Positions 1-64,000 of a DNA stretch of 64,000 nt are shown here, one piece after another (the first letter of the stretch is position 1; each line of letters starts with the position of its first letter). The stretch is from Candidatus Staskawiczbacteria bacterium (GTDB lineage Bacteria; Patescibacteriota; Minisyncoccia; Minisyncoccales; Staskawiczbacteraceae). The notes below the pieces were generated by a model that was not told where the DNA came from, did not search any database, and saw nothing but the letters and a program-made list of their open reading frames with translations. A program made the translations under genes and the position numbers. The DNA lies in the NCBI GenBank assembly GCA_026395295.1, contig JAPLYZ010000010.1, forward strand, positions 5,678-69,677. The letters run 5' to 3'.

Positions 1-71
1 CTATTGTATGCTTTAGTTGCAGATACGACGGACCGATAAGATAACGGCTTTCGAGATTGAACGAAATCTCG

Positions 72-97
72 GCCTTGCAGCAACGCAAGGCTTTTTT
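72..97 (+). terminator. Rho-independent terminator
   Basis: GCCTTGC-agcaac-GCAAGGC followed by TTTTTT. Probably ends a gene truncated by the window start (frame-1 stop at 37-39). Confidence 0.7.
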
Positions 98-298
98 CTT
101 GCAGTAAGTTCACGGCAGAATAGTTCACGTGGCGTGAAAAAACCGCATAACCGATTAAATTAGTCTGTTATGGTAGGTTAAAAAGCATTACCCTAAGCTA
201 TTCCACGAAAAAGTGGAACAGTTGCACAGGTCAAATGGAAGAAATGAAGCGTTCGGGCAAGGGTTGAAAAAGTTATGCCGTCGGAGTAAAATAAACAC

Positions 299-1498
299 AT
301 GGAAGTAGATAAAAATAAAATTTATAGCATATCGGAGTTTGTGGGGCTACTCAATGCGGATTTGAAATGGATGAAGGCAAGGATTGTCGGCGAGGTGGGC
401 GAGGCAAAAGCTGGGCCAACCGGACACGTTTATTTTACTTTGAAAGACGAAAAAGATGGTTCTATGCTTAATTGCATAATGTGGGCGTCAAAATACAGGT
501 TGTTTGGAATTACTTTAGAGCCCGGGAAAAAAATTGTGGCATTCGGCAGTCCGGAAATTTACGCGCCAAACGGCAGGTTGTCTTTTATTTGCGATACAAT
601 TGAGCTGGCGGGCGAGGGTGACATAAAAAAACAATATGACGAGTTAAAGAAAAAATTGGACAAGGAAGGACTTTTTGCGCCAGAAAATAAAAGACCAATT
701 CCAAAATATCCGCGAAAAATTGGGTTGATAACCTCAAAACAAGGGGCGGTCATACACGACTTTTTAAATAACATTGGCAAGTTTGGCTTTAATATAAAAA
801 TGATTGACTCGCGAGTAGAAGGGCAGGGCGCGGTGGAAGATTTGTTATCAGCAATTCAAACATTCAGAAAAAAAGAAATTGATATTTTGGTTATTATCAG
901 GGGAGGAGGGTCAATGGAGTCTTTGATGCCTTTTAATAATGAATTATTGGTGCGCGAGGTGGCTGGGTTTCCGGTTCCTGTGCTGGTTGGAATTGGCCAC
1001 GACAAAGATGTTCCGCTGGTGGCTTTGGCCGCTGACAACAGCCAGTCTACACCAACTGCTGTGGCAAATTTGTTAAACGAATCATGGGAGCAGGCATTGC
1101 TGGTTTTAGAAAGATATGAGCGGAAAATTTTTGCCAGCTATGGACTGATTTTTGAAAAGTTTAAAAAAATTGAAAACAGCCTAAACCTTTCTTTGCAAAA
1201 ATTTCGTAATAATATAGCAAACTTAAAAACAAGAATAGAAGCTTATGCAGAAAGATATTTGTTAGGTTTTAATGCTTTGCTTTTGAGAGTGAATGAAAAA
1301 TTAAAAAATGCGGAGAAAATAATCAGCATAAATAATCCCGAACGCCAACTGGCGCTTGGGTACAGCATTGCAACAATAAAAGGAAAAATAATTAAAAAAA
1401 TTAATGATGTAAAAATTGGACAGAGTCTGGAAATAAAAATTTCTGACGGTTCAATTACATCGGAAATAAAAGAAGCTAAAACCTATGGAAAAAAATAA
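299..1498 (+). CDS. xseA: Exodeoxyribonuclease VII large subunit
   Basis: 399-aa ORF. Family-typical segments IGLITSKQGAVIHDF and IRGGGSMESLMPFNNE. Overlapped by a small-subunit ORF. Confidence 0.9.
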   Translation: MEVDKNKIYSISEFVGLLNADLKWMKARIVGEVGEAKAGPTGHVYFTLKDEKDGSMLNCIMWASKYRLFGITLEPGKKIVAFGSPEIYAPNGRLSFICDTIELAGEGDIKKQYDELKKKLDKEGLFAPENKRPIPKYPRKIGLITSKQGAVIHDFLNNIGKFGFNIKMIDSRVEGQGAVEDLLSAIQTFRKKEIDILVIIRGGGSMESLMPFNNELLVREVAGFPVPVLVGIGHDKDVPLVALAADNSQSTPTAVANLLNESWEQALLVLERYERKIFASYGLIFEKFKKIENSLNLSLQKFRNNIANLKTRIEAYAERYLLGFNALLLRVNEKLKNAEKIISINNPERQLALGYSIATIKGKIIKKINDVKIGQSLEIKISDGSITSEIKEAKTYGKK

Positions 1499-1688
1499 TC
1501 TTAGCGCCAATCTTAAAAAGTTGGCGGGCATAACCGAGTGGTTTGACAATCAAAATGAAATTGATGTTGAGGAGGGGCTTAATAAGGTAAAAGAAGCGGT
1601 TGTTTTAATAAAAGAGAGCAAGGAAAGATTGAAGCAGATAGAAAATGAATTTGAGGAAATAAAGAAAGAGGCTGATGAAGCAAAATAA
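1485..1688 (+). CDS. xseB: Exodeoxyribonuclease VII small subunit
   Basis: 67-aa helical acidic ORF overlapping the xseA stop, in the typical xseAB arrangement. Confidence 0.7.
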   Translation: MEKNNLSANLKKLAGITEWFDNQNEIDVEEGLNKVKEAVVLIKESKERLKQIENEFEEIKKEADEAK

Positions 1689-2985
1689 AATTTTACAAAA
1701 ATCAGGATGGCTTATTGTAATTATTTTGTCCTTTATGCCTTTGGCATTGTGGCTTTTTGAATTGCCTTTGCAATATAGATTTTCCAATTCCTCTCTGCTT
1801 TTTAGAAGCGTAGGAGATGTTGCGGGGCTCTGTGGAATGGCGATGTTTTCGTTGGTTTTGATTTTAAGCGCCCGGTTGAAATTTTTTGAAAAGTTTTTCA
1901 AAGGGATAAACGAATCATACACAGCTCATCATTTTTTTGGCGGGCTGGCTTTTTGCTTATTACTGTTTCATCCGCTGTTTCTGGCTTATAATTACTTTCG
2001 TGTTTCTTTTATGTCAGCCGCCTTATTTTTTCTCCCTGGCCCCAGTTTAGGGCAAAATTTTGGTATAATCGGGCTGGTTGTGATGATTATTACGTTGGTC
2101 ATAACCTTTTATATGAAGATTAGATATCAGATATGGAAGTTTACCCATAAATTTTTGGGTTTAGCTTTTGTTTTTGCGCTTTTGCACACTTTTTTAATTG
2201 GTGGAGACATCGCCAACAATCAGCCGTTGAAAATATATCTTTTGGGGCTGGGGATTTTAGCAATTGTTGCATATTTTTATAGAGCCATCTTTAGCAGTTT
2301 TGCGGTCAAGTTTTTTGATTATACAATTAAAAACATAAAATCATTGCAGGACAAAACATGTGAGATAGAACTTCAAGCAGTTGACAAAGAAATTAAATTT
2401 ACATCGGGGCAGTTCGGGTTTGTAAAATTTTTTAATAAAGAGCTGACAATGGAAGCACACCCGTTTTCGTTCAGTTCGGCGCCGGGGCAGCCATTAAAAA
2501 TCGCCATAAAGGAATTAGGAGATTACACTAATAAAATCAGCAGTTTAAAGGCAGGGGATAGAGCTAAGATAGAAGGGCCTTTTGGATCTTTTAATTTTAG
2601 AAATTATAAGCGCAAAAAACAGGTTTGGATAGCGGGAGGAATTGGAATTACTCCATTTTTGAGCATGATGAGGGATCTAACAAATGCCGACGATGATTAT
2701 CAGATAGATTTGTATTATTCCGCCAGAAACGCAAATTGCCTTGTTTTTAGAGGAGAAATCAGCGAAATATCTACGAGGCATAAAAATTTGAACGTTATTT
2801 TATGGGCGTCTGACGAGAGAGGTTTTTTGAATGCAAATTTAATAAAAATAGACACCTCGGACGTTGACGAGAGAGATATCTTAATTTGCGGGCCCAGCCC
2901 TATGATGTCGGCGTTAAAAGAACAATTTTTAAGCCAAGGGCTTAAAAGGAGTCAAATTCACTCAGAAGAATTTCAATTATATTAA
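1675..2985 (+). CDS. NOX/ferric-reductase-like transmembrane flavocytochrome (FRD domain + FNR-like FAD/NAD(P)H domain)
   Basis: 436 aa. TM helices carry paired histidines (H-x13-H in HHFFGGLAFCLLLFH, H-x12-H in HKFLGLAFVFALLH). The C-terminal part has HPFS, GGIGITP and CGP motifs. Confidence 0.75.
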   Translation: MKQNKILQKSGWLIVIILSFMPLALWLFELPLQYRFSNSSLLFRSVGDVAGLCGMAMFSLVLILSARLKFFEKFFKGINESYTAHHFFGGLAFCLLLFHPLFLAYNYFRVSFMSAALFFLPGPSLGQNFGIIGLVVMIITLVITFYMKIRYQIWKFTHKFLGLAFVFALLHTFLIGGDIANNQPLKIYLLGLGILAIVAYFYRAIFSSFAVKFFDYTIKNIKSLQDKTCEIELQAVDKEIKFTSGQFGFVKFFNKELTMEAHPFSFSSAPGQPLKIAIKELGDYTNKISSLKAGDRAKIEGPFGSFNFRNYKRKKQVWIAGGIGITPFLSMMRDLTNADDDYQIDLYYSARNANCLVFRGEISEISTRHKNLNVILWASDERGFLNANLIKIDTSDVDERDILICGPSPMMSALKEQFLSQGLKRSQIHSEEFQLY

Positions 2986-2998
2986 ATTACCAATAATT

Positions 2999-3370
2999 AT
3001 GGCAATAAAAAATTTAGTAACTATTTCCTTAACAATCTTTATAATCTTGATCGTTGTCGTTTTGGGGTCAGGGTTGTTGTTTAATCAAAACAAGGCGAGC
3101 ATTACGCAAACAACGCAACAAAAAATCATAAGCATCACAAAAGCAGAAGTTGCAAAACACAATTCAGCAAACGATTGCTGGACAATAGTAAGCAACAAGG
3201 TTTACGATGTTACAAGTTTAATACCCATACATTCGGGCGGGCCGGATAAAATAATTGCTTACTGTGGAAAAGACGCTACAACGGCGTTTAACACAAGAAA
3301 CGGCAAGGGTCCGCACTCGCAAAAAGCGCAAGATGCCCTAAATAATTATTATGTTGGAAACCTTAACTGA
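2999..3370 (+). CDS. Membrane-anchored cytochrome b5-like heme-binding protein
   Basis: 123 aa. N-terminal TM helix, then a b5-like core (CWTIVSNKVYDVT, IHSGGPD in place of HPGG, second His in GPHS). Confidence 0.7.
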   Translation: MAIKNLVTISLTIFIILIVVVLGSGLLFNQNKASITQTTQQKIISITKAEVAKHNSANDCWTIVSNKVYDVTSLIPIHSGGPDKIIAYCGKDATTAFNTRNGKGPHSQKAQDALNNYYVGNLN

Positions 3371-3908
3371 TGAAAATTTAATAAAACAATATCTGAAAGG
3401 CGACGAAAAATCGCTGGAGTTTTTAATTGCAAGGTATTTGAAGCAAATCTACAATTTTGTTTATAAAAATGTCGGGGACCAGGCTGAAGCCGAGGATATA
3501 ACTCAAGAAGTTTTCGTAAAGGTTTGGAGAAATATCAAGAAGTTTGACCAAAACAAAAATTTTAAGCCTTGGATTTTCCAAATTGCTAAAAATACCTCCA
3601 TAGATTCTTTAAGAAAAAAGAAAACAACGCCCTTTTCTAGGTTTGAAAATGAAAAGGGTCAGAATTTACTGGTTGAAAATATCGTCTCAGCCCCAATGAA
3701 CTTGATAGAGAAAATCAGCGATAAAAAGTTCTTAGCAACAGTTATGCAGAATTTAACCGGCGAGGAACAAAAAATCATGAATATGCGTCACATAGACGGT
3801 TTAAGCTTCAAAGAAATTGCAGATATATTTAAGGAGCCGATAAATACCGTTAAAAGCCGGCACAGAAGAATTTTGTTAAAACTGAAGAAAAGTATTGAAA
3901 ATAGGTAA
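3351..3908 (+). CDS. ECF-type RNA polymerase sigma-70 family factor
   Basis: 185 aa. Region 2 (EDITQEVFVKVW, PWIFQIAKNTSID) and region 4 HTH (SFKEIADIFKEPINTVKSRHRR). Confidence 0.9.
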   Translation: MLETLTDENLIKQYLKGDEKSLEFLIARYLKQIYNFVYKNVGDQAEAEDITQEVFVKVWRNIKKFDQNKNFKPWIFQIAKNTSIDSLRKKKTTPFSRFENEKGQNLLVENIVSAPMNLIEKISDKKFLATVMQNLTGEEQKIMNMRHIDGLSFKEIADIFKEPINTVKSRHRRILLKLKKSIENR

Positions 3909-3950
3909 GCACCAAAATACTGTAATAAAACGTATAATTAATAGATTCAA

Positions 3951-4337
3951 ATGAACAACTCTAACATAGAACCGCCAATAGGATTATTGGAAAAAATTTT
4001 AAAACGCATTCACAGAGAAGAGCGAATTTTGGTTATAAGGAGGGTTATCATTTTTTCCATTTTATTGATCGGGTCGTTATTGGGATTTATTCCATCTTTA
4101 AGAATGCTTGTTTCTGATTTTAATCAGTCGGGTTTTTCCAGCTTTTTCTCCCTTGTATTTTCTGATTTTTCATTGGTATCGGCGTATTGGAAAAATTTTA
4201 TGATAATACTCTTAGAAACCCTGCCGGCCGCCAGTTTGGCGCTTTTCTTAGCAGTTCTGCTTATAATTTTAGAATCTATAAAACTTATTGCGAAAGACGT
4301 TAAAATTATTAAAAGCCATCATTTAATGGCGAATTAA
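3951..4337 (+). CDS. Putative anti-sigma / membrane protein
   Basis: 128 aa. Short cytoplasmic N-terminus then TM helices, directly downstream of the ECF sigma gene. Assigned by position only. Confidence 0.35.
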   Translation: MNNSNIEPPIGLLEKILKRIHREERILVIRRVIIFSILLIGSLLGFIPSLRMLVSDFNQSGFSSFFSLVFSDFSLVSAYWKNFMIILLETLPAASLALFLAVLLIILESIKLIAKDVKIIKSHHLMAN

Positions 4338-4338
4338 A

Positions 4339-4818
4339 ATGGATACAGATAAAATTTTTCAATCAAAATTTTTTAGATGGATTATTCCAGGGGTAGCCGG
4401 AATAATAATATTGATTTTTGTTTTTAGTCTAGGAGTTTTTGTTGGCGCAAAAAAGGCGGACTTTTCTTTTCAATGGGCAGATGAGTATCATCGTAATTTT
4501 GGCGGACCTCAGGGCGGATTTTTTGGAGAATTTTTGGGAACCGAGAAAGAATTCGCCAACAGTAACGGCGTCTTCGGGCAGATCATAAAAGTCGGGAGCA
4601 ACGACATAACCGTCAAAGGCAGAGATAATGTTGAGAAACTTATTTTAGTAAGTCCGCAAACGCCAATTTCGTATCAGAGAAAAAGCATAAAATTATCTGA
4701 CCTAAAAATTGGCGATAATGTTGTTGTTATAGGCGAACCGGGTGATGGCGGTCAAATTCGGGCAGAGCTTATCAGGGTTATGCCTCTGCCTCCCCCTCCT
4801 GCGCCGAATAAAAAATAA
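4339..4818 (+). CDS. Membrane-anchored hypothetical protein (paralog of 8527-8952)
   Basis: 159 aa. N-terminal TM, beta-rich domain ending in GDNVVVIGEPGDGGQIRAELIRVMP, and a proline tail. Confidence 0.4.
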   Translation: MDTDKIFQSKFFRWIIPGVAGIIILIFVFSLGVFVGAKKADFSFQWADEYHRNFGGPQGGFFGEFLGTEKEFANSNGVFGQIIKVGSNDITVKGRDNVEKLILVSPQTPISYQRKSIKLSDLKIGDNVVVIGEPGDGGQIRAELIRVMPLPPPPAPNKK

Positions 4819-4826
4819 TTATTATT

Positions 4827-6569
4827 ATGATAACTTTTATCAAAAAAATAGCCGAGGTAGCCAAAAATTTTATATTTAAACATAAAATAATAAGCGCAAT
4901 AATGATTTTGTGCCTGCTGGGTGGAATTTATTGGATGTATAAATCTGCAAGCGCCAACAGCGGAGAAACTCGCTATGTTTTAGTGGCAGCTGCTAAGCAA
5001 ACAATAAGTTCTTCTGTTTCTGGAACCGGGCAAGTTTCAGCCTCGGACCAAGTGATGCTTTCTCCGGGGTCGGGAGCTTCCGGAAAAGTTGTATACTTAA
5101 ATGCTGTCTCCGGGCAAAAAGTTTCAATGGGGACTCTTTTAGTAAAATTGGATACAACAGACGCGGAAAAAACCATCAGAGACGCGCAAAGTAGCTTAGA
5201 ATCAGCGCAAATATCTTTACAAAAATTAGAGGGTCCAAGCACATTAACCACGCCCCTAAACAAACAAAATGCCCAGGACGCTTTAAACGCAGACTATGAA
5301 TCGGCGTACAATAATGTATCAAACACATTTATTGATTTGCCAAACATTATGACCGGGCTCCAGGATATTCTTTATGGTAACACCTTCAATATTTACCAGC
5401 AAAATATAGATTATTACACCTATGGAGTCTATACCTATGACGAAAATGCCATTTCGTACAAAAATAGCGCTGTGGCTTCGTATCAAACCGCAAGAACAGC
5501 TTACGATAAAAATTTTGCTGACTACAAGGCAACAAGCAGGTTTTCGAATAACGCCACCGTTGATTCAATAATCGATGAAACCTATGGAACAGTAAAAGAC
5601 ATCGCCCAGTCGATTAAGGATGTCAATAATCTTATCCAGTTTTATAAAGACAAACTTACCGAGCATAATGTAAAAACAAATTCTACTGCCGACACTCATC
5701 TTTTAAGTCTTAACACTTATTCTTCCAAAGCTAATTCCGACGCCCTCGCTCTATTAAATTCTCAAAGCGCCATTAAGTCAGACAAAAATGCGATATTAAA
5801 CTCAGATTTAGATATTGCCTCCCAGCAATTATCTCTTACAAAAGCGCAAAATACTTTGGCAGACGCCAAAGCGGCTCTTGCAAATTATTATATTTATGCG
5901 CCGTTTGACGGCGTTGTCGGGGCGGTGAGCATCCAAAAGGGTGATATAATTTCCTCGGGAACTTCGGCCATAACATTTATAACTAAAAATGAATATACTC
6001 AAATTTCATTGAGCGAGGTTGATATCACGAAGATAAAATTAGGGAACAAAGCAGTTCTCACTTTTGACGCAATAAGCGGATTAAGCATTGCCGGCAGAGT
6101 GACAGAAATTGATACGCTGGGAACCGTTAGCCAGGGAGTGGTAAATTACAACGTGAAAATAGTTTTTGACACTCAAGATGACAGAATAAAGCCGGGCATG
6201 TCTGTAAGCGCAAATGTTATTACAGAAACAAAGCAGAATGTTCTGGCAGTTCCAAACTCTGCTGTTAAGTCTAAAAGCGGAAATTATTATGTGTTAGTTT
6301 TAAATCAAAAACAGAATTTAGCCGTTCCAACAGCAAACCAAGGATTTGTCTCTGCCTTAGCCCCAACGCAAAAATCAGTGCAGGTTGGCTTAGCCGACGA
6401 CAACAACACGGAAATAGTTAGCGGACTGGCAGAAGGAGACCAGGTTGTTGTGAGAACTATCTCGTCAACCGCAATTGCTTCGAGCTCTGTTTCAACAAGC
6501 AAAACCACAAACACAGCCACGAGAAGTTTATTCGGCGCAGGAGGCGGAGGAGCGCGTCCGGGAAATTAG
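4827..6569 (+). CDS. HlyD/MacA-family periplasmic adaptor-like protein
   Basis: 580 aa. N-terminal TM, long coiled-coil region, lipoyl-like and beta-barrel segments (YIYAPFDGVVG, IKPGMSVSANV). Sits upstream of the MacB-type ATPase and permease. Confidence 0.8.
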   Translation: MITFIKKIAEVAKNFIFKHKIISAIMILCLLGGIYWMYKSASANSGETRYVLVAAAKQTISSSVSGTGQVSASDQVMLSPGSGASGKVVYLNAVSGQKVSMGTLLVKLDTTDAEKTIRDAQSSLESAQISLQKLEGPSTLTTPLNKQNAQDALNADYESAYNNVSNTFIDLPNIMTGLQDILYGNTFNIYQQNIDYYTYGVYTYDENAISYKNSAVASYQTARTAYDKNFADYKATSRFSNNATVDSIIDETYGTVKDIAQSIKDVNNLIQFYKDKLTEHNVKTNSTADTHLLSLNTYSSKANSDALALLNSQSAIKSDKNAILNSDLDIASQQLSLTKAQNTLADAKAALANYYIYAPFDGVVGAVSIQKGDIISSGTSAITFITKNEYTQISLSEVDITKIKLGNKAVLTFDAISGLSIAGRVTEIDTLGTVSQGVVNYNVKIVFDTQDDRIKPGMSVSANVITETKQNVLAVPNSAVKSKSGNYYVLVLNQKQNLAVPTANQGFVSALAPTQKSVQVGLADDNNTEIVSGLAEGDQVVVRTISSTAIASSSVSTSKTTNTATRSLFGAGGGGARPGN

Positions 6570-6579
6570 TTTTTAAAAA

Positions 6580-7266
6580 ATGATAGAAATTAAAAACATA
6601 GTAAAAATATATCAAACAGGAGCAGTTGGATTTCAGGCTCTTTCAGGAGTCAGTTTTAATATAAAAGACGGAGAGTTTGTTGCAATTATGGGACCTTCGG
6701 GATCGGGGAAATCAACTTTAATGCACATTTTGGGAGCCTTAGATACGCCAACAACAGGAACATACCTTTTGGACGGCAAAGATGTTTCAACATTAAACGA
6801 AGACGAATTAGCTGACATAAGAAAAAATAAAATCGGATTTGTTTTTCAGGCATTCAACCTTTTGCCCAGAGCAACTGCTTTAAGAAATGTGTCTTTACCC
6901 TTGGTTTATACCGGCGTTGAAAAAGAAAAAAGAGAAAAAAGAGCAAAAGAGTCTTTGAAAGCATCCGGACTTGATGAAGAATACTTTAACCATTTGTCCA
7001 ATCAATTGTCCGGCGGGCAAATTCAAAGAGTTGCAATTGCCAGAGCGCTTGTTAATAATCCGACCTTAATTTTAGCCGATGAGCCAACTGGGAACCTTGA
7101 TTCAAAAACAGGTGAAATTGTTTTGGAAACATTTAGAAAGCTTAACAAAGAGCATGGAAGAACAATTATTTTGATTACGCACGAGCACGATGTTGCCGAG
7201 CATGCTGACAGAATTATTCATATTAAAGACGGGCTTATTGTGAGCGACACCAAAAAAAGACAATGA
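6580..7266 (+). CDS. ABC transporter ATP-binding protein (MacB/LolD type)
   Basis: Walker [10 protein letters not shown], signature [15 protein letters not shown], Walker [12 protein letters not shown]. Confidence 0.95.
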   Translation: MIEIKNIVKIYQTGAVGFQALSGVSFNIKDGEFVAIMGPSGSGKSTLMHILGALDTPTTGTYLLDGKDVSTLNEDELADIRKNKIGFVFQAFNLLPRATALRNVSLPLVYTGVEKEKREKRAKESLKASGLDEEYFNHLSNQLSGGQIQRVAIARALVNNPTLILADEPTGNLDSKTGEIVLETFRKLNKEHGRTIILITHEHDVAEHADRIIHIKDGLIVSDTKKRQ

Positions 7267-8495
7267 AACTTTCAGACACCATAGAAGAAACATTTTTAGC
7301 ATTGTCATCAAACAAAGCCAGAACAGGGCTTACGATTTTAGGCATTGTTATTGGAATAAGCTCGGTGATTGTTATGGTGTCTGTTGGGCAAGGGGCAACA
7401 AGCTCAATTCAGGCAAGCATAGAATCAACCGGATCAAATCTTTTAATGATAACACCCGGGGCGTTGAGAACCTTTGGAGCTGGAGCGCGTTCAGCCGGAG
7501 GAACGGCTCAATCGCTTACTGTTGATGACGCCACAGCCATTGTGAACCAGGTATCATCTGTGCAATATATGACTCCGGAAGTTACAGGGCGCTATCAAGT
7601 GGTTTACAAAGGAAATAACTCAAACACCTCTGTTATGGGGACCAGTGATACTTATCCTCAGGTTAGAAATTTAAGCGTTGATCAGGGAGTTTTTATAACC
7701 TCGCAAGATGTAGACAATGTGTCAAAAATTGCTGTAATTGGTCCGACGGTTGTTACAGATTTATTTGGGACAGATGCGGTGGCAAGTGACGCAATAGGCC
7801 AAACAATAAAAATTAATAAAATGGAATTCAAAGTGGTTGGGGTTACTAAAGCAAAAGGAGGAAGCGGATTTCAAAACCAAGACGACAGAATTTATATTCC
7901 TTACACTGTCTCACAAAGATATTTTACCGGCAACAAATATTTGTCGGAAATTGATTTGCAAATTAGCAGCCCAGACTTAATGACATCGGCGCAAAACGAT
8001 GTTACCAGTTTGTTGCTGTCGCGCCACAACATTGCAGATTCTACGAGCGCTGATTTTACAGTGCAAAACCAGGCAGATATTTTATCGAGCATTTCAAGCG
8101 TAAGTCAGACACTGACAATTTTGCTTGGAGCAATTGCCGGAATTTCTTTGTTGGTGGGCGGAATTGGCATTATGAATATGATGCTTACCACCGTAACCGA
8201 AAGAACAAGGGAAATTGGCCTAAGAAAAGCCATTGGAGCCAAAGCCAAAGATATTACATTTCAATTTTTAACCGAAGCGGTTGTTCTTACATTTTCCGGC
8301 GGAGTAATCGGAGTTTTTTTGGGCTGGATAATTTCTTGGGGTATAAAATACTTTAATCTTTATCAAACGCAGGTGTCGCTGTTTTCGGTAATTCTGGCTG
8401 TTGCTGTTTCTGCGGCTATCGGAATTGTCTTCGGATATTACCCCGCTAAAAGAGCAGCCAAATTAAATCCAATAGAAGCATTAAGATACGAGTAA
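7263..8495 (+). CDS. ABC transporter permease (MacB/FtsX type)
   Basis: 410 aa. N-terminal TM, large extracytoplasmic domain, C-terminal FtsX-like TM bundle (GGIGIMNMMLTTVTERTREIGLRKAIGA, C-terminal NPIEALRYE). Confidence 0.9.
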   Translation: MKLSDTIEETFLALSSNKARTGLTILGIVIGISSVIVMVSVGQGATSSIQASIESTGSNLLMITPGALRTFGAGARSAGGTAQSLTVDDATAIVNQVSSVQYMTPEVTGRYQVVYKGNNSNTSVMGTSDTYPQVRNLSVDQGVFITSQDVDNVSKIAVIGPTVVTDLFGTDAVASDAIGQTIKINKMEFKVVGVTKAKGGSGFQNQDDRIYIPYTVSQRYFTGNKYLSEIDLQISSPDLMTSAQNDVTSLLLSRHNIADSTSADFTVQNQADILSSISSVSQTLTILLGAIAGISLLVGGIGIMNMMLTTVTERTREIGLRKAIGAKAKDITFQFLTEAVVLTFSGGVIGVFLGWIISWGIKYFNLYQTQVSLFSVILAVAVSAAIGIVFGYYPAKRAAKLNPIEALRYE

Positions 8496-8526
8496 AAAAA
8501 TAACAAAAAATTAAATCAAAAAACTT

Positions 8527-8952
8527 ATGAATAAAAAAACTTTATTAATTATAAAAATTGTTGTATTATTGGTTGTAGCAGGTGGAGCTTTTTATGGCGG
8601 AATTCTTTACAGTAAATTATCAGTAGTTTATAATGGAAATCAAAAATCATCTGCGTTCGCCGGTGGAAATTTTCAAGGAGCAAGGGGAAACAGGACAGGC
8701 AACGGCGGTAATTTTATTTCAGGAAGCATTATTGCAAAAGATGCAACCAGTATTACCTTGCAATTGCCGGGCAATGCAGGTTCAAAAATCATTTTTTATT
8801 CAGCAACAACTCAAATCAGCAAAATGGCAACAGGCACCGCAGACGACCTTGCCACAGGAACTGCAGTAAGCGTTAATGGCGCAACAAATTCCGATGGAAG
8901 CGTTACTGCCCAGTCAATTCAAATCCGCCCAATTAATGGAATTAAAAATTAA
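8527..8952 (+). CDS. Membrane-anchored hypothetical protein (paralog of 4339-4818)
   Basis: 141 aa. N-terminal TM, Gly/Asn-rich linker, beta-rich domain (GTAVSVNGATNSDGSVTAQSIQIRP). Confidence 0.4.
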   Translation: MNKKTLLIIKIVVLLVVAGGAFYGGILYSKLSVVYNGNQKSSAFAGGNFQGARGNRTGNGGNFISGSIIAKDATSITLQLPGNAGSKIIFYSATTQISKMATGTADDLATGTAVSVNGATNSDGSVTAQSIQIRPINGIKN

Positions 8953-8965
8953 GAATAAAGAAAAC

Positions 8966-9445
8966 ATGAATAAGACACCGGTGATAGTTTTAAGTGTAGT
9001 AGTTTTATTATTAATAATTGGCATAGGTTATGTTTTCTATTTTGCCTCAACGCAAGGACAACAAAACACTGCCCAAAATAATATGAGTCAAAATAATAAT
9101 CCAAACAGTTTTGAAATACAAGGAATGAAGGTTGAAATTTTAAAACAGGGGACTGGCAACCCTGCAAAAGCAGGCGACAATGTTACTGTAAATTACACCG
9201 GCACTTTGCAGGATGGCACAAAATTTGATTCAAGCCTTAACCCGGGCAGAACGCCGTTTCAATTTGTTTTAGGCCAAAACAGGGTTATCCAAGGTTGGGA
9301 ACTGGGAGTTGCGGGAATGAAAGTTGGCGAGAAAAGAAAGCTTACAATTCCGCCAGAACTGGCTTATGGCCCAGCAGGAGCAGGAGGCTTAATTGGTCCA
9401 AACGCCACCTTAAATTTTGAAGTTGACCTGTTAGCCATAAATTAA
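8966..9445 (+). CDS. FKBP-type peptidyl-prolyl cis-trans isomerase, membrane anchored
   Basis: Start moved to ATG 8966 (MNKTPV...). FKBP core: VTVNYTGTLQDGTKFDSS, VIQGWELGVAGMKVGEKRKLTIPPELAYG. Confidence 0.9.
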   Translation: MNKTPVIVLSVVVLLLIIGIGYVFYFASTQGQQNTAQNNMSQNNNPNSFEIQGMKVEILKQGTGNPAKAGDNVTVNYTGTLQDGTKFDSSLNPGRTPFQFVLGQNRVIQGWELGVAGMKVGEKRKLTIPPELAYGPAGAGGLIGPNATLNFEVDLLAIN

Positions 9446-9461
9446 AAATTTTATTACACAT

Positions 9462-9496
9462 AAAAAGCGTCCTGAGCTTGTCGAAGGGCGCTTTTT
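9462..9496. terminator. Bidirectional hairpin between the FKBP gene and the ocd-like gene
   Basis: AAAAAGCG...CGCTTTTT stem. The loop carries the CCTTCGACAAGCTCAGG repeat in reverse orientation. Confidence 0.6.
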
Positions 9497-9535
9497 ATGT
9501 GCTTGCGCGTTGCGCGCTTAGAACATTTAGAACGT

Positions 9536-10513
9536 TTAGAATATTTTGATGTCTTTTCCTATTCCTCTTTTTAGAGCTTCTTGGTAAACCATTTCCGCGG
9601 TAAATAAATCTTGCAAGGCAAGCCCGGTTGAATCGAAAACAGTAATTTCGCTATCATTTTCCCGGCCGGTTTTAATGCCTGCCACAACCTCGCCCAAAGA
9701 ACCGTAAATATCATTTTTTGTAATAATTCCTTTGCTAACCGGCACATTTATTTCTCCCGAGTGCGAGGCTTGCGCCCAGTCGTCAACAATTATTTTAGCT
9801 CTTTTCAAAATAGTTGGGTCAAGCTCTTCTTTTCCTTCGGCATCAGCGCCAACTGCGTTTATGTGCGTGCCAGCTGCAACCCAGTCGCTTTTAACAATTG
9901 GTGAGCGCGAAGGCGTTGTTGTTGTCAGAATGTCCTGCTTTGAAACTTCTTCAATGCCGGCCTTACGTATTTTTATGTTTAGCTTGCTTAATTCGTTTGA
10001 AAGAACTTCAATGCTTTTTTCGTTTGTGTCGTAAACACAAATGTCCTGCAATTTAATTATGCTTGAGGTGGCGGCAATCTGAAAAAGTGATTGTCTGCCT
10101 GCTCCAACCACACCCAGCGTTTTTGCGCTTTTTTTCGCCAAATATTTTGAAGCAACTGCTCCCGCCGCGCCGGTTCTCATTCCTGTAATGTAGGTTCCGT
10201 CCATTAAAGCCAGTGGAGCGCCTGTTTTTGCATCGTTCAAAACAATTACCGCGCCCACTGTCGGCAAATTATTTTTAGGATTGTCGGGGTGAACGTTTAC
10301 AATTTTTGTTCCGGCCATTTTCAGTTCTTCAGAAAAACTTGGCATAACCCGCAAGTCGCCATTATCTTTTTTAAAATATAAATAGGTTTTTGGAGGCATA
10401 TCAACCTCGCCTTTTCCATATTTTAGAAAAGCATCTTCTACCCGGTCAACAACTTTTTTTATTTCGGTTAATGGAATAATTTGTTTTACTTCTTCCTGGC
10501 TTAAAATAAGCAT
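9536..10513 (-). CDS. Ornithine cyclodeaminase / mu-crystallin family NAD-dependent enzyme
   Basis: 325 aa. Family-like N-terminus and Rossmann motif LGVVGAGRQS. One of two minus-strand genes in the plus-strand block. Confidence 0.75.
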   Translation of the reverse strand: MLILSQEEVKQIIPLTEIKKVVDRVEDAFLKYGKGEVDMPPKTYLYFKKDNGDLRVMPSFSEELKMAGTKIVNVHPDNPKNNLPTVGAVIVLNDAKTGAPLALMDGTYITGMRTGAAGAVASKYLAKKSAKTLGVVGAGRQSLFQIAATSSIIKLQDICVYDTNEKSIEVLSNELSKLNIKIRKAGIEEVSKQDILTTTTPSRSPIVKSDWVAAGTHINAVGADAEGKEELDPTILKRAKIIVDDWAQASHSGEINVPVSKGIITKNDIYGSLGEVVAGIKTGRENDSEITVFDSTGLALQDLFTAEMVYQEALKRGIGKDIKIF

Positions 10514-10680
10514 ATATTTTTTGTTTAATAATTTGAAAACAATTTTTATTGTACTCTTTTAAAATAATGTTATCAAGTAAATTGCATTATAGGATTTTTT
10601 GGTGTAGTCTAATTGGTAAGACGGCTTGAGGAGTACTCTTGCCCGAACTGTAACTTGAAAATTAGACAAATGAATAAAAT

Positions 10681-12429
10681 ATGAATCCAAAAGAAAAGTG
10701 GGCGTTGTTTTCGGTCTGGGACAAAACCGGCGTTGTGGACGATGCTAAGCGACTGGTGAAATTGGGCTGGAAGATTATCAGCTCCGGTGGCACAGCAAAA
10801 GTACTGGCTTCCGCAGGTGTTCCGGTCAAGGACGTTTCCGAACTGGTGGGCGGGGGAGCCATTCTTGGCCATCGGGTGGTTACGCTCTCTCGCGAAGTCC
10901 ACGCCGCTTTGCTGGCTGACGCACTGAAGCACGAAGACCTTGTCGAGCTGGTCTGCTTGGCAATTCCCTTTATTGACCTGGTGCGCTGCGATTTTTATCC
11001 TCTGCGCCAAGCTATTGCCGACCCAAATGCAAAAGTCGCTTCGGTGGTTGAACTGACTGACATCGGCGGACCCTGCATGGTGCGTTCTGGCGCCAAAGGC
11101 TTGCGCATTGTGGTTTGCCGGAAGCAAGACATGAAGCCGGTTCTGGAAGAACTGGAGGCGTGCGGTGATGTCTGCGTTGAAAACCGCCAAAGCCTTCGCG
11201 CTCGCGCCGAGTATGAGGTTGCTAAGTACGTTGCCGAATCGGCGATGTATCACGGCCAAGGCAGATTCAGGGTCATTGCAGGAGAAAAAGTTTGCCAGTT
11301 TAAGGGCGAAAATGGTCTGCAAACTCCGGCTGCTCTTTTCAGCGCTGAATCTGACGACCCGCTGGCGCTCAAGAATTTTGCGCTCATTACTGGCACTTCG
11401 CCAAGCTACAACAACTGGTGCGACTATGATCGGCTTCTGCAGACCATGACTCATCTGGCAGCAGCCTGGAAACTGAACTATGGCAAGGTTCCCTATATTG
11501 CTGTTGGAGCCAAGCATGGCAATCCATGCGGAGCCGCGATCGGCAATAGTCATCAACTTATTGTCCATGACATGGTGATTGGTGACAGTCGCGCCATCTT
11601 CGGCGGGGTTGTTATGACCAACTTTCCTGTCACAGGCTCAGTGGCTGTGGCAATGGCCGAGGCCATGACCGACAAAAAGGCGCGCTTCGATGGCGTTGTT
11701 GCTCCAAACTTCGACGCATATGCCATTCAGACCCTTTCTCGTGTGAAGGGAAAATGCCGACTCATGGTCAACCCTGCCCTCGAAGGCGAAGGTTCTGCGG
11801 TTTTGGATACTACCCCGCGGTTCCGCTATGCTCGCGGTGGATTTTTGGCTCAGCCCAACTGCACTTTCTTACTGGACTTCAACGACCCTGACATAAAGGT
11901 TTTCGGCCCGCGCAATCCGGCAGTGGAAGCTGACCTGCTAATTGCCTGGGCAATCGGCGCCACCTCAAACTCCAACACAATTACCATTGTGAAGGACGGA
12001 ATGCTCATCGGCAACGGAGTCGGTCAGCAAGATCGCATTATCGCGGCGAGGTTAGCCAGGGACCGGGCTCTCGATGCCGGCCATGGAAACCCAGTGGACC
12101 TGGTTGCTGTTGCTACAAAGGCAATTGGGGGACTATACGCTGGAAATCTGCCAGGTGTTTCTCCCAGTTTTAAGGAGGTCGCGAAAGTCGCGGTTGAAAG
12201 CGCCCTTGCTGCAATAACCAAGGACAGGCTTGAAGGCGCGGTTGCTTACAGCGACAGTTTCTTCCCATTCCCGGATGCTGCCGAGGTTTTGATTGACGCC
12301 GGTGTTAAAGCAATATTCAGCACCTCGGGAAGCATCAACGACGCGGCAATCCAGGAGCTGTGCGTGAAGCGCGGAGTTACGCTTTACCAGCTTCCGGACA
12401 CGAAAGCCCGCGGATTTTTCGGCCACTAA
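10681..12429 (+). CDS. purH: Bifunctional AICAR formyltransferase / IMP cyclohydrolase, divergent
   Basis: 582 aa. MGS-like N-terminus (ALFSVWDKTGVV, SSGGTAKVL, DIGGPCMVRSGAK). Transformylase part (AKHGNPCGAAIG, GNGVGQQDR, YSDSFFPFPD). Visibly higher G+C than the flanks. Confidence 0.85.
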   Translation: MNPKEKWALFSVWDKTGVVDDAKRLVKLGWKIISSGGTAKVLASAGVPVKDVSELVGGGAILGHRVVTLSREVHAALLADALKHEDLVELVCLAIPFIDLVRCDFYPLRQAIADPNAKVASVVELTDIGGPCMVRSGAKGLRIVVCRKQDMKPVLEELEACGDVCVENRQSLRARAEYEVAKYVAESAMYHGQGRFRVIAGEKVCQFKGENGLQTPAALFSAESDDPLALKNFALITGTSPSYNNWCDYDRLLQTMTHLAAAWKLNYGKVPYIAVGAKHGNPCGAAIGNSHQLIVHDMVIGDSRAIFGGVVMTNFPVTGSVAVAMAEAMTDKKARFDGVVAPNFDAYAIQTLSRVKGKCRLMVNPALEGEGSAVLDTTPRFRYARGGFLAQPNCTFLLDFNDPDIKVFGPRNPAVEADLLIAWAIGATSNSNTITIVKDGMLIGNGVGQQDRIIAARLARDRALDAGHGNPVDLVAVATKAIGGLYAGNLPGVSPSFKEVAKVAVESALAAITKDRLEGAVAYSDSFFPFPDAAEVLIDAGVKAIFSTSGSINDAAIQELCVKRGVTLYQLPDTKARGFFGH

Positions 12430-12449
12430 AACCCAAAACAATTTGGGCA

Positions 12450-12483
12450 CCCCAATGCAAAAATGCAGCGGGGTTATTTTTTT
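12450..12483 (+). terminator. Terminator after purH
   Basis: CCCCAATGCA-aaaa-TGCAGCGGGG, then TTATTTTTTT. Confidence 0.65.
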
Positions 12484-12505
12484 GAAACAAACCATTTTAC
12501 ACATA

Positions 12506-12534
12506 TTGACACGTATTAAAATTTAGAATATAAT
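12506..12534 (+). promoter_or_regulatory. Sigma-70-type promoter of the marR-adaptor-MFS operon
   Basis: TTGACA, 17 nt, TATAAT. Followed by the palindrome TAGATaATCTA, a possible MarR operator. Confidence 0.65.
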
Positions 12535-12569
12535 AGATAATCTAATAATTAGGCAATCAAACTAATTTT

Positions 12570-12986
12570 ATGAATAACAATAACGAAGAAAAGCTATTAT
12601 CTGCCATATTCAATATAGGCAGATCAATTAGAGAAGAAATTCATACAAGCAACTGCCTGGTAAATTTTACGCAGGCGGAAATTGAAGTTTTAAAGTTTCT
12701 TCACAGCAGAAAAGACACAACAATGAAATCTGTGGCTGATTATTTGCATATAAAACCATCGTCAGCCACACCAATAATTGATAGCCTAGTCAAAAAAGGG
12801 GACATTAAAAGAATTCAGAAAAAGGGCGACAGAAGGGTGGTGTGCGTGGAGATAACTACAAAAGGAGCAGGAGTTTTGCAAAAAAAGTATAAAAAAATTC
12901 ACAAAACAATTAAAAAAGTTTTTGGAAAATTAAACGATAACGATAAAAAAACACTAATTAAAATTTTTGAAAAAATACATGTTTAA
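12570..12986 (+). CDS. MarR-family transcriptional regulator
   Basis: 138 aa. Winged-helix core (TQAEIEVLKFL, MKSVADYLHIKPSSATPIIDSLVKKGDIKR). Confidence 0.8.
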   Translation: MNNNNEEKLLSAIFNIGRSIREEIHTSNCLVNFTQAEIEVLKFLHSRKDTTMKSVADYLHIKPSSATPIIDSLVKKGDIKRIQKKGDRRVVCVEITTKGAGVLQKKYKKIHKTIKKVFGKLNDNDKKTLIKIFEKIHV

Positions 12987-14424
12987 AATATCAAAAAAAA
13001 TAATTGTGGGGGGAGTTGTAATAATAGCAGTTGCAATAGCTGTCATTTTGTATTTTGTTTTTACTCAAGGCGCGCCTGCAAAATTGTTATCGGTTGAGGT
13101 AAAAAATGGCGATATTACTGAAAAAATAAATTTAATTGGGCAGGTAAAAGCGTCGCAGGGAGTTGATTTGGCTTTTGAGTCTCAAGGAAAAATTGTTGCA
13201 AACTATGTGAAGGTTGGAGATAAAATAACGAAAGGGCAAGCCCTTCTGGCAATAGATGATTCTACATTGCAATCTCAGCTAAGGCAGGCGCAAGCTCAGC
13301 TTGATGTTTTAAACATAGATACCATTAAAAATAAATTAGACTCGGGCACACAAACTCTCTACTCTGGCAGCTTAAGCGGTGCTCAGAAATCTGCGACAAC
13401 AGCAAAAGACATTTTGCTGATAATTTCTGACATTCAATATAATCATTTTACAGCCCAGAACCAGCAAAATATTACTTTGCAGAGTGTGAAAGAAAAAGCA
13501 GTTTACTCTTTACTGGGTCAGCATGGCGCAGGATTGTGGAATTCTCAGGCGATTGGACAACTAAACGGCGGAGCATTTGGTTTGGTTGAAAACGCTGTTA
13601 ACAATCCTACACCAGACAATATAGACTCTGCGCTTTCGACCTTAAAGCTGTCCTTGCAGGATGTTAATAGCTTAATTGATGAAACACCAATAGACCCCGC
13701 CCTTACTTCCGTTGAGAGAACCGCTATCAGCCTGGCGAAAATAAATATAAATACAGAGATAATCACCACTTCGGCGAATATACAGGCAATTGCCGGTCTT
13801 AAAGTAAACAATTTGGCAACAATAGCAACGGCCAACGCGCAAACAGAATCTGCAAAGGCAAACATAGACGTAATAAAAACGCAGATATCAAAAACAGTAA
13901 TTAGGGCTCCGTTCAGCGGTCAGGTTGATAAAGATAACGCAGTTGTAGGTCAAATTGTTTCGGCAAACACGCCAGTAGCAACTATCTCTAACAACAATTT
14001 AGAAATAGACTTTTACATGCCGGAAATTGATTTGTCGGGCGCTAGAGCGGGGAGTAAAGCAAACGTAACATTAGATGCCTTTGGCAATCAAGTTGTTTTT
14101 CCGGCAACCATATTCTCTGTTGATTTATCTCCAACAATTGTGGGCGGATCATCTGTCTATGGAGCTAAATTGAAATTTGACGCGTCAGACAATAGAATAA
14201 ATCCCGGCATGACGGCCAATATAACAATATCTTCCGACACCCATTCAAACGTTTTAATAGTTCCCAGATCAGCTGTTGTGCAAAACAATAATAAATATTT
14301 TGTGATTGTGGAAAAAGGAAATTCGCAAAAAGAAACAAGAGAGGTTGCAGTTGGTTTGCGCGACAATAAAAATGTCGAAATTACTTTAGGATTAAAATTA
14401 GGAGAAAAAGTATTAGCATACTAA
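12967..14424 (+). CDS. HlyD-family efflux adaptor-like protein
   Basis: 485 aa. N-terminal TM, coiled-coil region, IRAPFSGQV and INPGMTANITI barrel segments. Confidence 0.7.
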   Translation: MKKYMFKISKKIIVGGVVIIAVAIAVILYFVFTQGAPAKLLSVEVKNGDITEKINLIGQVKASQGVDLAFESQGKIVANYVKVGDKITKGQALLAIDDSTLQSQLRQAQAQLDVLNIDTIKNKLDSGTQTLYSGSLSGAQKSATTAKDILLIISDIQYNHFTAQNQQNITLQSVKEKAVYSLLGQHGAGLWNSQAIGQLNGGAFGLVENAVNNPTPDNIDSALSTLKLSLQDVNSLIDETPIDPALTSVERTAISLAKININTEIITTSANIQAIAGLKVNNLATIATANAQTESAKANIDVIKTQISKTVIRAPFSGQVDKDNAVVGQIVSANTPVATISNNNLEIDFYMPEIDLSGARAGSKANVTLDAFGNQVVFPATIFSVDLSPTIVGGSSVYGAKLKFDASDNRINPGMTANITISSDTHSNVLIVPRSAVVQNNNKYFVIVEKGNSQKETREVAVGLRDNKNVEITLGLKLGEKVLAY

Positions 14425-14430
14425 AAAAAT

Positions 14431-15039
14431 ATGGGAAAAAATAAAATAATAATATTGGTCGCGGTTATTTTGGTAGTTTTAGGAAGCATAGTTGGGTTTA
14501 TATATTGGAATACAACTTCGGGCAGGGTTTACGTGGAAAACTCCGCAGTATCTGCTCCGGTAATTAATTTGTCTCCAACTGTTGGCGGAGTTCTTCAGGA
14601 AGTTTTTGTTAATGTAGGAGACCAAGTGCAAACATCAGCGCCCATCGCCAGAATTGGGAATGAATTAATAAAAGCAAAATCGTCCGGTCAAATTTTATCT
14701 ATAGATATAAATATAGGCGATAACTTTGGCGCCAATCAAACAGTTGCCACCATGATAAATCCCGATGATTTAAGAATTGTCGGCCAGGTGCAGGAAGACA
14801 AAGGCTTAAAAGATATAAAAGTAGGGCAGACTGCCATTTTTACCGTTGATGCTTTTGGTTCCAAGCAATATTCTGGAATTGTTGACCAAATAAGCCCCAC
14901 ATCAAATGCCGGAGACATTGTTTTTAACATATCCAATACCAGGCAAGAAAACGATTTTGATGTGAAAGTGCGATTTAACGTGAGCCAATTCCCGGAATTA
15001 AAAAATGGCATGTCAGCTAAACTTTGGATTTATAAATAA
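14431..15039 (+). CDS. Short HlyD/EmrA-like adaptor protein
   Basis: 202 aa. N-terminal TM and lipoyl/barrel-like segments. Lies between an adaptor gene and an MFS pump gene. Confidence 0.55.
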   Translation: MGKNKIIILVAVILVVLGSIVGFIYWNTTSGRVYVENSAVSAPVINLSPTVGGVLQEVFVNVGDQVQTSAPIARIGNELIKAKSSGQILSIDINIGDNFGANQTVATMINPDDLRIVGQVQEDKGLKDIKVGQTAIFTVDAFGSKQYSGIVDQISPTSNAGDIVFNISNTRQENDFDVKVRFNVSQFPELKNGMSAKLWIYK

Positions 15040-15051
15040 TTCAAGGAAATA

Positions 15052-16548
15052 ATGGAAGAAACACACAAAAATTTTAAATGGCTGGTGTTGCTGACGGTTA
15101 TTGTAGGAACTTTTTTAGGCAGATTAGACCAGACAATTGTTAATTTGGCTCTGCCAAAAATAATTACCGATTTTAGAATTACTGTCACTTCCGCCAGCTG
15201 GATCGCAACCGCGTATATTTTAGCTAACGCGGTTTTTGTTCCCATATGGGGAAAATTAGGAGATACCATTGGAAGAAAAAAAGTTTACATCTGGGGGTTT
15301 ACAATTTTTATTTTTGGTTCGGCTCTCGCCGGATTTTCTTGGGACTTGAGCTCTATGATTGTTTTCAGAATTATTCAGGCAATTGCCAGCTCAGCCGATT
15401 ATCCGACAGCTATGGCCATATTGGCCGTAACGTTCAGCCACGGAAAAGAAAGAGCGCAGGCTCTTGGCCTGTGGTCTGTTTCTTTTGCCGCAGCCTCGGT
15501 CTTCGGTCCGCTAATTGGAGGACCTATGATTGATATTTTCGGCTGGCGGTCTATATTTTTGCTGAACATACCAATTGGAATTATAGGAACCATTATGGCA
15601 TTTATTTTTGTGAGAGAGTCAGTTTCTGAACGCAAGACCATGCATTTTGATTGGTGGGGAGCCATTACTCTTGGAATTGCGCTTTCAGCCTTAGTTTTAG
15701 TTCTTGATCAGGGAAGCATCTGGGGCTGGTATTCTTCGGTTAGCGCAATTTGTTATGTTGTCACGATTTTATTTACTGCCATATTTATATTTATAGAATC
15801 AAAATCAGAAGATCCAATCGTTGACCTTAAATTTTTCAAGAATAGCGTTTTCGTTAACACTATTGTAAATAACTTCGTAGTTTTTATGGCGTTAATGGGG
15901 GCGGTGTTTTTAATTCCCATTTTCGTTGAAACTTACTTAGGGTACGATGCCACAAAAACCGGCTACATATTTATTCCCATGGCATTTTTTATGGTGATAT
16001 CCTCGGCAATTGGAGGAAACCTGACCGGAAAAATCCAGCCAAAATACATTATATTTGCCAGCACTTTCATAGCCGCCGTTGGAGTATATATGTTTTCATA
16101 TTTAGATCCAAGGTCAGGAATTCTGGATGTAATTATTCCTCTTTCAATTATGGCTTTTGGTTTAGGTTTTGGAATGTCTCAACGTACCAATGTTATCACG
16201 GTGGTGGTTCCGGTTGAGGAAATGGGAATTGCTTCTTCAGTGCTGGCGCTGGGAAGAAACATAGCCGGAGCGTTTGGAATTGCAATTTTTGGAACAATTT
16301 TAACAGACGCAACTAAGACCAATGTTTTAAATACCGCTTACCATAGCATTATAAAAATTACCGACCCGGCAGTTTATCAACAGGCAGTTGAACTTATAAT
16401 TTTAAAGGCGCAAATAGATGCCTACAAGCCGGTTTTTATCACAGCCTCTATTGTATTGCTTGTCGGAGCGTTCTTGGCGTTATTTATAGACGTTTCAAAA
16501 GAAAGAATGCAACACGGCCATAAAGCAGAAGATTTTGTTGAAGTTTAA
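15052..16548 (+). CDS. MFS transporter, 14-TMS DHA2 (EmrB/QacA-like) drug:H+ antiporter
   Basis: 498 aa. N-terminal motif LDQTIVNLALP, GKLGDTIGRKK loop, many TM helices. Confidence 0.85.
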   Translation: MEETHKNFKWLVLLTVIVGTFLGRLDQTIVNLALPKIITDFRITVTSASWIATAYILANAVFVPIWGKLGDTIGRKKVYIWGFTIFIFGSALAGFSWDLSSMIVFRIIQAIASSADYPTAMAILAVTFSHGKERAQALGLWSVSFAAASVFGPLIGGPMIDIFGWRSIFLLNIPIGIIGTIMAFIFVRESVSERKTMHFDWWGAITLGIALSALVLVLDQGSIWGWYSSVSAICYVVTILFTAIFIFIESKSEDPIVDLKFFKNSVFVNTIVNNFVVFMALMGAVFLIPIFVETYLGYDATKTGYIFIPMAFFMVISSAIGGNLTGKIQPKYIIFASTFIAAVGVYMFSYLDPRSGILDVIIPLSIMAFGLGFGMSQRTNVITVVVPVEEMGIASSVLALGRNIAGAFGIAIFGTILTDATKTNVLNTAYHSIIKITDPAVYQQAVELIILKAQIDAYKPVFITASIVLLVGAFLALFIDVSKERMQHGHKAEDFVEV

Positions 16549-16594
16549 GTCAGATGTGGTATAATAAATACATTATTATTAATCAAATAAATTT

Positions 16595-16855
16595 ATGTTT
16601 ATAGCAATTTTATTTGTAGCAATAGGTTTAGCAATATTATTAAACACCTTAGGAATAATGAACGTAACTTTCTGGGGATTTTTCTGGGGTCTTTTCTTCT
16701 TGGCGGTTGGATTTAAAATGATGATGAAAAGAGGCAATTGTCCAATTTGCGGATGGGGGATGTTCCAAGGCAGGATGCATGATAAAATTCACGAAAAAAT
16801 GAGCGGACGCTGTTGCAACTGCAGTTGCGAGAACGACTCTGCCGAAAATAAGTAA
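16595..16855 (+). CDS. Small membrane protein with Cys/His-rich tail
   Basis: 86 aa. Two TM helices, then CPICGW...CCNCSCEN. Confidence 0.4.
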   Translation: MFIAILFVAIGLAILLNTLGIMNVTFWGFFWGLFFLAVGFKMMMKRGNCPICGWGMFQGRMHDKIHEKMSGRCCNCSCENDSAENK

Positions 16856-16860
16856 TTAGT

Positions 16861-16892
16861 AAAATTGGGAGGTCCGACCTCCCAATTTTTTT
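16861..16892 (+). terminator. Rho-independent terminator
   Basis: AAAATTGGGAGGT-ccg-ACCTCCCAATTTT, then T-run. Contains the GAGGTCCGAC unit. Confidence 0.8.
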
Positions 16893-16924
16893 AAACCATG
16901 GGAATATTTACCGAAGATTATAGC

Positions 16925-17464
16925 ATGGAAATTATTGTGTTGGGTGGAGGCTGTTTTTGGTGTACCGAAGCAATTTTTAAAATGTTAAAAGGAATTATTT
17001 CAGTTGAGCCGGGCTATGCAGGAGGAAACAAGGAAAACCCAACCTATGAAGAAGTTTTGGCAGGAAACACCGGGCACGCTGAAGTTGTCAGGGTCACATA
17101 CGACCCAAAAATTATTTCATTCAACCAAATTTTAACTGTTTTTTTCGCAACGCACGACCCTACAACATTGAATAAGCAAGGTAACGATGTGGGCGAGCAA
17201 TATAGATCAATAATTTTATGCGCAACCAAGAAACAAAGAGTTGATGCAAGGAAGTTTATTGAAGAGTTGAATAATTCAAGCCGGCTTGGAAGACGTATTG
17301 TGACACATGTGTCGCTTTTAGACATTTTTTATCCAGCCGAAGAAGAGCACAAGGATTATTTAAAAAAGCATCCCGATCAAGCTTATTGCAGGGTTACCAT
17401 AAATCCGAAGCTGGGCAAAGTCAAACAAAAATTCAAGGAATTACTAGAAAACATAAATGAATAA
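16925..17464 (+). CDS. msrA: Peptide-methionine (S)-S-oxide reductase
   Basis: GGGCFWCTEA active-site motif. Start placed at MEIIVLGGG (ORF opens at 16898). Confidence 0.9.
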   Translation: MEIIVLGGGCFWCTEAIFKMLKGIISVEPGYAGGNKENPTYEEVLAGNTGHAEVVRVTYDPKIISFNQILTVFFATHDPTTLNKQGNDVGEQYRSIILCATKKQRVDARKFIEELNNSSRLGRRIVTHVSLLDIFYPAEEEHKDYLKKHPDQAYCRVTINPKLGKVKQKFKELLENINE

Positions 17465-18656
17465 AAGAAACATCTGGTATGTGGGGCTTTTGAGTTTTTT
17501 TGGCGGAATATCGCAAGATATTTTTTCGCCGATTTTACCTATTTATTTAACTTCTATACTGGGTTTCGACAAAACTATTGTCGGAGTTGCAGAAGGAATT
17601 GTCGCTGCCAGCGCTCAAATTTTCAAGATAGTCGCCGGGTTTTTATCAGACAAGTTTAAACAGCAAAAGCCAATAATTTTTTTGGGATATTTTTTATCAA
17701 TGCTGGGCAGAGTTTTGCTGGTTTTTTTTACATCAGTCGGATCGGTCGTAGGGTTGCGACTGCTTGATGGAGCGGGGAAGGGAATTAAAGACCCTCCAAA
17801 AGACGTTTTAGTGGCGGGCTCTTCGGGAAAAGAAACTCGCGGAAGAAGTTTCGGCATAGCCAGAATGTTAGATACCTTGGGTTCTGTTGCAGGGCCTTTG
17901 ATTTTATTTTTCCTTCTATGGATTTTTCAAAACTCCAATGCCCTGTATCATAAAATTTTGCTTTTTTCCGCGGTTCCTCTAATTATTACCCTTTTGCTGA
18001 TATTTAAGTTAAAAGAATTGCCCGAGGTCCGACATCCTAAGCCCGCCGGAGCGGGCGAAACTGCGGTTTTAAGTTCGAGGGATGTCGGACCTCTTCCGAC
18101 TTCATTTTATATTTTTATTGCAATTGTAATTCTATTCACTCTGGGTAACTCTTCGGATGCGTTTCTAATTTTACGGGCAAAAAATCTTGGCATAACTTTG
18201 CTGGAAATTCCATTGGTTATTGCGCTTTTTAATTTTATTTACGCTTTGGCAGCAGTCCCATTTGGCAGTTTATCAGACAAAATCGGCAGGATTCCAACTT
18301 TAATTATCGGCTGGTCAGCTTATGCCGTGGTTTATCTGGGTTTTGCCTTGGTATCGCACGCATTTTTCATTTGGTTCTTGTATGGATTTTATGGAATTTA
18401 TTACGCCACAAGCGAAGGTGTTTCAAGAGCGTTGTTAGCCGACATTGTAGAACCCGGACACAGAGGCAGAGCATTTGGCATCTACGGAATGGCTGTTGGT
18501 TTAACAACTTTGCCGGCAAGCTTTTTAGCAGGGTTTCTTTGGGATAAATTTGGCGCCTCGGTTCCGTTTTATTTTGGAGCCATAATGTCTGGCATCGCAG
18601 TTATACTTTTGTTTGTATTTTCAAAAAAATTCTTGCCTAAACGCATTAGCACTTGA
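17457..18656 (+). CDS. MFS transporter
   Basis: 399 aa, 12 predicted TM. The central loop carries a palindromic insert (18024-18093). Confidence 0.8.
   Translation: MNKRNIWYVGLLSFFGGISQDIFSPILPIYLTSILGFDKTIVGVAEGIVAASAQIFKIVAGFLSDKFKQQKPIIFLGYFLSMLGRVLLVFFTSVGSVVGLRLLDGAGKGIKDPPKDVLVAGSSGKETRGRSFGIARMLDTLGSVAGPLILFFLLWIFQNSNALYHKILLFSAVPLIITLLLIFKLKELPEVRHPKPAGAGETAVLSSRDVGPLPTSFYIFIAIVILFTLGNSSDAFLILRAKNLGITLLEIPLVIALFNFIYALAAVPFGSLSDKIGRIPTLIIGWSAYAVVYLGFALVSHAFFIWFLYGFYGIYYATSEGVSRALLADIVEPGHRGRAFGIYGMAVGLTTLPASFLAGFLWDKFGASVPFYFGAIMSGIAVILLFVFSKKFLPKRIST
18024..18093. repeat. Nested palindromic element inside the MFS coding sequence
   Basis: Perfect 14-bp inverted repeat GAGGTCCGACATCC / GGATGTCGGACCTC enclosing the GCCCGC-cgga-GCGGGC hairpin. 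Confidence 0.85.
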
Positions 18657-18672
18657 CACGGGCGAGTGATAA
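18646..18672 (+). promoter_or_regulatory. CIRCE-like HrcA operator
   Basis: TTAGCACTT-N9-GAGTGATAA versus consensus TTAGCACTC-N9-GAGTGCTAA. Ends 18 nt upstream of the hrcA start. Confidence 0.8.
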
Positions 18673-18690
18673 GAGTAAAATGGACTTATT

Positions 18691-19185
18691 ATGATTTCTG
18701 AAAGGCAAGAAAAATTATTAAACTTTTTAATTAAAGAGTACATAGCCACAAATGAACCTGTTGGTTCTTTGTCGTTAAAAAAAGCAAGCGATTTAGATGT
18801 TTCAGCGGCAACAATAAGAAACGATTTGCAGGCTTTGACAGAAGCAGGGTATATTAAACAGCCTCACACGTCAGCAGGCAGAGTTCCTACAAAAAAAGCA
18901 TACAAATATATTGCCGATAAAATAACAATGTCCGAGACATTTTACGACGTTCGCGAAGTGAATGTCGTAAGAATGTCCATTGTGCGACAAATCAAAGAGG
19001 CTCATCAGCAACTTGAACAGGAAATGCAATCTTTAATGGAAATTTCAGGAATGCTGGAAATTTCTCACACAACCGAAAGCCACACTTTATTTAGGGCTTT
19101 AACAATTTTAGGACCCACAAGAGAAATTTGCGAAGACAACGAAGACATTATACAAAAATTATTAAAAGAATTAGAAAATTTTTAA
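18691..19185 (+). CDS. hrcA: Heat-inducible repressor HrcA, short form (N-terminal winged-helix only)
   Basis: 164 aa, versus about 340 typical from memory. LLNFLIKEYIATNEPVGS, ATIRNDLQALTEAGYIKQPHTSAGRVPT. A CIRCE-like operator lies just upstream. Confidence 0.75.
   Translation: MISERQEKLLNFLIKEYIATNEPVGSLSLKKASDLDVSAATIRNDLQALTEAGYIKQPHTSAGRVPTKKAYKYIADKITMSETFYDVREVNVVRMSIVRQIKEAHQQLEQEMQSLMEISGMLEISHTTESHTLFRALTILGPTREICEDNEDIIQKLLKELENF
18979..18989 (+). repeat. ATTGTGCGACA 11-mer, copy 1
   Basis: Exact copy inside hrcA (frame att-gtg-cga-caa). Confidence 0.95.
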
Positions 19186-19186
19186 C

Positions 19187-19696
19187 ATGACAGAAGAACC
19201 AAATGTAAATATTGGTAAATCCTTCGACGCGGCTCAGGATGAGTTGAAGGCGCTTCAACTCAAATCTGAAGAGTATCTAAATGGCTGGAAGCGTGAGCGA
19301 GCAGATTTTTTAAATTACAAAAAAGATGAAATGGAGCGAATTGGCCAGCTTGTAAAATATGCCAACGAGGAAATTATTTTAAAAATAATTCCAATTTTAG
19401 ATAATCTTTGCCTGGCGGCAAGCCACCCTTCGACGGGCTCAGGGCAGGCATTACTTAAAGGGGTGGAACAAATTAAAAAGCAGCTGGAAGATTTTTTACA
19501 AAAAGAGGGGATTGAGCCAATAGAAACAATCGGCAAGCCATTTGATCCTAATTTCCACGAAGTAGTCGAGGAAATTAGCCCTTCCGAAGCTTTAGCGAAG
19601 GAGGGCAAGCCCAATACTGTAGTGGCGGAAGTCCAGCGAGGCTACACAATGCACGGCCGAATCATCAGGGTCGCTAAGGTCAAGATATCAAAATAG
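19187..19696 (+). CDS. grpE: Nucleotide exchange factor GrpE
   Basis: 169 aa. WKRERADFLNYKK, IIPILDNL, FDPNFHEVV, RGYTMHGRIIRVAKV. Confidence 0.9.
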   Translation: MTEEPNVNIGKSFDAAQDELKALQLKSEEYLNGWKRERADFLNYKKDEMERIGQLVKYANEEIILKIIPILDNLCLAASHPSTGSGQALLKGVEQIKKQLEDFLQKEGIEPIETIGKPFDPNFHEVVEEISPSEALAKEGKPNTVVAEVQRGYTMHGRIIRVAKVKISK

Positions 19697-19703
19697 CGCT
19701 TGT

Positions 19704-19732
19704 CCGGATTTTTTGCGGTCGCAAAATTTCCG
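19704..19732. repeat. Palindromic unit with core TTTTTTGCGGTCGCAAAA, copy 1 (after grpE)
   Basis: CCGGATTTTTTGCG-gt-CGCAAAATTTCCGG. Confidence 0.8.
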
Positions 19733-19771
19733 GCCACACAAAAATCGCTAGTCTTATGCAAGGTAAATAAT

Positions 19772-20305
19772 ATGAATACAGAACAAAGACAAGAAATTCG
19801 CGAGGAAGAGCCAAAAGAAAAAATTACAACCTATACCGACGAGTATAAGGAAGGGGTCTTAAGATTCTATGATAAGCTAAGGAACGAGTTCAGGGATGTT
19901 GATTTAGGTCAATCGGGTCAGGGACCAAACAAAGCTAATCAAGAAATTGGAAAGAAAAGCGAGAATAGCGACTTTTGGGTGGCAACGAATGATGAAAACG
20001 AAGTTGTCGGAACTGCTGGTTTGGACGATTGCGGGAACGGAATTGGATATTTTAGAAGTTTGTATGTGGATAAAAGCTTAAGAGGAAAAGGGGTTGCAAA
20101 AGAACTTTTATCTGCCACGGTTAGTTTCGCCAAGGAAAAGAAGTATAAAGTTATTTTTGCCGCAACAATGCCCAAAAATACAGGAGTTCATAAATTTAAC
20201 ATCAAAAATGGTTTTCGGAAAATAGATGTCCCGCCGGCGAATTCTGAGAAGTTCCGCCCCGGCACAGTATTTTTTGAAATGGATTTAGGAGAAAAAAAAG
20301 AATAA
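19772..20305 (+). CDS. GNAT-family N-acetyltransferase
   Basis: Start at ATG 19772. Acetyl-CoA motif VDKSLRGKGVAKELL. Confidence 0.7.
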   Translation: MNTEQRQEIREEEPKEKITTYTDEYKEGVLRFYDKLRNEFRDVDLGQSGQGPNKANQEIGKKSENSDFWVATNDENEVVGTAGLDDCGNGIGYFRSLYVDKSLRGKGVAKELLSATVSFAKEKKYKVIFAATMPKNTGVHKFNIKNGFRKIDVPPANSEKFRPGTVFFEMDLGEKKE

Positions 20306-20480
20306 TGTTAAAAAAGATAGTGGTAAATTTTTTGACGAACGACAAAAACGCTACCACTACGCGAAATACTTTAAATACTTTCAGGTTGTCGTGTGACAAC
20401 CAAAGATAATCAAAAGCTGTTCTAAAATTTTTTAGAATAGCTGTGAGAAAAAAATTAGTGAATAATTAAAAAATAAAATT

Positions 20481-21362
20481 ATGGCGAGAATAAATTTAAA
20501 AACTGGAAAAGTCATTAAACCTCAAGAATTTAGTGGAGGGAATCCCGAACATCAACTGCAAAAATACGCAGAAGAATATTTAGGAGAACATTTCCGATGT
20601 TATTATTTAAAAAGTTTTTATCAAATACCTAATGGAGAAATTGATACCTTGGCTATCACCGAAGACGGAAATCCTTGTATTATTGAATACAAGCATAAAC
20701 AAGAGGACAGGGTTTTAAATCAAATAGTCTTTTACTATGACTGGTTAACGCAAAAGCCCACAAAATTCGAGTTTGAAAGAATTGTTAAAGAAAATCAGAT
20801 AACTAAAAGTATTGATGTTGATTGGTCAGAAATCCGTTTGATTTGCGTTGCGAAGGAATATTCTAAGTGGGACGCTAGCTTAATTAAACACTTGGATACC
20901 GACATCGAATGTTATACATATACTTATCATGAAAATGAATTAGATATTTATTTAGACCCACTCATCAATCAATTTAAAAAACAAAAAAACTACTCTGGCG
21001 AGCCAGTCAATAAGGTGGTTACGCTAGAAGACCACAGAAATAGAGCTGATAAAGAAGGAAAAGAATTTTTGGACGAATTAAGAGAAAGCGTGTTTAAAAT
21101 GGGGGATGATATTGAAGAGGGGTATACACCAGATTACATAAAATATTTTGTCAAAACTACATTTCTGGGTATACATGTGAAGAGAAAATGGCTAGTTATC
21201 CAATTAAGAGTGAACGAAAAAACTTTTAAAGATCCTAAAAAATTGGCTAAAGATATTTCAAGCAGAAAATGGACGACTACTAGAGAAATGAAAATTGATA
21301 GTATGGATAAATTAAACTACGCGATTACTTTGATAAAACAAGCGTACGAAGCCCAACATTAA
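20481..21362 (+). CDS. PD-(D/E)XK (NucS/DUF91-like) nuclease domain protein with C-terminal uncharacterised domain
   Basis: 293 aa. GEIDTLAITEDGNPCIIEYKHK fits a D...E-x-K nuclease core. Confidence 0.45.
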   Translation: MARINLKTGKVIKPQEFSGGNPEHQLQKYAEEYLGEHFRCYYLKSFYQIPNGEIDTLAITEDGNPCIIEYKHKQEDRVLNQIVFYYDWLTQKPTKFEFERIVKENQITKSIDVDWSEIRLICVAKEYSKWDASLIKHLDTDIECYTYTYHENELDIYLDPLINQFKKQKNYSGEPVNKVVTLEDHRNRADKEGKEFLDELRESVFKMGDDIEEGYTPDYIKYFVKTTFLGIHVKRKWLVIQLRVNEKTFKDPKKLAKDISSRKWTTTREMKIDSMDKLNYAITLIKQAYEAQH

Positions 21363-21426
21363 AAATAAATAAGATAATTTTATTGTGCAACATTCTGTCC
21401 CTATGCACCTATGTATAGTAACAGAT

Positions 21427-21437
21427 ATTGTGCGACA
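21427..21437 (+). repeat. ATTGTGCGACA 11-mer, copy 2
   Basis: Exact copy ending 20 nt upstream of the dnaK ATG. Forms ATTGTG-CGA-CACAAT. A 1-mismatch copy ATTGTGCAACA lies at 21382-21392. Confidence 0.95.
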
Positions 21438-21457
21438 CAATATTAAAAATAAATAAA

Positions 21458-23362
21458 ATGAGCAAGATACTTGGTATAGATTTGGGGACAACGTTCTCGG
21501 CCATGGCGGTGGTGGAGGGAGGCGAGGCGAAAATTATTGAGAATAAAGAAGGAGCGCGGACTACGCCGTCTATTGTGGCAATGTCAAAAAGCGGAGAAAG
21601 AGTTGTTGGCGTGCTTGCAAAGAGGCAGGCTGTCACAAACCCAAAAAACACAATTTATTCTGTTAAAAGACTAATTGGCAGAAAGTTTACCGACCCCGAA
21701 GTGCAAAGAGACAAAAAATTATTGCCGTATGAAATTCGCGAATCAGCTGATGGCGGAGTAGATGTTAAAATGGGCGATAAGTGGCTTAACCCGGCTGAAA
21801 TTTCGGCAATGATTTTGCAAAAATTGAAAGCTGACGCCGAAGCAAAACTTGGCGAAACAATTACCGAGGCAATTATTACCTGCCCGGCATATTTTGACGA
21901 CTCGCAGAGAAAAGCCACAAAAGTGGCAGGAGAAATTGCCGGTTTCAAAGTTGACAGAGTTATTAACGAACCAACTGCCGCGGCTTTGGCTTATGGATTG
22001 AACAAAAAGAAAGATGAAAAAATTTGCGTTTACGATTTTGGCGGAGGAACTTTTGATATTTCCATTTTGGATGTTGGAGCTGACACAGTTGAAGTAAAAG
22101 CAACCGGCGGAGACACGCATTTGGGCGGAGATGATTTTGACCAAAGGATTATGGACTGGATTGTCAAAGAATTTAAAAAAGACAATGGAGTTGACTTGTC
22201 AAAAGACATGCTGGCTTTGCAAAGAATTAAAGAATCGGCTGAAAAAGCAAAAATTGAGCTGTCTTCAAGCCTTGAGGCTCAAATTAACTTGCCATTTATT
22301 ACCTCTGACCACAATGGGCCAAAACATTTGGACTTGAAATTAACCAGGGCTAATTTGGAAAGTATGGTGCAGGATTATTTGGATAAATCAATTGAGCTGG
22401 TTAAAAAAACAATGAAAGAAGCCGGGCTTGAACCAAAAGACATAAACGAAGTCGTATTAGTTGGAGGACAGACCAGAATGCCAAAAATGATTGAAGAGGT
22501 AAAAAAATACTTTGGCAAGGAACCCAATAAAGAAGTAAACCCTGACGAGGTTGTGGCAATTGGGGCCGCTGTTCAGGGTGGAATTATGAAGGGTGAAGTC
22601 AGAGATGTTTTGTTGCTGGACGTAACGCCTTTGTCGCTGGGAATTGAAACCTTTGGCGGAGTGAACACAGTTTTAATTGCCAAAAACACAACTGTGCCAA
22701 CTGCCAAGAATCAGGTGTTTTCAACAGCCGCCGACAGCCAGACAAGTGTTGAAGTGCATGTTTTGCAGGGCGAAAGGCCAATGGCGCAAGACAACAAAAC
22801 TTTAGGAAGGTTTATTTTAGATGGAATTCCGCCAGCGCCGAGAGGTACGCCACAAGTTGAAGTTTCTTTTGACATTGACGCCAATGGAATTCTAAACGTG
22901 TCGGCAAAAGACAAAGCAACCGGCAAAACTCAGTCAATAAAAATTGAAGGCTCATCGGGGCTTTCAAAGGAAGAAATTGAGAAAATGAAAAAAGACGCGG
23001 AAATTCACGCTTCAGAGGACAAAAAGAAACAGGAAGCCATAGAAATTAAAAATTCAGCCGATGCTTTGGTTTATACCTGCGAGAAAACTCTACAAGATAA
23101 TAAGGCGCGAGAGGTTGAACCCGCCTTCGCTAAAAGCTTCGGCGAGGCAAGGGATAAAATTGCCAGCTTGAAAGATGCAGAAAAAGGTGATAATATGGAG
23201 GAAATCAAAGCAAAGACCAAAGATTTGTCGGAAACAATACAGAAAATCGGAGCAGAATTGTATAAACAGCAAAAGCCCGAAGACAAAACATCTGGCTCTA
23301 GCGAGACAAAGAAAGATGGCGGTGAACCAAAAGCAGATGAAGGGAAGTACACCGAGAAGTAA
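21458..23362 (+). CDS. dnaK: Chaperone DnaK (Hsp70)
   Basis: Start at [12 protein letters not shown]. The ORF track start at 21428 is a TTG inside the 11-mer motif. Canonical Hsp70 sequence throughout. Confidence 0.97.
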
Positions 23363-23367
23363 ACCAA

Positions 23368-23472
23368 CGCTCGGAAAATAATTTTCTGCTAACGCTCGTG
23401 TCCCGCTTCGCGGGAAACTCGCTTCGACAGGCACTTTGTGTCCTGTAATACGTTGAAAATTATTTTCCTCGC
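23368..23472 (-). repeat. MITE-like structured repeat, copy A (dnaK-dnaJ spacer)
   Basis: About 105 bp. It is the reverse complement of copies B and C. A/T-rich inverted termini GGAAAATAATTTTC/GAAAATTATTTTCC and two internal hairpins. Confidence 0.85.
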
Positions 23473-23481
23473 TTTCCTAAA

Positions 23482-24606
23482 ATGGATTACTATGAAGTCT
23501 TGGGAATTACTAAAAGTGCTTCTCAAGAAGAAATAAAAAAAGCATTTCACAAACTGGCGCACAAATATCACCCGGACAAGGGCGGAGATGAAAAGAAGTT
23601 CAAGGAAATCAATGAAGCGTACCAGGTGCTTTCAGATAGCGCAAAAAGAGCTCAATACGACCAGTATGGGCGTGTATTCGATGGCAATGAAGGATTTTCC
23701 GCCCAAGGCGGACCAGCCTCGGGCTGGAATTGGGCATGGGGCAACCCTTCAGCAAGCGCAGGACGAGGCGAGGATGGCGTTGAGTTTGATTTTGAAAATG
23801 TTGGAGAGATATTTGAAGAATTTTTTGGCGGGGGATTTGGAGGCGGAGGACGCCGATCAAATAAAAAAGATGCCAGGAAAGGGAAAGATATTCAAGTTGA
23901 TGTAGAAATTGCTTTGGAAAGAACATTAAAAGAGTCAATTGAAAAAATAAGTTTAGCAAAACAAGTTGTATGCCACAGATGCCAGGGAGTTGGAGCAGAA
24001 CCGGGCAGCAAAGTTAAGGAATGTTTTTCTTGCCGAGGAACAGGGCAGGTTCAGCAGGTCAAGAAAACAATTTTTGGTTCGTATACAACTCTGGCAACCT
24101 GCCCGGAATGCAAGGGCGAAGGCACAATTCCTGAAAAGCCATGCAATGTGTGTAAAGGCGAAGGTAGAATAAAAGGCGAAGAAACAATTGAGGTGCATAT
24201 TCCTGCCGGAATTGATACTAATCAGGTTATAAGAGTTGACGGCAAGGGCGAGGCAGGGAAAAAAGGAGCCAAAGCGGGAAATCTTTTTGCCAGAATTTCT
24301 GTTAAACAGCACCCTGTGTTTGAGAGAAGGGGAGACGATTTGTTCAGTCAGTCGGAGATTAGTTTTTCACAGGCAGCTTTGGGAGATGAAATAGAAATTA
24401 AATCATTGGAAGGCACAAACATTTTACTGGAAGTGCCCACAGGAACCGAATCGGGAAAGGTTTTAAGAATTTCGGGAAAAGGAATTCCGCATTTTGGAGG
24501 ATTTGGAAAAGGAAACCTGTACATTGAGTTGAAAATTAAAACACCAAAAAAATTATCCAAGCGCCAGAAAGAACTATTGGACCAGCTTCATCAAGAAGGT
24601 CTGTAG
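23482..24606 (+). CDS. dnaJ: Co-chaperone DnaJ
   Basis: J domain with HPD (KYHPDKGG), G/F region, four CxxCxGxG zinc-finger repeats. Confidence 0.95.
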
Positions 24607-24612
24607 AAACGC

Positions 24613-24685
24613 GCCCTTGTAGCTCAATTGGTAGAGCAGTTCCCTTTTAAGGAATTGGTTTCGAGTTCGAGTCTCGACAAGGGCA
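24613..24685 (+). tRNA. tRNA-Lys (anticodon UUU)
   Basis: Hand-folded cloverleaf: GCCCTTG/CAAGGGC acceptor, GCTC/GAGC D stem, anticodon loop CTTTTAA, TCGAG-TTCGAGT-CTCGA T arm. 73 nt, no encoded CCA. Confidence 0.9.
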
Positions 24686-24693
24686 CATTAACT

Positions 24694-24720
24694 AAAAATC
24701 CGCCAATCTGGCGGATTTTT
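24694..24720. terminator. Bidirectional terminator between tRNA-Lys and the LAGLIDADG gene
   Basis: AAAAATCCGCC-aatct-GGCGGATTTTT. Confidence 0.8.
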
Positions 24721-24725
24721 AGTTA

Positions 24726-25220
24726 CTATTTGGTTTTTGAGAAGGCCTTTGCCATTTCTAACCATTTTGGCGCTCGGGGGCGGTTTTTATATTTTGCTGA
24801 AGACTTGTGAATTTCTATTAAAGTGCACAGGTCATTTTTTTTCCAACTGGCTAAAGACTTTCCCTTATTTCTTTGGATTACCTCAACTCCTTTTGCCCAA
24901 AGTTCAAAATCTTTTTTCTTTTTGTCAGCCAGCAAATTTTTTCTGAAAAACGGCACAACCACTTCGGCAATATCGCTAATTTTTTGCACAGAGAATCTTG
25001 CCTGATCTTTGGAAACGGTAATTTCTCCGCAATCCATTTCGTTTTTTATTTTTTCCAAAATTTTAAAATCGTTTTTGGGCGAGGTAACCACAAACTGAGC
25101 TTTCCAACGGTAGTAAGTGGGGGAGTTGGTTCTTTCGTGCCGGGTGTCTTTTCTAAATTGCAAATCAAAGCAACCATCGGAATTTACTAGGTTTACTATA
25201 TTAAATTTTTCTGTTACCAT
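24726..25220 (-). CDS. Free-standing LAGLIDADG-type homing endonuclease-like protein
   Basis: 164 aa. One LAGLIDADG-like motif (NLVNSDGCF) and family-like core (ILEKIKNEMDCGEI, VVPFFRKNLLADKKKKDFELW). Confidence 0.55.
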   Translation of the reverse strand: MVTEKFNIVNLVNSDGCFDLQFRKDTRHERTNSPTYYRWKAQFVVTSPKNDFKILEKIKNEMDCGEITVSKDQARFSVQKISDIAEVVVPFFRKNLLADKKKKDFELWAKGVEVIQRNKGKSLASWKKNDLCTLIEIHKSSAKYKNRPRAPKWLEMAKAFSKTK

Positions 25221-25271
25221 AACTTTATAAAATTAGTTTTTAATTTATAGATTGATTATAGCAGATATTTA

Positions 25272-25282
25272 ATTGTGCGACA
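25272..25282 (+). repeat. ATTGTGCGACA 11-mer, copy 3
   Basis: Exact copy ending 5 nt upstream of the helicase ATG. Confidence 0.95.
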
Positions 25283-25287
25283 ACACC

Positions 25288-26601
25288 ATGAAACAAAAGG
25301 AAGCATTAGATATTCTAAAAATGGGTTACAATACTTTTTTGACAGGCCCGCCGGGAAGCGGAAAAACTTTTTTATTAAATAAATATATTGAATATCTTAG
25401 AAAAAATAATATTCCCGTTTCAATTACCGCCAGCACCGGCATTGCCGCTACCCATATGGGCGGGGTTACATTGCATTCGTGGTCTGGCCTGGGAATCAGA
25501 GAAAAGTTAGATGACTTGGAAGTAAGGCAAGTTTGCGACAAGGGATATTTAAGAAAAAGAATAAAAAACACGGGCGTTTTAATTATAGACGAGATTTCCA
25601 TGATTAAAGCTTCACAGTTTGAGGCTGTAAGCAAAATTTGCCAGTATATAAAAAGAAATATCCGACCCTTTGGCGGAATACAAGTTATTTGCTCGGGCGA
25701 TTTTTTCCAGCTGCCACCGGTGGAAAAAGAAGGCAGGGAAATAAAATTTGTTACCGAGTCAGACGTTTGGAAGCAAATGGAAATGAAAATTTGTTATTTA
25801 GACGAACAGCATAGAACAAAAGATAAAAAACTGCATAAAATTTTAAATTGCATTCGCGAAAGCAAAGCAGGGGAATCAAAAGAACTTTTGTATCAAGCGC
25901 AAAAAGTGGCAAAAGATTTAAAACGTGTTTTTACAAAACTTTACACTCACAACGTTGATGTGGACAGCATTAACTATTCTGAGCTGAACAAAATAAAAGG
26001 AAAAGAATATTATTATCAAATGGGGCTGAGAGGAAATCTTGTTGTCGCAGAGGCGTTGAAAAAAAGTTGCTTGGCGCCCGAGAAGCTAATTTTAAAAGAC
26101 GGCGCGCACGTGATGTTTATTAAAAACAATTTTGACGCAGGATATGTTAACGGAACGCAGGGGAAGATAGTTGGTTTTGGGGCGGGGGATTTGCCTATTG
26201 TCAAAACTCAAGACGGTAAAAAAATAACCGTAGCTTATGCCGACTGGACAATAGAAGAGGAAAATTTAATAGTGGCCGGAATTTCTCAAATTCCGCTAAG
26301 GTTGGCATGGGCCATTACCGTGCATAAATCACAAGGAATGAACCTTGATTCGGCCGAAATGGATCTTTCGAGATGTTTTTTAGAAGGCATGGGGTATGTT
26401 GCGCTTTCCAGATTAAGGTCATTAAAGGGTTTGCGACTGATGGGAATAAACAACCTGGCTTTTTGTGTGAATCCTCGGGCGCTGAAAATAGATAAACAAT
26501 TCAGGCTTTTTTCCAAAGAAGCCTCAGCTGAACTAAAAAAGACGCCGGCGGGCGCTGTAACCAAAAGGCAAAAACTTTTTATTAAATATTTAGGCGGCTA
26601 G
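25288..26601 (+). CDS. Pif1/RecD-family ATP-dependent DNA helicase
   Basis: Walker A GPPGSGKTF, Walker B LIIDEISM, GDFFQLPPV, AITVHKSQG, YVALSR. Start at ATG 25288. Confidence 0.85.
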   Translation: MKQKEALDILKMGYNTFLTGPPGSGKTFLLNKYIEYLRKNNIPVSITASTGIAATHMGGVTLHSWSGLGIREKLDDLEVRQVCDKGYLRKRIKNTGVLIIDEISMIKASQFEAVSKICQYIKRNIRPFGGIQVICSGDFFQLPPVEKEGREIKFVTESDVWKQMEMKICYLDEQHRTKDKKLHKILNCIRESKAGESKELLYQAQKVAKDLKRVFTKLYTHNVDVDSINYSELNKIKGKEYYYQMGLRGNLVVAEALKKSCLAPEKLILKDGAHVMFIKNNFDAGYVNGTQGKIVGFGAGDLPIVKTQDGKKITVAYADWTIEEENLIVAGISQIPLRLAWAITVHKSQGMNLDSAEMDLSRCFLEGMGYVALSRLRSLKGLRLMGINNLAFCVNPRALKIDKQFRLFSKEASAELKKTPAGAVTKRQKLFIKYLGG

Positions 26602-26616
26602 CCGTAAGGAGTTTTT

Positions 26617-26627
26617 ATTGTGCGACA
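26617..26627 (+). repeat. ATTGTGCGACA 11-mer, copy 4
   Basis: Exact copy in the 31-nt spacer between the convergent helicase and xer genes. Followed by GACAAG-N9-CTTGTC. Confidence 0.95.
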
Positions 26628-26632
26628 AGGTA

Positions 26633-27604
26633 TTATTTCTTGTCAGGATCAGAGTGGAATTGATGGTGAATGTCGCGAAGGCGTTTATTGGTTACGTGCG
26701 TGTAGATTTGAGTGGTGGCAATGTTGCTGTGGCCCAAAAACTCTTGGATGCTTCGCAGATCAACTCCCTGGTTTAACAAATCTGTGGCGTAACTGTGGCG
26801 CAGGGTATGAGGTGTTGTAAAAATTGGCACGCCTGAAAGCAGGGCGTATTTTTTTACCGTGCGCTCAATAGACCTTGGGGTAAGCCTGGCATTGGTATCG
26901 TCTTTTTTGTCGCGAAAGTTTATAAACAAGGCTTTTTGATTTGCATGTTTAATATCGTTTCTTATTTCTAAATATTTTTTGATGAAGTTTAATGCGCGTT
27001 CGGAAAAATAAACTACTCGCGGTTTTCCGCCTTTTCCAATTACGCCAAGTTCCATGTCCTTTTTATCTTTTAGATTACTAAATTGTTCAAGGTTCAACGA
27101 GGTGAGCTCAGCAATTCTAAACCCGGTTGAGAAAAAAACCTCTAAAATAGCCCTGTCGCGAGTGCTTATGTCGTCCTTGGGCTCAATGGAGGCTAAAAGC
27201 TTGCTAATTTGGTCTAAAGTAAGGAATTTAATGCTTTTTGAGCCTCTATCTGGCTTTGAGAGCGATATTTTGTCCGGGGGGATACTTTGTATGTCTTTTG
27301 CCACAAAATAGCCTAAAAAGGCCCTTAAAGCGATCAAATAGTAGTTTTGGGTGGCCTTAGATAGCAATTTTCCTGTAGCCAGACTGGGCTGTCTTGAAAG
27401 GTATAATCTATAGTCCCAAATATGCTCGGAGGTCAACTGATGGGGGAGTAAAGACGATAATTTAGCTTGGTCTAACCAATAGAAAAATTTCTGCAGATAA
27501 TTTTTATAATTCTCCTGAGTATTTTTTCTTAAACCTTTTTCAACTTCACAAAAGTCTAAAAAATCTTGCAGATGGTTTTTAATTGGTTTAGTTGAGTTTT
27601 GCAT
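26633..27604 (-). CDS. Tyrosine recombinase, XerC/XerD-like
   Basis: 323 aa. SAM-like N-domain. Catalytic region RDRAILEVFFSTGFRIAEL, HTLRHSYATDLL, LGHSNIATTQIYTHV. Confidence 0.85.
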   Translation of the reverse strand: MQNSTKPIKNHLQDFLDFCEVEKGLRKNTQENYKNYLQKFFYWLDQAKLSSLLPHQLTSEHIWDYRLYLSRQPSLATGKLLSKATQNYYLIALRAFLGYFVAKDIQSIPPDKISLSKPDRGSKSIKFLTLDQISKLLASIEPKDDISTRDRAILEVFFSTGFRIAELTSLNLEQFSNLKDKKDMELGVIGKGGKPRVVYFSERALNFIKKYLEIRNDIKHANQKALFINFRDKKDDTNARLTPRSIERTVKKYALLSGVPIFTTPHTLRHSYATDLLNQGVDLRSIQEFLGHSNIATTQIYTHVTNKRLRDIHHQFHSDPDKK

Positions 27605-27626
27605 TTTCTCCGGATTTTTAGAAGCC

Positions 27627-27674
27627 TATACTTAGTACGTCGCTTTACCTACATTTTGCGACATAGTCTGTATA
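27627..27674. promoter_or_regulatory. Large imperfect inverted repeat in the xer leader (candidate recombinase site or operator)
   Basis: Arms TATACTTAGTACGTCGC and GCGACATAGTCTGTATA, 13/17 complementary, 14-nt spacer. Overlaps the 1-mismatch motif copy ATTTTGCGACA (27653-27663). Confidence 0.4.
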
Positions 27675-27677
27675 CTA

Positions 27678-27707
27678 ATAATAGTCCACCCCTTATGCCC
27701 ATGTCAA
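27678..27707 (-). promoter_or_regulatory. Sigma-70-type promoter of the xer-like gene
   Basis: On the minus strand: TTGACA (27707-27702), 18 nt, TATTAT (27683-27678). Confidence 0.55.
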
Positions 27708-27717
27708 CGGGTAGTAC

Positions 27718-27746
27718 TAAAAAAGACGTGGTTTAGGTCGTCTTTT
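27718..27746 (-). terminator. Terminator after 27747-28109
   Basis: AAGACG-N10-CGTCTT flanked by A/T runs. Confidence 0.55.
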
Positions 27747-28109
27747 TTATGGGTTTGCGGTCTGAGGCGCAGTTGGCTGACAGGTTGTATTATTTTTTCC
27801 TGCAACTGCGTTTGCAATTCCAGAAAAATAATTTTCAATTTTTTTCCCAATGTCTTCAGAAACTTTTTGTTTTTCCTGATTAACCGCGTTTGTTATGGTC
27901 TCTCCCCCGCTTTTCACCTGTTCATCTATTTTAGGGTATATGCCAGACATAACCCAATTGGACCCTTTTGCCAAATATGACCCCACCTGGTTTGCCGCAG
28001 CTGAAATAATGGTTTTTCCTGTTGCCTGTGAATATGCCTGCTGGCTAAGAAACACCACACCAAGCAAAATAATTATCGCGACTATATAAATTATAAATTT
28101 TTTTTGCAT
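27747..28109 (-). CDS. Secreted/anchored hypothetical protein
   Basis: 120 aa with an N-terminal signal/TM segment. No recognisable motif. Confidence 0.35.
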   Translation of the reverse strand: MQKKFIIYIVAIIILLGVVFLSQQAYSQATGKTIISAAANQVGSYLAKGSNWVMSGIYPKIDEQVKSGGETITNAVNQEKQKVSEDIGKKIENYFSGIANAVAGKNNTTCQPTAPQTANP

Positions 28110-29605
28110 TATAATAATTTAATTGCTTCTTGGATGCGCTTTAATGTTTTTTCTCTGCCAAAAATAGCCGCGATTTCAAAAGGGCTTGGCGATGTTTTTT
28201 TGCCGGACAAAGCAGCCCGCAATGGCCAAAGTAAAAATCCTTTATTTTTTTCCGGGTAGCCTTTTTCTTTGTTAAACTCCCCTGCCCCACTTATCAACGC
28301 CTCCTCAATATTTTTAATTTCCCATGTTTTTAAATCAGATAAAATCCTGTCGCACAATAAAAGAGCCTCTTTTACATCTTCGTCCTGCATATCGCTCCAC
28401 TTCAGCAAGTCTTTTTCATAGCTAGGTTTGTCGTGAAAAAATAAATCTGACAACTCAACAATGTCTGATAGTTTTTTCATTCGGGTTTTAGAAACCTCAA
28501 TAATCTCCTGCAGTTTGTTTTGCGAAACCTGGCCGGCAACCAAAAGACCGGCTTCTTTTAAATAAGGCTCGCAAAGTTTTGTTAATTTTTCAATTGGTTT
28601 CTCGCGGATGTATAAACCATTTAAAAATTCTAAGCGCTGGATGTTAAAAATGGCTCCGGCTTTTTGTACTTTTTCTATTGAAAATTCTTTTGACAGTTGG
28701 GCCAAGGTAAACAATTCTTTTTCTGTTCCGGGGTTCCAGCCCAATAAAACCATAAAATTTACTAAAGCCTCGGGCAAATATCCCTGCCTGTGATAATCAG
28801 CCACTGCAACGTCTCCCTGCCGTTTAGAAAGCTTGCTTCGGTCAGCGTTTAACATCAATGGCAAGTGCGCATAGATGGGGTGATAAAAACCAAGCGCTTC
28901 CTGAAGCAATATCTGGCGCGGAGTGTTGGGCAAATGTTCCTCGCCCCTGATTACGTGGCTTATTTGCATTAAAAAATCATCAACCACAACTGCAAAATGA
29001 AACAAAGGGTTGTCCAAGCTTTTTGCTATAACAATATCGCCTAATAGGCTGGCATCAAACTCCACTTCTCCGCGAATTAAGTCAGTGAATTTTACTTTTT
29101 TATTTTGAACTCTAAATCTTATAACAGACTGTTTTCCTTCAGCTAAATTTTTCTGGACAACTTCTGGCGACAAATGGGCGCAACTGCCGTCGTATTTTGG
29201 CGCCAATCCCCTGCTCATTTGCTCTTGGCGTTTAGATTCCAATTCTTCCTCTGAACAAAAACAATAATATGCTTTGTCCTCCACCAAAAATTTTTCTAAA
29301 TAATTTTTGTAAATATTCAGCCTTTGAGATTGCTTGTACGGCCCGAAGTCTCCACCAATGTCCGGCCCCTCATCCCACTGAACCCCCAGCCATTTTAGCT
29401 GCTCAATAATTTCATCTGTCCACTTTTGTTCCGACCTCTTCACATCGGTGTCTTCAATGCGTAAAATAAATTTACCATTATTTTTTTTTGCAAAAAGGTA
29501 GTTGAACAAAGCAGTCCGGCTTCCGCCAACATGCAAGGGGCCAGTTGGAGAGGGCGCAAACCTCACCCTAACCGGCATACTTTTTTCTTTAATATCTTTT
29601 TTCAT
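28109..29605 (-). CDS. gltX: Glutamate--tRNA ligase
   Basis: HIGH-type motif SPTGPLHVGG and KMSKS-type KLSKR. The true start may be MPVRVRF at 29578. Confidence 0.95.
   Translation of the reverse strand: MKKDIKEKSMPVRVRFAPSPTGPLHVGGSRTALFNYLFAKKNNGKFILRIEDTDVKRSEQKWTDEIIEQLKWLGVQWDEGPDIGGDFGPYKQSQRLNIYKNYLEKFLVEDKAYYCFCSEEELESKRQEQMSRGLAPKYDGSCAHLSPEVVQKNLAEGKQSVIRFRVQNKKVKFTDLIRGEVEFDASLLGDIVIAKSLDNPLFHFAVVVDDFLMQISHVIRGEEHLPNTPRQILLQEALGFYHPIYAHLPLMLNADRSKLSKRQGDVAVADYHRQGYLPEALVNFMVLLGWNPGTEKELFTLAQLSKEFSIEKVQKAGAIFNIQRLEFLNGLYIREKPIEKLTKLCEPYLKEAGLLVAGQVSQNKLQEIIEVSKTRMKKLSDIVELSDLFFHDKPSYEKDLLKWSDMQDEDVKEALLLCDRILSDLKTWEIKNIEEALISGAGEFNKEKGYPEKNKGFLLWPLRAALSGKKTSPSPFEIAAIFGREKTLKRIQEAIKLL
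28348..28358 (-). repeat. ATTGTGCGACA 11-mer, copy 5
   Basis: Exact copy on the minus strand inside gltX (frame ttg-tgc-gac). Confidence 0.95.
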
Positions 29606-29614
29606 CTTATTTTT

Positions 29615-30733
29615 TTAGTCTAACATTAAAAATTCTAATATTTCGCGGGCAACGGCGCGGGCTGCCAAAGGTTTTGCAAACGCCAGCGCCGATTGTTTCA
29701 TTTCTTCTAATTTTTCAGGATGCAAAAATAATAATTGGACATTTTCCATAAAAAAATTAGGGGTCAAGTTTTCTTGTTCAACAACAATTGCTGATCCGTT
29801 TTGGGCATAAGCATAGGCATTTTTTGATTGGTGGTCGGCTGCTGCTGACGGAAGAGGAATTAAAATGCTTGGTTTGCCGACTGCAGCAATTTCAAAAATT
29901 GAACCCGAACCCGACCGCGAAATTATTAAATCAGCGGCTTTATAGGCGTGCCTCATTTTTTCTTCATTTAAAAACCCAATTGGGTGATAATACTTGTCTA
30001 GGCTTTTGTCTTGCATGGCAACCTGGGCCTCAGCCGACACTTCTTTAACATTTAAACTTCCTGTAACGTGAATTATCTCGTAATCTTTCAGTAAATTATT
30101 CAATACATTAAGAATGAAATCATTAATTGTTTCAGCGCCCTGCGAGCCTCCAATTACTAAAAATATGGGTTTAGAAAGAGTTAAATTAAAAATTTCTGCG
30201 GCGGTTTGTTTGTCGCCCTCTAAAATGTCACTTCTTATGGGATTTCCGGTTATTGTTATTTTTTCAGGGTTAAAATATTCTGTTTTTGGGAAAGATGTAA
30301 AAATTTTCTTTGCCCATTTGGCGGTTGTTTGGTTTGAAAGCCCTGGCACCACATCGGACTCATGCAAAAAAACAGGAATTTTTAAAAACCGCGCTGACAA
30401 AGTTACGGCAATTGACCCTGACCCGCCCTTGCTAAAAAGCAAGTCGGGTTTTATAGATAAAATTAAAAACAAGCTTTGGATTATGCCAAAAGGAATTTTG
30501 AAAAAAATATCAACAAAATTCTGCAAAGAAAAATATCTTCTTATCTTGCCGGATATAATGGTTTTTATAATAAAATCTTCCTGCGAAAGCAAAATCAAAC
30601 CAAAATCATCTTTGGGACCCAAATAATAAAACTCCAAATCTTTTTTCGGGTAGATTCTTCTTATTTCTCTGACAATGGCGACCAGGGGAAAAACATGTCC
30701 GCCCGTTCCGCCACCTGTGAAAAGTATTTTCAT
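29615..30733 (-). CDS. murG: UDP-N-acetylglucosamine--N-acetylmuramyl-(pentapeptide) pyrophosphoryl-undecaprenol GlcNAc transferase
   Basis: Start trimmed to MKILFTGGGTGGHVFP (ATG 30733). The upstream 157 codons of the ORF read antisense through the foreign insert. Confidence 0.9.
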   Translation of the reverse strand: MKILFTGGGTGGHVFPLVAIVREIRRIYPKKDLEFYYLGPKDDFGLILLSQEDFIIKTIISGKIRRYFSLQNFVDIFFKIPFGIIQSLFLILSIKPDLLFSKGGSGSIAVTLSARFLKIPVFLHESDVVPGLSNQTTAKWAKKIFTSFPKTEYFNPEKITITGNPIRSDILEGDKQTAAEIFNLTLSKPIFLVIGGSQGAETINDFILNVLNNLLKDYEIIHVTGSLNVKEVSAEAQVAMQDKSLDKYYHPIGFLNEEKMRHAYKAADLIISRSGSGSIFEIAAVGKPSILIPLPSAAADHQSKNAYAYAQNGSAIVVEQENLTPNFFMENVQLLFLHPEKLEEMKQSALAFAKPLAARAVAREILEFLMLD

Positions 30734-30773
30734 ATTGTTTAATAATACCAAACCTGCAAAATTCCAGCAACCC

Positions 30774-30802
30774 TTGACATTGTCTATTTTGGGTATTAAG
30801 AT
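30774..30802 (+). promoter_or_regulatory. Sigma-70-type promoter of the pilin-like insert
   Basis: TTGACA, 17 nt, TAAGAT. Confidence 0.55.
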
Positions 30803-30874
30803 GTGGATAGCACATTTAACAATCCCGAAAGGGACAACTGCCAATCGCAGTTGAATATGGAAAGAAGTAAGTAT

Positions 30875-31300
30875 ATGAAGAAAAACAGATATGGTTTCAC
30901 ATTGATTGAGTTGTTGGTTCTCATCTCGGTCATCGCAATTGTAGCGGGCTTGCTTATTCCTTCCCTTGATCGCATAGTCGAACGGAATTACGGGAGGATA
31001 ATTCACGAACCGGATATAAATCAGATTTATCTGGTTATGGCGGTCGACAAGACCGTTAACGAGGTCATTGCCATGCCGTGGAGATTTGCCAATGACGGCG
31101 ACAAGGCAACAGACCGCCGGCTCCTCCTCAAGGTAAACGACGAGGTTTGCAAGGTTGGCACTTGGTTTATTCGAGAACCGAATAACAATATTAAAATTCT
31201 GCACATGCCCGACGTTCCGCCATTCGTCACGATGGTGACCACTGAAACGGTTACGAAAACAAATGTGACCGAGATACTCACCATCGAAGCCAACAAATAG
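30875..31300 (+). CDS. Type IV pilin-like protein (prepilin-type N-terminal cleavage/methylation domain)
   Basis: MKKNRYG/FTLIELLVLISVIAIVAGLL is a class III signal with Gly-1, Phe+1, Glu+5. Higher G+C. Confidence 0.6.
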   Translation: MKKNRYGFTLIELLVLISVIAIVAGLLIPSLDRIVERNYGRIIHEPDINQIYLVMAVDKTVNEVIAMPWRFANDGDKATDRRLLLKVNDEVCKVGTWFIREPNNNIKILHMPDVPPFVTMVTTETVTKTNVTEILTIEANK

Positions 31301-31448
31301 ACCGCACGTTCCGCAAGCAGGGGCAATTGAAAAATTGCTCTCTTTTTTTTAAGCGTCGGAATCCAACTGCCTTGCCGACGGGAAACATTGCAGAAAATCA
31401 AACTATGTGGTATTTTTAATTTAGCAACTTAACAATTTAAATCCTGAA

Positions 31449-31895
31449 ATGAAAGGACATATGATTACTCAAAAAGTAAGCAACTGGATTGGTTTTTGCA
31501 TTCTGACTGTCTGCGGTTTAGTTTTGGGTCTGTGTTTCGGCACAATTGGAGTGGGAGCCATGCCTTCTAATCCAATGGACGGCATTGGCATGAGCTACGG
31601 CGCGATGTTCGCGGTTGTATGCCTTTTCGCAAAGACACAGGGGCAGAAGAAATCTCACACAAGTTTGGTGTTGATTGTTGCTTCTGCCATCAGTTTTATT
31701 GCCTGCATGGATGCGGGGTTAATTATAAGCCTTATGCATTCATGGGAATTAGACCTGGCAAGCAGTTTGACCGCCGGTTTGCAACTCGACTTATGGATCT
31801 CCATTGGCGTTGGCTCGATGATATTGGCGTGGCTGTTAGTTCGGGCGAGTTTAAAGCATTTGTGCAGGACCTTTCAGGACCATTTTTTCAGGTAA
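31449..31895 (+). CDS. Hypothetical 4-TM membrane protein
   Basis: 148 aa, hydrophobic, higher G+C. Co-oriented with the pilin-like gene. Confidence 0.4.
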   Translation: MKGHMITQKVSNWIGFCILTVCGLVLGLCFGTIGVGAMPSNPMDGIGMSYGAMFAVVCLFAKTQGQKKSHTSLVLIVASAISFIACMDAGLIISLMHSWELDLASSLTAGLQLDLWISIGVGSMILAWLLVRASLKHLCRTFQDHFFR

Positions 31896-31896
31896 A

Positions 31897-31931
31897 AGAC
31901 CTCTCTAAGAACTGAGCAGGTCTCTTTTTTT
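31897..31931. terminator. Hairpin closing the pilin-like insert
   Basis: AGACCT-N15-AGGTCT, then CTTTTTTT. Confidence 0.45.
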
Positions 31932-33057
31932 AGGTGTTTTTGGAGATGTTGAGCAATAATCCTACGCCGATGAGTTCAACTGCCAAGTGCGAACCGCCGT
32001 AAGAAAAAAATGGCAAAGGAATTCCGGCTAATGGAAAAATTCCTGCCACCGAAGATATGTTTATAAACGCCTGCAATGTTATGTAAAAAACAATTCCCAC
32101 AGCTGTTAATTTGGAAAATCTGTCGTTTGAGTTTTTGGCGATTTGAAGTCCAAGCCAAAAAAGTAATATAAAAGCGGCAATTAAAAGAACGCATCCGAAA
32201 GCCCCTGTTTCTTCGCCAATAATGGCGAAAATAGAGTCTGTCATTGCCTGAGGCAAAAAACCAAATTTTTGAGCTGACATTCCCAAGCCCTTTCCAAAAA
32301 TTCCTCCAGAGCCCAAGGAAATCAGTGATTGCCTTAATTGAAATCCTTTTCCCAGAGGGTCTATGTCGGGGTGCAAAAAAATCAGCCAGCGATCCAGCCT
32401 ATACGGTTCAAATTTTACAAGAAGCAAAAGAATGGTTGCCCCGGAAAACACAACCAGCAAGGTGTGCCACAACGGAGTTCTGGCGGAAAAATATAAAACA
32501 AGCAAGGTGATGGCGATAATTCCCAACGTGCTGGCGTCTTTTTGGAAATATAATGCCACGGCAACCAACCCCAAAAAAATTATAAACGGAAGAAAAATGT
32601 ATACAATATTATGGTAACCTCTTTTTGTGATAGATTTCCAGTCCGATACATTGGCTTCAGATAACTTAGAAGCTATCCAAGCGGATAAATATAAAATGGC
32701 TGTAATTTTCAAAAACTCCGAAGGTTGAGCCGTAAATCCCCCTATGTTAATCCACCTGCTTGCTCCGCCCGCCCTAGAGCCTACACCAGGCAAAAATACC
32801 AGAAATAAAGCTGCAATGTTCAAAAGAACAAGCGCTGGCGCCCATTTTTTTAAAAAATGCAACGAAATTTTATATGCCCCAAACCCTAAAACAAGCGCCG
32901 GTAGGAGCCCAAAAATTAGCTGATGAAATAAATAGTAGTTTGTATTGCCAAACCTTTGCAAAGAAGCCGGCGCCGAAAGACACGCCAAAAATAAAAAACT
33001 GAAACCAATTAAAAAGACGATTAAAAAAAATAATAAATAGTTGAATTGCTTTTTCAT
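31930..33057 (-). CDS. ftsW: SEDS-family peptidoglycan glycosyltransferase FtsW/RodA
   Basis: 375 aa polytopic. LQPSEFLKI-like (AQPSEFLKITAILY), TDSIFAIIGEETG, PLPFFSYGGS. Confidence 0.9.
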   Translation of the reverse strand: MKKQFNYLLFFLIVFLIGFSFLFLACLSAPASLQRFGNTNYYLFHQLIFGLLPALVLGFGAYKISLHFLKKWAPALVLLNIAALFLVFLPGVGSRAGGASRWINIGGFTAQPSEFLKITAILYLSAWIASKLSEANVSDWKSITKRGYHNIVYIFLPFIIFLGLVAVALYFQKDASTLGIIAITLLVLYFSARTPLWHTLLVVFSGATILLLLVKFEPYRLDRWLIFLHPDIDPLGKGFQLRQSLISLGSGGIFGKGLGMSAQKFGFLPQAMTDSIFAIIGEETGAFGCVLLIAAFILLFWLGLQIAKNSNDRFSKLTAVGIVFYITLQAFINISSVAGIFPLAGIPLPFFSYGGSHLAVELIGVGLLLNISKNT

Positions 33058-35648
33058 ATCTTTTCTCCCAAATTTTTAACAGCTTCTTTAAATTTATCTC
33101 CTTTTTCTTCAAAGTCTTTCCAAATTGAATAACTTGGCGAAGCGCAGGAAAGCAAACAAATTTTTCCGGGTGCAGTAAACTTATAAGCAAATTCAACCGC
33201 TTCTTCCATGCTTTCGGTTCTAAGAATATTTAATCCTTTTAATTTTATTTTTTTCCCGCTATCTGGAAAAAGGACGATATTTTTTATTCTATATTTTTTA
33301 ATCGTTTTTTCTAAATTGGAGAAATCATATCCTCTGTCCTTTCCGCCTAAAAAAATTGTATCAATGTTTTTCAGCGACTTTATGGCCTCAATAGTTGATT
33401 CCGGTGTTGTAGAGATTGCGTCATCATAAAATTTAACACCCTTGAACTCGCCCACAAATTCCAATCTATGGGGCAAGGTTTTAAAATTCTCAATAGCCTT
33501 CTTTATTTTATTATCAGGCACGCTAAAGTATTTCACAGCAGTAACAGCGGCCCTGATATTTTCTTTGTTATGCTCTCCTAAAAGCAATAAATTTAATCCC
33601 TCAACAAATTTCTCGGTTATAAACGGCATTGGCTTCCCTTTTGATTGAGCTACCCATGCAGCCATTTTCTTATTTTTAGGGTTAAAGATAAAGATGTCCC
33701 CGGCTTGCTGGTGCTTTATTATGTTCTTTTTCGCGTTGTAATAATCTTTCAAACTGCGATGATAATCCATGTGCTCGGGAAAAAGAGATGTTACCACGGC
33801 CACATCAGGAGAAAAATTAATATCATCTAGCTGGTAGCTTGAAAGTTCCAAAACAAAAATAGTATTCTTTTTTATTCCCTTTGTGACAGCTGAAAGCATG
33901 GGCGTGCCGATGTTTCCTAAAAGCTCAACCTTTTTACCTGATTTTTTTAATATGTGATAAATAAGAGAGGCTGTTGTTGATTTGCCTTTTGTGCCGGTAA
34001 CTCCAATAATTTTGACTCCTGGTATTTGCCTGGCATAAGAAAAAAATATATTTGTGGCTGTTGTGTATGGAATTTTAATTTTCTCTTTAGCAACCCCGGG
34101 CGACCTTATGGCTATGTCGTAGTCTTTTTGTTTTTCTAAATAATCGGCGTCTGTTTCCTCGTCGCCAATGCCGATTTTAATGTCAGGAAAATATTTCTCT
34201 AAATATTCTTCTGTTACTTTGCCTTCTTTGCCATACCCCAATATAAATGCGCTATCTGCGCCTAAAAATTTAAGGTAATCTGGCACAGATGAAGGGTGGG
34301 TTTTAAAAACTTCTTTAATTAACTCTAATGGTTTCCTTTGGCCATTAAAATAAATTTCAATGGGCATTTTTTTATAATCAACAAAAAACCTATTGTCATC
34401 AGGATCAATTTTGGGTAAAAATATCTCGCCGGCAAGATCATCTCTAAGCTCTTTTCTGGCCATAAAAAACGCGGCTTTTGCTTCTTGGTAGGTGCCCACG
34501 CAATCAAATGGTTTTGATTTGCCAAAGCCAAGAATATCGCGCAGAGTGATTAATATCTCAGAATCTTGAAACAAATTTCTGCCAAAAATACTTACGAGTT
34601 TTTCTTTCGGCAAAAATGGCGCGAGAATCAAAAAAACAAACACGCATTTTGGACAATGCCCGCACCATAATTTTCCATATGAATCGTCTGAAGAGTTAAT
34701 TTTAAAATTATTGTTGCAGCTGGAAAAAATGTGGAGGTATTTTTCAAGCTTGGCAAACATTTTTGCAACCCTTATTTCATAAAATGGTCTAAGCAAAGAA
34801 AAATAAAGCAAATCGGGGCTTATGGAATTTTTAACATGGTCCTGGAATAAATTTTCAAATTCAGATGATTTTGACCACTGATGATTTATCACCCTTCCCT
34901 TGTATTTTACGTTGCCAAAATTACTGCTAAATTCGTTGGCAACAACAAAATATGAATAATTATAAAAAACCGCGGACATAATTCCCAAAAATGCGTATAT
35001 GCCGGAAATTGGCACATGACCGGAATAATATCCCACTTCCGGGTCAAATATTTTTTTATCCAAGTATCGCCTAATTCTAAAAGACCTCTCCCCCACTTCC
35101 TGAATAACGTTGTCTACCAGCAAAGATTTTTTTTGAGTTTCAACAAACAAAATAGAAAAATCAGTTTTAACTTTTTTAAACAGCTCTGCAGACACAATTG
35201 AATCTTTTCCTCCGCTTACGCCAAGCAAAAATTTGCTATTTCTTTCCAGCCTGTAGTTTTTTGTTTTTGCATCTTTATCAAAAGCAAATCCCGGGAAAAT
35301 AGCCGGATTTAACTTATTTCGGTAGAAAAATTCTCCTAATCCCTTTGTGTAAAAAGAATTCCAAAAATCTGCTTCTTCTCTTGCCAGAGAGTAATTTATC
35401 TTTATTTTTTTAGAGCAATAAAGTTTGTAATAACTGATTCCCAACGCTATATGCAAATCTTGCAGTATCTTTTTGACAAGACCCGAAGGTATTTCTTTTA
35501 GATTAGGGATTTTTGGAAGATTTATTGTTTCTGTAAATAAAATAAAATCCTTGGAGCCAAAGCTCGTTTTGTAATTAAAAAATATCCTTTTCTTTGAGGG
35601 CTCAAATTTGTATGAAGTGAATTCGAAAGTGGTTGGTCTTATTTCCAT
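33054..35648 (-). CDS. murD: Fusion protein: N-terminal PP-loop (SGGxDS) domain + C-terminal UDP-MurNAc-L-Ala--glutamate ligase (MurD)
   Basis: 864 aa. Residues about 1-460 carry LLGVSGGKDSIV and CGHCPKC. Residues about 465-864 are MurD-like (IIGVTGTKGKSTT, LGNIGTP, LEFVGEFKGVKFYDD). Confidence 0.8.
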   Translation of the reverse strand: MEIRPTTFEFTSYKFEPSKKRIFFNYKTSFGSKDFILFTETINLPKIPNLKEIPSGLVKKILQDLHIALGISYYKLYCSKKIKINYSLAREEADFWNSFYTKGLGEFFYRNKLNPAIFPGFAFDKDAKTKNYRLERNSKFLLGVSGGKDSIVSAELFKKVKTDFSILFVETQKKSLLVDNVIQEVGERSFRIRRYLDKKIFDPEVGYYSGHVPISGIYAFLGIMSAVFYNYSYFVVANEFSSNFGNVKYKGRVINHQWSKSSEFENLFQDHVKNSISPDLLYFSLLRPFYEIRVAKMFAKLEKYLHIFSSCNNNFKINSSDDSYGKLWCGHCPKCVFVFLILAPFLPKEKLVSIFGRNLFQDSEILITLRDILGFGKSKPFDCVGTYQEAKAAFFMARKELRDDLAGEIFLPKIDPDDNRFFVDYKKMPIEIYFNGQRKPLELIKEVFKTHPSSVPDYLKFLGADSAFILGYGKEGKVTEEYLEKYFPDIKIGIGDEETDADYLEKQKDYDIAIRSPGVAKEKIKIPYTTATNIFFSYARQIPGVKIIGVTGTKGKSTTASLIYHILKKSGKKVELLGNIGTPMLSAVTKGIKKNTIFVLELSSYQLDDINFSPDVAVVTSLFPEHMDYHRSLKDYYNAKKNIIKHQQAGDIFIFNPKNKKMAAWVAQSKGKPMPFITEKFVEGLNLLLLGEHNKENIRAAVTAVKYFSVPDNKIKKAIENFKTLPHRLEFVGEFKGVKFYDDAISTTPESTIEAIKSLKNIDTIFLGGKDRGYDFSNLEKTIKKYRIKNIVLFPDSGKKIKLKGLNILRTESMEEAVEFAYKFTAPGKICLLSCASPSYSIWKDFEEKGDKFKEAVKNLGEKI

Positions 35649-35692
35649 ATGTTAATTCTACCAGATTTTAAATAAAAAAAAAGCTCCGATGG

Positions 35693-36043
35693 CTATGAAA
35701 CGGAGCCTGAAGAAAACCATAGCCAATAGGTAATGAGACCTGCGATGCCAATCGCCATAACTCCCAGGGCGATAAGGACTTTATCCTGTCTTTTGGACAG
35801 ACCCCAGTCGCTGGATATTGTCTTGGCCGGAATTCCTAAAAAAAGCAAAATTGCAATCTGCGCGATAATTTTGGCGACGCCCGCAAAGCCGAGAAATCGC
35901 GTAACGCCCGCGACGATTATAAAAACTGCTGCGCCGAGAAGCAACCGCATTACGACTTTCTCGTCACTGCCTTTGCTTATGCTCCTCCTTGCGGAAGAAG
36001 CAGAAGAAATGGACATGGTATTCATAAAATAATTTATTATCAA
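35693..36043 (-). CDS. Hypothetical membrane protein
   Basis: 116 aa, 3 TM helices, moderately elevated G+C. Confidence 0.35.
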   Translation of the reverse strand: MIINYFMNTMSISSASSARRSISKGSDEKVVMRLLLGAAVFIIVAGVTRFLGFAGVAKIIAQIAILLFLGIPAKTISSDWGLSKRQDKVLIALGVMAIGIAGLITYWLWFSSGSVS

Positions 36044-36098
36044 GGTTCTTTAATTAAGATTACTCCCATGATAATAGTTAGTCAATGGTTTAGAGGCG

Positions 36099-36127
36099 TT
36101 GACGCTAAGATTGTTACATGCTATTAT
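36099..36127 (+). promoter_or_regulatory. Sigma-70-type promoter of the WG-repeat gene
   Basis: TTGACG, 17 nt, TATTAT. Confidence 0.5.
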
Positions 36128-36160
36128 TTTAACAGCTCCTTAATTCAATAAAAAAAGCCT

Positions 36161-36517
36161 ATGGAAGCAAAATCGACAAGCGAATTGTTCAATATCTACG
36201 ATGGCATCGGGCGTTTTTCCGAAGGCCTTACAGTGGCGCAAAAAGGCAATATGCGGATTTTCATTTATCCGGATGGAACACCCGCATTCGAGGCAGTGTT
36301 TAGTGAAGCCCTGCCTTTCTCGGAAGGATTAGCCGCGGTTAAGACGGGCGAGGAGTGGGTTTACATTGGACATAACGGCAAGCCCGCTTTCGAGGGAAGA
36401 TATGCTAAAGCCAATAGCTTTAGCTGTGGAACGGCCCAGGTCAAAGACGGCAAATGGTTTACCATCATTGACCATTACGGCAAAAGGGTGGAAAACTTTC
36501 CGCCACAACCTCTGTAA
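36161..36517 (+). CDS. WG-repeat (KWG-like) containing protein
   Basis: 118 aa with repeated F/Y-x-EGLA-x-V-K/Q-x-G-x-W units. Elevated G+C. Own TTGACG-17-TATTAT promoter. Confidence 0.5.
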   Translation: MEAKSTSELFNIYDGIGRFSEGLTVAQKGNMRIFIYPDGTPAFEAVFSEALPFSEGLAAVKTGEEWVYIGHNGKPAFEGRYAKANSFSCGTAQVKDGKWFTIIDHYGKRVENFPPQPL

Positions 36518-36549
36518 AAGAGGTTCTTTTTTTAAAATTTTATTTTTAA

Positions 36550-37416
36550 TTATCCTTCGGAAGAGAGACGCCTGTAAACAATGATAAACAAAACTATCAA
36601 AATAAGAGTTGCTATTATCCATCCATACCAGTGCTTTATAAATCCCCAAAATCCAGAAGATTCAGTTGCAGTTGCTGCGGAGTTAGAAACAGCGGCAATT
36701 GGCTTTGTTGTTGCTGGTTGCTCAACTGGTGGTACAACGGTTACCGGCACGTTCACGGGATTAACTTGTGGACAATAAGCAATATAATCAGCCGAACCAA
36801 CAGCGCAGGTTGATCCATCGCATTTTAACAAATTTGAGCATTCTTTTGCTAAGCACGTGTCTATTGTGCAACTGTTGTTGTCCTGACAATTTTTATATGA
36901 ACCGCTAATTACTCCCAAAGAATCAAGCCAATAAATGGAACTTCCTCGGCAAATTGTTGTTGAGTAGGCTGTGTAGTTATTGGCCGGTTGCTGAACGGGC
37001 TGTACTGGCTGCACGTAATTAACACATTGGCCATACTTACAAACCTGACTGCCTCCGCAAGCCTGGTACAAATCTTGCTGATTATTGCACGAGCTATACC
37101 AATAAATATTATTTCCCTGACAAAGCTTATAAGCGTGGTAAGTGCAGTTTCCGCTAACGTTGTAGTTATAATTATTATTGTTGTAATTAAAATTATCCTG
37201 ACAAATGCCATTAGCGCATCCATTCGGGCAGTACTGAGATAATTCCTGCTGGTTTCCGCAAGAATCATACCAGTAGACATTATTACCCGAGCATTTTCCG
37301 TAATAGTGGTTTGTGCACCCATAACTTTGAGCGTCAACAACACCAGGCATTGCCAATGCCGAAATAAAAACCACTGCCAAAAAAATACTTAAAATAATAA
37401 ATTTGTTTTTATTCAT
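36550..37416 (-). CDS. Secreted Cys-rich repeat protein with C-terminal TM anchor
   Basis: 288 aa. Signal peptide, three C-x-H-x-Y-x-x-C-x-G-N-N-x-YWY-x-SC-x-NQQ... repeats, Pro/Val linker, C-terminal TM. Confidence 0.5.
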   Translation of the reverse strand: MNKNKFIILSIFLAVVFISALAMPGVVDAQSYGCTNHYYGKCSGNNVYWYDSCGNQQELSQYCPNGCANGICQDNFNYNNNNYNYNVSGNCTYHAYKLCQGNNIYWYSSCNNQQDLYQACGGSQVCKYGQCVNYVQPVQPVQQPANNYTAYSTTICRGSSIYWLDSLGVISGSYKNCQDNNSCTIDTCLAKECSNLLKCDGSTCAVGSADYIAYCPQVNPVNVPVTVVPPVEQPATTKPIAAVSNSAATATESSGFWGFIKHWYGWIIATLILIVLFIIVYRRLSSEG

Positions 37417-37482
37417 TTTTATTTGTGCCTATAATTTTACTCTGTGAACCAATCAACCAACGGCTGACAAGCTCAATAAAGA

Positions 37483-37507
37483 AGCGAATTTTTAGGATAA
37501 ATTCGCT
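37483..37507 (-). terminator. Hairpin after the orphan 37535-38164
   Basis: AGCGAATTT-N7-AAATTCGCT. Weak T tract. Confidence 0.45.
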
Positions 37508-37534
37508 GAAAACCGTTTTGAAAAATTGCTCGAC

Positions 37535-38164
37535 TCACAACCTGTTCACGCTACGGGTCCAAACGGGTGCAGGACCACACGCTTCGGCGAGCACCACGCA
37601 CAGCTCGCGGAAAGTATCTACCCCAGCCACCACCCCCTCCGGTATTGAAATGGGGCTCCAGTATACGGACAGACGCATTGGCTCTTCCGCGTCCTTAAAT
37701 CGAACCTGGAGAAGGCAACCGCCCTTTCTCTCAAGGAGTTGTCCAACCGCTTCTGGTGCAGATGCAAAAGGCATCTTCAAATCCACGTTGGCCTTCCCAT
37801 TCTCGTCCAGAGTCACATGGAGGAGAAACGACTCTTCCATAACCTTACCGCCGTCTTTGACAATAGCGATAGCGACAACCTCGTTCCGCCTCCTAGGCAC
37901 GACCGTGAAGCTCAACACAGGGCCGTCCTCCGTCGACACGCTGACGGCGCAACTGGCGCCTAGCACCACCAATTTTTGGTCTGGCAACGAGGCTGCTAAT
38001 GTTACCGCCCCTTGATTCCCTTTCGCACTGATATGTTGATATGGTTGCATGTATCTACCTTTCCAACTGGACATCGTCCAGTTTTTTTGTTTTAATGTAC
38101 CGAACAACTTTCCCAGCGGGATAAGCTGTGCAAGTAAGTTTGCCACTTGCGAGGATAGCACCAT
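37535..38164 (-). CDS. Hypothetical protein, G+C-rich orphan
   Basis: 209-aa ORF, possibly starting at 38050 (MQPYQH, preceded by GGAAAGG). Has its own TTGACA-18-TATAAT promoter and hairpin terminator. The + strand ORF 37425-38015 looks like an antisense artefact. Confidence 0.4.
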   Translation of the reverse strand: MVLSSQVANLLAQLIPLGKLFGTLKQKNWTMSSWKGRYMQPYQHISAKGNQGAVTLAASLPDQKLVVLGASCAVSVSTEDGPVLSFTVVPRRRNEVVAIAIVKDGGKVMEESFLLHVTLDENGKANVDLKMPFASAPEAVGQLLERKGGCLLQVRFKDAEEPMRLSVYWSPISIPEGVVAGVDTFRELCVVLAEACGPAPVWTRSVNRL

Positions 38165-38180
38165 CTGATGCTATACATTA

Positions 38181-38210
38181 ATTATAGCATATGTCAAGCA
38201 CCATTGTCAA
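38181..38210 (-). promoter_or_regulatory. Sigma-70-type promoter of the orphan 37535-38164
   Basis: On the minus strand: TTGACA (38210-38205), 18 nt, TATAAT (38186-38181). The -35 box begins 7 nt downstream of an 11-mer copy. Confidence 0.6.
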
Positions 38211-38217
38211 GCTATAA

Positions 38218-38228
38218 TGTCGCACAAT
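38218..38228 (-). repeat. ATTGTGCGACA 11-mer, copy 6
   Basis: Exact copy on the minus strand between the uppS stop and the orphan-ORF promoter. Confidence 0.95.
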
Positions 38229-38239
38229 AAGATGCTTTT

Positions 38240-38929
38240 TTATTTGCCGAAACGGCGAGATCTGCGGTCAAATTCTGCCAGAGCAACATCTAGGTCTTGC
38301 TCGGTAAAATCCGGCCAAAATTTTGGAGAAAAATATAGTTCAGAGTAAGCAGCCTGCCACAAAACAAAGTTAGACATTCTCATTTCCCCTCCTGCTCGTA
38401 TGACAAAGTCTGGCGAAGGCAGTCCTGCGGTTGATAAGTGGTTTTCAATCATTTTTTCATCAATTTGGTTAGCGGGCGTCCCCTCTTGAATAATTTTTTT
38501 AACAGCATTAATAATGTCCCATTTCCCGCCATAGCTTATGGCTAAATTTAAAAAAAGGTTTGAGTTATTTTTCGTTGCTTCTTCTGTTTTTATTGCCGCC
38601 TCCTGTAACGATTTAGGCAACCTATCTCTTTGGCCTATAACCCTAACCCTAACCCTAACCCCGTCTTTGTCGTATCTGCTTAAATTATCTATTAAACACT
38701 TTTCCAAAAGATTCATCAAATAATCAACCTCTTCTTTGGTCCTGTTCCAATTTTCAGTTGAAAAACCAAAAGCTGTAAGAACTTTCACTCCCCTCTTTCT
38801 GCACCATTCGGAAAAGTCTAAAAGGTTCTCATAACCTTTTTTGTGGCCTTCTAGAGTGTGCAAGCCTTTTTGTCTGGCCCACCTGCGGTTTCCATCGGGA
38901 AATAAAACTATATGTTGTGGAATATTCAT
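38240..38929 (-). CDS. uppS: Undecaprenyl diphosphate synthase
   Basis: 229 aa. HIVLFPDGNRRWA, FGFSTENWNR, IRAGGEMRMSNFVLWQAAYSELYF. Confidence 0.95.
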   Translation of the reverse strand: MNIPQHIVLFPDGNRRWARQKGLHTLEGHKKGYENLLDFSEWCRKRGVKVLTAFGFSTENWNRTKEEVDYLMNLLEKCLIDNLSRYDKDGVRVRVRVIGQRDRLPKSLQEAAIKTEEATKNNSNLFLNLAISYGGKWDIINAVKKIIQEGTPANQIDEKMIENHLSTAGLPSPDFVIRAGGEMRMSNFVLWQAAYSELYFSPKFWPDFTEQDLDVALAEFDRRSRRFGK

Positions 38930-38975
38930 CGAAAATTATTCTAATTATTCTAAATTAGGTTAATTAGAAATTAGG

Positions 38976-39188
38976 TTAATTAGACATTTGCCGTATTTGG
39001 ATTGGCTCTTTTAATTGATACTTAGCCATAATGTACCCTGAAGCAAAAGCCGCTAAAACTAAAAGCGCGATTATTATAAGTAACATTATATCATTAAAAT
39101 ACAATTTGACAAAGGAAACAATTTTTGCTAAGATATTTTTATAGAAGTCTGAAATCATAAAAATATAAAAAACTAAAAACATGAGCAA
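38976..39188 (-). CDS. Small membrane protein
   Basis: 70 aa with two hydrophobic helices. Weak evidence. Confidence 0.3.
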
Positions 39189-39462
39189 AACAAAACAAGG
39201 AGGTTCGTCCAGATTGGGCAGGGATTCTGCCGCTCAAAGGCTTGGAATTAAAATTTCGGCTGGCGAAAAAGTTAAAGTTGGCATGATCATTATAAGACAG
39301 CGCGGAACAAAATATCTTTTGGGCAAAAACGTTAAAAAGGGTTCTGACGACACTATTTACGCCATGAAAGATGGTTTGGTGAAATTTTCCTCAAAATCCA
39401 AGAAAATTTTCAATGGATCACGGAGAATCGCCAAAGTTGTTTCAGTCGAGAAAGCCAAATAA
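39181..39462 (+). CDS. rpmA: 50S ribosomal protein L27
   Basis: [32 protein letters not shown]. Confidence 0.9.
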
Positions 39463-39472
39463 CATCTACTTT

Positions 39473-39510
39473 AAAAAATCCGCCAAGATTACAAATCTAG
39501 GCGGATTTTT
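39473..39510. terminator. Bidirectional terminator between rpmA and pyrG
   Basis: AAAAAATCCGCC-N15-GGCGGATTTTT. Confidence 0.75.
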
Positions 39511-39513
39511 GTT

Positions 39514-41139
39514 TTATGCCTTTTGTTTTTTTATTGAGGCCTTGATAAAATCTTTAAACAACGGATGAGGTTCAAGCGGTCTTGATTTAAACTCCGGATG
39601 AAACTGCACGCCAACCATCCAGGGGTGGTTTTCCGCTTCCACAATTTCAACTAAATTTCTTTCCGGGTTCACCCCGGCTATCCTTAGCCCATTTTTTTCC
39701 AAAATTTCGCGATAATCGTTGTTAAACTCATATCTGTGCCTATGCCTTTCAGAAATCTCTTTAACTCCATAAGCCTTGCAACTTAAAGATTTTTCCTTTA
39801 ATTTTGCCGGACATGCTCCAAGTCTCATTGTTCCGCCATAGCTCTTTTCTTTGATTAACTTCTTCTGTTCTTCCATTGTTGATATTACGGGGTTTTTCGT
39901 ATTTGGGGCAAGCTCCGTAGAATTGGCGTCTTTGGTATTTAAAATTCTTCTGGCAAATGCTATTGTCATAATTTGCATTCCTAAACAAAGTCCAAAATAC
40001 GGAATCTTTTTTTGAAAAGCATAGTCAGCGGCCATAATCATGCCCTCGGTTCCTCTTTTTCCAAATCCTCCAGGCACAATAATTCCATCCATTTTATCCA
40101 ATTCTTTTAATTCTTCGGGGTTGTTTTCGTATTTCTCAGAATCGAGCCAGACTATGTTTGGCTTTCTGTTGTGCCACCAAGCTGAATGATTGATGGATTC
40201 AATAACCGAAATATATGTGTCTCTGCAAGATTTAAAATTAAAATATTTGCCGACTATGCCAATGGTCACCTCTTCTTTTATATTTTTAACCTTGTTGGAA
40301 AATTTGTTCCAATCAATTAAATCTTTCTTTTTTGTTTTTAATCCTATGGCTTTTAAAATTATTGAGCCAAGATTTTCTTCCTCGAAATTTATCAGAACAT
40401 CGTAAATAGAATAAACATCAGGGGCCGATATAATGCGTTCTTTATCTAAGCTGCAAACTGTGCTGATGGTATTTTTGATACTGTCAGACACGGGTCTGTC
40501 GGCGCGGCACAAAATAAAATCAGGAGAAATTCCAGCCGAGTTTAGTGTTCTGACAGCATATTGCGTGGGTTTAGATTTTTGTTCGCCAAGAAGCGAGGGA
40601 GTGGGCAAATAACTGACCAAAATGAAGAAAACATTTTTTGGTTCTTTCCATTTTAACATTCTGGCCGCCTCCAAAAACAAAAGCAATTGATACTCCCCTA
40701 CTGTTCCGCCAAATTCAACTATTGTAATTTCAGATTGGTTTTTTTTCTGGCAAGCCTTAATTCGCCTAATTATTTCGTTTGGAATATCAGGCACAACTTC
40801 AACGTCTTCGCCTTTGTACTCTAAATTCCTCTCGCGCTTGATTACCTCCTGGTAAACTTGTCCCGTAGTTACATAATTATCGCGGGTGCACACCTGGTCG
40901 GTAAACCTTTCGTAATTTCCTAAATCCTGGTCTGCCTCAACGCCGTCTTCCCCGACAAAAACTTCTCCGTGCTCGGCCGGCCTAATGGTACCCGCATCAA
41001 TATTCACATACATGTCGCACTTTATATTGGCCACTTTATACCCCCGAGACTGTAAAATTTTTCCAATTGAGGCGGAGGCAACACCCTTACCAACGCTCGA
41101 CATTACCCCGCCCACTACAAAAATATATTTTGGAGTCAT
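39514..41139 (-). CDS. pyrG: CTP synthase
   Basis: 541 aa. KYIFVVGGVMSSVGKG, GLCLGMQ glutaminase Cys, VGVQFHPEF. Confidence 0.97.
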   Translation of the reverse strand: MTPKYIFVVGGVMSSVGKGVASASIGKILQSRGYKVANIKCDMYVNIDAGTIRPAEHGEVFVGEDGVEADQDLGNYERFTDQVCTRDNYVTTGQVYQEVIKRERNLEYKGEDVEVVPDIPNEIIRRIKACQKKNQSEITIVEFGGTVGEYQLLLFLEAARMLKWKEPKNVFFILVSYLPTPSLLGEQKSKPTQYAVRTLNSAGISPDFILCRADRPVSDSIKNTISTVCSLDKERIISAPDVYSIYDVLINFEEENLGSIILKAIGLKTKKKDLIDWNKFSNKVKNIKEEVTIGIVGKYFNFKSCRDTYISVIESINHSAWWHNRKPNIVWLDSEKYENNPEELKELDKMDGIIVPGGFGKRGTEGMIMAADYAFQKKIPYFGLCLGMQIMTIAFARRILNTKDANSTELAPNTKNPVISTMEEQKKLIKEKSYGGTMRLGACPAKLKEKSLSCKAYGVKEISERHRHRYEFNNDYREILEKNGLRIAGVNPERNLVEIVEAENHPWMVGVQFHPEFKSRPLEPHPLFKDFIKASIKKQKA

Positions 41140-41199
41140 GTTCTTTGTTTTTGTTTATTATAGCAAAAAACCCAGCCTTTCAGCTAGGTTCTTTTGTTT

Positions 41200-41667
41200 T
41201 TATTCTTCTGATTTTTCTTCGGACTTTTCGGCGGATATTATAACTTTTATTTCTGGCTCTAGATTATGTTCTAAACTTATGTTTACCGGAAACTCTCCTA
41301 ATTCCTTAATTGGACTTCCCAATTTAACTTGTGATTTTTTGATATCAAATCCCGCTTCCTTTAATTTCTCAACAATCTTCTGGCTATTTATTGATTCAAA
41401 AAGCTGTCCTTCATCTCCGACTTTCACGACAATGCTTAATTCAACCCCGTCTAACCTAGAAGCCAAATCCTGGGTTATTTTTAATTCTTCTTCTGCGGCT
41501 TTTTCGATAACCTCTTTTTGATCATCGAGCCATTTTAAAGCGGCTTTTGTTGCGGCCCTGGCTAATTTTTGAGGCAATAAAAAATTTCTGGCGTGTCCAT
41601 TTTTTACCTCTTTTATTTCGTATTTTTTTCCAAGACCTTCAACATCCTGCAACAAAATTACTTTCAT
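41200..41667 (-). CDS. rplI: 50S ribosomal protein L9
   Basis: [36 protein letters not shown]. Acidic C-terminal tail. Confidence 0.9.
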
Positions 41668-41699
41668 ATTATTTTTTTATTTTTAATTTATACTGTATT

Positions 41700-42920
41700 C
41701 TACTTCAAATCTTTTACTATTTCAAGAGCCTTATCTAATTGTGCATCCTTTTGGGGTTGCACAAGAGCATCTTGGTCTGTTATATCAACTTTTACGTCCG
41801 GAGTCAACCCTACATCTGAAATTGAATTTCCCTTGGGCGTTAGCCAGTTGGCGACAGTTATTTTAAGAAACGATCCTCCACGCAAGTCTAATACTTGTTG
41901 AACACAACCCTTGCCAAAAGATTTTGTGCCAACTAATTTTATGTTCCTGTTGTCGCGAAGCGCGCCGGCTAAAATTTCCGATGCCGATGCTGACCCCTGA
42001 TTTATCAAAATAACCATTGGATAACTCGCAAAAGCCGAACTGCCTTCTGTTTTGTATGTTTGCTGAGGTTTTGCATTGCCGAAATCTTCAATGGCAACTG
42101 GTTGTCCTTTTTGTAAAAACCAGCCGGCAACATCCTGCGCTGCCGAAAGGTATCCTCCCGGATTATCTCTTAAATCTAATACAATTCTTTTTGCCGGACT
42201 TTGCAAGATTTCGAAGGCAGCTTTTTTAAAATCAGCTGTAAGCGGTCCGTCGAACTGATAAATTTGTATATATGCCGTGTCGCCATCTTTCCCGCCGGCT
42301 TCGCCTGGCGAGGCGAGAAGCGACCATTCTATTGAAGGAACTTTTATTGTGTCTCTTATAATTTTTATATCCTTTGCCGTCTCCCATCCATCTCTGAAAA
42401 TATTCAAAGTTACCGTTGTCCCTCTTGGTCCGCGAATTAAGCTAACCGCCTCATCGGTGGCGAGGTTAGTGGCATCTTGCCCATTAATTTTTAAGATTAT
42501 GTCTCCTGATTTTAGCCCTGCCTTTTGTCCTGGAGTGCCCTTTAGCGGCGCTATGACAGTTAACAAATCTTTTTTAATGCCAACTTCCACTCCGATTCCA
42601 TCAAAGGAGCCGTTCAAATCTTGCTGAAACCTTTTTGCCTGCTCAGGGTCAAAAAAATTAGTATAAGGATCGCCCAGCGACCTTGTCATGCCATCTATTG
42701 CTCCGTAAATTATTTTTTGCTCGTCAATTTTTGATGGAGTAATAAAATTTTTCTGCAGCTTATTGTAAGCATCCCAAAAAAGTGAAAAATCAATAGTGCC
42801 TGGCTGAGGAACGTGATAAGCAATTTTATTTACACCCACCCAAGCTCCCAAGCAAAAAATACCGGCGAAAGCTATAACCAGAACAGCAGACCAAATTACT
42901 TTTTTATAACTCTTATTCAT
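41700..42920 (-). CDS. S41-family carboxy-terminal processing peptidase
   Basis: 406 aa. N-terminal TM, PDZ (GLKSGDIILKING), DLRDNPGG, GSASASEILAGAL, TKSFGKG. Confidence 0.9.
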   Translation of the reverse strand: MNKSYKKVIWSAVLVIAFAGIFCLGAWVGVNKIAYHVPQPGTIDFSLFWDAYNKLQKNFITPSKIDEQKIIYGAIDGMTRSLGDPYTNFFDPEQAKRFQQDLNGSFDGIGVEVGIKKDLLTVIAPLKGTPGQKAGLKSGDIILKINGQDATNLATDEAVSLIRGPRGTTVTLNIFRDGWETAKDIKIIRDTIKVPSIEWSLLASPGEAGGKDGDTAYIQIYQFDGPLTADFKKAAFEILQSPAKRIVLDLRDNPGGYLSAAQDVAGWFLQKGQPVAIEDFGNAKPQQTYKTEGSSAFASYPMVILINQGSASASEILAGALRDNRNIKLVGTKSFGKGCVQQVLDLRGGSFLKITVANWLTPKGNSISDVGLTPDVKVDITDQDALVQPQKDAQLDKALEIVKDLK

Positions 42921-42979
42921 GAAGATATTCTAACAAAATTTTTTTATTTCGCAAAGCTAAATATGCCGACTATTATTTG

Positions 42980-43480
42980 CTATTTTTGATTTTGATCGTT
43001 CAGATGCAGTAATTGGTGGTATCTATTCACTTCACCTGTCTTGTAATCTCCTTCATTTGCTTTTATTTCCTTAAAAATTTCCCAAACACGCATAACCTCT
43101 ATCCCATTTTTTTTAAAATATTTAATTGTTTCCTCCTCTTTCAATTTTCCACAAATAAACATTTTTTTATATTTGTTACCTATTAAACTTTTAACAACTC
43201 CTGTAATTTTGGGATTATTAAATTTTTTATCAATATAAGCCACAACGCCCACCTCAACTCCTGACGCATCCCGTTTTTTTGCCGATGGAGTTCCGCCGAT
43301 ATACCCAATTGGGTTTGAACTGCACTGAACCTCTATATGAATTGCATCACTAACTTTTTGGTTATCGTCCAATTTAACTGCCAAAATATCCACTTCGTTA
43401 ACGCCGCTTTTCAAATTTTTAATTAAAAAATATCCTTTAGAATTAAACCAGCCCGCAACAACATCCTCTATAATATCCAT
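42980..43480 (-). CDS. Hypothetical protein, possible PD-(D/E)XK-like nuclease fold
   Basis: 166 aa. NEVDILAV...IHIEVQC resembles a D...E-x-Q/K core. Weak. Confidence 0.3.
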   Translation of the reverse strand: MDIIEDVVAGWFNSKGYFLIKNLKSGVNEVDILAVKLDDNQKVSDAIHIEVQCSSNPIGYIGGTPSAKKRDASGVEVGVVAYIDKKFNNPKITGVVKSLIGNKYKKMFICGKLKEEETIKYFKKNGIEVMRVWEIFKEIKANEGDYKTGEVNRYHQLLHLNDQNQK

Positions 43481-43576
43481 AATTTTATTTTTTAATTATT
43501 TTATTAATTCATCAATGCTTACCTCCCGCCTACACCTCTGGCTATGGACGGGCACGCAAGGGCTTTCGCAGCCTCC

Positions 43577-43813
43577 TTAAATTTTTTGTCTTAATTTTTC
43601 GTATTCCTCAACGGATAACTCAATATCTTTTAAAATTTCTTTTAAAATACCAACGCTCAACTGTTCGTTTCCGTGAATTGGAACCGTTGTTGTTTTTCCT
43701 GTATTTTTATTAAAATAAAAATGATGACTGCCTTTTATTCTCTCCTCTCTAAAACCAAGATACAACAAAATCTTTATCAATTTTTTCGGGGAAACGGGGT
43801 TTAGTTTTGGCAT
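43577..43813 (-). CDS. hicA: HicA-family mRNA interferase toxin
   Basis: 78 aa. SPKKLIKILLYLGFREERIKGSHHFY...TTVPIHGNEQLSVGILKEILKD. Confidence 0.8.
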   Translation of the reverse strand: MPKLNPVSPKKLIKILLYLGFREERIKGSHHFYFNKNTGKTTTVPIHGNEQLSVGILKEILKDIELSVEEYEKLRQKI

Positions 43814-43818
43814 AAAAT

Positions 43819-44067
43819 TTATCTGCAGAAATCAATTTGCTGGACTCCTATAAATTCGTTTTGTCTTACATTATTATTAAAAATGTCTTTTTCAACCTCC
43901 AAACAAAGAGCCACAACTTCTGAAAGTCGCTTATAAAGCTCTGGCAATGTTTTTGCCTGTGTATAACAACTTCGCAAAGACGGAACTTTGCCTAAATAAA
44001 CGCCATTTTCATCTCTTTCAATAATTACCGGAAAATGGTATTTTTGTTTTTTGCTAATTTTTTGCAT
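43819..44067 (-). CDS. hicB: HicB-like antitoxin (UPF0150 fold)
   Basis: 82 aa. YHFPVIIERDENGVYLGKVPSLRSCYTQAKTLPEL. Ends 5 nt upstream of hicA. Confidence 0.7.
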   Translation of the reverse strand: MQKISKKQKYHFPVIIERDENGVYLGKVPSLRSCYTQAKTLPELYKRLSEVVALCLEVEKDIFNNNVRQNEFIGVQQIDFCR

Positions 44068-44136
44068 AATTTTATCTTTAATTATATTGGCTTATATCAA
44101 TTTTATATTACCAAAATTTTGCTAAATCGTCTAATG

Positions 44137-44208
44137 TGGACCTGGGGGGAGTTGAACCCCCAACCTTTCGCATGCCATGCGACTGCGCCGCCATTGCGCC
44201 ACAGGCCC
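44137..44208 (-). tRNA. tRNA-Ala (anticodon GGC)
   Basis: Hand-folded. Acceptor GGGCCTG/CAGGTCC with the G3:U70 alanine identity pair, anticodon loop ATGGCAT, T arm GGGGG-TTCAACT-CCCCC. 72 nt. Confidence 0.85.
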
Positions 44209-44282
44209 TAATTTTTTAATATACTTGTATTATACTTGTTTACAAATTTTTTTCAAGAAAAAAAATGGATAGTTCGTGTGAA

Positions 44283-45008
44283 CTACCCCTGATCTGCCAA
44301 TTCCAGCAGATTATTAGCGATTTTGTCTGTGATTTGTACGGAGTCATCTTCTCTGGAAAACTGCATAAATTTTCCGAGCCTGACCAAAATTGGTCCCCTT
44401 TTGAAACTGGGCCACGAGAACAGCCTCTTAGCAGGCTGATCGGGCGGATTTCCATTTTCCAACCACATAGTTAACACCGGAGCTTGCGTTCTTGATATCA
44501 ACCAGCCTACAGAACGTTTTAAGTCCCTAATTTTCTTACGCTTGCTCCTACTCCAACGAAAAATTTTCCCGGTACAGGTTCTCCCTCCTTCAGGTAAAAG
44601 CATCATTACTCTCTTGTGCTCGCTTGCAGTATCGAGCATCTTCCTGGCCTCTCTTACTCCGCCGTGTTCCTTAGACCTGTCCACCGATATCGCCATTGGC
44701 CGTAACCACGCCCACCACCACTTATCTGTAAAATTACGCCTGTCGGGCGTAAAGTATGGCGCGAGCCTCAAAGGATGCAAGGCTATTTGCGGAAAAAAAA
44801 TTGCAGGCACCAAAAAAATTTCAAACATGCAATCTAACAGATCCGGGTGGTTCGCAATTACTATAGCGCCGGGCTCTAACCTAGGAATTTCCTGATTAGC
44901 AATTTTGATTTTCCCAATCCACTTAAAAAATAAAAACACCGTCCTAATTGCCGGTCCAACCGTGTAGACCACCAACAAAATCATAGCATTTGAAAAAAAC
45001 TTTTTCAT
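44283..45008 (-). CDS. Lysophospholipid / 1-acyl-sn-glycerol-3-phosphate acyltransferase-like protein
   Basis: H-x4-D motif (NHPDLLD) and LLPEGGRT motif. Start at ATG 45008. Moderately elevated G+C. Confidence 0.65.
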   Translation of the reverse strand: MKKFFSNAMILLVVYTVGPAIRTVFLFFKWIGKIKIANQEIPRLEPGAIVIANHPDLLDCMFEIFLVPAIFFPQIALHPLRLAPYFTPDRRNFTDKWWWAWLRPMAISVDRSKEHGGVREARKMLDTASEHKRVMMLLPEGGRTCTGKIFRWSRSKRKKIRDLKRSVGWLISRTQAPVLTMWLENGNPPDQPAKRLFSWPSFKRGPILVRLGKFMQFSREDDSVQITDKIANNLLELADQG

Positions 45009-45075
45009 ATTTGTCCTTTCAAAGAGCAAACACTCCAGCTTATGGACTGTATTTTTATTCTACTGCGCTTCAACC

Positions 45076-45098
45076 AAAAAAGCGAGGCTAAACCTCGC
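45076..45098 (-). terminator. Terminator ending the 7-gene operon
   Basis: On the minus strand: GCGAGG-tttag-CCTCGC, then TTTTTT. Confidence 0.7.
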
Positions 45099-45109
45099 TT
45101 TGGATTGAC

Positions 45110-47605
45110 TTATTTTTTGGGCGGGATGGGTTGGCTGGAAGAAATTGGAGGCTGAGCTGGCGGAATGTCCACAAAAGAACGCTGGGCAATTTCCTGCTCA
45201 ACAACATCTTTTGCCCGCGAATATTTTAACTTTGATATTTTTTTAATAGCGGCAATAATTTCCGGTTTTCCTTTTGGAGGAGGCAGTGTATTCATCTTAA
45301 ACGGCGTTGAAATTTTATTGTTTATCATCATTTTTATCAAAACCGTGAAGTTGTCTAAGTTCACCAAATCAAACCTTGAAAATCCGGGCTCAAATTGTTT
45401 TTCCAAATTTTCAGCGTCTTCAGCTCCAATGCGAAATGCGCCAATTGTGCCAACGTTGCCCAAAACCGCGTCGCGAATTTCCTGCTTTAACTGAGGCATA
45501 TATTGGTGAGCCATTATCAAATTGAGTTTATATTTTCTTGCCTCAGATAAAATTGTGGAAATTGAATCAGTTGTAAAATTTTGAAACTCGTCAATGTACA
45601 AATAAAAATCTGTTCTTTGGTCTTCTGCAATTCTTGCCCGCCTCATTGCCGCCATTTGTATTTTTGAAACTAAAATCAAACCCAGTAAAGAGCTGTTTAC
45701 CTCGCCGGTTAAACCCTTGGACAAATTTGCCAAAAAGATTTTTTTCTTATCCATTACATCTGCCAAATCAAAACCCGAGTGCGACTGACCGATGATATTT
45801 CGCATCATCTCGTTTTCAATAAACCTGCCAAGCTTTGAAACAACATAGCCCAACATGTCCGACCTGGTGGAACCTGTTGTTTGTGCCCATTCTTTTGTCC
45901 AAAAAGACCGAACAATTGGGTCAGAAACTTTTGCCATTCTTTGTTGTAAAAACGCCGGATCGGTAAACATTTTTGGAATTTCAACCAAAGTTCCCGGGTT
46001 ATCTTTATCTGCCATTAAGGCCAGCATGGCGTTTCTCATATAATGCTCAAACATTGGGCCAATAATTTCCGGCGGAAAAAGTTTCATAAATATGGCAATC
46101 ATTTCCTGAACCGCAAAATCTTTCTGTTCCGGCGAATCGTACTCTAACATGTTCAAGCCGCACGGCCTTTCAATATCCGACGGATCAAAAAGCACAACAT
46201 CATCAATCCTATCCTTTGGTATCATTGCTAAAACATGGTCAATTAATTCCCCGTGCGGGTCAACAATTGCCACGCCTTCACCATTTGCAATGTCTTGAGC
46301 TATCATACTTTCTAAAAACCAAGATTTACCAACACCGGTTTGTCCTATAATATAAAAATGCCTTCTTCTGTCTTTTCTGTCAGCAAAATAAACTTTTCTC
46401 TCTTCGTTTCTGTAAGAGACTTTTCCTATGCATATCTGCCCTTTTTCCGGCAAGTCTGCCGGCGGAGGCGATGACACAGACTTTGCGGCTTTAATATATG
46501 GGGTTTCAATGTAATGTGTAGGGAAATGATAAACGCTGGCCAATTCCTCCAAATTCAAAACATTGGCTTGTTTTTCGTTGAAATTTCTAAAACTAAAATC
46601 GTAAGCAAATTTCTGCAGTTCTTTGCCTCGAACTTCTTTAACTTCCAAATTGTTTATTGCCGATAGCGAAAACTGACTGAATGCCGAAGTTAAATGATTT
46701 AAAATTTCTTCTGCTCTGCCTTCTGACTGGGCCGATGCCACAACTCTTATGTTCACTTCAAATGGTTGTTTTTGAATTTTGCTTTGGATTGCATCGTAAC
46801 CCTTCTGGTCGATCCCCTGCTCCTTATCAACACTTTGAAACTCTATTTCTTTTCTCTTTGAGTCCATGGGTCCCCTGACGAAAAGCTCGTCTATTAACTC
46901 CATCAAGTCTCCCAATCCCCATCCATAAGCTCTTTCTACCGCAATTTTTACAGATTTTCCTTCTCTGATTTTTTTTAAGGCCTTCTCGCCTGCTTTTCTC
47001 AAGTTTAATTTAGACAACGGCCTAATTATTACCTGGACTGCCCCGCCTTCGTTAGCTGAAATTTTGCTCAAATTATTTGTTACCAATGCCAAGGGATCTG
47101 TTTCCAGTGTTTGATAGGTGCTAATTGGAAAAAGGTAGCTTTCGGAAAGCTTTAAATACGCAGCGGCGTTTGTTCCTTGCGGTTCAAAAATTGTATAATC
47201 TTGCGGAACCTTATCAACCACTGCGTTAGGATAAACACCCTGCACATATTTTTCGAAAACCGACTCCAAATATTTAGGAACTGCAACGTAAAAAGAAATG
47301 TCTGAACTTCCTATTTGAGAAGCAATTTCAAAAGCGCAACAAGGCGGAGTTTGAAACACGCTGCGTTTTTTCAAATATAAAAAGTTGGCGAAGACTTGCT
47401 CCATTTGGGCAATCATTAGTTTTTCCTCCTTTTGCTGTTCGCCTTCTTTCTTAGGAGAGTGCTGGGGCATCATCACCAAAAACAAAACCATTTCCAATCC
47501 TCCAAAGACGGAATTTTTTTCGTTTGTTTCAGCGTTCAAAACAAAAATAAAAGCCAAAACAATCAGTAAAAAAACCAAAATTAATCCGGGTATAATAATC
47601 GCCAT
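45110..47605 (-). CDS. Membrane-anchored VirD4/TraD/TraG-like (T4SS coupling-protein-like) P-loop ATPase
   Basis: 831 aa. Two N-terminal TM helices, Walker A GQTGVGKS, Walker B-like FYLYIDEFQNF, LIMAHQY. Confidence 0.6.
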   Translation of the reverse strand: MAIIIPGLILVFLLIVLAFIFVLNAETNEKNSVFGGLEMVLFLVMMPQHSPKKEGEQQKEEKLMIAQMEQVFANFLYLKKRSVFQTPPCCAFEIASQIGSSDISFYVAVPKYLESVFEKYVQGVYPNAVVDKVPQDYTIFEPQGTNAAAYLKLSESYLFPISTYQTLETDPLALVTNNLSKISANEGGAVQVIIRPLSKLNLRKAGEKALKKIREGKSVKIAVERAYGWGLGDLMELIDELFVRGPMDSKRKEIEFQSVDKEQGIDQKGYDAIQSKIQKQPFEVNIRVVASAQSEGRAEEILNHLTSAFSQFSLSAINNLEVKEVRGKELQKFAYDFSFRNFNEKQANVLNLEELASVYHFPTHYIETPYIKAAKSVSSPPPADLPEKGQICIGKVSYRNEERKVYFADRKDRRRHFYIIGQTGVGKSWFLESMIAQDIANGEGVAIVDPHGELIDHVLAMIPKDRIDDVVLFDPSDIERPCGLNMLEYDSPEQKDFAVQEMIAIFMKLFPPEIIGPMFEHYMRNAMLALMADKDNPGTLVEIPKMFTDPAFLQQRMAKVSDPIVRSFWTKEWAQTTGSTRSDMLGYVVSKLGRFIENEMMRNIIGQSHSGFDLADVMDKKKIFLANLSKGLTGEVNSSLLGLILVSKIQMAAMRRARIAEDQRTDFYLYIDEFQNFTTDSISTILSEARKYKLNLIMAHQYMPQLKQEIRDAVLGNVGTIGAFRIGAEDAENLEKQFEPGFSRFDLVNLDNFTVLIKMMINNKISTPFKMNTLPPPKGKPEIIAAIKKISKLKYSRAKDVVEQEIAQRSFVDIPPAQPPISSSQPIPPKK

Positions 47606-47608
47606 AGT

Positions 47609-48043
47609 TTAAGTTTTTTTATCGTTATCATCATCTGCCGGCTGGCTCATTTTTAAATAAAACCCTTCGCGAGCTAAGGTGTCGTGCAATATATCTAAAA
47701 GATACGGCTCGTTCATTTTTCTGGCAACTTGTATTGCAAAAACCACGCCTTTTTCCCTTGCCATCTGCAAAAGATGTTCTATCTTGTCTTTTTCTCCCAA
47801 GAATTCAATCTTTTCAGCCTTTGCTTCTGCGTCTTTTTTTGTATTCTCATCTAATTCCATCATTTCTATTTCTTTTCTCAGCTCAGCGGAAATTCTTGCG
47901 TCGTCAGAAGAAATTTCTTTTTTTCTTTCAGGAACTTCCAAACTCTCCTTCTCAAAATGCACCGCCTGTTCCGGAGTCGAAGGCTTCTTCTCTTTTCCCG
48001 GGGTACCCTTTGGGTCCTCTTCTTTTTTGTTTTGCAAAGCCAT
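47609..48043 (-). CDS. Acidic hypothetical protein
   Basis: 144 aa, Lys/Glu-rich, no motif. Tightly packed in the operon. Confidence 0.35.
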   Translation of the reverse strand: MALQNKKEEDPKGTPGKEKKPSTPEQAVHFEKESLEVPERKKEISSDDARISAELRKEIEMMELDENTKKDAEAKAEKIEFLGEKDKIEHLLQMAREKGVVFAIQVARKMNEPYLLDILHDTLAREGFYLKMSQPADDDNDKKT

Positions 48044-48050
48044 TTGTAAA

Positions 48051-48704
48051 TTATTTTACTATTAAATCTATTAAAAACGAATCTATTTTCCCGGAGGAAA
48101 GATTGTTGCCAGTGTTGTCTTTTCCTGTTTCAACCTTTATTTTCAATCCTGTTGATTCCTTGGAAACTTCGTAAATTTTCACGCAAGGCGTGGGATCGAA
48201 TGCCGGTTTTAACAGCGTTCCGCACATGTCAGGGTTTGGAAGCCACGGGCTTATTGTATACCCCTCAACCGGAACAAAATTCCTGCCTTTAGAGTCAACA
48301 ATATTTTCTATTGTCCATGAGTTTGGTTCTGTGTTTTTTGTGCCCTGGTTTTGCGCTCCAACTGTAACCTGAATAAATTTAGCTCCTGTATTAGATACTG
48401 TCAGATTTTTTTGTGTAGAATATTGATTGCTTACAATTTCAGACGCTTTTAAAACTGTTCCTCTGTCTATGGCTGATTCAAAAACAAATCTGATGTTTCC
48501 CAAGGTTTGCTCGTAGACCGGTTCCACTACAGTTGTTGTTGGGGGTGTAACTGGTTTTGGCGGTTTTTCAGCCATTTTTACTATTAAAAAAGTAATTACC
48601 ACGGCAACCAAAATGACCACCGCTAAAACTAACAGCAATCTTGACGCCTGACCCACCTCCGCCGAGCTTCGGCGAGGCAAGCCTGACTGTTTATTTATTA
48701 CCAT
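48051..48704 (-). CDS. Membrane-anchored extracytoplasmic beta-rich protein
   Basis: 217 aa. N-terminal TM. The N-terminus contains the REP-derived segment LPRRSSAEVGQAS. Confidence 0.4.
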   Translation of the reverse strand: MVINKQSGLPRRSSAEVGQASRLLLVLAVVILVAVVITFLIVKMAEKPPKPVTPPTTTVVEPVYEQTLGNIRFVFESAIDRGTVLKASEIVSNQYSTQKNLTVSNTGAKFIQVTVGAQNQGTKNTEPNSWTIENIVDSKGRNFVPVEGYTISPWLPNPDMCGTLLKPAFDPTPCVKIYEVSKESTGLKIKVETGKDNTGNNLSSGKIDSFLIDLIVK

Positions 48705-48745
48705 ATTTTTTTATATTTAATAATATTATTTCATTTTACCACAAT

Positions 48746-50005
48746 CTATTCGTACCGCAAGGCTTCAATGGGGTCTAGCTTTGCCGCAGACCTTGCCGGC
48801 ATAACTCCGAAAGATATTCCAATGGCAGCTGAAACCCCAACCGCAATTATAATAGAATACAACGGCACTGAAAAAATCCATGCCAGCCCGTTATAACTTG
48901 CTATTAAAGAAACCAACCAGCTCATAACAGAACCCAAGATAATTCCAAGTATTCCGCCCAAGACTGTAACCAAAATTGATTCCACCAAAAATTCTCTTGA
49001 AATATCAGAACTTCTTGCGCCCAACGCTTTTTTTAGGCCAATCTCAGCTGTCCTCTCGGTAACAACCACATACATAATATTCATTATGCCAACTCCACCC
49101 ACAATAAGCGAAATTGACGCAATGGCAATCAACAAAATGGTAATGCCATTAAAAATTGTGTTGAAGGTTTCCAAAGCTTGCGCTTGAGTGGTTACCATAA
49201 AATCATCTTTATTTGGGTTTGTAATGCTGTGGAGACTTCTCATGGTACTGCGGATTAATTCTGCTGTGGCGTCGCCCAGGTTTGTGTCTTTCAACTGCAC
49301 AACGCCGATGGTTATATAATTGACTCCCAGCATTTTTTTCTGAGCCGTGACAAGTGGCATATATAAACTGTCGTCAGCCCCTCCTGCGGAAAAAGATCCT
49401 TGCGCATTATAAACCCCTATAACCTGGAAATTTAAATTTCCAACTCTTATCAACTTCCCCACTGGCTCATCCTGCCCGAATAAGTCGTTGGCTAAATTGC
49501 TTCCCAAAATTGCCACCTGGACTGCCCCGGCATCTTCTGTCTGCGTAAAAAATCTGCCTTTTTTCAAGGTGTGTTTATCAATAGAAAACATATCAGCTCC
49601 AACTCCAAAATAAATAGAGTTTTTAGCGTTATTCCTGTAATTTACCACCGAAAGACCGGTAACCATGCCATAGGCTCCGGAAACATTATTTAATTTTTTG
49701 AGCGCAGTCAGGTCGGATAATTTGAATGTTGTAATCTGCACAGTAGAAGCCGCCCTGCTAAGGTCGGCTGATGCCGGGTTGTTATTGGCTAAATTCTTTG
49801 TTGTAGGAGGAACTTTTGTTTCCACAAAAAGGGTGTCTGTTCCCCACGCCGCCAGTTCGGCGTCTATCAAGCTTCTAAAACCTGCGCCGGCGGACAAAAC
49901 CGTAATCACTGTTGCAATTCCAATGACAATTCCCAGAGTCGTTAAAACCGTCCTTATAGGGTTGGACTTTAACGCTCTTATCGATTGCTGAAAAGAATTA
50001 ACCAT
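48746..50005 (-). CDS. ABC transporter permease (MacB/FtsX type), subunit 2
   Basis: 419 aa, same architecture as 7263-8495. GGVGIMNIMYVVVTERTAEIGLKKALGA, C-terminal DPIEALRYE. Confidence 0.9.
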   Translation of the reverse strand: MVNSFQQSIRALKSNPIRTVLTTLGIVIGIATVITVLSAGAGFRSLIDAELAAWGTDTLFVETKVPPTTKNLANNNPASADLSRAASTVQITTFKLSDLTALKKLNNVSGAYGMVTGLSVVNYRNNAKNSIYFGVGADMFSIDKHTLKKGRFFTQTEDAGAVQVAILGSNLANDLFGQDEPVGKLIRVGNLNFQVIGVYNAQGSFSAGGADDSLYMPLVTAQKKMLGVNYITIGVVQLKDTNLGDATAELIRSTMRSLHSITNPNKDDFMVTTQAQALETFNTIFNGITILLIAIASISLIVGGVGIMNIMYVVVTERTAEIGLKKALGARSSDISREFLVESILVTVLGGILGIILGSVMSWLVSLIASYNGLAWIFSVPLYSIIIAVGVSAAIGISFGVMPARSAAKLDPIEALRYE

Positions 50006-50015
50006 GATTTTATAA

Positions 50016-51287
50016 CTATTCGTAGCGAAGCGCGTCGATTGGGTTTAATTTTGACGCTTTTAAGGCCGGGTACAGGCCAAAAATAACGCCTGTTAAAATT
50101 GATACGCCAACAGCCAACAGAACAGAGGTTATAGAAACTACGAATGCCCAGTCATATCCCAAATAACGCATCAACAGGGTTATAAGATAAGAAATTAAAA
50201 TTCCCACAATAATTCCGACAATTCCGCCCAGAAAAGTCAGAGTCCCGGCTTCCAGCAAAAATTGCTTCATAATTGCCACATTGCTGGCTCCGACCGCTTT
50301 TCTTAAACCAATTTCTCTGGTGCGCTCAGCCACTGTTGCCAACATAATATTCAAAATTCCGATTCCCCCAACCACCAAGGCAATCGCGGCCATGGCAGTT
50401 AAAAATAATCTTAAAGCATCGGTTATTGTGCTTAAAATGCTGATTGCGTCGGCAATATTTCTTACCGTATAATCAGCGTCAACATCTTTTTGGATACGGT
50501 GGCGTTGATTTATTACATTTTTTACATCGGCAATTGTCTGATCTATGTTGTTTGACGAATCTACCTTTATGTCTATTCCACGCAAATAATGAATTCCAAG
50601 AATTTGTTGTTGGCCAATTGTCAGAGGTAAATAAACTTGGTCATCAAAATCCAAAAAAATAGCGCTGCCCTTTTTTTCCATAACTCCTATAACACGCAAA
50701 GGAATTCCGCCGGCTTGTTCTTGCGAAGCGCTTCTGACTTTTACAACCTGGCCAATGGGGTCAACTCCTGTATTGTTGAATATTTCCGAGGCAACAGTGT
50801 CCCCCAAAATCACAACATTAGCCGCCCCTTCGCCCTGCCTTTGGCTGAAAAATTGTCCGTTTTTTATAGAAGTATTTAAAACATTGGGAAAATTATAATC
50901 TGTGCCAATGAAATTTGTGTCTACTGTTTTGTTTTGCCAGGTCACAGAAACAGACCCCATAACTAAACTCGCCACTGCCTCGGCGTGCGGAACCTGGTTT
51001 TTATTTCTTAGGGCTTCTGCGTCTTCATTGACCAGGGTTGTGATTGTAATTCCAAATGCCTGCGCCGGAGGCCCCTTCTCGTTGCTCTTACCGGGTTGGA
51101 CAGACAAAAGATTAGAACCCAATTTTGTTATTTGCCCCAAAATCATGCTTTGCGCCCCTGCTCCCAAAGCAATTATAGTTATCACTCCGGCAACTCCAAT
51201 AACAATTCCCAGAATAGTCAAAAACGACCTGCCTTTCCTGGCAAGCAATGTCCTAAAAACTAATTTTATGGTTCCCAAAAAATCCAT
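50016..51287 (-). CDS. ABC transporter permease (MacB/FtsX type), subunit 1
   Basis: 423 aa. GGIGILNIMLATVAERTREIGLRKAVGA, C-terminal NPIDALRYE. Confidence 0.9.
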   Translation of the reverse strand: MDFLGTIKLVFRTLLARKGRSFLTILGIVIGVAGVITIIALGAGAQSMILGQITKLGSNLLSVQPGKSNEKGPPAQAFGITITTLVNEDAEALRNKNQVPHAEAVASLVMGSVSVTWQNKTVDTNFIGTDYNFPNVLNTSIKNGQFFSQRQGEGAANVVILGDTVASEIFNNTGVDPIGQVVKVRSASQEQAGGIPLRVIGVMEKKGSAIFLDFDDQVYLPLTIGQQQILGIHYLRGIDIKVDSSNNIDQTIADVKNVINQRHRIQKDVDADYTVRNIADAISILSTITDALRLFLTAMAAIALVVGGIGILNIMLATVAERTREIGLRKAVGASNVAIMKQFLLEAGTLTFLGGIVGIIVGILISYLITLLMRYLGYDWAFVVSITSVLLAVGVSILTGVIFGLYPALKASKLNPIDALRYE

Positions 51288-51290
51288 AAT

Positions 51291-51301
51291 TGTCGCACAA
51301 T
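51291..51301 (-). repeat. ATTGTGCGACA 11-mer, copy 7
   Basis: Exact copy on the minus strand in the 18-nt ATPase-permease spacer, ending 3 nt upstream of the permease ATG. Confidence 0.95.
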
Positions 51302-51305
51302 GGAA

Positions 51306-52022
51306 TTATTTTACCAAATCTTTTTCGGCGCTGGCAATAGTACGTTTTATCACCTTTTCATCGGAAATAATTTGGCCGTCTTTTATGCGGATAATTCTTT
51401 TGGCGTGGTTTGCTGTGTCGGTTTCGTGAGTGACCAAAATAATTGTGTGGCCCTGGTTGTTCAATTTCTGTAAGATATGCATTACTATATTTCCAGATTT
51501 TGAATCCAGGTTTCCGGTTGGCTCGTCGGCAAAAATTACAGCCGGATTGTTAACCAAAGCCCTTGCAATTGCCACGCGCTGTTTTTCTCCTCCGGAAATT
51601 TGGTTTGTAAAATATTCAAGGCGATGCGACATTCCAACCGACTCTAAAGCTTTTTCCGCCAGTTTGTCAAAATCTTTATTTTTACTGTAAACCAACGGCA
51701 ATTTTACATTGTCTAAAACAGTTGTGCGAGCCAGTAAGTTAAAAGATTGAAAGACAAAACCAACTCTTTCGTTTCTTAACTTTGCCAAATAGTCGTCATC
51801 AAAATTTTTTGTGTCTTTTCCTTCAAAGTTATACAAGCCGGAAGTCGGTCGGTCTAAAAAACTTAGAATGTGCATTAAGGTTGATTTGCCAGATCCCGAC
51901 GGTCCCATAATTGCCACAAATTCTCCTTCGTTTATCTTAAACCTGACGCTTCGCAAAACCTGCGTGACAACATCGTCATTAACATAATCTTTTTTTAAAT
52001 TTTCGACTTCAATAAGCGCCAT
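51306..52022 (-). CDS. ABC transporter ATP-binding protein (MacB/LolD type)
   Basis: Walker [10 protein letters not shown], signature [15 protein letters not shown], Walker [12 protein letters not shown]. Confidence 0.95.
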
Positions 52023-52032
52023 GGTTATATTT

Positions 52033-53559
52033 TTATGGTTTAATGTATGTTACAATTTCTTGGCCGTCTTTTAATCCTGAAACAATTTCCACCAACCCTC
52101 CGTCTGCCTGAATTCCAGTTTGAACCTGAACCTCGTGATATATTTTCATTTTTTCATTATCTATAACCCTGACATACTGCTTGTTATTTTTATTTATTAT
52201 TGCGGTTGACGGCACAGCCAGAATGTTATTTTTTTGGGAAATCAGAATTGTCATATTGGCCGTCATACCCGGTTTAATTCCAGGGACATTGTCAAAGCTT
52301 CCCTTAACTAAATAATCAACAACTCCGGAAATTACGGTTGAGGCAGGGTTTATTGTAAGCACTTTTCCGGAAAAATGCTGATCTGGCCCAAGCGCATCAA
52401 AAGTATAATCAATTGACTGGCCTATTTGCAAAGACGCCACGTTGGCCTCGCTGACATCGGCTTCTGTGTGCAAATTTCCAATATCTTGCAAGACAACCGC
52501 AACTTTTGTCGGGGTTGCCTGCTCGCCAACTTTTATATTAACCTGCGTAATTGTCCCGGGCAATGGAGCTGTTATTACTGAATTATTCAAAATAACCTGG
52601 GCCGAATCAACCTGACCTTGAGCAGAAAGCACTTGCGCTCCTGCCAAGTCAATGTCTTCCTGCCTGGGCTTTGCTTTCTTAGCTGACAAATTATCCTTTG
52701 CTGTTTGAAGCGCTACTTTATAAGAAGCAATACTGCTTTGTAAGCTATTAATACTTGTTAGGGCCGCGCTAACCGCGGTTTTTTGTGCGTCTAAAGATGC
52801 CTTATCGGTTACAGAAACTTTGGAATAGTAAATTCCCTGGTCGCACTGGTCTCGTATAATTTGAAGCGAACCAAAAGTAGAATTTAAATCATCTGCTAAA
52901 TTAGAGATTGCCGAGTCGGTGGTGTTAGCATCAGTCGCCCGGCTTACGCTGGATTCTGCGTTTGCCAGCTTATCGTTTATATTATTTTTATTATTCTGAA
53001 CTCTAATGCTTTGCTGATCGCTTGTTGAAAAATTACTATTTTGCACACTCACTACCGAAGCATAGGCATTGTAAACCGCTGTGTAGGCGCTGTTCAAAAC
53101 GCTCTGCGCGCTGTTATATGTGTTGCCCAAATTAACCTCGGCAGATGCCACGGCATTCTGCAAAACTTGTACCTCATTTTGAGTAGGACCATTTATCAGC
53201 TTTTCGTAATTTGCTTTGGCTTGGGCCAATGTTCCTTGTGCCGAAGTTAAAGAAGCAAGCGCAGAAGACTGGTCAAGCGACGCCAAAACTTGTCCCTGTT
53301 TCACGCTGTCCCCTTCAGTAACTAAAACTCTTTTAATAATTCCGCTCCCTTGAAAACTTAAATCAAGATCAGTGGCGCTGACAACCTGCCCTGTAGACAA
53401 AACTGTTTCCTGCAAATTTTGTTTTGTTGCAAACCCGGTTTGTATGGAATTGGCGTTATTTTTTTGGCCGAAAACAAAAAAACCAATTATAATTATAATT
53501 ATCAAAATCGCAATGATCCAGATATTTCTTTTCCTCTTCAAAAATTTTGGTAACTTCAT
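52033..53559 (-). CDS. HlyD/MacA-family adaptor-like protein
   Basis: 508 aa. N-terminal TM, long coiled coil, ITAPLPGTIT, IKPGMTANMTI. Confidence 0.8.
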   Translation of the reverse strand: MKLPKFLKRKRNIWIIAILIIIIIIGFFVFGQKNNANSIQTGFATKQNLQETVLSTGQVVSATDLDLSFQGSGIIKRVLVTEGDSVKQGQVLASLDQSSALASLTSAQGTLAQAKANYEKLINGPTQNEVQVLQNAVASAEVNLGNTYNSAQSVLNSAYTAVYNAYASVVSVQNSNFSTSDQQSIRVQNNKNNINDKLANAESSVSRATDANTTDSAISNLADDLNSTFGSLQIIRDQCDQGIYYSKVSVTDKASLDAQKTAVSAALTSINSLQSSIASYKVALQTAKDNLSAKKAKPRQEDIDLAGAQVLSAQGQVDSAQVILNNSVITAPLPGTITQVNIKVGEQATPTKVAVVLQDIGNLHTEADVSEANVASLQIGQSIDYTFDALGPDQHFSGKVLTINPASTVISGVVDYLVKGSFDNVPGIKPGMTANMTILISQKNNILAVPSTAIINKNNKQYVRVIDNEKMKIYHEVQVQTGIQADGGLVEIVSGLKDGQEIVTYIKP

Positions 53560-53571
53560 AAATTTTTATAA

Positions 53572-53679
53572 GCGAGGAAAATAATTTTTAGCGTATTACA
53601 GGACGCGAAGCGCCTGTCGAAGCGAGTTTCCCCGCCTTGGCGGGGACACGAGCGTTAGCAGAAAATTATTTTCCGAGCG
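53572..53679 (+). repeat. MITE-like structured repeat, copy B
   Basis: About 108 bp, between the HlyD gene start and the PD-(D/E)XK gene stop. Near-identical core CCTGTCGAAGCGAGTTTCCC...ACACGAGCGTTAGCAGAAAAT. Confidence 0.85.
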
Positions 53680-53681
53680 AT

Positions 53682-54371
53682 TTAATTAAATTTTTTAGCT
53701 CCATCTAACCATTTTTTAAATAAGCAATCTTGGCTGTGCTCAGGCGGAGTCGGCTCTCTTAAACATTTGACTGCATCCTGAAAAATTGCGTAAATGTCTG
53801 ACGGGTTGGTTTCTATCTCCACTATTTCTTTGCGAAACGGCAGGCGGTCAATGAATCCCCTGCTCTTGTCTACGATATAAAAAGCCAAATAGCCTTTCCG
53901 CGGAGTTTTATAACCGTTCTTCTCCATTAAAAATGTGTAAGTGTCTAACTGCAACTGGAATCTGTCATAAACATTTGCCGCGGTGCTTCCTGTTGATTTA
54001 TAGTCTAACGGAGCAATTTTAGAATCGCTGAATTCCAAAACATCATCAACCGCGCCAAATAACGTTGCTTGAAGAACCTCGTCAAAATATCTGATGCCGG
54101 CAAGATTGTTTCTCCATTGGTTCAACAACTTCTGATTTGGAAAAAGTCGCGCCTTTATGCCATTTTCTTTCAGCAACGGATGCGGTAAATTCTTCGCCCG
54201 GTAAGTGTCAAACTCTTCTTTTAGCAAACTGTCCACCGCCGAGTTCAAAGCATAAGGGTATGGCGGAGGCCTTTTTATTCCCAAATTCTTATCCAGCCAA
54301 AAGCAATGCGGACATTCCAAAAACAAATTCAGAGAGTTGGGTGATAATTGTATTGGTTTTTCGTTAGCCAT
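53682..54371 (-). CDS. PD-(D/E)XK nuclease superfamily protein (Cas4/RecB-like)
   Basis: 229 aa. N-terminal CPHCFW cysteine pair, D...DYK core (APLDYKS), C-terminal Cys. Confidence 0.55.
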   Translation of the reverse strand: MANEKPIQLSPNSLNLFLECPHCFWLDKNLGIKRPPPYPYALNSAVDSLLKEEFDTYRAKNLPHPLLKENGIKARLFPNQKLLNQWRNNLAGIRYFDEVLQATLFGAVDDVLEFSDSKIAPLDYKSTGSTAANVYDRFQLQLDTYTFLMEKNGYKTPRKGYLAFYIVDKSRGFIDRLPFRKEIVEIETNPSDIYAIFQDAVKCLREPTPPEHSQDCLFKKWLDGAKKFN

Positions 54372-54396
54372 ATTCTATTATATCAAATTTTTAGAA

Positions 54397-54429
54397 TAAA
54401 AAAAGTCCCGACAGTTCACACTGTGGGAC
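54397..54429 (-). terminator. Terminator after purC-purE
   Basis: On the minus strand: GTCCCACAG-tgtgaa-CTGTCGGGAC, then TTTTTTT. Confidence 0.75.
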
Positions 54430-54452
54430 ATTTAAATATCCAAGGCAGCAGG

Positions 54453-55793
54453 CTAGCTGAGCGGAATCACATTGACCGCGCGCTCTTCCTGTTTCAGTCG
54501 CAACACGGCATATAGCGCAGGATTCCTGCCGGCAAGGATTTTCAGCGCGGCCAAAACAGCGAGCTTTGGATCAGCAACAACCATCAGAGGAACTTCGCTG
54601 GGCATGCGTAACGACGAGCTTGCATCCGCCGGATCAGGAATAGTGCTTATCACCGGCACCATGCTGTTCGCCGCACACGTTGGTCCCAAACCATTACTCC
54701 TGCCAACGTTTGTCACGATGACCGGGTCAGGCAGAGGCTTGGAATCACTCAAGCCTTTGCAACCAAACTCCAAATCCTGCAGCGTTAACAACGACTGCAT
54801 CGGCTTCTTGTGCGCAGAATTGACCAAGAAAGCTATTTGTACGCCATGCCGCCCCTGGGCGAAAGCCGAAAAAGCAGTCGCAAAAACTTCTGTATTGTCA
54901 TTGGGCGAACCGCTCCAAATAACCAGCGTTTGGTTGGGAATCCGAAAAAATCCGGTGAGAACCGCCGTCCGGCGAAGGATTTGTTCCATAACGGTAAGCC
55001 CTTCGTTCTCGCGATAAGCTTGCTTGGACAACTTCTGCCCGTCCTTCATCACACGCCACGAATCGGCATCAATGACATCACCGATGTATAGCTTGCCGTC
55101 AAGCCAGCCAAACTCAATCTTCCAGTCCAACAGATCGTAGCCAAGGATTTTCCACGCTTTCTCCACGACCAAAAATGCGTGAACGTTCATCGTGGCCATG
55201 CCCGCCATGACTTCCTTCCCGTTACCTCGCGGAAAAATCTCGGTGAGCAGGATCTTCAAAAACGGCTCTTGCGTCGCCAACGGAATGTGCGCGTTATAGA
55301 GCCATACCTCGCCGCCCACGACTTTCATATACGGGTCGTCGTAAGACTCACCGGGCTTGCTTCCCGGGAACTTGTGGCCGTTGAACCCGCAACCGTGAGT
55401 CTTCAGGTAAAATTCCGTCACAATGCTCGGAAATACCGTGCCGTTGGGAACGTGTGGGTTCCGTTGAAGGTAGGAGCCAGTCGCGACACGGCGCGCTACA
55501 ACTTCCAGTGGAAGCATTTCCAAACTCGGCGCCAAAAATTCTTTGGGACCGAGCTGTCTCGCGAATGCGACTGGCAAGCCGCATTGCTTGAGCAACGAGA
55601 AAACGTTGCAGGTAGTTGTGGTGGACAGCGCGGCTTTACCCTTGATAACATCGTGCTTTTCTCCATCGCCGGCCGTGATGTCATCCTTAGATTCTACGGC
55701 AACCATGTTCGGCGATTCAAGAACCTGCCAAATTATCTTGGTTTTGCCCTCTCCGAGCTGACTGCCCTTAGTGACTGTGTCTGATGTTGTCAT
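54453..55793 (-). CDS. purC-purE: Bifunctional SAICAR synthetase (N-terminal, PurC) / class II AIR carboxylase (C-terminal, PurE), PAICS-type fusion
   Basis: 446 aa. N-terminal LGEGKTKIIWQV, SKDDITAGDG, VARRVATGSYLQRNP, DADSWRV. C-terminal GSPND, NSAHKKP, GRSNGLGPTCAANSMVPVIS. High G+C. Confidence 0.8.
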   Translation of the reverse strand: MTTSDTVTKGSQLGEGKTKIIWQVLESPNMVAVESKDDITAGDGEKHDVIKGKAALSTTTTCNVFSLLKQCGLPVAFARQLGPKEFLAPSLEMLPLEVVARRVATGSYLQRNPHVPNGTVFPSIVTEFYLKTHGCGFNGHKFPGSKPGESYDDPYMKVVGGEVWLYNAHIPLATQEPFLKILLTEIFPRGNGKEVMAGMATMNVHAFLVVEKAWKILGYDLLDWKIEFGWLDGKLYIGDVIDADSWRVMKDGQKLSKQAYRENEGLTVMEQILRRTAVLTGFFRIPNQTLVIWSGSPNDNTEVFATAFSAFAQGRHGVQIAFLVNSAHKKPMQSLLTLQDLEFGCKGLSDSKPLPDPVIVTNVGRSNGLGPTCAANSMVPVISTIPDPADASSSLRMPSEVPLMVVADPKLAVLAALKILAGRNPALYAVLRLKQEERAVNVIPLS

Positions 55794-55915
55794 ACTGATT
55801 ATTACCTTCTTAATCGGCTCTACTGAGCCTTGTTTTCAACGAGCGTATCGCGATGCCTTGAAAAGGCACCTGATTATACAAGACTACAAAAATTTGCAAT
55901 TTCTGTCAACTTACT

Positions 55916-55926
55916 TGTCGCACAAT
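55916..55926 (-). repeat. ATTGTGCGACA 11-mer, copy 8
   Basis: Exact copy on the minus strand between the purB terminator and the purC-purE promoter region (TTGACA at 55909-55904). Confidence 0.95.
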
Positions 55927-55971
55927 AAAATACTCCTACCCTCCGACGCGTAGGAGCAAGGTATCGAGCAA

Positions 55972-56002
55972 TAAAAAAGTCTTGCCGGTAAAACCAGCAA
56001 GA
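55972..56002 (-). terminator. Terminator after purB
   Basis: On the minus strand: GTCTTGCTGG-ttttac-CGGCAAGAC, then TTTTTT. Confidence 0.75.
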
Positions 56003-56020
56003 CCTGCGTGCCAAAAGCAA

Positions 56021-57526
56021 CTACACTTTCGGAGGCGCTTCTCGAAAAAGAAGGACATGGTCGAAGAGAAAATCTTCGTTCCGAAGGCGATCCTCAACCG
56101 AGAAAACTCCTCGCCATTCGTTATCTTTTATCCCGGGGATGGCGAACAATTTCCTCAAGGCTCCATTCCATTTATCAACTTCCTCCTGCGTAGCATCAAG
56201 CTCCGGAACAACCGACAAGCTTGCGTTTGCAATAATTGCATCAATGGAACAGCGAATTGCGCTGTCTCCGAAAACACGCTCAATAAGCTCACGAGCTTCT
56301 TTTAAGGTTGCCGGTGGTTCCTTTCTGGCGTCCATTGCTGTCTTTGACGGATGGAACGCGTTGAACGAAGCAAGTTGCACAATGCGATAGGTCTCTTCCG
56401 CGCTAATGCCGTACGCAACCAAACGCGGTCTCAAAAAATTTTTCGCAGTGGCAGCCGCCCATGTTCCTTTGGTGTCCAGAATATCTTGAATCATGTTGTC
56501 TGGATAAACACGCAGACCCCCAATAACTTTTACGCAGACGGTTAGAGACCGCATTACCACATGGAAAAGATCTGGCCAAGCAACCCGCTCAACGCTGGAC
56601 TGTTCAATCGCCCTTTCTTCCCATGTACTGATATTCTGCATAATCATCGTCAAATATCCCAAAGCCATTCTTTCCATTCCCTCCAATTGCTCGCAGGAAA
56701 TGGTGTTCTTCTTGTGTGGCATCGCAGAGGAACCCTTCTGACTTTTACCGAAAGGCTCTTGGTAAATGGGACGCGGAGACCTTGCACCCAAACGGATGTC
56801 TACCCCAATCTTGGAAATAGCCACGACCAATGTTGCCAAAGCCGATGCCAATGGCACGTGGATCTGCCGGGGCAGAATCTGTGTTGCCCCAAAAAATGGC
56901 TTGAACCCCAGAAGAGCCAAAGCTTTCTCTTCTATTTCCGGAGTAATTTCGCCGTAGTTTCCCACGGCTCCGGAAAGCTTGGACATGTTTAGCCTCGCTG
57001 CTTCGTCCCTAACTCTGTTGCGGGCGAGAAAAATCTCCCTGTGCCACGTTAGACACCTCTTGCCGAATGTTTGGACTTCCGCGTGCTGACCGTGAGTAAT
57101 TGCCATCATCGGACAACGCCGGTATTTCAGGGCCAGCGTTGACAAAGCTTCCAGCAATTGCGTGCATTCTCCAACAACAATGTTTGCTGAATATTTGAGA
57201 AGCATAAGAAAGGCTGTTTCTTCCGTGTCGTAGGATGTCATTCCATCGTGGAAATGCCCCTGAAGTTCCGACGGCAAGAGTCTCACCCTTTCTTCAACCC
57301 ATGCCTGCAAATCATGGCCGATCTTTTCTTCCCGCTCTTTCCACCATTCTAAATAAACCTGAGTTGACCCCAGTATTCTGTTCACCTCCATAAAAACTGT
57401 TGGAGGAATAATGCCAAGCAGAGACCGCGCTTCAACCACAGCCAACTCCACTTTCTGCCAGGCATCAAGTTTTGTCCTGTCTTCCCAGATTTGAGCGATT
57501 ACTTTACTTCTATATCTTTCTATCAT
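56021..57526 (-). CDS. purB: Adenylosuccinate lyase
   Basis: 501 aa. Fumarate-lyase signature GSSAMPHKKNT. MTSYDTEETA, HGQHAEVQTFGKR. High G+C. Confidence 0.9.
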   Translation of the reverse strand: MIERYRSKVIAQIWEDRTKLDAWQKVELAVVEARSLLGIIPPTVFMEVNRILGSTQVYLEWWKEREEKIGHDLQAWVEERVRLLPSELQGHFHDGMTSYDTEETAFLMLLKYSANIVVGECTQLLEALSTLALKYRRCPMMAITHGQHAEVQTFGKRCLTWHREIFLARNRVRDEAARLNMSKLSGAVGNYGEITPEIEEKALALLGFKPFFGATQILPRQIHVPLASALATLVVAISKIGVDIRLGARSPRPIYQEPFGKSQKGSSAMPHKKNTISCEQLEGMERMALGYLTMIMQNISTWEERAIEQSSVERVAWPDLFHVVMRSLTVCVKVIGGLRVYPDNMIQDILDTKGTWAAATAKNFLRPRLVAYGISAEETYRIVQLASFNAFHPSKTAMDARKEPPATLKEARELIERVFGDSAIRCSIDAIIANASLSVVPELDATQEEVDKWNGALRKLFAIPGIKDNEWRGVFSVEDRLRNEDFLFDHVLLFREAPPKV

Positions 57527-57621
57527 ATTACAAGTGTCCTTCCATATTGTTAAATGTTGACAAAGTGCCGAAAACCCAAACTCGGGTTTGTAAGGTTATA
57601 TTACTAATTTTAAAAGTCTGG

Positions 57622-58419
57622 TCAAGTTTCTATACTAATCCAGCGCCATTTATTATACTGATCTTTATGAAATTCGTAATTTGAGTATCTATATTTTTTT
57701 ATTAACCCCTCTATCTTTTTTTTCTGCGGAGGAACCTGTGGTGAGCCCGTCGAACCATCAAATTCCATAAAAATTATGCCGTTAAGATTTAAATGATTTC
57801 TTGCATTTTTCAAAAACTTTCTAATATAAAAAAGCCCATCGCTGCCTCCGAATAAGGCTAGTTTAGGCTCAAAATTTAAAACCGAAACTTGAAGCTTGTT
57901 TCTATTTTTTTTTGGAATATATGGCGGGTTGGCAAAAATAAAGTCATACTTGCCCTCAACATTGCTAAAAATGTTTGACCGGATTATTTTGTATCTGGCG
58001 GGTTTTATTTTGTTTAAACTGCAATTTATTTTAATTTGCTCTATTGCCTTGTGGTTTTTTTCCGCAAAAAATACTTTCGCCTGCATGCCGGCAGGCAGGC
58101 GTTTTCTAAAATCTCTCAATATTGCTAAACCAATGCACCCCGAGCCGGCAAAAATGTCTAAAACAGAAAATCCGTGTTTTTTGCGGTCGCAAAAAACACG
58201 GCCTATTTCTTCAATTGCTTTTTCTACCCAAAATTCTGTTTCCTTCCGCGGAATCAAAGGCTTTTTGGACAAATCAATTTTGCAATTCAAAAACTCAATA
58301 AATCCAATTACATAATCTAAAGGCTCGCCGGCTTTCAACCTCTCTATATCCTTATAAAAATTTTTATTGGGCTTGCCAAAATATTTTTCTTTGAGAAGCC
58401 AGTTGATTTCTTTATCCAT
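57622..58419 (-). CDS. prmC: Release-factor glutamine N5-methyltransferase
   Basis: 265 aa. SAM motif [11 protein letters not shown] and FANPPYI (NPPY). Confidence 0.85.
58172..58201. repeat. Palindromic unit with core TTTTTTGCGGTCGCAAAA, copy 2 (inside prmC)
   Basis: Perfect 14-bp arms CCGTGTTTTTTGCG-gt-CGCAAAAAACACGG. Translated as [11 protein letters not shown]. Confidence 0.85.
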
Positions 58420-58456
58420 ATTATATATCTTTTTACTCTATCAAAATTTTATCAAT

Positions 58457-58486
58457 AAAAAAAGTTCTGCGACAAAGTCGAAGAAC
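58457..58486 (-). terminator. Terminator after the small G+C-rich ORF
   Basis: On the minus strand: GTTCTTCGA-ctttg-TCGCAGAAC (one mismatch), then TTTTTTT. Confidence 0.55.
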
Positions 58487-58492
58487 ATGGAG

Positions 58493-58762
58493 TCACGGAA
58501 GAAGCGGAGCCGTCCTGAAAATCCTGGGATTGCTAAGATATACAAAGGCGAAAGGAAGCGTCTTTAATTGCGGATTGATTGCGCGAACAATATGGCCCGC
58601 CAGGATGACGCCGGTCATGTCGCCGTCGGGCGCAGCCTCCTTCTCGTCCAGTTGCACCTCCAGACCAACCCCGTTTTCTTCCGGAGCTTCCAGAAGCAAG
58701 GCTTTTGCAACTTCATCAGCCGAAAGTCCGTCGCACGGTACTACTTTTCCGTTAACATTCAT
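58493..58762 (-). CDS. Small G+C-rich orphan ORF
   Basis: 89 aa. Preceded by TTGACA-16-TATAAT, followed by a hairpin plus T-run. No Shine-Dalgarno and no motif, so coding status is uncertain. Confidence 0.3.
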   Translation of the reverse strand: MNVNGKVVPCDGLSADEVAKALLLEAPEENGVGLEVQLDEKEAAPDGDMTGVILAGHIVRAINPQLKTLPFAFVYLSNPRIFRTAPLLP

Positions 58763-58810
58763 AATTTAAAGGAGCTTAGTGTTCTAGAATAATCATTGTG
58801 ATTGCTTATT

Positions 58811-58838
58811 ATTATACTCCCTAAAAAGATAATGTCAA
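58811..58838 (-). promoter_or_regulatory. Sigma-70-type promoter of the small G+C-rich ORF
   Basis: On the minus strand: TTGACA (58838-58833), 16 nt, TATAAT (58816-58811). Confidence 0.55.
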
Positions 58839-58856
58839 CACCTCGAGCGCGCAACC

Positions 58857-58875
58857 AAAAACCCGCTTTCGCGGG
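58857..58875 (-). terminator. Terminator after rplU
   Basis: On the minus strand: CCCGC-gaaa-GCGGG, then TTTTT. Confidence 0.65.
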
Positions 58876-58908
58876 CCGAAGGTCCTGAGTTTTTCGAAGG
58901 ACTTTAAA

Positions 58909-59214
58909 TTACTTTATGCTGATTATTTCTATCTCGGTGTATGGCTGTCTGTGTCCTATCTTTCTGCTCTCTCTTTTCTTCGGTTTATATTTAAAAACAA
59001 TTATTTTATCTCCTTTTCCATGGCTCAAAATTTTCGCCTTAACTTCGGCTTTCACCAATGGAGTTCCAATTTCAACTTTTTTGTCGTTTTCAACCAGCAA
59101 AACATCGGAAAAAGAAATTTCTTCTCCCGCTTTCTTATCTAATTTTTCTACCTTTAATTTGTCCCCGGGTTTAACAATATATTGTTTCCCGCCGGTTTTG
59201 ATTACTGCAATCAT
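58909..59214 (-). CDS. rplU: 50S ribosomal protein L21
   Basis: MIAVIKTGGKQYIVKPGDKLKVEKL. Confidence 0.9.
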   Translation of the reverse strand: MIAVIKTGGKQYIVKPGDKLKVEKLDKKAGEEISFSDVLLVENDKKVEIGTPLVKAEVKAKILSHGKGDKIIVFKYKPKKRESRKIGHRQPYTEIEIISIK

Positions 59215-59229
59215 GTTTTAGAATTAAAA

Positions 59230-59344
59230 GCGAGCCAGTGAATTTTCAGCGTATTACAGGGCACAAAGTGCCTGTCGAAGCGAGTTTCCCGCGAAGCGGG
59301 ACACGAGCGTTAGCAGAAAATTTATTGGCGAGCGATTATAAAGG
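59230..59344 (+). repeat. MITE-like structured repeat, copy C
   Basis: About 115 bp, between rplU and rmuC. Same core, with divergent termini that still pair through G-T wobbles. Confidence 0.85.
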
Positions 59345-59366
59345 TAGTTTAGCAAAAAATTTGCTA

Positions 59367-60428
59367 TTAGTCAAGCATTGTTGGACGATTAACCTCGTCT
59401 ATTTCTATCTTTGACTCCCCTCCTGTTAGTTTTATGACATCCTTATCAACCTTGCCAAATTCTATTTTAGCCTTGTTAAAACTGCTAACTGTCGTATCTA
59501 AATGCTGGCCCAACCGGTTGAAATGCTCCGAATATGCAAACAAATGCTTGTTTAATCTCTCAACTTCTTTAATTATAGATTGAGCTTGCTCGGAAATTTT
59601 CTGATTTCTTAAACCCTGCAAAACCGTTTGCAAATATGCCAAAAAAGAAGTCGGCGAAACAACAATAACTTTTTTCTTTCCTGCGTAATAAATCAAGTTG
59701 TTTGTGTCCTCGGCAATAACTCCGACCTTGTTTATCAGCAAATCATAATAAACCGCCTCAGACGGAATAAACATAAAAGCAAAATCCATTGTCTTTTCTT
59801 CGGGCCTTACATATTTTGAGGTTTCATCAATTCTTAATTTCAAGTCATTTACAAAGGCAACTTCCAATCTCTTTTTTTCCGCAGGATCATTTGTCTGCAA
59901 CATCCTGTTATAATTATCCAAAGAAAATTTTGAATCAATAGGGATTATTCTTTTAGCTTGCGCTGAGCCCGCCGAAGCGTTCACAAAAACAACCGCGTCA
60001 ACAATTTCGCCATTGGAAAATGAGTATTGCATCTGGAAAGAAGCCGGTGGTAAAACATTTTTTAAAACTGTCTCCAAATAATACTCACCTAAAATACCGC
60101 GCTGTTTTGGATTTTTTAAAATGTCCTGTAAACTTTTTAGCTGGTCGGCAAATCCAACCACTTGTCTGTTTGTTTCGTCTAATTTGGTTAATTTCTCAGT
60201 TACGTTTCTGATGATATCTGCCGAGTGTTTGAATTGCTCCTGCACATTTTTGTTTGACTCTGAAAGCTTGCTGTCCACTGCCTGAGCAAGCTGGCCCAAT
60301 TGTTGTTGCAACATAAGCAAAGAGCCCTCGTTTTTATTCTCCAACTCCGGTTTTTTGCGCAGCAATAAAAAAATCGCCAGAACTACCCCGGCCGCAATTA
60401 TAATTAAAAGTGTTATTGTTAATTCCAT
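59367..60428 (-). CDS. rmuC: DNA recombination protein RmuC
   Basis: 353 aa. N-terminal TM, coiled coil, RGILGEYYLE, IPIDSKF, FMFIPSEAVY. Confidence 0.8.
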   Translation of the reverse strand: MELTITLLIIIAAGVVLAIFLLLRKKPELENKNEGSLLMLQQQLGQLAQAVDSKLSESNKNVQEQFKHSADIIRNVTEKLTKLDETNRQVVGFADQLKSLQDILKNPKQRGILGEYYLETVLKNVLPPASFQMQYSFSNGEIVDAVVFVNASAGSAQAKRIIPIDSKFSLDNYNRMLQTNDPAEKKRLEVAFVNDLKLRIDETSKYVRPEEKTMDFAFMFIPSEAVYYDLLINKVGVIAEDTNNLIYYAGKKKVIVVSPTSFLAYLQTVLQGLRNQKISEQAQSIIKEVERLNKHLFAYSEHFNRLGQHLDTTVSSFNKAKIEFGKVDKDVIKLTGGESKIEIDEVNRPTMLD

Positions 60429-62968
60429 TATTTTGGTGGGTTAACTACCAACTCAAATGTTTCAGGGCTAATTTCAAACTTATCGCCTTTTTTTATCTTG
60501 TCAGACAAAAGGGCCTGGGCAACAGCGCTTTCCACTTTATCTTGGACAACTCTCCTCATTTCCCTGGCGCCATAGGCCGGCTTGTAGGACAATTCAACAA
60601 TTTTTTCTCTCAAGGGTTCTGTAATTTCAAAAATAATATCTTTTTCAGCCAAACTTTTTTGCAACCCTTGCAGAGAAAGCTGAGCTATCTTCATTAAGTT
60701 GTCCTTTGTCAAAGGATGGAAAATTACCGTGGCGTCAAAACGGTTGACAAATTCTGGCCTAAAAATATTTTTCTCAAAAAGCTCGTCTAACAATTTATCT
60801 TTTTCCAATTTTTGGTTAGACTCCACTTGTTTGAAAATTATATTTGCGCCCGCGTTTGACGTACAAATAATTATAGTACTGGCAAAAACAACTTTTCTGC
60901 CCTGCCCGTCAGTGATGTGACCCTCATCTAAAACCTGTAAAAATAAGTTTAAAATGTTTGGATGGGCCTTTTCAACTTCATCAAGCAAAATTAAAGAAAA
61001 CGGAGTTTCCCGCACCGGCGTTGTCAAAAGCCCCTGCATTTCCACCGGGCTTACGGCTCCAATTAGTCGAGGTATGTCGGAAACTTCTTGGAACTCCGAC
61101 ATATCAAGCCGTATCATCTTTTTTTCCGAACCAAAATAAATCTGCGCCAATGCTTTTGCTGTTTCTGTTTTTCCCACGCCGGTAGGCCCTAAAAATAAAA
61201 ATGTGCCCATGGGCCTTGTTTTTGATGCAATGCCCATTCTTGCCCTCCTCATGGCAATTGAAATTTCGCTTACAGCCTCTTCCTGGTTGACAATTCTGTT
61301 GTGAATTAAATTTTCCAAATTAAGCAGAACTTCTTTTTCCCTAACCTCCATTTTCCCGACAGGTATGTCTGTTTTTTTGGAAATAATTTCCGCTATATGG
61401 TGAGGCAAAACAACTTTTTCTTTTAATTTTTGAACATAGACAACTGACTCGTCCAAAACATCCAACGCTTTTCTTGGGAACGGCAGGCTCGGCATATATC
61501 TTGCGGTCAAATTAACTATTTCGCGGATGCTGGGGTACAAAACCAAAACTTTGTGGGCATATTCTAGTTCCAATGCCGCTGATTGCAAAATATTTATTGT
61601 TTCTGACTCGGTAACTTCGGGAACTTCAACTTTCTGGAAAAAATTAGCAAAAGAAGAGATTCTTTCTATATCTTTGTGAAGGCCTTCGTAAGATGTTATA
61701 CCGACAAATTGGAAACTTGGTATGGGCAGATATTTGGAAAGCACTCCGGAAATGTCAAAAGCTCCGGCTTTTTGCACTTTTTGACCAACAAAATTTTCCA
61801 GGTCGTCAATAACCAAAATCACGCTTCCCGATGAAGCCACTTCGGCAAAAATTTGGTCAAGCGTAGACTCTAATTTTTCAAAATTTGGGACCTGAGCTGA
61901 AAGCAAAACAGGATCAAGCTCTACAACCCTTTTATTATTTAATTGCGGCAACGATGTTCCCAAATAACATTTCTGGGCAAGCGCTTCAATTATGCTTTTT
62001 CTGCCTGTGCCAGGGTCGCCAACAATCAAAACATTAGCATAACTGGACTTAGCCAAAATCATTTCTGTTTGTTCTATTTCTTTTTTATGCCCTATAATTT
62101 CCCTAAATCTCCATTTTGAAACAACCTTGCGCCAATCGGTTGAAAATTCGTCTAACGTTATTGTATATCCGGAAGAAAAATCTTTGCCCATGGACCCTTT
62201 TCTCAATAAATTTTCGCGAGTCCAGAATCTCTTGGTTTTTTCTTCCAGGTCTTCGGCGGAGTCTAACCATATGGCTAAATTTTCAACATCTTCTGACTTT
62301 AAATCAGACTCAACTAATATCTTTTTGAAAAATTCGTCTTCCTTTGCCAACCCCGCTAAAATTTCTTTCTCGCCAATACTGCCATGCTGTCTTTCGGTCG
62401 AAACTTCAAGAGCTAATTCTATTGTTTTCTGAAAATCCTCTGAAAAACTTCCAACCTTGTTGTTTTTTGGAATTTTTTCTAAATAATTTTTAATGTTAGC
62501 CTGCAATTTTTTAGGGCTTAGTCCTAATCTAAAACAAATTAAATCAATATCTTTGCTAAACTTCACGGCAGAATAAAAAAGGGATGCGGAACTAACCGCA
62601 ATTTTTTTCTTTTTACAAAAATCTATGGCGTCCAAAACAATCTTTGCCACGTCGAAGCTTAAAAGTTCGGCTAAATTATAATCATCGGGCTTCTCTGCCG
62701 CATCACTAAGACTAACCACAGCCCCCGGACGACGGATTTTTAGCTCTGTGAACAAATTGATATTCCAAAAAACAAGCCACAAAGAAAAAAATAGCGCCAC
62801 TGTCTTTGCTCCAGATTGCCCAAAAGAAAATCCCGCGCATAAAAAAGACAAAACAAACAAAAACAAAAAAATGTTTTTTAGAATTTTAGCAAATCTGAAC
62901 AATGGGAAATTTCCCCTCTTTACAGCACGGAAAACATTGGTGTCTTTTATATTAAAATTAAATGACAT
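60428..62968 (-). CDS. Membrane-anchored ClpB/ClpC-like AAA+ ATPase with degenerate first nucleotide-binding domain
   Basis: Start at MSFNF (ATG 62968). Two TM helices and Clp-N-like repeats. NBD1 has GDPGTGRKS and VIDDLE. NBD2 is canonical with GPTGVGKTE and LLDEVEKAH. Confidence 0.7.
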   Translation of the reverse strand: MSFNFNIKDTNVFRAVKRGNFPLFRFAKILKNIFLFLFVLSFLCAGFSFGQSGAKTVALFFSLWLVFWNINLFTELKIRRPGAVVSLSDAAEKPDDYNLAELLSFDVAKIVLDAIDFCKKKKIAVSSASLFYSAVKFSKDIDLICFRLGLSPKKLQANIKNYLEKIPKNNKVGSFSEDFQKTIELALEVSTERQHGSIGEKEILAGLAKEDEFFKKILVESDLKSEDVENLAIWLDSAEDLEEKTKRFWTRENLLRKGSMGKDFSSGYTITLDEFSTDWRKVVSKWRFREIIGHKKEIEQTEMILAKSSYANVLIVGDPGTGRKSIIEALAQKCYLGTSLPQLNNKRVVELDPVLLSAQVPNFEKLESTLDQIFAEVASSGSVILVIDDLENFVGQKVQKAGAFDISGVLSKYLPIPSFQFVGITSYEGLHKDIERISSFANFFQKVEVPEVTESETINILQSAALELEYAHKVLVLYPSIREIVNLTARYMPSLPFPRKALDVLDESVVYVQKLKEKVVLPHHIAEIISKKTDIPVGKMEVREKEVLLNLENLIHNRIVNQEEAVSEISIAMRRARMGIASKTRPMGTFLFLGPTGVGKTETAKALAQIYFGSEKKMIRLDMSEFQEVSDIPRLIGAVSPVEMQGLLTTPVRETPFSLILLDEVEKAHPNILNLFLQVLDEGHITDGQGRKVVFASTIIICTSNAGANIIFKQVESNQKLEKDKLLDELFEKNIFRPEFVNRFDATVIFHPLTKDNLMKIAQLSLQGLQKSLAEKDIIFEITEPLREKIVELSYKPAYGAREMRRVVQDKVESAVAQALLSDKIKKGDKFEISPETFELVVNPPK

Positions 62969-63353
62969 TTGAGAATGTAAAAATAAATCCCGCAATAATA
63001 ATAAATGGAACCAACAACCACAATAAAAAAATAACCAGCCCGGAAAAAATGACAAAAATTTGGAATACGACCCCAACAGCAATTAAAACTATTCTCATTA
63101 TCGCCCCAAGAAATCTTGAAAACATATTGGAAATAAGAGTGGTAAAAAATTCGCCCACGTCAAATCCTCTTGGATAATTCCACTTATATTTTCGCCACGG
63201 GGCAACCAAAGATTTCAGCAGAACCGGCAAAGAAAAATAGTTCAGAGCAAATAAAATATAATTTTTCCAAACTCCAAGCAAAAACTTCGGCATCTCGTAG
63301 AAATGCCACAAAAACCATAGAACGAATATATTTTCTTTTTGCGCTGATTCCAT
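62958..63353 (-). CDS. Hypothetical membrane protein
   Basis: 131 aa, 3-4 TM helices. Overlaps the Clp-like gene start by 11 nt. Confidence 0.4.
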   Translation of the reverse strand: MESAQKENIFVLWFLWHFYEMPKFLLGVWKNYILFALNYFSLPVLLKSLVAPWRKYKWNYPRGFDVGEFFTTLISNMFSRFLGAIMRIVLIAVGVVFQIFVIFSGLVIFLLWLLVPFIIIAGFIFTFSNVI

Positions 63354-63370
63354 TTTTTTATTTTACCACA

Positions 63371-63458
63371 TTTGTCATTCCCGCGAAAGCGGGAATCCAG
63401 GAATGTCTCTATTCACTCTGGATCTCCGCTTCCGCGGAGATGACATTCTGCGTCATTC
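63371..63458. repeat. REP-like double-hairpin element
   Basis: ATTCCCGC-gaaa-GCGGGAAT (63377-63396) and ATCTCCGC-ttcc-GCGGAGAT (63422-63441), flanked by GTCATTC repeats. Confidence 0.75.
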
Positions 63459-63850
63459 AACAGCTCTTGGCGGATGTCATCAGGGACAGGGATTGCTTCG
63501 CCGGGCTTGGAAATGCCAGGATAACGCCATGCGCTGATTATTTTTCTTGTAGCAACTTCAGCCACTTTCACATCTTTGAACATTAGCCAAATTTCCCCCG
63601 GAGCTCTTGCCCGCCTAAATGCGATAGCTTTTGGCGGGTTGCCCATCTTTCTGTTTCCAAACAACGAACCTGTTTTATTCCCGAATTTCTTATTAGTTTT
63701 CATCACGGCTGAAGTTCCGGGCACAATTCCCTGCTCTTTTCTCTCCGGCTTGTAAAGTATGCCAAGCAATTTTTGCTTTGAAAGCCCATACTGCTTCATT
63801 TTTATTTTAGAATGCTCCGTCCAAAAAAGTTTTCCGAAATTTGTCGCCAT
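63413..63850 (-). CDS. Hypothetical protein whose C-terminus reads into a REP-like repeat
   Basis: 145 aa, basic. The last ~15 codons (AECHLRGSGDPE) are encoded by the palindromic element at 63371-63458. Confidence 0.4.
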   Translation of the reverse strand: MATNFGKLFWTEHSKIKMKQYGLSKQKLLGILYKPERKEQGIVPGTSAVMKTNKKFGNKTGSLFGNRKMGNPPKAIAFRRARAPGEIWLMFKDVKVAEVATRKIISAWRYPGISKPGEAIPVPDDIRQELLNDAECHLRGSGDPE

Positions 63851-63860
63851 TTTTCCTGTG

Positions 63861-63932
63861 TGGACAGTACAGGGATCGAACCTGTCACCTCTCCGATGTG
63901 AACGGAGCGTTCTACCACTGAACTAACTGTCC
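63861..63932 (-). tRNA. tRNA-Val (anticodon CAC)
   Basis: Hand-folded. GGACAGT/ACTGTCC acceptor, GTTC/GAAC D stem, anticodon loop TTCACAT, T arm ACAGG-TTCGATC-CCTGT. 72 nt. Confidence 0.9.
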
Positions 63933-64000
63933 ATTTAATAATCTTAACATTTTTATAAAAAAATACAAAAAAAAGACCCTCAAAGTTTGCACCTTTTGGG

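Follow-up and report, generated by a model that had tools for sequence, protein, structure and literature searches.

A probable replication terminus of Candidatus Staskawiczbacteria with a xer/dif-like module and converging polar 11-mers

The 64-kb stretch of DNA analysed here (the window) very probably represents the replication terminus of Candidatus Staskawiczbacteria, an uncultured, tiny bacterium of the Patescibacteria (CPR). We consider it highly probable that three things coincide there: the terminus itself, a dimer-resolution module made up of a promoter, a 28-bp dif-like site and the gene of a Xer-type tyrosine recombinase (xer), and an 11-mer that is taken to be a terminus-organising polar signal. 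Three flips, in GC skew, gene orientation and polar motif, map to the xer module both here and in relatives.

Results

Skew and gene orientation at xer

Genes converge at 26.6 kb, as noted in the initial annotation. A greedy ORF call over the 64-kb window places 27 genes on the + strand and 2 on the - strand to the left of this point, and 34 on the - strand and 5 on the + strand to the right. The GC skew of the + strand, followed over 27 kb on one side of xer and 36 kb on the other, changes from +0.114 to the left of xer to -0.111 to the right of the dif-like site. The cumulative G-C curve of the window peaks at 27787, on a plateau (27281-27952) that includes the dif-like site; the site is bracketed by the sign change and the maximum. 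The xer gene lies on the - strand, yet its own + strand skew is +0.141, which puts it on the left-replichore side of the flip. Since xer carries the skew of the opposite replichore, the flip falls at the dif-like site and not at the switch in gene orientation. In relatives, where up to 10 kb was covered on each side, the sense strand of xer has the skew of the downstream side in 17 of 19, and of 29 related loci nearly all show a GC-skew flip at xer. The polarity and skew flips are far beyond chance. The terminus reading of the initial annotation, which predicted a skew inflection near 27 kb, is upheld by the sign change, the peak at 27787, the converging genes and 11-mers, and the recurrence of the flip in relatives.

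The recombinase

The gene at 26633..27604 (- strand, ATG to TAA) encodes a 323-aa protein, and its assignment as a XerC/D-like recombinase holds. Pfam finds Phage_integrase and SAM-like N-terminal domains, and the NCBIfam models XerD (228.6 bits), XerC (221.2 bits) and XerA (187.4 bits) each match over their full length. Every NCBIfam equivalog cut-off exceeds the score of the protein, which fits the XerC and XerD models about equally well. The top PDB matches are XerA (4a8e) and XerD (1a0p), with E-values of about 1e-35; the catalytic R-K-H-R-H-Y residues align with those of E. coli XerD, and the active site is intact. No xer paralogue was found in the window or in most flanks.

Conceivably, xer and its site could be an integrated mobile element, such as a prophage remnant, a tRNA-Lys island or an integron-like platform, with the orientation switch being incidental. 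The very name of the Pfam family, Phage_integrase, would fit such an origin, as would the tRNA-Lys 2 kb away, whose neighbours are a LAGLIDADG gene and a Pif1-like helicase unique to this genome. The xer-dif module also has some mobility, since it was exchanged as one cassette in locus L024. However, phage genes are absent, and a direct repeat of the tRNA 3' end flanking the region was not found. Rather than clustering with prophage integrases, as the initial annotation had allowed for, the protein finds its best models and structures among Xer families and is embedded in housekeeping synteny. Across 21 genome loci with the main-type site, it is 72-91% identical and its gene always lies downstream of mur-ftsW-murG-gltX; the array mur-ftsW-murG-gltX-xer is kept down to relatives with 50% protein identity. 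Furthermore, the skew and polar-motif flips coincide with xer in more than 100 independent contigs. A mobile origin is thus largely refuted, and we regard it as extremely improbable.

The xer leader and the dif-like site

Upstream of xer, the promoter is followed by the dif-like site and then by the ATG. The promoter (27678..27707, - strand), whose boxes lie where they were originally placed, consists of TTGACA (-35, 27707-27702), an 18-nt spacer and TATTAT (-10, 27683-27678); it agrees with a sigma-70-like consensus at 11 of 12 positions, and both boxes are kept at the same place in relatives. Just 5' of it, an A/T-flanked hairpin at 27719..27749 (AAAAAAGACGT-N8-TCGTCTTTTTT, arms 10/11 complementary) resembles a terminator of the orf120/gltX transcript, and similar hairpins of the gacg...cgtc type occur in several relatives.

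The initial annotation had proposed that one of two palindromes next to xer is dif-like. Both are present as described, one upstream of the gene (27627-27643 and 27658-27674, 13/17 complementary, 14-nt spacer), overlapping the one-mismatch 11-mer copy at 27653-27663, and the other, GACAAG-N9-CTTGTC, at its 3' side (26624-26644). Neither is unusual by itself: the window holds 3 palindromes of the 17/13 type with spacer 14 (1.2 in shuffles; 85 with spacers of 0-20) and 31 of the 6/6 type with spacer 9 (21 in shuffles). The 3' palindrome is unconserved in relatives, a chance overlap, and was rejected as dif, so that only the upstream one survives as a candidate; the latter is significant only because of its cross-species conservation.

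This conservation supports the view that the upstream palindrome contains a dif-like site of 28 bp (27637..27664, - strand), which in the xer sense reads ATGTCGCAAAA-TGTAGG-TAAAGCGACGT. Its 11-6-11 layout comprises an invariant arm (27654..27664, + strand; TTTTGCGACAT reading outward, forming ATTTTGCGACA together with base 27653), a 6-bp central, or crossover, region (27648..27653, CCTACA on the + strand) and a variable arm (27637..27647, - strand; TAAAGCGACGT reading outward). The boundaries of the centre were inferred from alignment to the 11-6-11 of E. coli dif and from the variants in L023-L025. The 14-nt spacer thereby resolves as 4+6+4, which removes the earlier reservation that the spacer is too long.

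The site is the sole match in the window and occurs once per locus. In the 21 relatives found via the xer protein (L001-L021), it is identical or nearly so while the flanks have diverged, with an information content of 1.91 / 2.00 / 1.65 bits per position along the site against 0.24-0.70 bits in the flanks; a lack of conservation, against which the initial annotation had cautioned, is thus not seen for this element. The central region is invariant in 22 of 22 sequences (2.0 bits), and the invariant arm, the centre and the following 4 nt are unchanged in the 21 relatives, the sole exception being C>T in L015. The outer positions of the variable arm differ among relatives (GCGACGT, GCGACAT, CCGACGT, CCGAAGT, GAGGCGT and others) without compensating changes in the other arm, which favours a protein site over an RNA hairpin. 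Of 120 metagenome contigs that contain a 19-nt core of the site, 110 have the start of xer 14-276 nt further downstream, and 7 of the remaining 10 are interrupted by the contig end. More distant relatives carry GGTTCGCATAA-TTATAG-TTAAGCG(A/C)AC(C) at the same position (arm symmetry 9/11), and its left arm is the XerC arm of Erwinia dif as printed in PMC2731167. The XerD-type TTATGTTAAAT arm is absent from the dif-like site, which an initial dif scan of the window did not pick up. The two arms lack complementarity to each other in their inner 4 nt, whereas the inner part of canonical dif is its most conserved and symmetric portion.

It could be argued that the 28-bp element is a mere operator or leader regulator of xer, the true dimer-resolution site being elsewhere or nonexistent. 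A position between the -10 box and the ATG is typical of operators, the similarity to canonical dif is just 15/28 for E. coli (14/28 for B. subtilis), and 150 loci gave no sign of recombination, such as an element lying between duplicated sites. Nevertheless, 11-6-11 is the layout of a tyrosine-recombinase core site, the versions in distant relatives bear a canonical XerC-type arm, and the site sits exactly where skew and polar motif flip. Moreover, the Xer operator and the recombination site are proposed to be the same DNA in XerS/difSL (PMC1914069), and in L076 the asymmetric site has been retained though inverted relative to the promoter and xer, which would not be expected of an RNA element acting strand-specifically in the leader. 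A purely regulatory role therefore appears very unlikely.

As a dif-like site, the element would be bound by Xer at both arms. Xer would pair sister dif sites after replication and exchange strands across the 6-bp centre, whereby chromosome dimers would become monomers. Bound Xer would probably also repress its own gene, a proposal that rests on the location of the site within the transcribed leader, immediately 3' of the -10 box, and an insertion at dif would be expected to separate xer from its promoter. Both autoregulation and protection against insertion have already been proposed by the authors of XerS/difSL (PMC1914069).

The polar 11-mer

The window contains 8 exact and 2 one-mismatch copies of ATTGTGCGACA (shuffles: mean 1.05, maximum 5), and the reported flip in their polarity was reproduced, all copies up to 27663 being on the + strand and all from 28348 on the - strand. 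The innermost exact copies are located 6 nt past the xer stop codon (26617..26627, +) and within the 3' part of gltX (28348..28358, -). Further + strand copies overlap the core promoter of the LAGLIDADG gene (25272..25282; - strand TGTCGCACAAT-11 nt-TATAAT), precede dnaK (21427..21437, with a one-mismatch copy nearby at 21382-21392) and lie within a hrcA-like gene (18979..18989); the other one-mismatch copy is the ATTTTGCGACA of the dif-like site (27653-27663, 10/11 match). The remaining - strand copies are intergenic, 7 nt 5' of a TTGACA box (38218..38228), 3 nt ahead of an ATG (51291..51301) and 6 nt 5' of a TTGACA box (55916..55926).

More exactly, the motif is ATTRTGCGACA, the top strand-skewed word at k = 9-11 in an unbiased scan. 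Over 1.18 Mb, concordant and discordant copies stand at 293:11, with 233:7 for ATTGTGCGACA and 60:4 for ATTATGCGACA (131 non-identical loci). The copies occupy the leading strand of each replichore and converge on the module; about 75% are intergenic, with a T-rich flank. Their density within about 1.3 kb of dif is 10-30 times that found farther away, where they occur about once per 10-15 kb and reach 24-28 kb from dif. In relatives, the densest position is just beyond the xer stop (3.5 copies per kb), and a copy is found 220-670 nt upstream of the dif-like site. As for the genome itself, related contigs of 0.74-0.84 Mb suggest a size below 1 Mb. Between xer and the LAGLIDADG gene, the 11-mers keep the replichore polarity though both genes run opposite; elsewhere, polarity with respect to replication and to transcription is inseparable, since nearly every other gene lies on the leading strand.

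ATTRTGCGACA and the invariant dif arm agree at 10 of 11 positions. The polar copies consistently have R where the arm has T, and the reader or readers may therefore distinguish the two; in L026 and L029, extra copies match the locus's own, different dif arm over 12 nt. Xer itself, occupying isolated half-sites, is the most economical candidate reader; this would be analogous to B. subtilis XerD acting on XDS to unload SMC around the terminus.

A possible, if doubtful, alternative is a KOPS-like function, in which FtsK would load on ATTRTGCGACA, move to dif and activate Xer. Such a function would account for leading-strand copies that point to dif from both sides with a skew above 95% and a density rising towards dif, and the spacing away from dif is near that of KOPS in E. 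coli, 1 per 13 kb (PMC5357621). However, KOPS and SRS are degenerate 7-8-mers and mostly intragenic, whereas ATTRTGCGACA is an exact, predominantly intergenic 11-mer; its pile-up within 1.3 kb of dif is far sharper than the KOPS gradient, and the sole FtsK/HerA-superfamily ORF in the window is VirD4/TraD-like.

The LAGLIDADG gene (24726..25220, - strand) is conserved and lies on the lagging strand, encoding a free-standing, single-domain protein of 164 aa. It is single-copy, vertically inherited and limited to this clade (about 700 clusters), and residues 17-43 of its product, the predicted DNA-contact segment, are invariant. In 44 of 47 distinct lineages, the core promoter of the gene is overlapped by the 11-mer, which in 27 of them lies exactly 11 nt from the -10 box. 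The protein is thus a candidate reader of the 11-mer, or may be regulated by that reader. In the former case, the 11-mer could be a Ter-like polar fork barrier bound by this terminus-encoded protein. Besides the features of the gene, the arrangement of long exact sites in two opposed groups, densest at the terminus and with an innermost pair that encloses dif, would be consistent with a barrier. Nevertheless, I-CreI-type LAGLIDADG homodimers have targets of about 22 bp, longer than the symmetric part of the 11-mer, TTGT-GCG-ACAA, and the protein could be an active nuclease, as most members keep the acidic residue of the LAGLIDADG motif. There are more copies at 24-28 kb from dif than a fork trap would need, and the 10/11 match to the dif arm would be left unexplained. 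On balance, we find a fork barrier unlikely.

Discussion

The module would function like XerS/difSL of streptococci and lactococci, yet it stands outside all named Xer families. Like XerS/difSL, it combines an apparently single recombinase with a site directly upstream of its ORF, at what is very probably the terminus. The authors of the streptococcal work placed the site, speculatively, between promoter and ORF (PMC1914069), whereas in the present module a conserved promoter can actually be seen upstream of the site. The two differ in phylum, in the recombinase (323 aa against 356 aa for XerS; 122 bits against a NCBIfam cut-off of 267) and in the site, 28 bp with a 6-bp centre as opposed to 31 bp with an 11-bp centre in difSL (PMC5357621). 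XerH/difH of Helicobacter and Campylobacter likewise links one recombinase to an asymmetric terminus dif (PMC2731167, PMC5241119), but XerH is less closely related (5jjv, E = 7e-14, as opposed to 1e-35 for XerA and XerD), and the difH arms AGTTATGAAAA / AAAAGTTTGA are unrelated in sequence to the dif-like site.

Archaeal XerA acts alone on a 28-bp 11-6-11 site, as the xer product would here, and 4a8e is one of the two best structures; however, the protein reaches 187 bits against a XerA cut-off of 220. The archaeal ASPS are also short polar sequences skewed towards dif (PMC2958812, PMC5357621), but they are 4-mers, unlike the exact 11-mer described here. In archaea, dif and oriC often do not lie 180 degrees apart (reviewed in PMC5357621). 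E. coli XerCD/dif likewise has a 28-bp site of 11-6-11 layout where the skew flips, with polar leading-strand motifs converging on it; compared by eye, CGCAAAATGTA of the dif-like site and its E. coli counterpart CGCATAATGTA agree at 10 of 11 positions. In contrast to E. coli, there is apparently one undifferentiated Xer, no XerD-type arm, a recombinase gene that adjoins dif, and a polar motif that is an 11-mer related to the dif arm instead of the KOPS GGGNAGGG. Xer-related simple tyrosine recombinases from candidate phyla have already been grouped in a 'Cand' subgroup (Smyshlyaev et al. 2021, PMC8138268), of which the xer product may be a member, and the passages of that paper on the subgroup describe no site, chromosomal position or polar motif.

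In B. subtilis, as relayed by later papers, Xer-binding sequences other than dif (XDS) are scattered through the terminus and act without recombination (Karaboja et al. 2021, via PMC10945525 and PMC11894783). The likeness lies in the 11-mer being a near-copy of a dif arm concentrated around dif, with its reading by Xer putative; unlike XDS, the 11-mer is strictly replichore-polar and extends at least 28 kb from dif. To our knowledge, such strict polarity and a reach of at least 28 kb in a genome of less than 1 Mb have not been described for XDS.

Finally, Tus-Ter and RTP-Ter share with the window two opposed groups of polar sites that flank the terminus and dif. In both systems the gene of a DNA-binding protein encoded at the terminus has one such site overlapping its promoter, and tus and rtp are both autoregulated via this promoter ter site (PMC10331603), a position for which the LAGLIDADG gene is the candidate here. 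The present system differs in having no homology to Tus or RTP and more sites per kb, and fork arrest is putative. If the Ter-like reading of the 11-mer were true, the terminus of these bacteria would harbour a third, independently evolved replication fork trap, one that encloses dif.

The Xer recombinase and its genomic context

The DNA belongs to a Candidatus Staskawiczbacteria genome (Patescibacteria/CPR), with a recombinase 100% identical to a protein recorded under that name on a 70.5-kb contig. The tyrosine recombinase gene at 26633-27604 (minus strand), recognized in the initial annotation as Xer-like, is indeed present, and its product combines a Pfam PF00589 catalytic domain with a SAM-like N-terminal domain. 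The R-K-H-R-H/W-Y catalytic residues are present, with the segments TGFRIAEL, GKGGKPR, HTLRHSYAT, and LGHSNIATTQIYTH aligning with the active-site motifs of XerD. The best NCBIfam models, matched over the full length, are XerD (228.6 bits), the generic tyrosine-recombinase subfamily NF001399 (226.5), XerC (221.2), and XerA (187.4), and all of these scores lie under the curated cut-offs, which are 329.6 for the XerD equivalog, 335.15 for the XerC equivalog, and 220 for the archaeal XerA equivalog NF040815. The XerS equivalog scores 122.1 against a cut-off of 267 and matches only the C-terminal half. Judged by these cut-offs, the predicted protein is placed outside the XerS, XerA, XerC, and XerD families. 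Among solved structures, XerA of P. abyssi and XerD of E. coli come closest (E about 1e-35), the match to XerH being much weaker. Xer-related recombinases of candidate phyla already have a subgroup of their own, "Cand", in the classification of Smyshlyaev et al. (PMC8138268).

Orthologues are 72-91% identical over 21 genome loci with the main type of recombination site, and relatives as distant as 50% identity still have the gene order mur ligase-ftsW-murG-gltX-(small ORF)-xer, the opposite side of xer being variable. This housekeeping synteny, together with the Xer-family model matches and the active site, upholds the assignment to Xer: the gene is a housekeeping xer and not a prophage integrase. 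A prophage or island integrase acting on att sites was considered and rejected, given the synteny, the presence of the gene throughout the clade, and the lack of a tRNA-derived repeat; no direct repeat of the nearby tRNA-Lys was found, and a tRNA-Lys island was rejected for want of att-like direct repeats. Membership in a two-recombinase XerC/XerD system was likewise rejected, both cut-offs being missed and no xer paralogue being found in the window or in most flanks of relatives. The near-equal XerC and XerD scores, the near-palindromic sites of distant relatives, and the flanks without a paralogue suggest, for the window and the flanks covered, a single-recombinase system.

A conserved dif-like site between the promoter and xer

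Two palindromes next to xer had been proposed initially as candidates for a dif-like site, and both exist: an upstream one, whose 17-nt arms (27627-27643 and 27658-27674) are complementary at 13/17 positions and enclose a 14-nt spacer, and GACAAG-N9-CTTGTC at 26624-26644 on the 3' side. Each by itself is within chance expectation, the upstream type occurring 3 times in the window versus 1.2 in shuffles and the 3' type 31 times versus 21. When the palindromes were checked against relatives, the upstream one proved to hold a conserved 28-bp core, and this half of the proposal stands. The 3' palindrome was discarded as a dif site, being not conserved and of a type so frequent in the window; its right half consists of the C-terminal codons of xer (DKK-stop), which relatives keep, and its left half is the end of a copy of an 11-mer that lies at variable distance there.

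The conserved site (27637-27664, minus strand) forms the island ATGTCGCAAAATGTAGGTAAAGCGACGT in an alignment of the DNA upstream of xer and has the layout ATGTCGCAAAA-TGTAGG-TAAAGCGACGT. As in Xer core sites generally, two partly symmetric arms of ~11 bp enclose a centre of 6-8 bp, the arm symmetry being 7/11 here and up to 9/11 in variants from distant relatives. The 14-nt spacer, initially counted against the call, is no weakness, since it resolves into 4 + 6 + 4 within an ordinary 11-6-11 layout. The site was found once in the 64-kb window and once in each of 142 loci. Its first arm carries 1.91 bits per position, the six central bases 2.00, and the second arm 1.65, against 0.24-0.70 in the surroundings. 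Across 21 genomes that were picked by their protein, independently of the site, the only departures from invariance in the first arm, the centre, and the four bases that follow are T/C at arm position 2 and one C>T (locus L015). The second arm varies in its outer part, with no compensating changes, which argues for one strongly and one weakly constrained recombinase arm and not for an RNA hairpin. An RNA element in the xer leader was rejected on these uncompensated substitutions and on the Rfam search of the window, which returned three tRNAs only and no family matching the leader.

The promoter recognized initially was confirmed as TTGACA-18-TATTAT at 27707-27678, matching the consensus at 11/12 positions. 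The order promoter-site-ORF is conserved, the site beginning about 13 nt past the -10 box. Scanning with the canonical dif sequences of E. coli, B. subtilis, S. aureus, actinobacteria, Haemophilus, and Vibrio (≥18/28) returned nothing near xer, because the site is only 15/28 identical to E. coli dif; such scanning therefore fails for this clade. At least 120 metagenome contigs match the 19-nt core of the site; among those listed, xer starts 14-276 nt downstream in 110, 7 more end before xer would be reached, and the other three are L076, L131, and L086, described below. The single match in a viral collection lies within coding sequence with no xer near and was set aside as a chance 19-mer.

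An Xer-group recombinase, a core site, a terminus position, and a conserved site unique in the window and in each locus are thus found together, as in Xer/dif systems generally. We consider the dif call solid and, in principle, unsurprising. In function, the module is probably of the same type as XerS/difSL and XerH/difH, namely a single recombinase with its dif site. It shares with XerS/difSL a dif directly upstream of the recombinase ORF, the two forming one module at the terminus, and would work like that system without being a member of it: difSL and difH both differ from the site found here, and difSL spans 31 bp with an 11-bp central region, whereas the present site spans 28 bp. We infer that Xer would bind both arms and resolve chromosome dimers by exchange across TGTAGG, that bound Xer would repress transcription of its own gene, and that an element integrating at the site would silence xer. 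For difSL-xerS, a position of the site between promoter and ORF was only speculated, with autoregulation and protection against insertion as possible reasons (PMC1914069); the conserved predicted promoter upstream of the present site backs that layout.

A probable replication terminus

The convergence of gene orientation reported initially was reproduced by a greedy ORF call, with 27 genes on the plus and 2 on the minus strand left of xer, and 34 on the minus and 5 on the plus strand from xer rightwards. The plus-strand GC skew is +0.114 left of xer versus -0.111 right of the site. Cumulative G-C reaches its maximum at 27787, and values within 15 of this maximum all fall in 27281-27952, bracketing the site; the inflection predicted near 27 kb is thus present on the local curve, at the scale of the window. 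The xer gene lies on the minus strand like the right-hand genes, yet its own plus-strand skew (+0.141) is that of the left replichore. The flip therefore lies upstream of xer and not at the 26.6-kb switch in gene orientation, and this mismatch tells replication bias apart from coding-strand bias. The skew of xer falls on the far side of the flip in 17 of 19 relatives as well, and in nearly all of 29 related loci, fetched via the protein, skew is positive upstream and negative downstream of xer. Genes and skew converge and G is enriched on the leading strand, pointing to converging forks. The terminus call thus holds, on evidence that is local in scope (≤10 kb of flank per side of xer for the skew and motif data of relatives) but repeated across many genomes.

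Several other features of the window were recorded. A Pif1-like SF1B helicase gene (25273-26601, plus strand) lies between xer and a gene for a LAGLIDADG protein, its stop codon being only 31 bp away from that of xer; none of the related loci has it at this position, which indicates a recent insertion on the variable terminus side. A perfect inverted repeat of 11 bp, TAAAAATCCGC-N7-GCGGATTTTTA (24693-24721), is located between the LAGLIDADG gene end and tRNA-Lys and has the appearance of a bidirectional terminator. Only two genes left of xer are on the lagging strand, one of them a member of the ornithine cyclodeaminase family (9536-10513). The purine-biosynthesis genes at 10-12 kb and 54-57.5 kb, encoding a purH-like protein (10681-12429), a SAICAR synthetase/AIR carboxylase (54453-55793), and a purB-type lyase (56021-57526), have a GC content of 48-50% versus about 39% elsewhere, which may reflect horizontal acquisition. 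No FtsK gene was found in the window; the 831-aa ATPase of the FtsK/HerA superfamily encoded at 45110-47605 (minus strand) is not FtsK, being most like VirD4/TraD coupling proteins, with weak scores.

Variants of the module in relatives

At the same position, relatives with an Xer of only 58% identity carry GGTTCGCATAA-TTATAG-TTAAGCG(A/C)AC(C), with arms symmetric at 9/11 positions; the left arm GGTTCGCATAA has exactly the sequence that Carnoy and Roten list for the XerC arm of Erwinia dif. The variant in another relative, ACTTCGTATAA-TAATAG-TTTATAGAAGT, is similar to the left arm of dif in firmicutes. In locus L024 (2700-4470), the 5' 90% of the usual xer has given way to a cassette that comprises a promoter, a different dif (GGTTCGCATAATTATAGTTAAGCGCACC), a 58%-identical xer, and a small ORF; what is left of the old gene is its last 30 codons, their protein sequence 100% identical to the window Xer, followed by the polar motif. 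The xer-dif module is thus exchangeable as a unit.

Further rearrangements were observed in single loci. The asymmetric site is inverted between the usual promoter and xer in L076 (~5500-5800), a second xer is present in L131 (~500-1495), where the two genes diverge from the site region, and xer lies about 480 nt from the site in L086. Four loci (L018, L019, L023, and L025) have 90-130 extra bases between the dif-like site and the xer ATG, made up of two long hairpins from inverted copies of the dif arms (for example, GGTAAACCGTCG...CGACGGTTTACC, then CCAAGATTTTACAACAT...ATGTCGTAAGAATCTTGG); these may represent a structured leader, the insertion of a small element, or folded-DNA sites like those of the CTX phage. 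In L022, no recognizable dif-like site was found in the 579 nt available upstream of xer, and a near-perfect palindrome of two back-to-back half-site-like words without a spacer (AACATATTTTGTGCGATCGCATAAAATATGTT, 6490-6530) lies 5 kb downstream of that genome's xer.

A polar 11-mer converging on the module

The more interesting part is an 11-mer, ATTGTGCGACA, whose change of polarity near xer had been noticed at the outset. It is present in the window in 8 exact and 2 one-mismatch copies, versus 1.05 expected by chance, all on the plus strand up to 27663 and all on the minus strand from 28348. When all words of 8 to 11 nt, oriented towards xer, were scanned without bias, this one ranked first at k = 9-11. 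Across 349 kb from relatives, it occurs 71 times on the leading versus 2 times on the lagging strand, and over 131 non-identical loci (1.18 Mb) the total is 293 concordant versus 11 discordant copies. Position 4 is a purine in these loci, giving the consensus ATTRTGCGACA, with ATTGTGCGACA accounting for 233 concordant and 7 discordant copies and ATTATGCGACA for 60 and 4; ATTTTGCGACA is nearly restricted to the dif arm. The motif is flanked by four T-rich bases on its 5' side and by an A on its 3' side, and about three quarters of the copies are intergenic. The number of copies per kb is 1.3 in the interval 250-750 nt upstream of the site and 3.5 directly after the xer stop codon, falling to ~0.1 past 4 kb. 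The innermost pair, 26617 (+) and 28348 (-) in the window, brackets exactly the site and xer in most genomes. In the stretch between xer and the LAGLIDADG gene, which both lie on the lagging strand, copies retain the polarity of their replichore; elsewhere the polarities of replication and transcription are inseparable, almost all lagging-strand coding sequence belonging to these two genes. Three copies fall in the heat-shock cluster at 18691-24606, which comprises an hrcA-like gene with the genes that follow it, dnaK, and dnaJ; one copy is within the hrcA-like gene, and the other two lie upstream of dnaK at a distance of 45 nt from each other.

A function as promoter or operator element at a fixed position was rejected, the distance to the downstream ATG or -35 box ranging from 3 to about 100 nt, with the LAGLIDADG promoter as the exception. 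Strict replichore polarity also argues against a DNA uptake sequence; USS and DUS are not known to be replichore-polar.

At 10/11 positions, the motif agrees with the invariant arm of dif, and in two distant relatives (L026 and L029) extra copies equal the locus's own, different dif arm over 12 nt. By analogy, this would fit a role in which Xer itself binds the 11-mers as half-sites, as B. subtilis XerD binds XDS sites around the terminus and unloads SMC (Karaboja et al. 2021, as cited in PMC10945525 and PMC11894783). Isolated sequences resembling an Xer arm do occur in the terminus region, with their density peaking at dif; binding by Xer would account for both the kinship with the dif arm and the clustering, and also for the polarity if unloading is orientation-dependent. 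A guide for FtsK, comparable to KOPS, would fit as well: the word is over-represented, strongly biased to the leading strand, and inverted at dif, within data reaching ≤36 kb from dif, and its geometry and distal density agree with KOPS, whereas its length, exactness, intergenic bias, and sharp peak disagree (PMC5357621). Being a long, exact, dif-half-site-like word with >95% strand polarity and a sharp pile-up at dif, the 11-mer cannot be assigned cleanly to KOPS, Ter, or XDS.

The LAGLIDADG gene (24726-25220, promoter 25221-25282, minus strand) is free-standing and encodes a single-domain protein of 164 aa. It is conserved near xer across the clade, where about 700 protein clusters share 55-90% identity, and residues 17-43, the predicted DNA-contact segment, are invariant; the gene looks domesticated and not selfish. 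In 44 of 47 distinct lineages, the core promoter of the gene overlaps with a polar 11-mer in antisense orientation, which lies exactly 11 nt from the -10 box in 27 of them. These features, along with the confinement of the gene to the clade and the opposed clusters of sites around the terminus, recall tus and rtp, both of which are autoregulated via a ter site in their own promoters (PMC10331603). On this analogy, the 11-mers would be Ter-like polar fork barriers read by the terminus-encoded LAGLIDADG protein, a proposal we regard as improbable; if correct, it would represent a third, independently evolved replication fork trap, derived from a domesticated homing endonuclease, and would confine termination to the 1.7 kb holding dif. 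A separate alternative, less radical yet new, is that Xer would read the half-sites as a strictly polar, replichore-wide version of XDS.

Implications

For the Candidate Phyla Radiation, literature searches returned nothing that describes dif, the function of Xer, or polar motifs at the terminus, and we found no earlier account of dimer resolution or terminus organization for this group. The locus offers a concrete, testable system of one recombinase and a synthesizable 28-bp site, and the module with its converging 11-mers provides a practical landmark for the assembly of such genomes, marking the terminus on metagenome contigs. A specialist would not have foreseen the half-site-like polar 11-mer and its tie to the conserved LAGLIDADG gene. 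This word may show how a minimal genome could couple termination, chromosome unlinking, and perhaps SMC/FtsK traffic with few parts.

Follow-up and report, generated by a model that had tools for sequence, protein, structure and literature searches.

A G+C-rich purine cassette with a PAICS-type PurC-PurE fusion occupies a variable slot in Candidatus Staskawiczbacteria

In textbooks and in antimicrobial work on PurE and PurK, direct carboxylation of AIR and the PAICS fusion are assigned to animals, and PurK together with class I PurE to microbes (PMC10484210, PMC3261824). Against this animal-only view, a genome-collection scan of GTDB retrieved class II PurC-PurE fusions with the PAICS architecture from bacteria, the number of species-level genomes being at least 577. 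The hosts among the matches listed, which did not include the clade studied here, were Xanthobacteraceae, Verrucomicrobiota, Dependentiae and several CPR groups. JGI lists these bacterial fusions as phosphoribosylaminoimidazole carboxylase / SAICAR synthase and NCBI as SAICAR synthase, and in the Dependentiae they lay inside operons for de novo purine synthesis, together with PurT, PurP, PurD, PurM and GuaA. Our literature search on bacterial PAICS, PurC-PurE fusions and CPR purine cassettes found nothing specific; the protein described below had already been deposited with an automatic annotation. A second known system is xenologous gene displacement in situ, or variable genomic islets, in which equivalent non-orthologous genes take each other's place at one position whose flanks are conserved. 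The locus presented here resembles it in carrying functionally equivalent, non-orthologous cargo between conserved flanks, and differs from the general concept in concerning a CPR lineage and purine genes, in carrying no mobility genes, and in that its mechanism of exchange is a proposal. The enzymes are of an ordinary kind, and what stands out is the slot, which in related genomes is empty or holds quite different purine genes. This makes the locus a concrete and tractable case of ultrasmall host-dependent bacteria gaining, losing and swapping biosynthetic capacity.

We analysed a 64,000-nt stretch (the window) of a Candidatus Staskawiczbacteria (CPR) chromosome. The island consists of two intact ORFs on the minus strand, purB (56021-57526) and purCE (54453-55793). 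Its left-hand conserved flank is an MTS-family methyltransferase gene (57622-58419, minus strand; Pfam MTS) and its right-hand one a PD-(D/E)XK nuclease gene (53682-54371, minus strand; Pfam PDDEXK_1), hereafter MTS and PDDEXK. A third purine gene, purH (10681-12429, plus strand), lies 43 kb from the island and forms a G+C-rich insert of its own, made up of this one gene. Relative to 51 backbone ORFs (GC 0.387, sd 0.030; GC3 0.371, sd 0.040), purCE had a GC of 0.531 and a GC3 of 0.622 (z = +4.8 and +6.2), purB 0.485 and 0.502 (z = +3.3 and +3.2) and purH 0.546 and 0.576 (z = +5.3 and +5.1). The sequence-only reading had described the two minus-strand genes as richer in G+C than the backbone and as producing long antisense ORFs; both observations held, the antisense ORFs measuring 83-201 aa, and the composition of the region was indeed strongly atypical (GC and GC3 z of +3.2 to +6.2). 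Codon-usage distance was raised for purCE (z = +2.4) and reached only z = +0.6 for purB. The G+C step fell on the gene borders. Among the window ORFs annotated directly or by synteny there was no purK, as had been claimed, and no pur gene beyond purCE, purB and purH; neither a homologue of purM nor the remnant of an OTCase turned up in a search of the 64-kb window. Rfam and tRNA scans returned three tRNAs only, none of them near the island. Another G+C-rich ORF, orf209 (37535-38164), was checked as a candidate purine gene; it had no Pfam match and only 15 homologues among cluster representatives.

The 446-aa product of purCE joins an N-terminal SAICAR synthetase to a C-terminal class II AIR carboxylase, the architecture of PAICS. 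This order, proposed from the sequence, was borne out by the Pfam domains and by full-length alignment to PAICS. Specifically, SAICAR_synt (1.2e-36) began at residue 13 (best stretch 13-133) and AIRC (1e-10) spanned residues 291-437, while PDB alignments placed a second SAICAR synthetase stretch at about 200-265. The best PDB matches were human PAICS 2h31 (3e-48) and Bombyx mori PAICS 4ja0, to both of which PurCE aligned over its full length, and the AF2 model (pLDDT 85.8) had human PAICS 6yb8 as its best fold match (E = 5.8e-33, TM 0.62/0.66). All the peptide motifs quoted earlier were present in the translation, among them the class II motifs S326-A-H-K329 and G364-R-S-N-G-L-G-P371 of the PurE domain. 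When the C-terminal half was compared with all PDB chains by phmmer (E<=10), it matched only PAICS (two entries) and the class II PurE of Treponema denticola (3rg8/3rgg), which confirmed the class II assignment. The T. denticola enzyme, the only non-PAICS solved structure recovered, is a stand-alone bacterial AIR carboxylase, unlike the fused PurCE, and its match was weak (E = 0.002). The alternative fusion found at the same slot served as control, and its PurE domain matched only class I PurE. The N5-CAIR mutase model TIGR01162 scored 38 bits on PurCE, against a cut-off of 149.6. We then mapped the 40 active-site residues of human PAICS (PMC9376930) onto PurCE. Identity was found at 32 of them, including all those with an assigned role, so that both active sites kept their catalytic and substrate-binding residues; conserved positions comprised H328, S326, K329, D299, R365, S366, K17, K19, E97, K131, K225, E227, D239, R247, K257 and R261. 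Substitutions relative to human PAICS included N43D, S276N, T275P and M272S. Moreover, protein identity of 76-82% went along with a fourfold-site identity of only 0.43-0.56. The genes look functional, with intact ORFs and a protein kept while fourfold sites diverge.

PurB (501 aa) is a divergent adenylosuccinate lyase of the form typical of CPR, extended at its C terminus by about 70 aa. It matched Pfam Lyase_1 and scored 307.6 bits with TIGR00928, just under the cut-off of 326.2 (next-best family, 139.6 bits). Its best PDB match was the Thermotoga maritima lyase 1c3u (E = 1e-71, residues 1-422), with which HDGMTSYD, THGQHAE and GSSAMPHKKN aligned; they cover the conserved His motifs and the signature loop of fumarate lyases. 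The catalytic Ser and His of the family lie in these motifs. Similarly, PurH, an AICAR transformylase/IMP cyclohydrolase, carried Pfam MGS and AICARFT_IMPCHas and was closest in the PDB to the Mycobacterium tuberculosis enzyme 3zzm (4e-56). The earlier assignments of both genes stand. From their families, the class II PurE domain would carboxylate AIR with CO2 directly to CAIR without PurK or ATP, and the N-terminal domain would use ATP to join aspartate to CAIR, yielding SAICAR. PurB is predicted to split SAICAR into AICAR and fumarate and also to convert adenylosuccinate into AMP, and PurH could then carry AICAR to IMP.

The sequence-only reading had called the fusion animal-PAICS-like. This holds for the architecture alone, in that PurCE shares with the animal enzymes the domain order, SAHK and GRSNGLGP, most active-site residues and the full-length fold. 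Identity of PurCE was only 37% with the PAICS of human and Bombyx, compared with 43-50% for bacterial fusions from Xanthobacteraceae (Pseudolabrys), Verrucomicrobiota, Dependentiae and Polyangiaceae, which share its architecture and carry SxHK and GRSNGAGP. In a neighbour-joining tree in which the animal side was represented by two partial sequences taken from PDB alignments, all 103 bacterial fusions, the window protein among them, formed a clade with 100% bootstrap, leaving human and Bombyx outside. Judged by its sequence, the window protein belongs to the bacterial PurC-PurE(class II) family and is not animal-derived. Two insertions set it apart from animal PAICS: about 20 residues following K131 in the PurC part and a clade-specific stretch of nine residues, CKGLSDSKP, in the PurE part. 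Within the bacterial fusions, the 12 sequences of the window clade (100% bootstrap) stood apart on a long branch, and some members had GMSNG in place of GRSNG. CPR sequences were scattered across the family tree. In large-genome hosts the fusion gene shows the native composition, against +0.14 in GC for purCE here.

The main new result, missed in the sequence-only reading, is that the slot holding the purine cassette is variable. We surveyed 52 related metagenomic loci that held both flanking genes. The slot was empty in 26 of them, MTS directly adjoining PDDEXK with a gap of at most 161 bp. Other loci carried different cargo. Some had type-B fusions, whose PurE is class I-like, others PurC and PurE in unfused form; a second type of PurB also occurred, as did PurH or GuaA in some cases, and one variant had an AAA_33 kinase-like gene. 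The cargo was G+C-rich whatever its type, and the PDDEXK flank was 79-91% identical in 80 metagenomic loci. The type-B fusions, found in this slot in related Staskawiczbacteria (L097, L101, L106, L110, L121, L122, L124 and L156), resemble PurCE in their Pfam order (SAICAR_synt, then AIRC) and in their G+C richness, and on account of the shared two-domain order should provide both of its pathway steps as well. Unlike PurCE, they use a long PurC of the E. coli/yeast type, and their PurE domain, with the motifs SCHRNP and GGKAFALPG, had matches to class I PurE only; identity to PurCE was below 30%. The two PurB types at the slot were about 30% identical. In the locus L095, PDDEXK was 90% identical to that of the window, PurCE about 51% and PurB 59%. 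Repeat search, tRNA scan and flank annotation found no integrase, no flanking direct repeats and no tRNA at the island borders, for which reason the insertion mechanism is stated here as a proposal; only in L030 was a serine recombinase seen near a related cassette, at a distance of about 5 kb.

These data make it likely that the slot between MTS and PDDEXK is prone to recombination and that the two-gene cassette (class II PurCE and PurB) is foreign cargo there, subject to repeated lateral import and in-situ displacement, with homologous recombination via the conserved flanks as the probable route. That G+C changes abruptly where the genes begin and end, and that the Logan contigs bearing the island are short (about 4.5 kb), might suggest instead that G+C-rich DNA of another organism was joined to a CPR contig by mis-assembly or binning. 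The probability of this is negligible: the order MTS-purB-purCE-PDDEXK was reproduced in at least ten independently assembled Logan contigs from several sequencing runs, the island synteny and its joins recurred in related genomes on a 106-kb and a 738-kb contig (GCA_041661545.1), the purH joins were likewise reproduced in independent assemblies, and the host-backbone motif and A+T-rich spacers described below lie within the island. The joins are thus not chimeric. Capture of a true PAICS orthologue from an animal or other eukaryote would account for the shared domain order and class II motifs and for PAICS being the best solved-structure match. It is nevertheless very improbable given the closer identity to hundreds of bacterial fusions, the separate bacterial clade and the host-like composition of the family in Alphaproteobacteria and Verrucomicrobiota, where it occurs on contigs of up to 2.6 Mb. 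A vertically inherited ancestral locus, in which the empty sites would be losses and the high G+C a gene-specific constraint of expression or amino-acid content, deserves closer attention. Within the window clade PurCE co-diverges with the flanks, purCE-purB pairs occur elsewhere in Staskawiczbacteria at near-native GC (L097), all slot cargo is G+C-rich whatever its type, and PurB and PurH have relatives common in CPR with a continuous identity gradient. However, the slot solutions are non-homologous, both for the fusions and for PurB, while the flanks diverge only to 79-91% identity, so that no single resident gene can have been the ancestor. Slot states were also interleaved on the PDDEXK tree, a neighbour-joining tree of a short marker. 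In addition, residual identity at fourfold sites was 0.00-0.07 in all PurB pairs, compared with 0.15-0.30 in backbone genes and 0.22-0.40 in PurCE within the clade. The slot purB alleles are older than the host split, which points to replacement. Divergence of PurB (53-63% identity) by mere fast evolution, as in the MTS gene (61-67%), was considered and rejected; synonymous sites were saturated in PurB and not in MTS. Finally, a high GC is no inherent property of these genes, since in other hosts the same families have the native value. We regard vertical inheritance of the cassette as decidedly unlikely, and its horizontal acquisition, already proposed from the sequence, as well supported by the atypical GC and GC3, the empty sites, the divergence discordant with the flanks and the scattered CPR sequences. 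The ancestor from which a small clade of these bacteria descends already had window-type purCE.

A separate question is what the genes do for the cell. Rather than completing a de novo pathway, purCE, purB and purH could be a stand-alone lower module by which a host-dependent cell makes IMP from scavenged AIR, CAIR or AICAR, or from the phosphorylated ribosides of these; this is the coverage of AIR to IMP only that the sequence-only reading proposed. In several CPR loci purCE, purB and purH stood alone, as a pair or, in L095, as the three-gene set purH-purB-purCE, and purF/D/N/L/M were not nearby; no upper-pathway gene was found in the 64-kb window, and one slot variant carried an AAA_33 kinase-like gene. 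On the other hand, pathway genes are dispersed in these genomes, as purH is from purCE, and absence from the window therefore says little; L030 had purM beside the set, and neither an AIR-riboside kinase nor a transporter was identified here. A survey of 399 CPR MAGs reported the complete de novo-to-IMP module in 32% of them (PMC11608272), so the previous statement that the lineage generally lacks de novo purine synthesis was too strong, all the more as CPR genomes commonly have relatives of PurB and PurH. A stand-alone lower module is accordingly a tentative reading, of rather low probability. A bolder version holds that these Staskawiczbacteria lack the upper pathway, that a laterally exchanged PurC-PurE/PurB/PurH module turns AIR, CAIR, AICAR or ribosides scavenged from the host or community into IMP, and that the slot is a dedicated swap site at which CO2-dependent class II and class I-like fusions displace each other according to conditions such as CO2 supply; we consider this unlikely.

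The composition of purCE also bears on its history. GC in the PurCE family exceeded that of the flanks by 0.09 to 0.18 in several CPR loci, and in three lineages purCE kept a GC3 near 0.6 although that of the backbone ranged from 0.19 to 0.40. The persistence of such a high GC3 in a vertically inherited clade would look like a paradox, a view rejected on the fourfold-site analysis, which gave about one substitution per site between lineages. With that amount of change, a very G+C-rich donor followed by incomplete amelioration suffices to account for the high GC3; alternatively, a gene-specific constraint may do so.

The regulatory elements of the island were examined as well. A hairpin followed by U was present at both 3' ends, in agreement with the strong terminator that had been ascribed to each gene. 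The purB terminator (56005-55971) comprised a 13-bp stem (56005-55977) and T6 (-19 kcal/mol, z = -4.8), and that of purCE (54398-54429, minus strand) a bulged hairpin (54429-54405) and U7 (-15.9 kcal/mol, z = -3.9). purB and purCE would therefore form separate transcription units, each with its own terminator, and purCE would be preceded by a motif typical of the host. Upstream of purB, in the promoter-like region 57527-57621 (minus strand), TTGACC-16-TAATAT (57625-57598) and TTAACA-17-TAATAT (57553-57525) were consensus matches only. The purB-purCE intergenic region (55794-56020, minus strand) contained, besides the purB terminator, an AAGAAGG ribosome-binding site and the TTGACA box noted earlier (55909-55904, minus strand). 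The box is real, but a canonical sigma-70 promoter could not be upheld: the best TATAAT (55878-55873) lay at a non-canonical spacing of 25 nt, for which reason the promoter assignment is uncertain, and the promoter scan made no call. Intergenic spacers and terminators were A+T-rich like the host. The 11-mer copy reported upstream of purCE was likewise found, as TATTGTGCGACAA at 55927-55915 (minus strand), a motif typical of the host backbone with nine sites in the window against 1.8 expected.

The window is a stretch of chromosome with 40% G+C, and the NCBI entries for its exact proteins give a Candidatus Staskawiczbacteria MAG as source. Two minus-strand genes, purB (56021-57526, 501 aa) and the fusion gene purCE (54453-55793, 446 aa), fill the reported interval. 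Their composition was compared with that of 51 backbone ORFs of the window (GC 0.387, sd 0.030; GC3 0.371, sd 0.040). Both genes were strongly atypical, purCE with GC 0.531 and GC3 0.622 (z = +4.8 and +6.2) and purB with GC 0.485 and GC3 0.502 (z = +3.3 and +3.2), and spurious antisense ORFs of 83-201 aa lay inside each, confirming the two G+C-rich genes that a reading of the sequence alone had described. The distant purH gene (10681-12429, plus strand) deviated similarly (GC 0.546, GC3 0.576; z = +5.3 and +5.1). The G+C step coincided with the gene borders, and the spacers between genes were A+T-rich. Each of purB and purCE had its own predicted terminator on the minus strand (56005-55977 and 54429-54405, respectively); the two strong terminators noted earlier are real hairpin-plus-U structures.

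The same reading had placed an 11-mer copy and a TTGACA box upstream of purCE. Both are present, but no canonical promoter was called there because the box (55909-55904) lies 25 nt from the best -10 box. The 11-mer copy corresponds to TATTGTGCGACAA (55927-55915; core TTGT-N3-ACAA), which occurs at nine sites in the window with up to two mismatches, compared to 1.8 expected: 18978, 21381, 21426, 25271 and 26616 on the plus strand and 28347, 38217, 51290 and 55915 on the minus strand. Most copies are found just 5′ of genes, namely dnaK, a pif1-like helicase gene, the G+C-rich orf209 and purCE, or in the interval separating an ABC-transporter gene from an FtsX gene. The motif, which is typical of the host, is a candidate operator or promoter element of its genome.

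The island is no assembly artefact and is older than one genome. Ten or more Logan contigs, assembled independently and originating in several runs, reproduced the order methyltransferase-purB-purCE-nuclease, the purH joins recurred in other contigs, and related genomes showed the same synteny on contigs of 106 and 738 kb, arguing against a chimeric join.

We then turned to the identity of the encoded enzymes. In PurCE, Pfam SAICAR_synt matched from residue 13 (best stretch 13-133), PDB alignments revealed a second SAICAR synthetase stretch at about 200-265, and Pfam AIRC covered 291-437; all peptide motifs quoted previously were found in the translation. The closest solved structures were human PAICS (2h31, E = 3e-48) and Bombyx PAICS (4ja0), both domains being aligned in each. 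When the C-terminal 162 residues alone were compared with all PDB chains (E<=10), the matches were limited to both PAICS entries and the Treponema denticola class II PurE, with no hit to any of the many class I PurE structures. As a control, the PurE domain of another fusion, from the same locus in a relative, matched class I PurE only (about 30 entries), indicating that the test discriminates and that the class II assignment proposed for the C-terminal half holds. When the 40 active-site residues given for human PAICS in PMC9376930 were mapped onto PurCE, 32 were identical. All those with an assigned role were kept (human H303, S301, K304, D277 and R331 corresponding to H328, S326, K329, D299 and R365), including the synthetase-site ligands of ATP, CAIR and Asp. 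Among full-length fold matches to the AlphaFold model (pLDDT 85.8, pTM 0.87), PAICS 6yb8 ranked first (E = 5.8e-33). Judged from sequence and predicted structure, PurCE is PAICS-like in architecture, motifs and fold; it has the sequence-level features of that family and would work in the same way.

PurB scored 307.6 bits against TIGR00928, slightly below the cut-off of 326.2; it aligned end to end with the Thermotoga ASL at 1e-71, with GSSAMPHKKN as the signature loop and the two His motifs present. PurH contained MGS and AICARFT_IMPCHas domains, its closest solved structure being M. tuberculosis PurH. By homology, the class II PurE domain would carboxylate AIR with CO2, the PurC domain would produce SAICAR, PurB would convert it to AICAR and PurH would complete the route to IMP. 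No upper-pathway genes (PRPP to AIR) were found within the 64-kb window, which says little since the pathway genes are dispersed in this genome. A complete de novo module has been described in 32% of 399 CPR MAGs (PMC11608272), and other CPR papers report the module as absent. One related cassette, from an uncultured bin with affinity to a Paceibacterota sequence, adds purM: at L030:3822-15898, purCE-purB-purH-purM form one G+C-rich block (0.51-0.55 versus about 0.40). A serine recombinase gene is located about 5 kb away, beyond an HTH/IrrE-like gene, and the block may represent a mobile version of the cassette.

The description of the fusion as animal-PAICS-like stood for architecture, motifs and fold but not for descent. 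PurCE was only 37% identical to the animal enzymes, and in a neighbour-joining tree of 105 sequences the bacterial fusions formed one clade with 100% bootstrap, leaving outside human and Bombyx PAICS, which were represented by two partial chains from the PDB alignments. As judged from this tree, PurCE is a member of a bacterial family. Its own tight clade, comprising about a dozen relatives at 68-82% identity, and the sister position of the relative P0014 were each supported at 100%. Identity then fell to 45-48% for the next relatives, which are named after bacteria (Xanthobacteraceae and Pseudolabrys, for example) and whose contigs reach 1.1 Mb. When GTDB was scanned with one genome for each species, relatives were encoded in at least 577 genomes; hosts among the matches listed included Xanthobacteraceae/Pseudolabrys, many Verrucomicrobiota, Dependentiae and Polyangiaceae, as well as the CPR groups Saccharibacteria, Gracilibacteria, Paceibacterota, Giovannonibacteria and another Staskawiczbacteria. 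CPR fusions occupied at least five separate positions in the tree. In Alphaproteobacteria and Verrucomicrobiota the fusion gene equalled its flanks in G+C, in several CPR loci it exceeded them by 0.09-0.18, and it was near flank level in a Staskawiczbacteria locus (L085, -0.013) and in Dependentiae (+0.02 to +0.04).

In Dependentiae, the fusion lies within de novo purine operons together with PurT, two PurP, GuaA, PurD and a PurM homologue, which supports an ordinary pathway role for the family. One such operon (L082:3645-9960) combines PurT, two archaeal-type PurP genes (DUF1246/DUF1297), GuaA and the class II fusion. Several close relatives in our alignment (P0002, P0004, P0009, P0011 and P0012), and the fusion at the related locus L126, carry GMSNG instead of GRSNG and have therefore lost the Arg that contacts the AIR phosphate (human R331), unlike the window protein, which retains R365. 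Automatic pipelines already label the family PAICS-like or SAICAR synthase, and the NCBI name of the window protein is 'AIR carboxylase family protein'. Our literature search found no paper describing bacterial PurC-PurE(class II) fusions or the locus in which this one resides.

That locus, the slot between the MTS methyltransferase gene (57622-58419, minus strand) and the PD-(D/E)XK nuclease gene (53682-54371, minus strand), had variable content. Among relatives found through the pur proteins, L003 carried purB and purCE as in the window, L001 only purCE, L094 only purB, and L095 purH, purB and purCE. The nuclease of L095 was 90% identical to that of the window, compared to only about 51% for PurCE and 59% for PurB. 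A metagenome search with the nuclease as query, which samples loci independently of their cargo, yielded 80 loci at 79-91% identity, 52 of them with both flanking genes. The gap was at most 161 bp in 26 of the 52 and 0.35-0.6 kb in nine, while 17 contained inserts of 0.8-5 kb, mostly G+C-rich (0.43-0.54; L143, 0.38) relative to the flanks (0.33-0.44). Some of the metagenomic loci are duplicates of one another (L156/L159, L155/L158 and L108/L110), and short contigs may bear an incorrect MAG taxon label.

The inserts were compared by Pfam and pairwise identity. L115 carried the window-type cassette and L126 a third PAICS-type allele (49% identical). L121, L124, L156, L106 and L122 each held one alternative fusion, type B, of about 450-520 aa; L101, L108 and L110 combined type B with a second PurB type (about 30% identical); L105 and L133 had unfused PurC and PurE of the type-B kind, L133 additionally GuaA; L144 carried PurH; and L099, L111, L113, L139 and L143 contained unrelated small genes. 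The type-B fusion, present in related CPR genomes (L097, L101, L106, L110, L121, L122, L124 and L156; e.g. L121:8426-9925), joins a long E. coli/yeast-type PurC to a PurE domain with SCHRNP in the 40s loop and is less than 30% identical to PurCE. Its PurE is class I-like by the PDB test, and its 70s loop reads GGKAFALPG or KWLELPG, so that the His of class I GGAAHLPG is absent. It may act as an N5-CAIR mutase, a carboxylase or otherwise.

Slot states were interleaved on the nuclease tree, a short marker of low resolution. Fourfold sites were saturated in each of the six PurB pairs compared at the slot (0.00-0.07) but not in the flanks, indicating that the PurB alleles predate the divergence of their hosts. 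We read the slot as a site where purine genes of equivalent function were probably imported laterally, and displaced one another in situ, on repeated occasions. The horizontal acquisition suggested earlier is well supported by the slot being empty in half of the loci with both flanks and by the mismatch between cargo and nuclease identity in L095. As no integrase, tRNA or border repeat was found at the island, we infer the mechanism, and homologous recombination through the conserved flanks would be the likely route. The enzymes themselves are ordinary; of moderate interest are the wide bacterial distribution of a supposedly animal-type enzyme and a swap site occupied by class I-like versions in some loci and class II versions in others.

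Within the window clade, the residual identity at fourfold sites above the saturation expectation was 0.22-0.40 for purCE, matching or exceeding the 0.15-0.30 of backbone genes and indicating that the window purCE type was already present before these lineages split. Its GC3 stayed at 0.59-0.62 across the clade, with backbone GC3 ranging from 0.19 to 0.40. A gene-specific constraint could keep purCE GC3 this high; a very G+C-rich donor followed by incomplete amelioration suffices as an explanation, since synonymous change between the lineages amounts to about one substitution per site.

Other features of the window were also recorded. The G+C-rich orf209 (37535-38164, minus strand; GC 0.533, z = +4.9), preceded by a canonical TTGACA-18-TATAAT and the TATTGTGCGACAA motif, had no Pfam match and, among 1.84 billion cluster representatives, just 15 homologues. 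Their alignments begin at residue 39, and the actual protein is therefore probably about 171 aa long. This gene, too, is likely to be a foreign insert. An 89-aa G+C-rich ORF located between the methyltransferase gene and the L21 gene (58493-58762, minus strand; GC 0.53) had no family match. In relatives, this interval carries an ornithine/aspartate carbamoyltransferase-family gene, sometimes with FtsJ, of which no remnant was detected in the window. At 24613-27604, a tRNA-Lys precedes an ORF for a LAGLIDADG endonuclease and genes for a Pif1-like helicase and a tyrosine integrase, a region that may constitute an integrated mobile element. The purH context also varied (window 1675-3370 versus L092). 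In the 738-kb relative, purH directly follows the genes for ferric reductase and cytochrome b5; the window has about 7 kb between those two genes and purH, carrying genes for a sigma factor, efflux, FKBP and ornithine cyclodeaminase; and in the 106-kb relative purH occupies a different locus.
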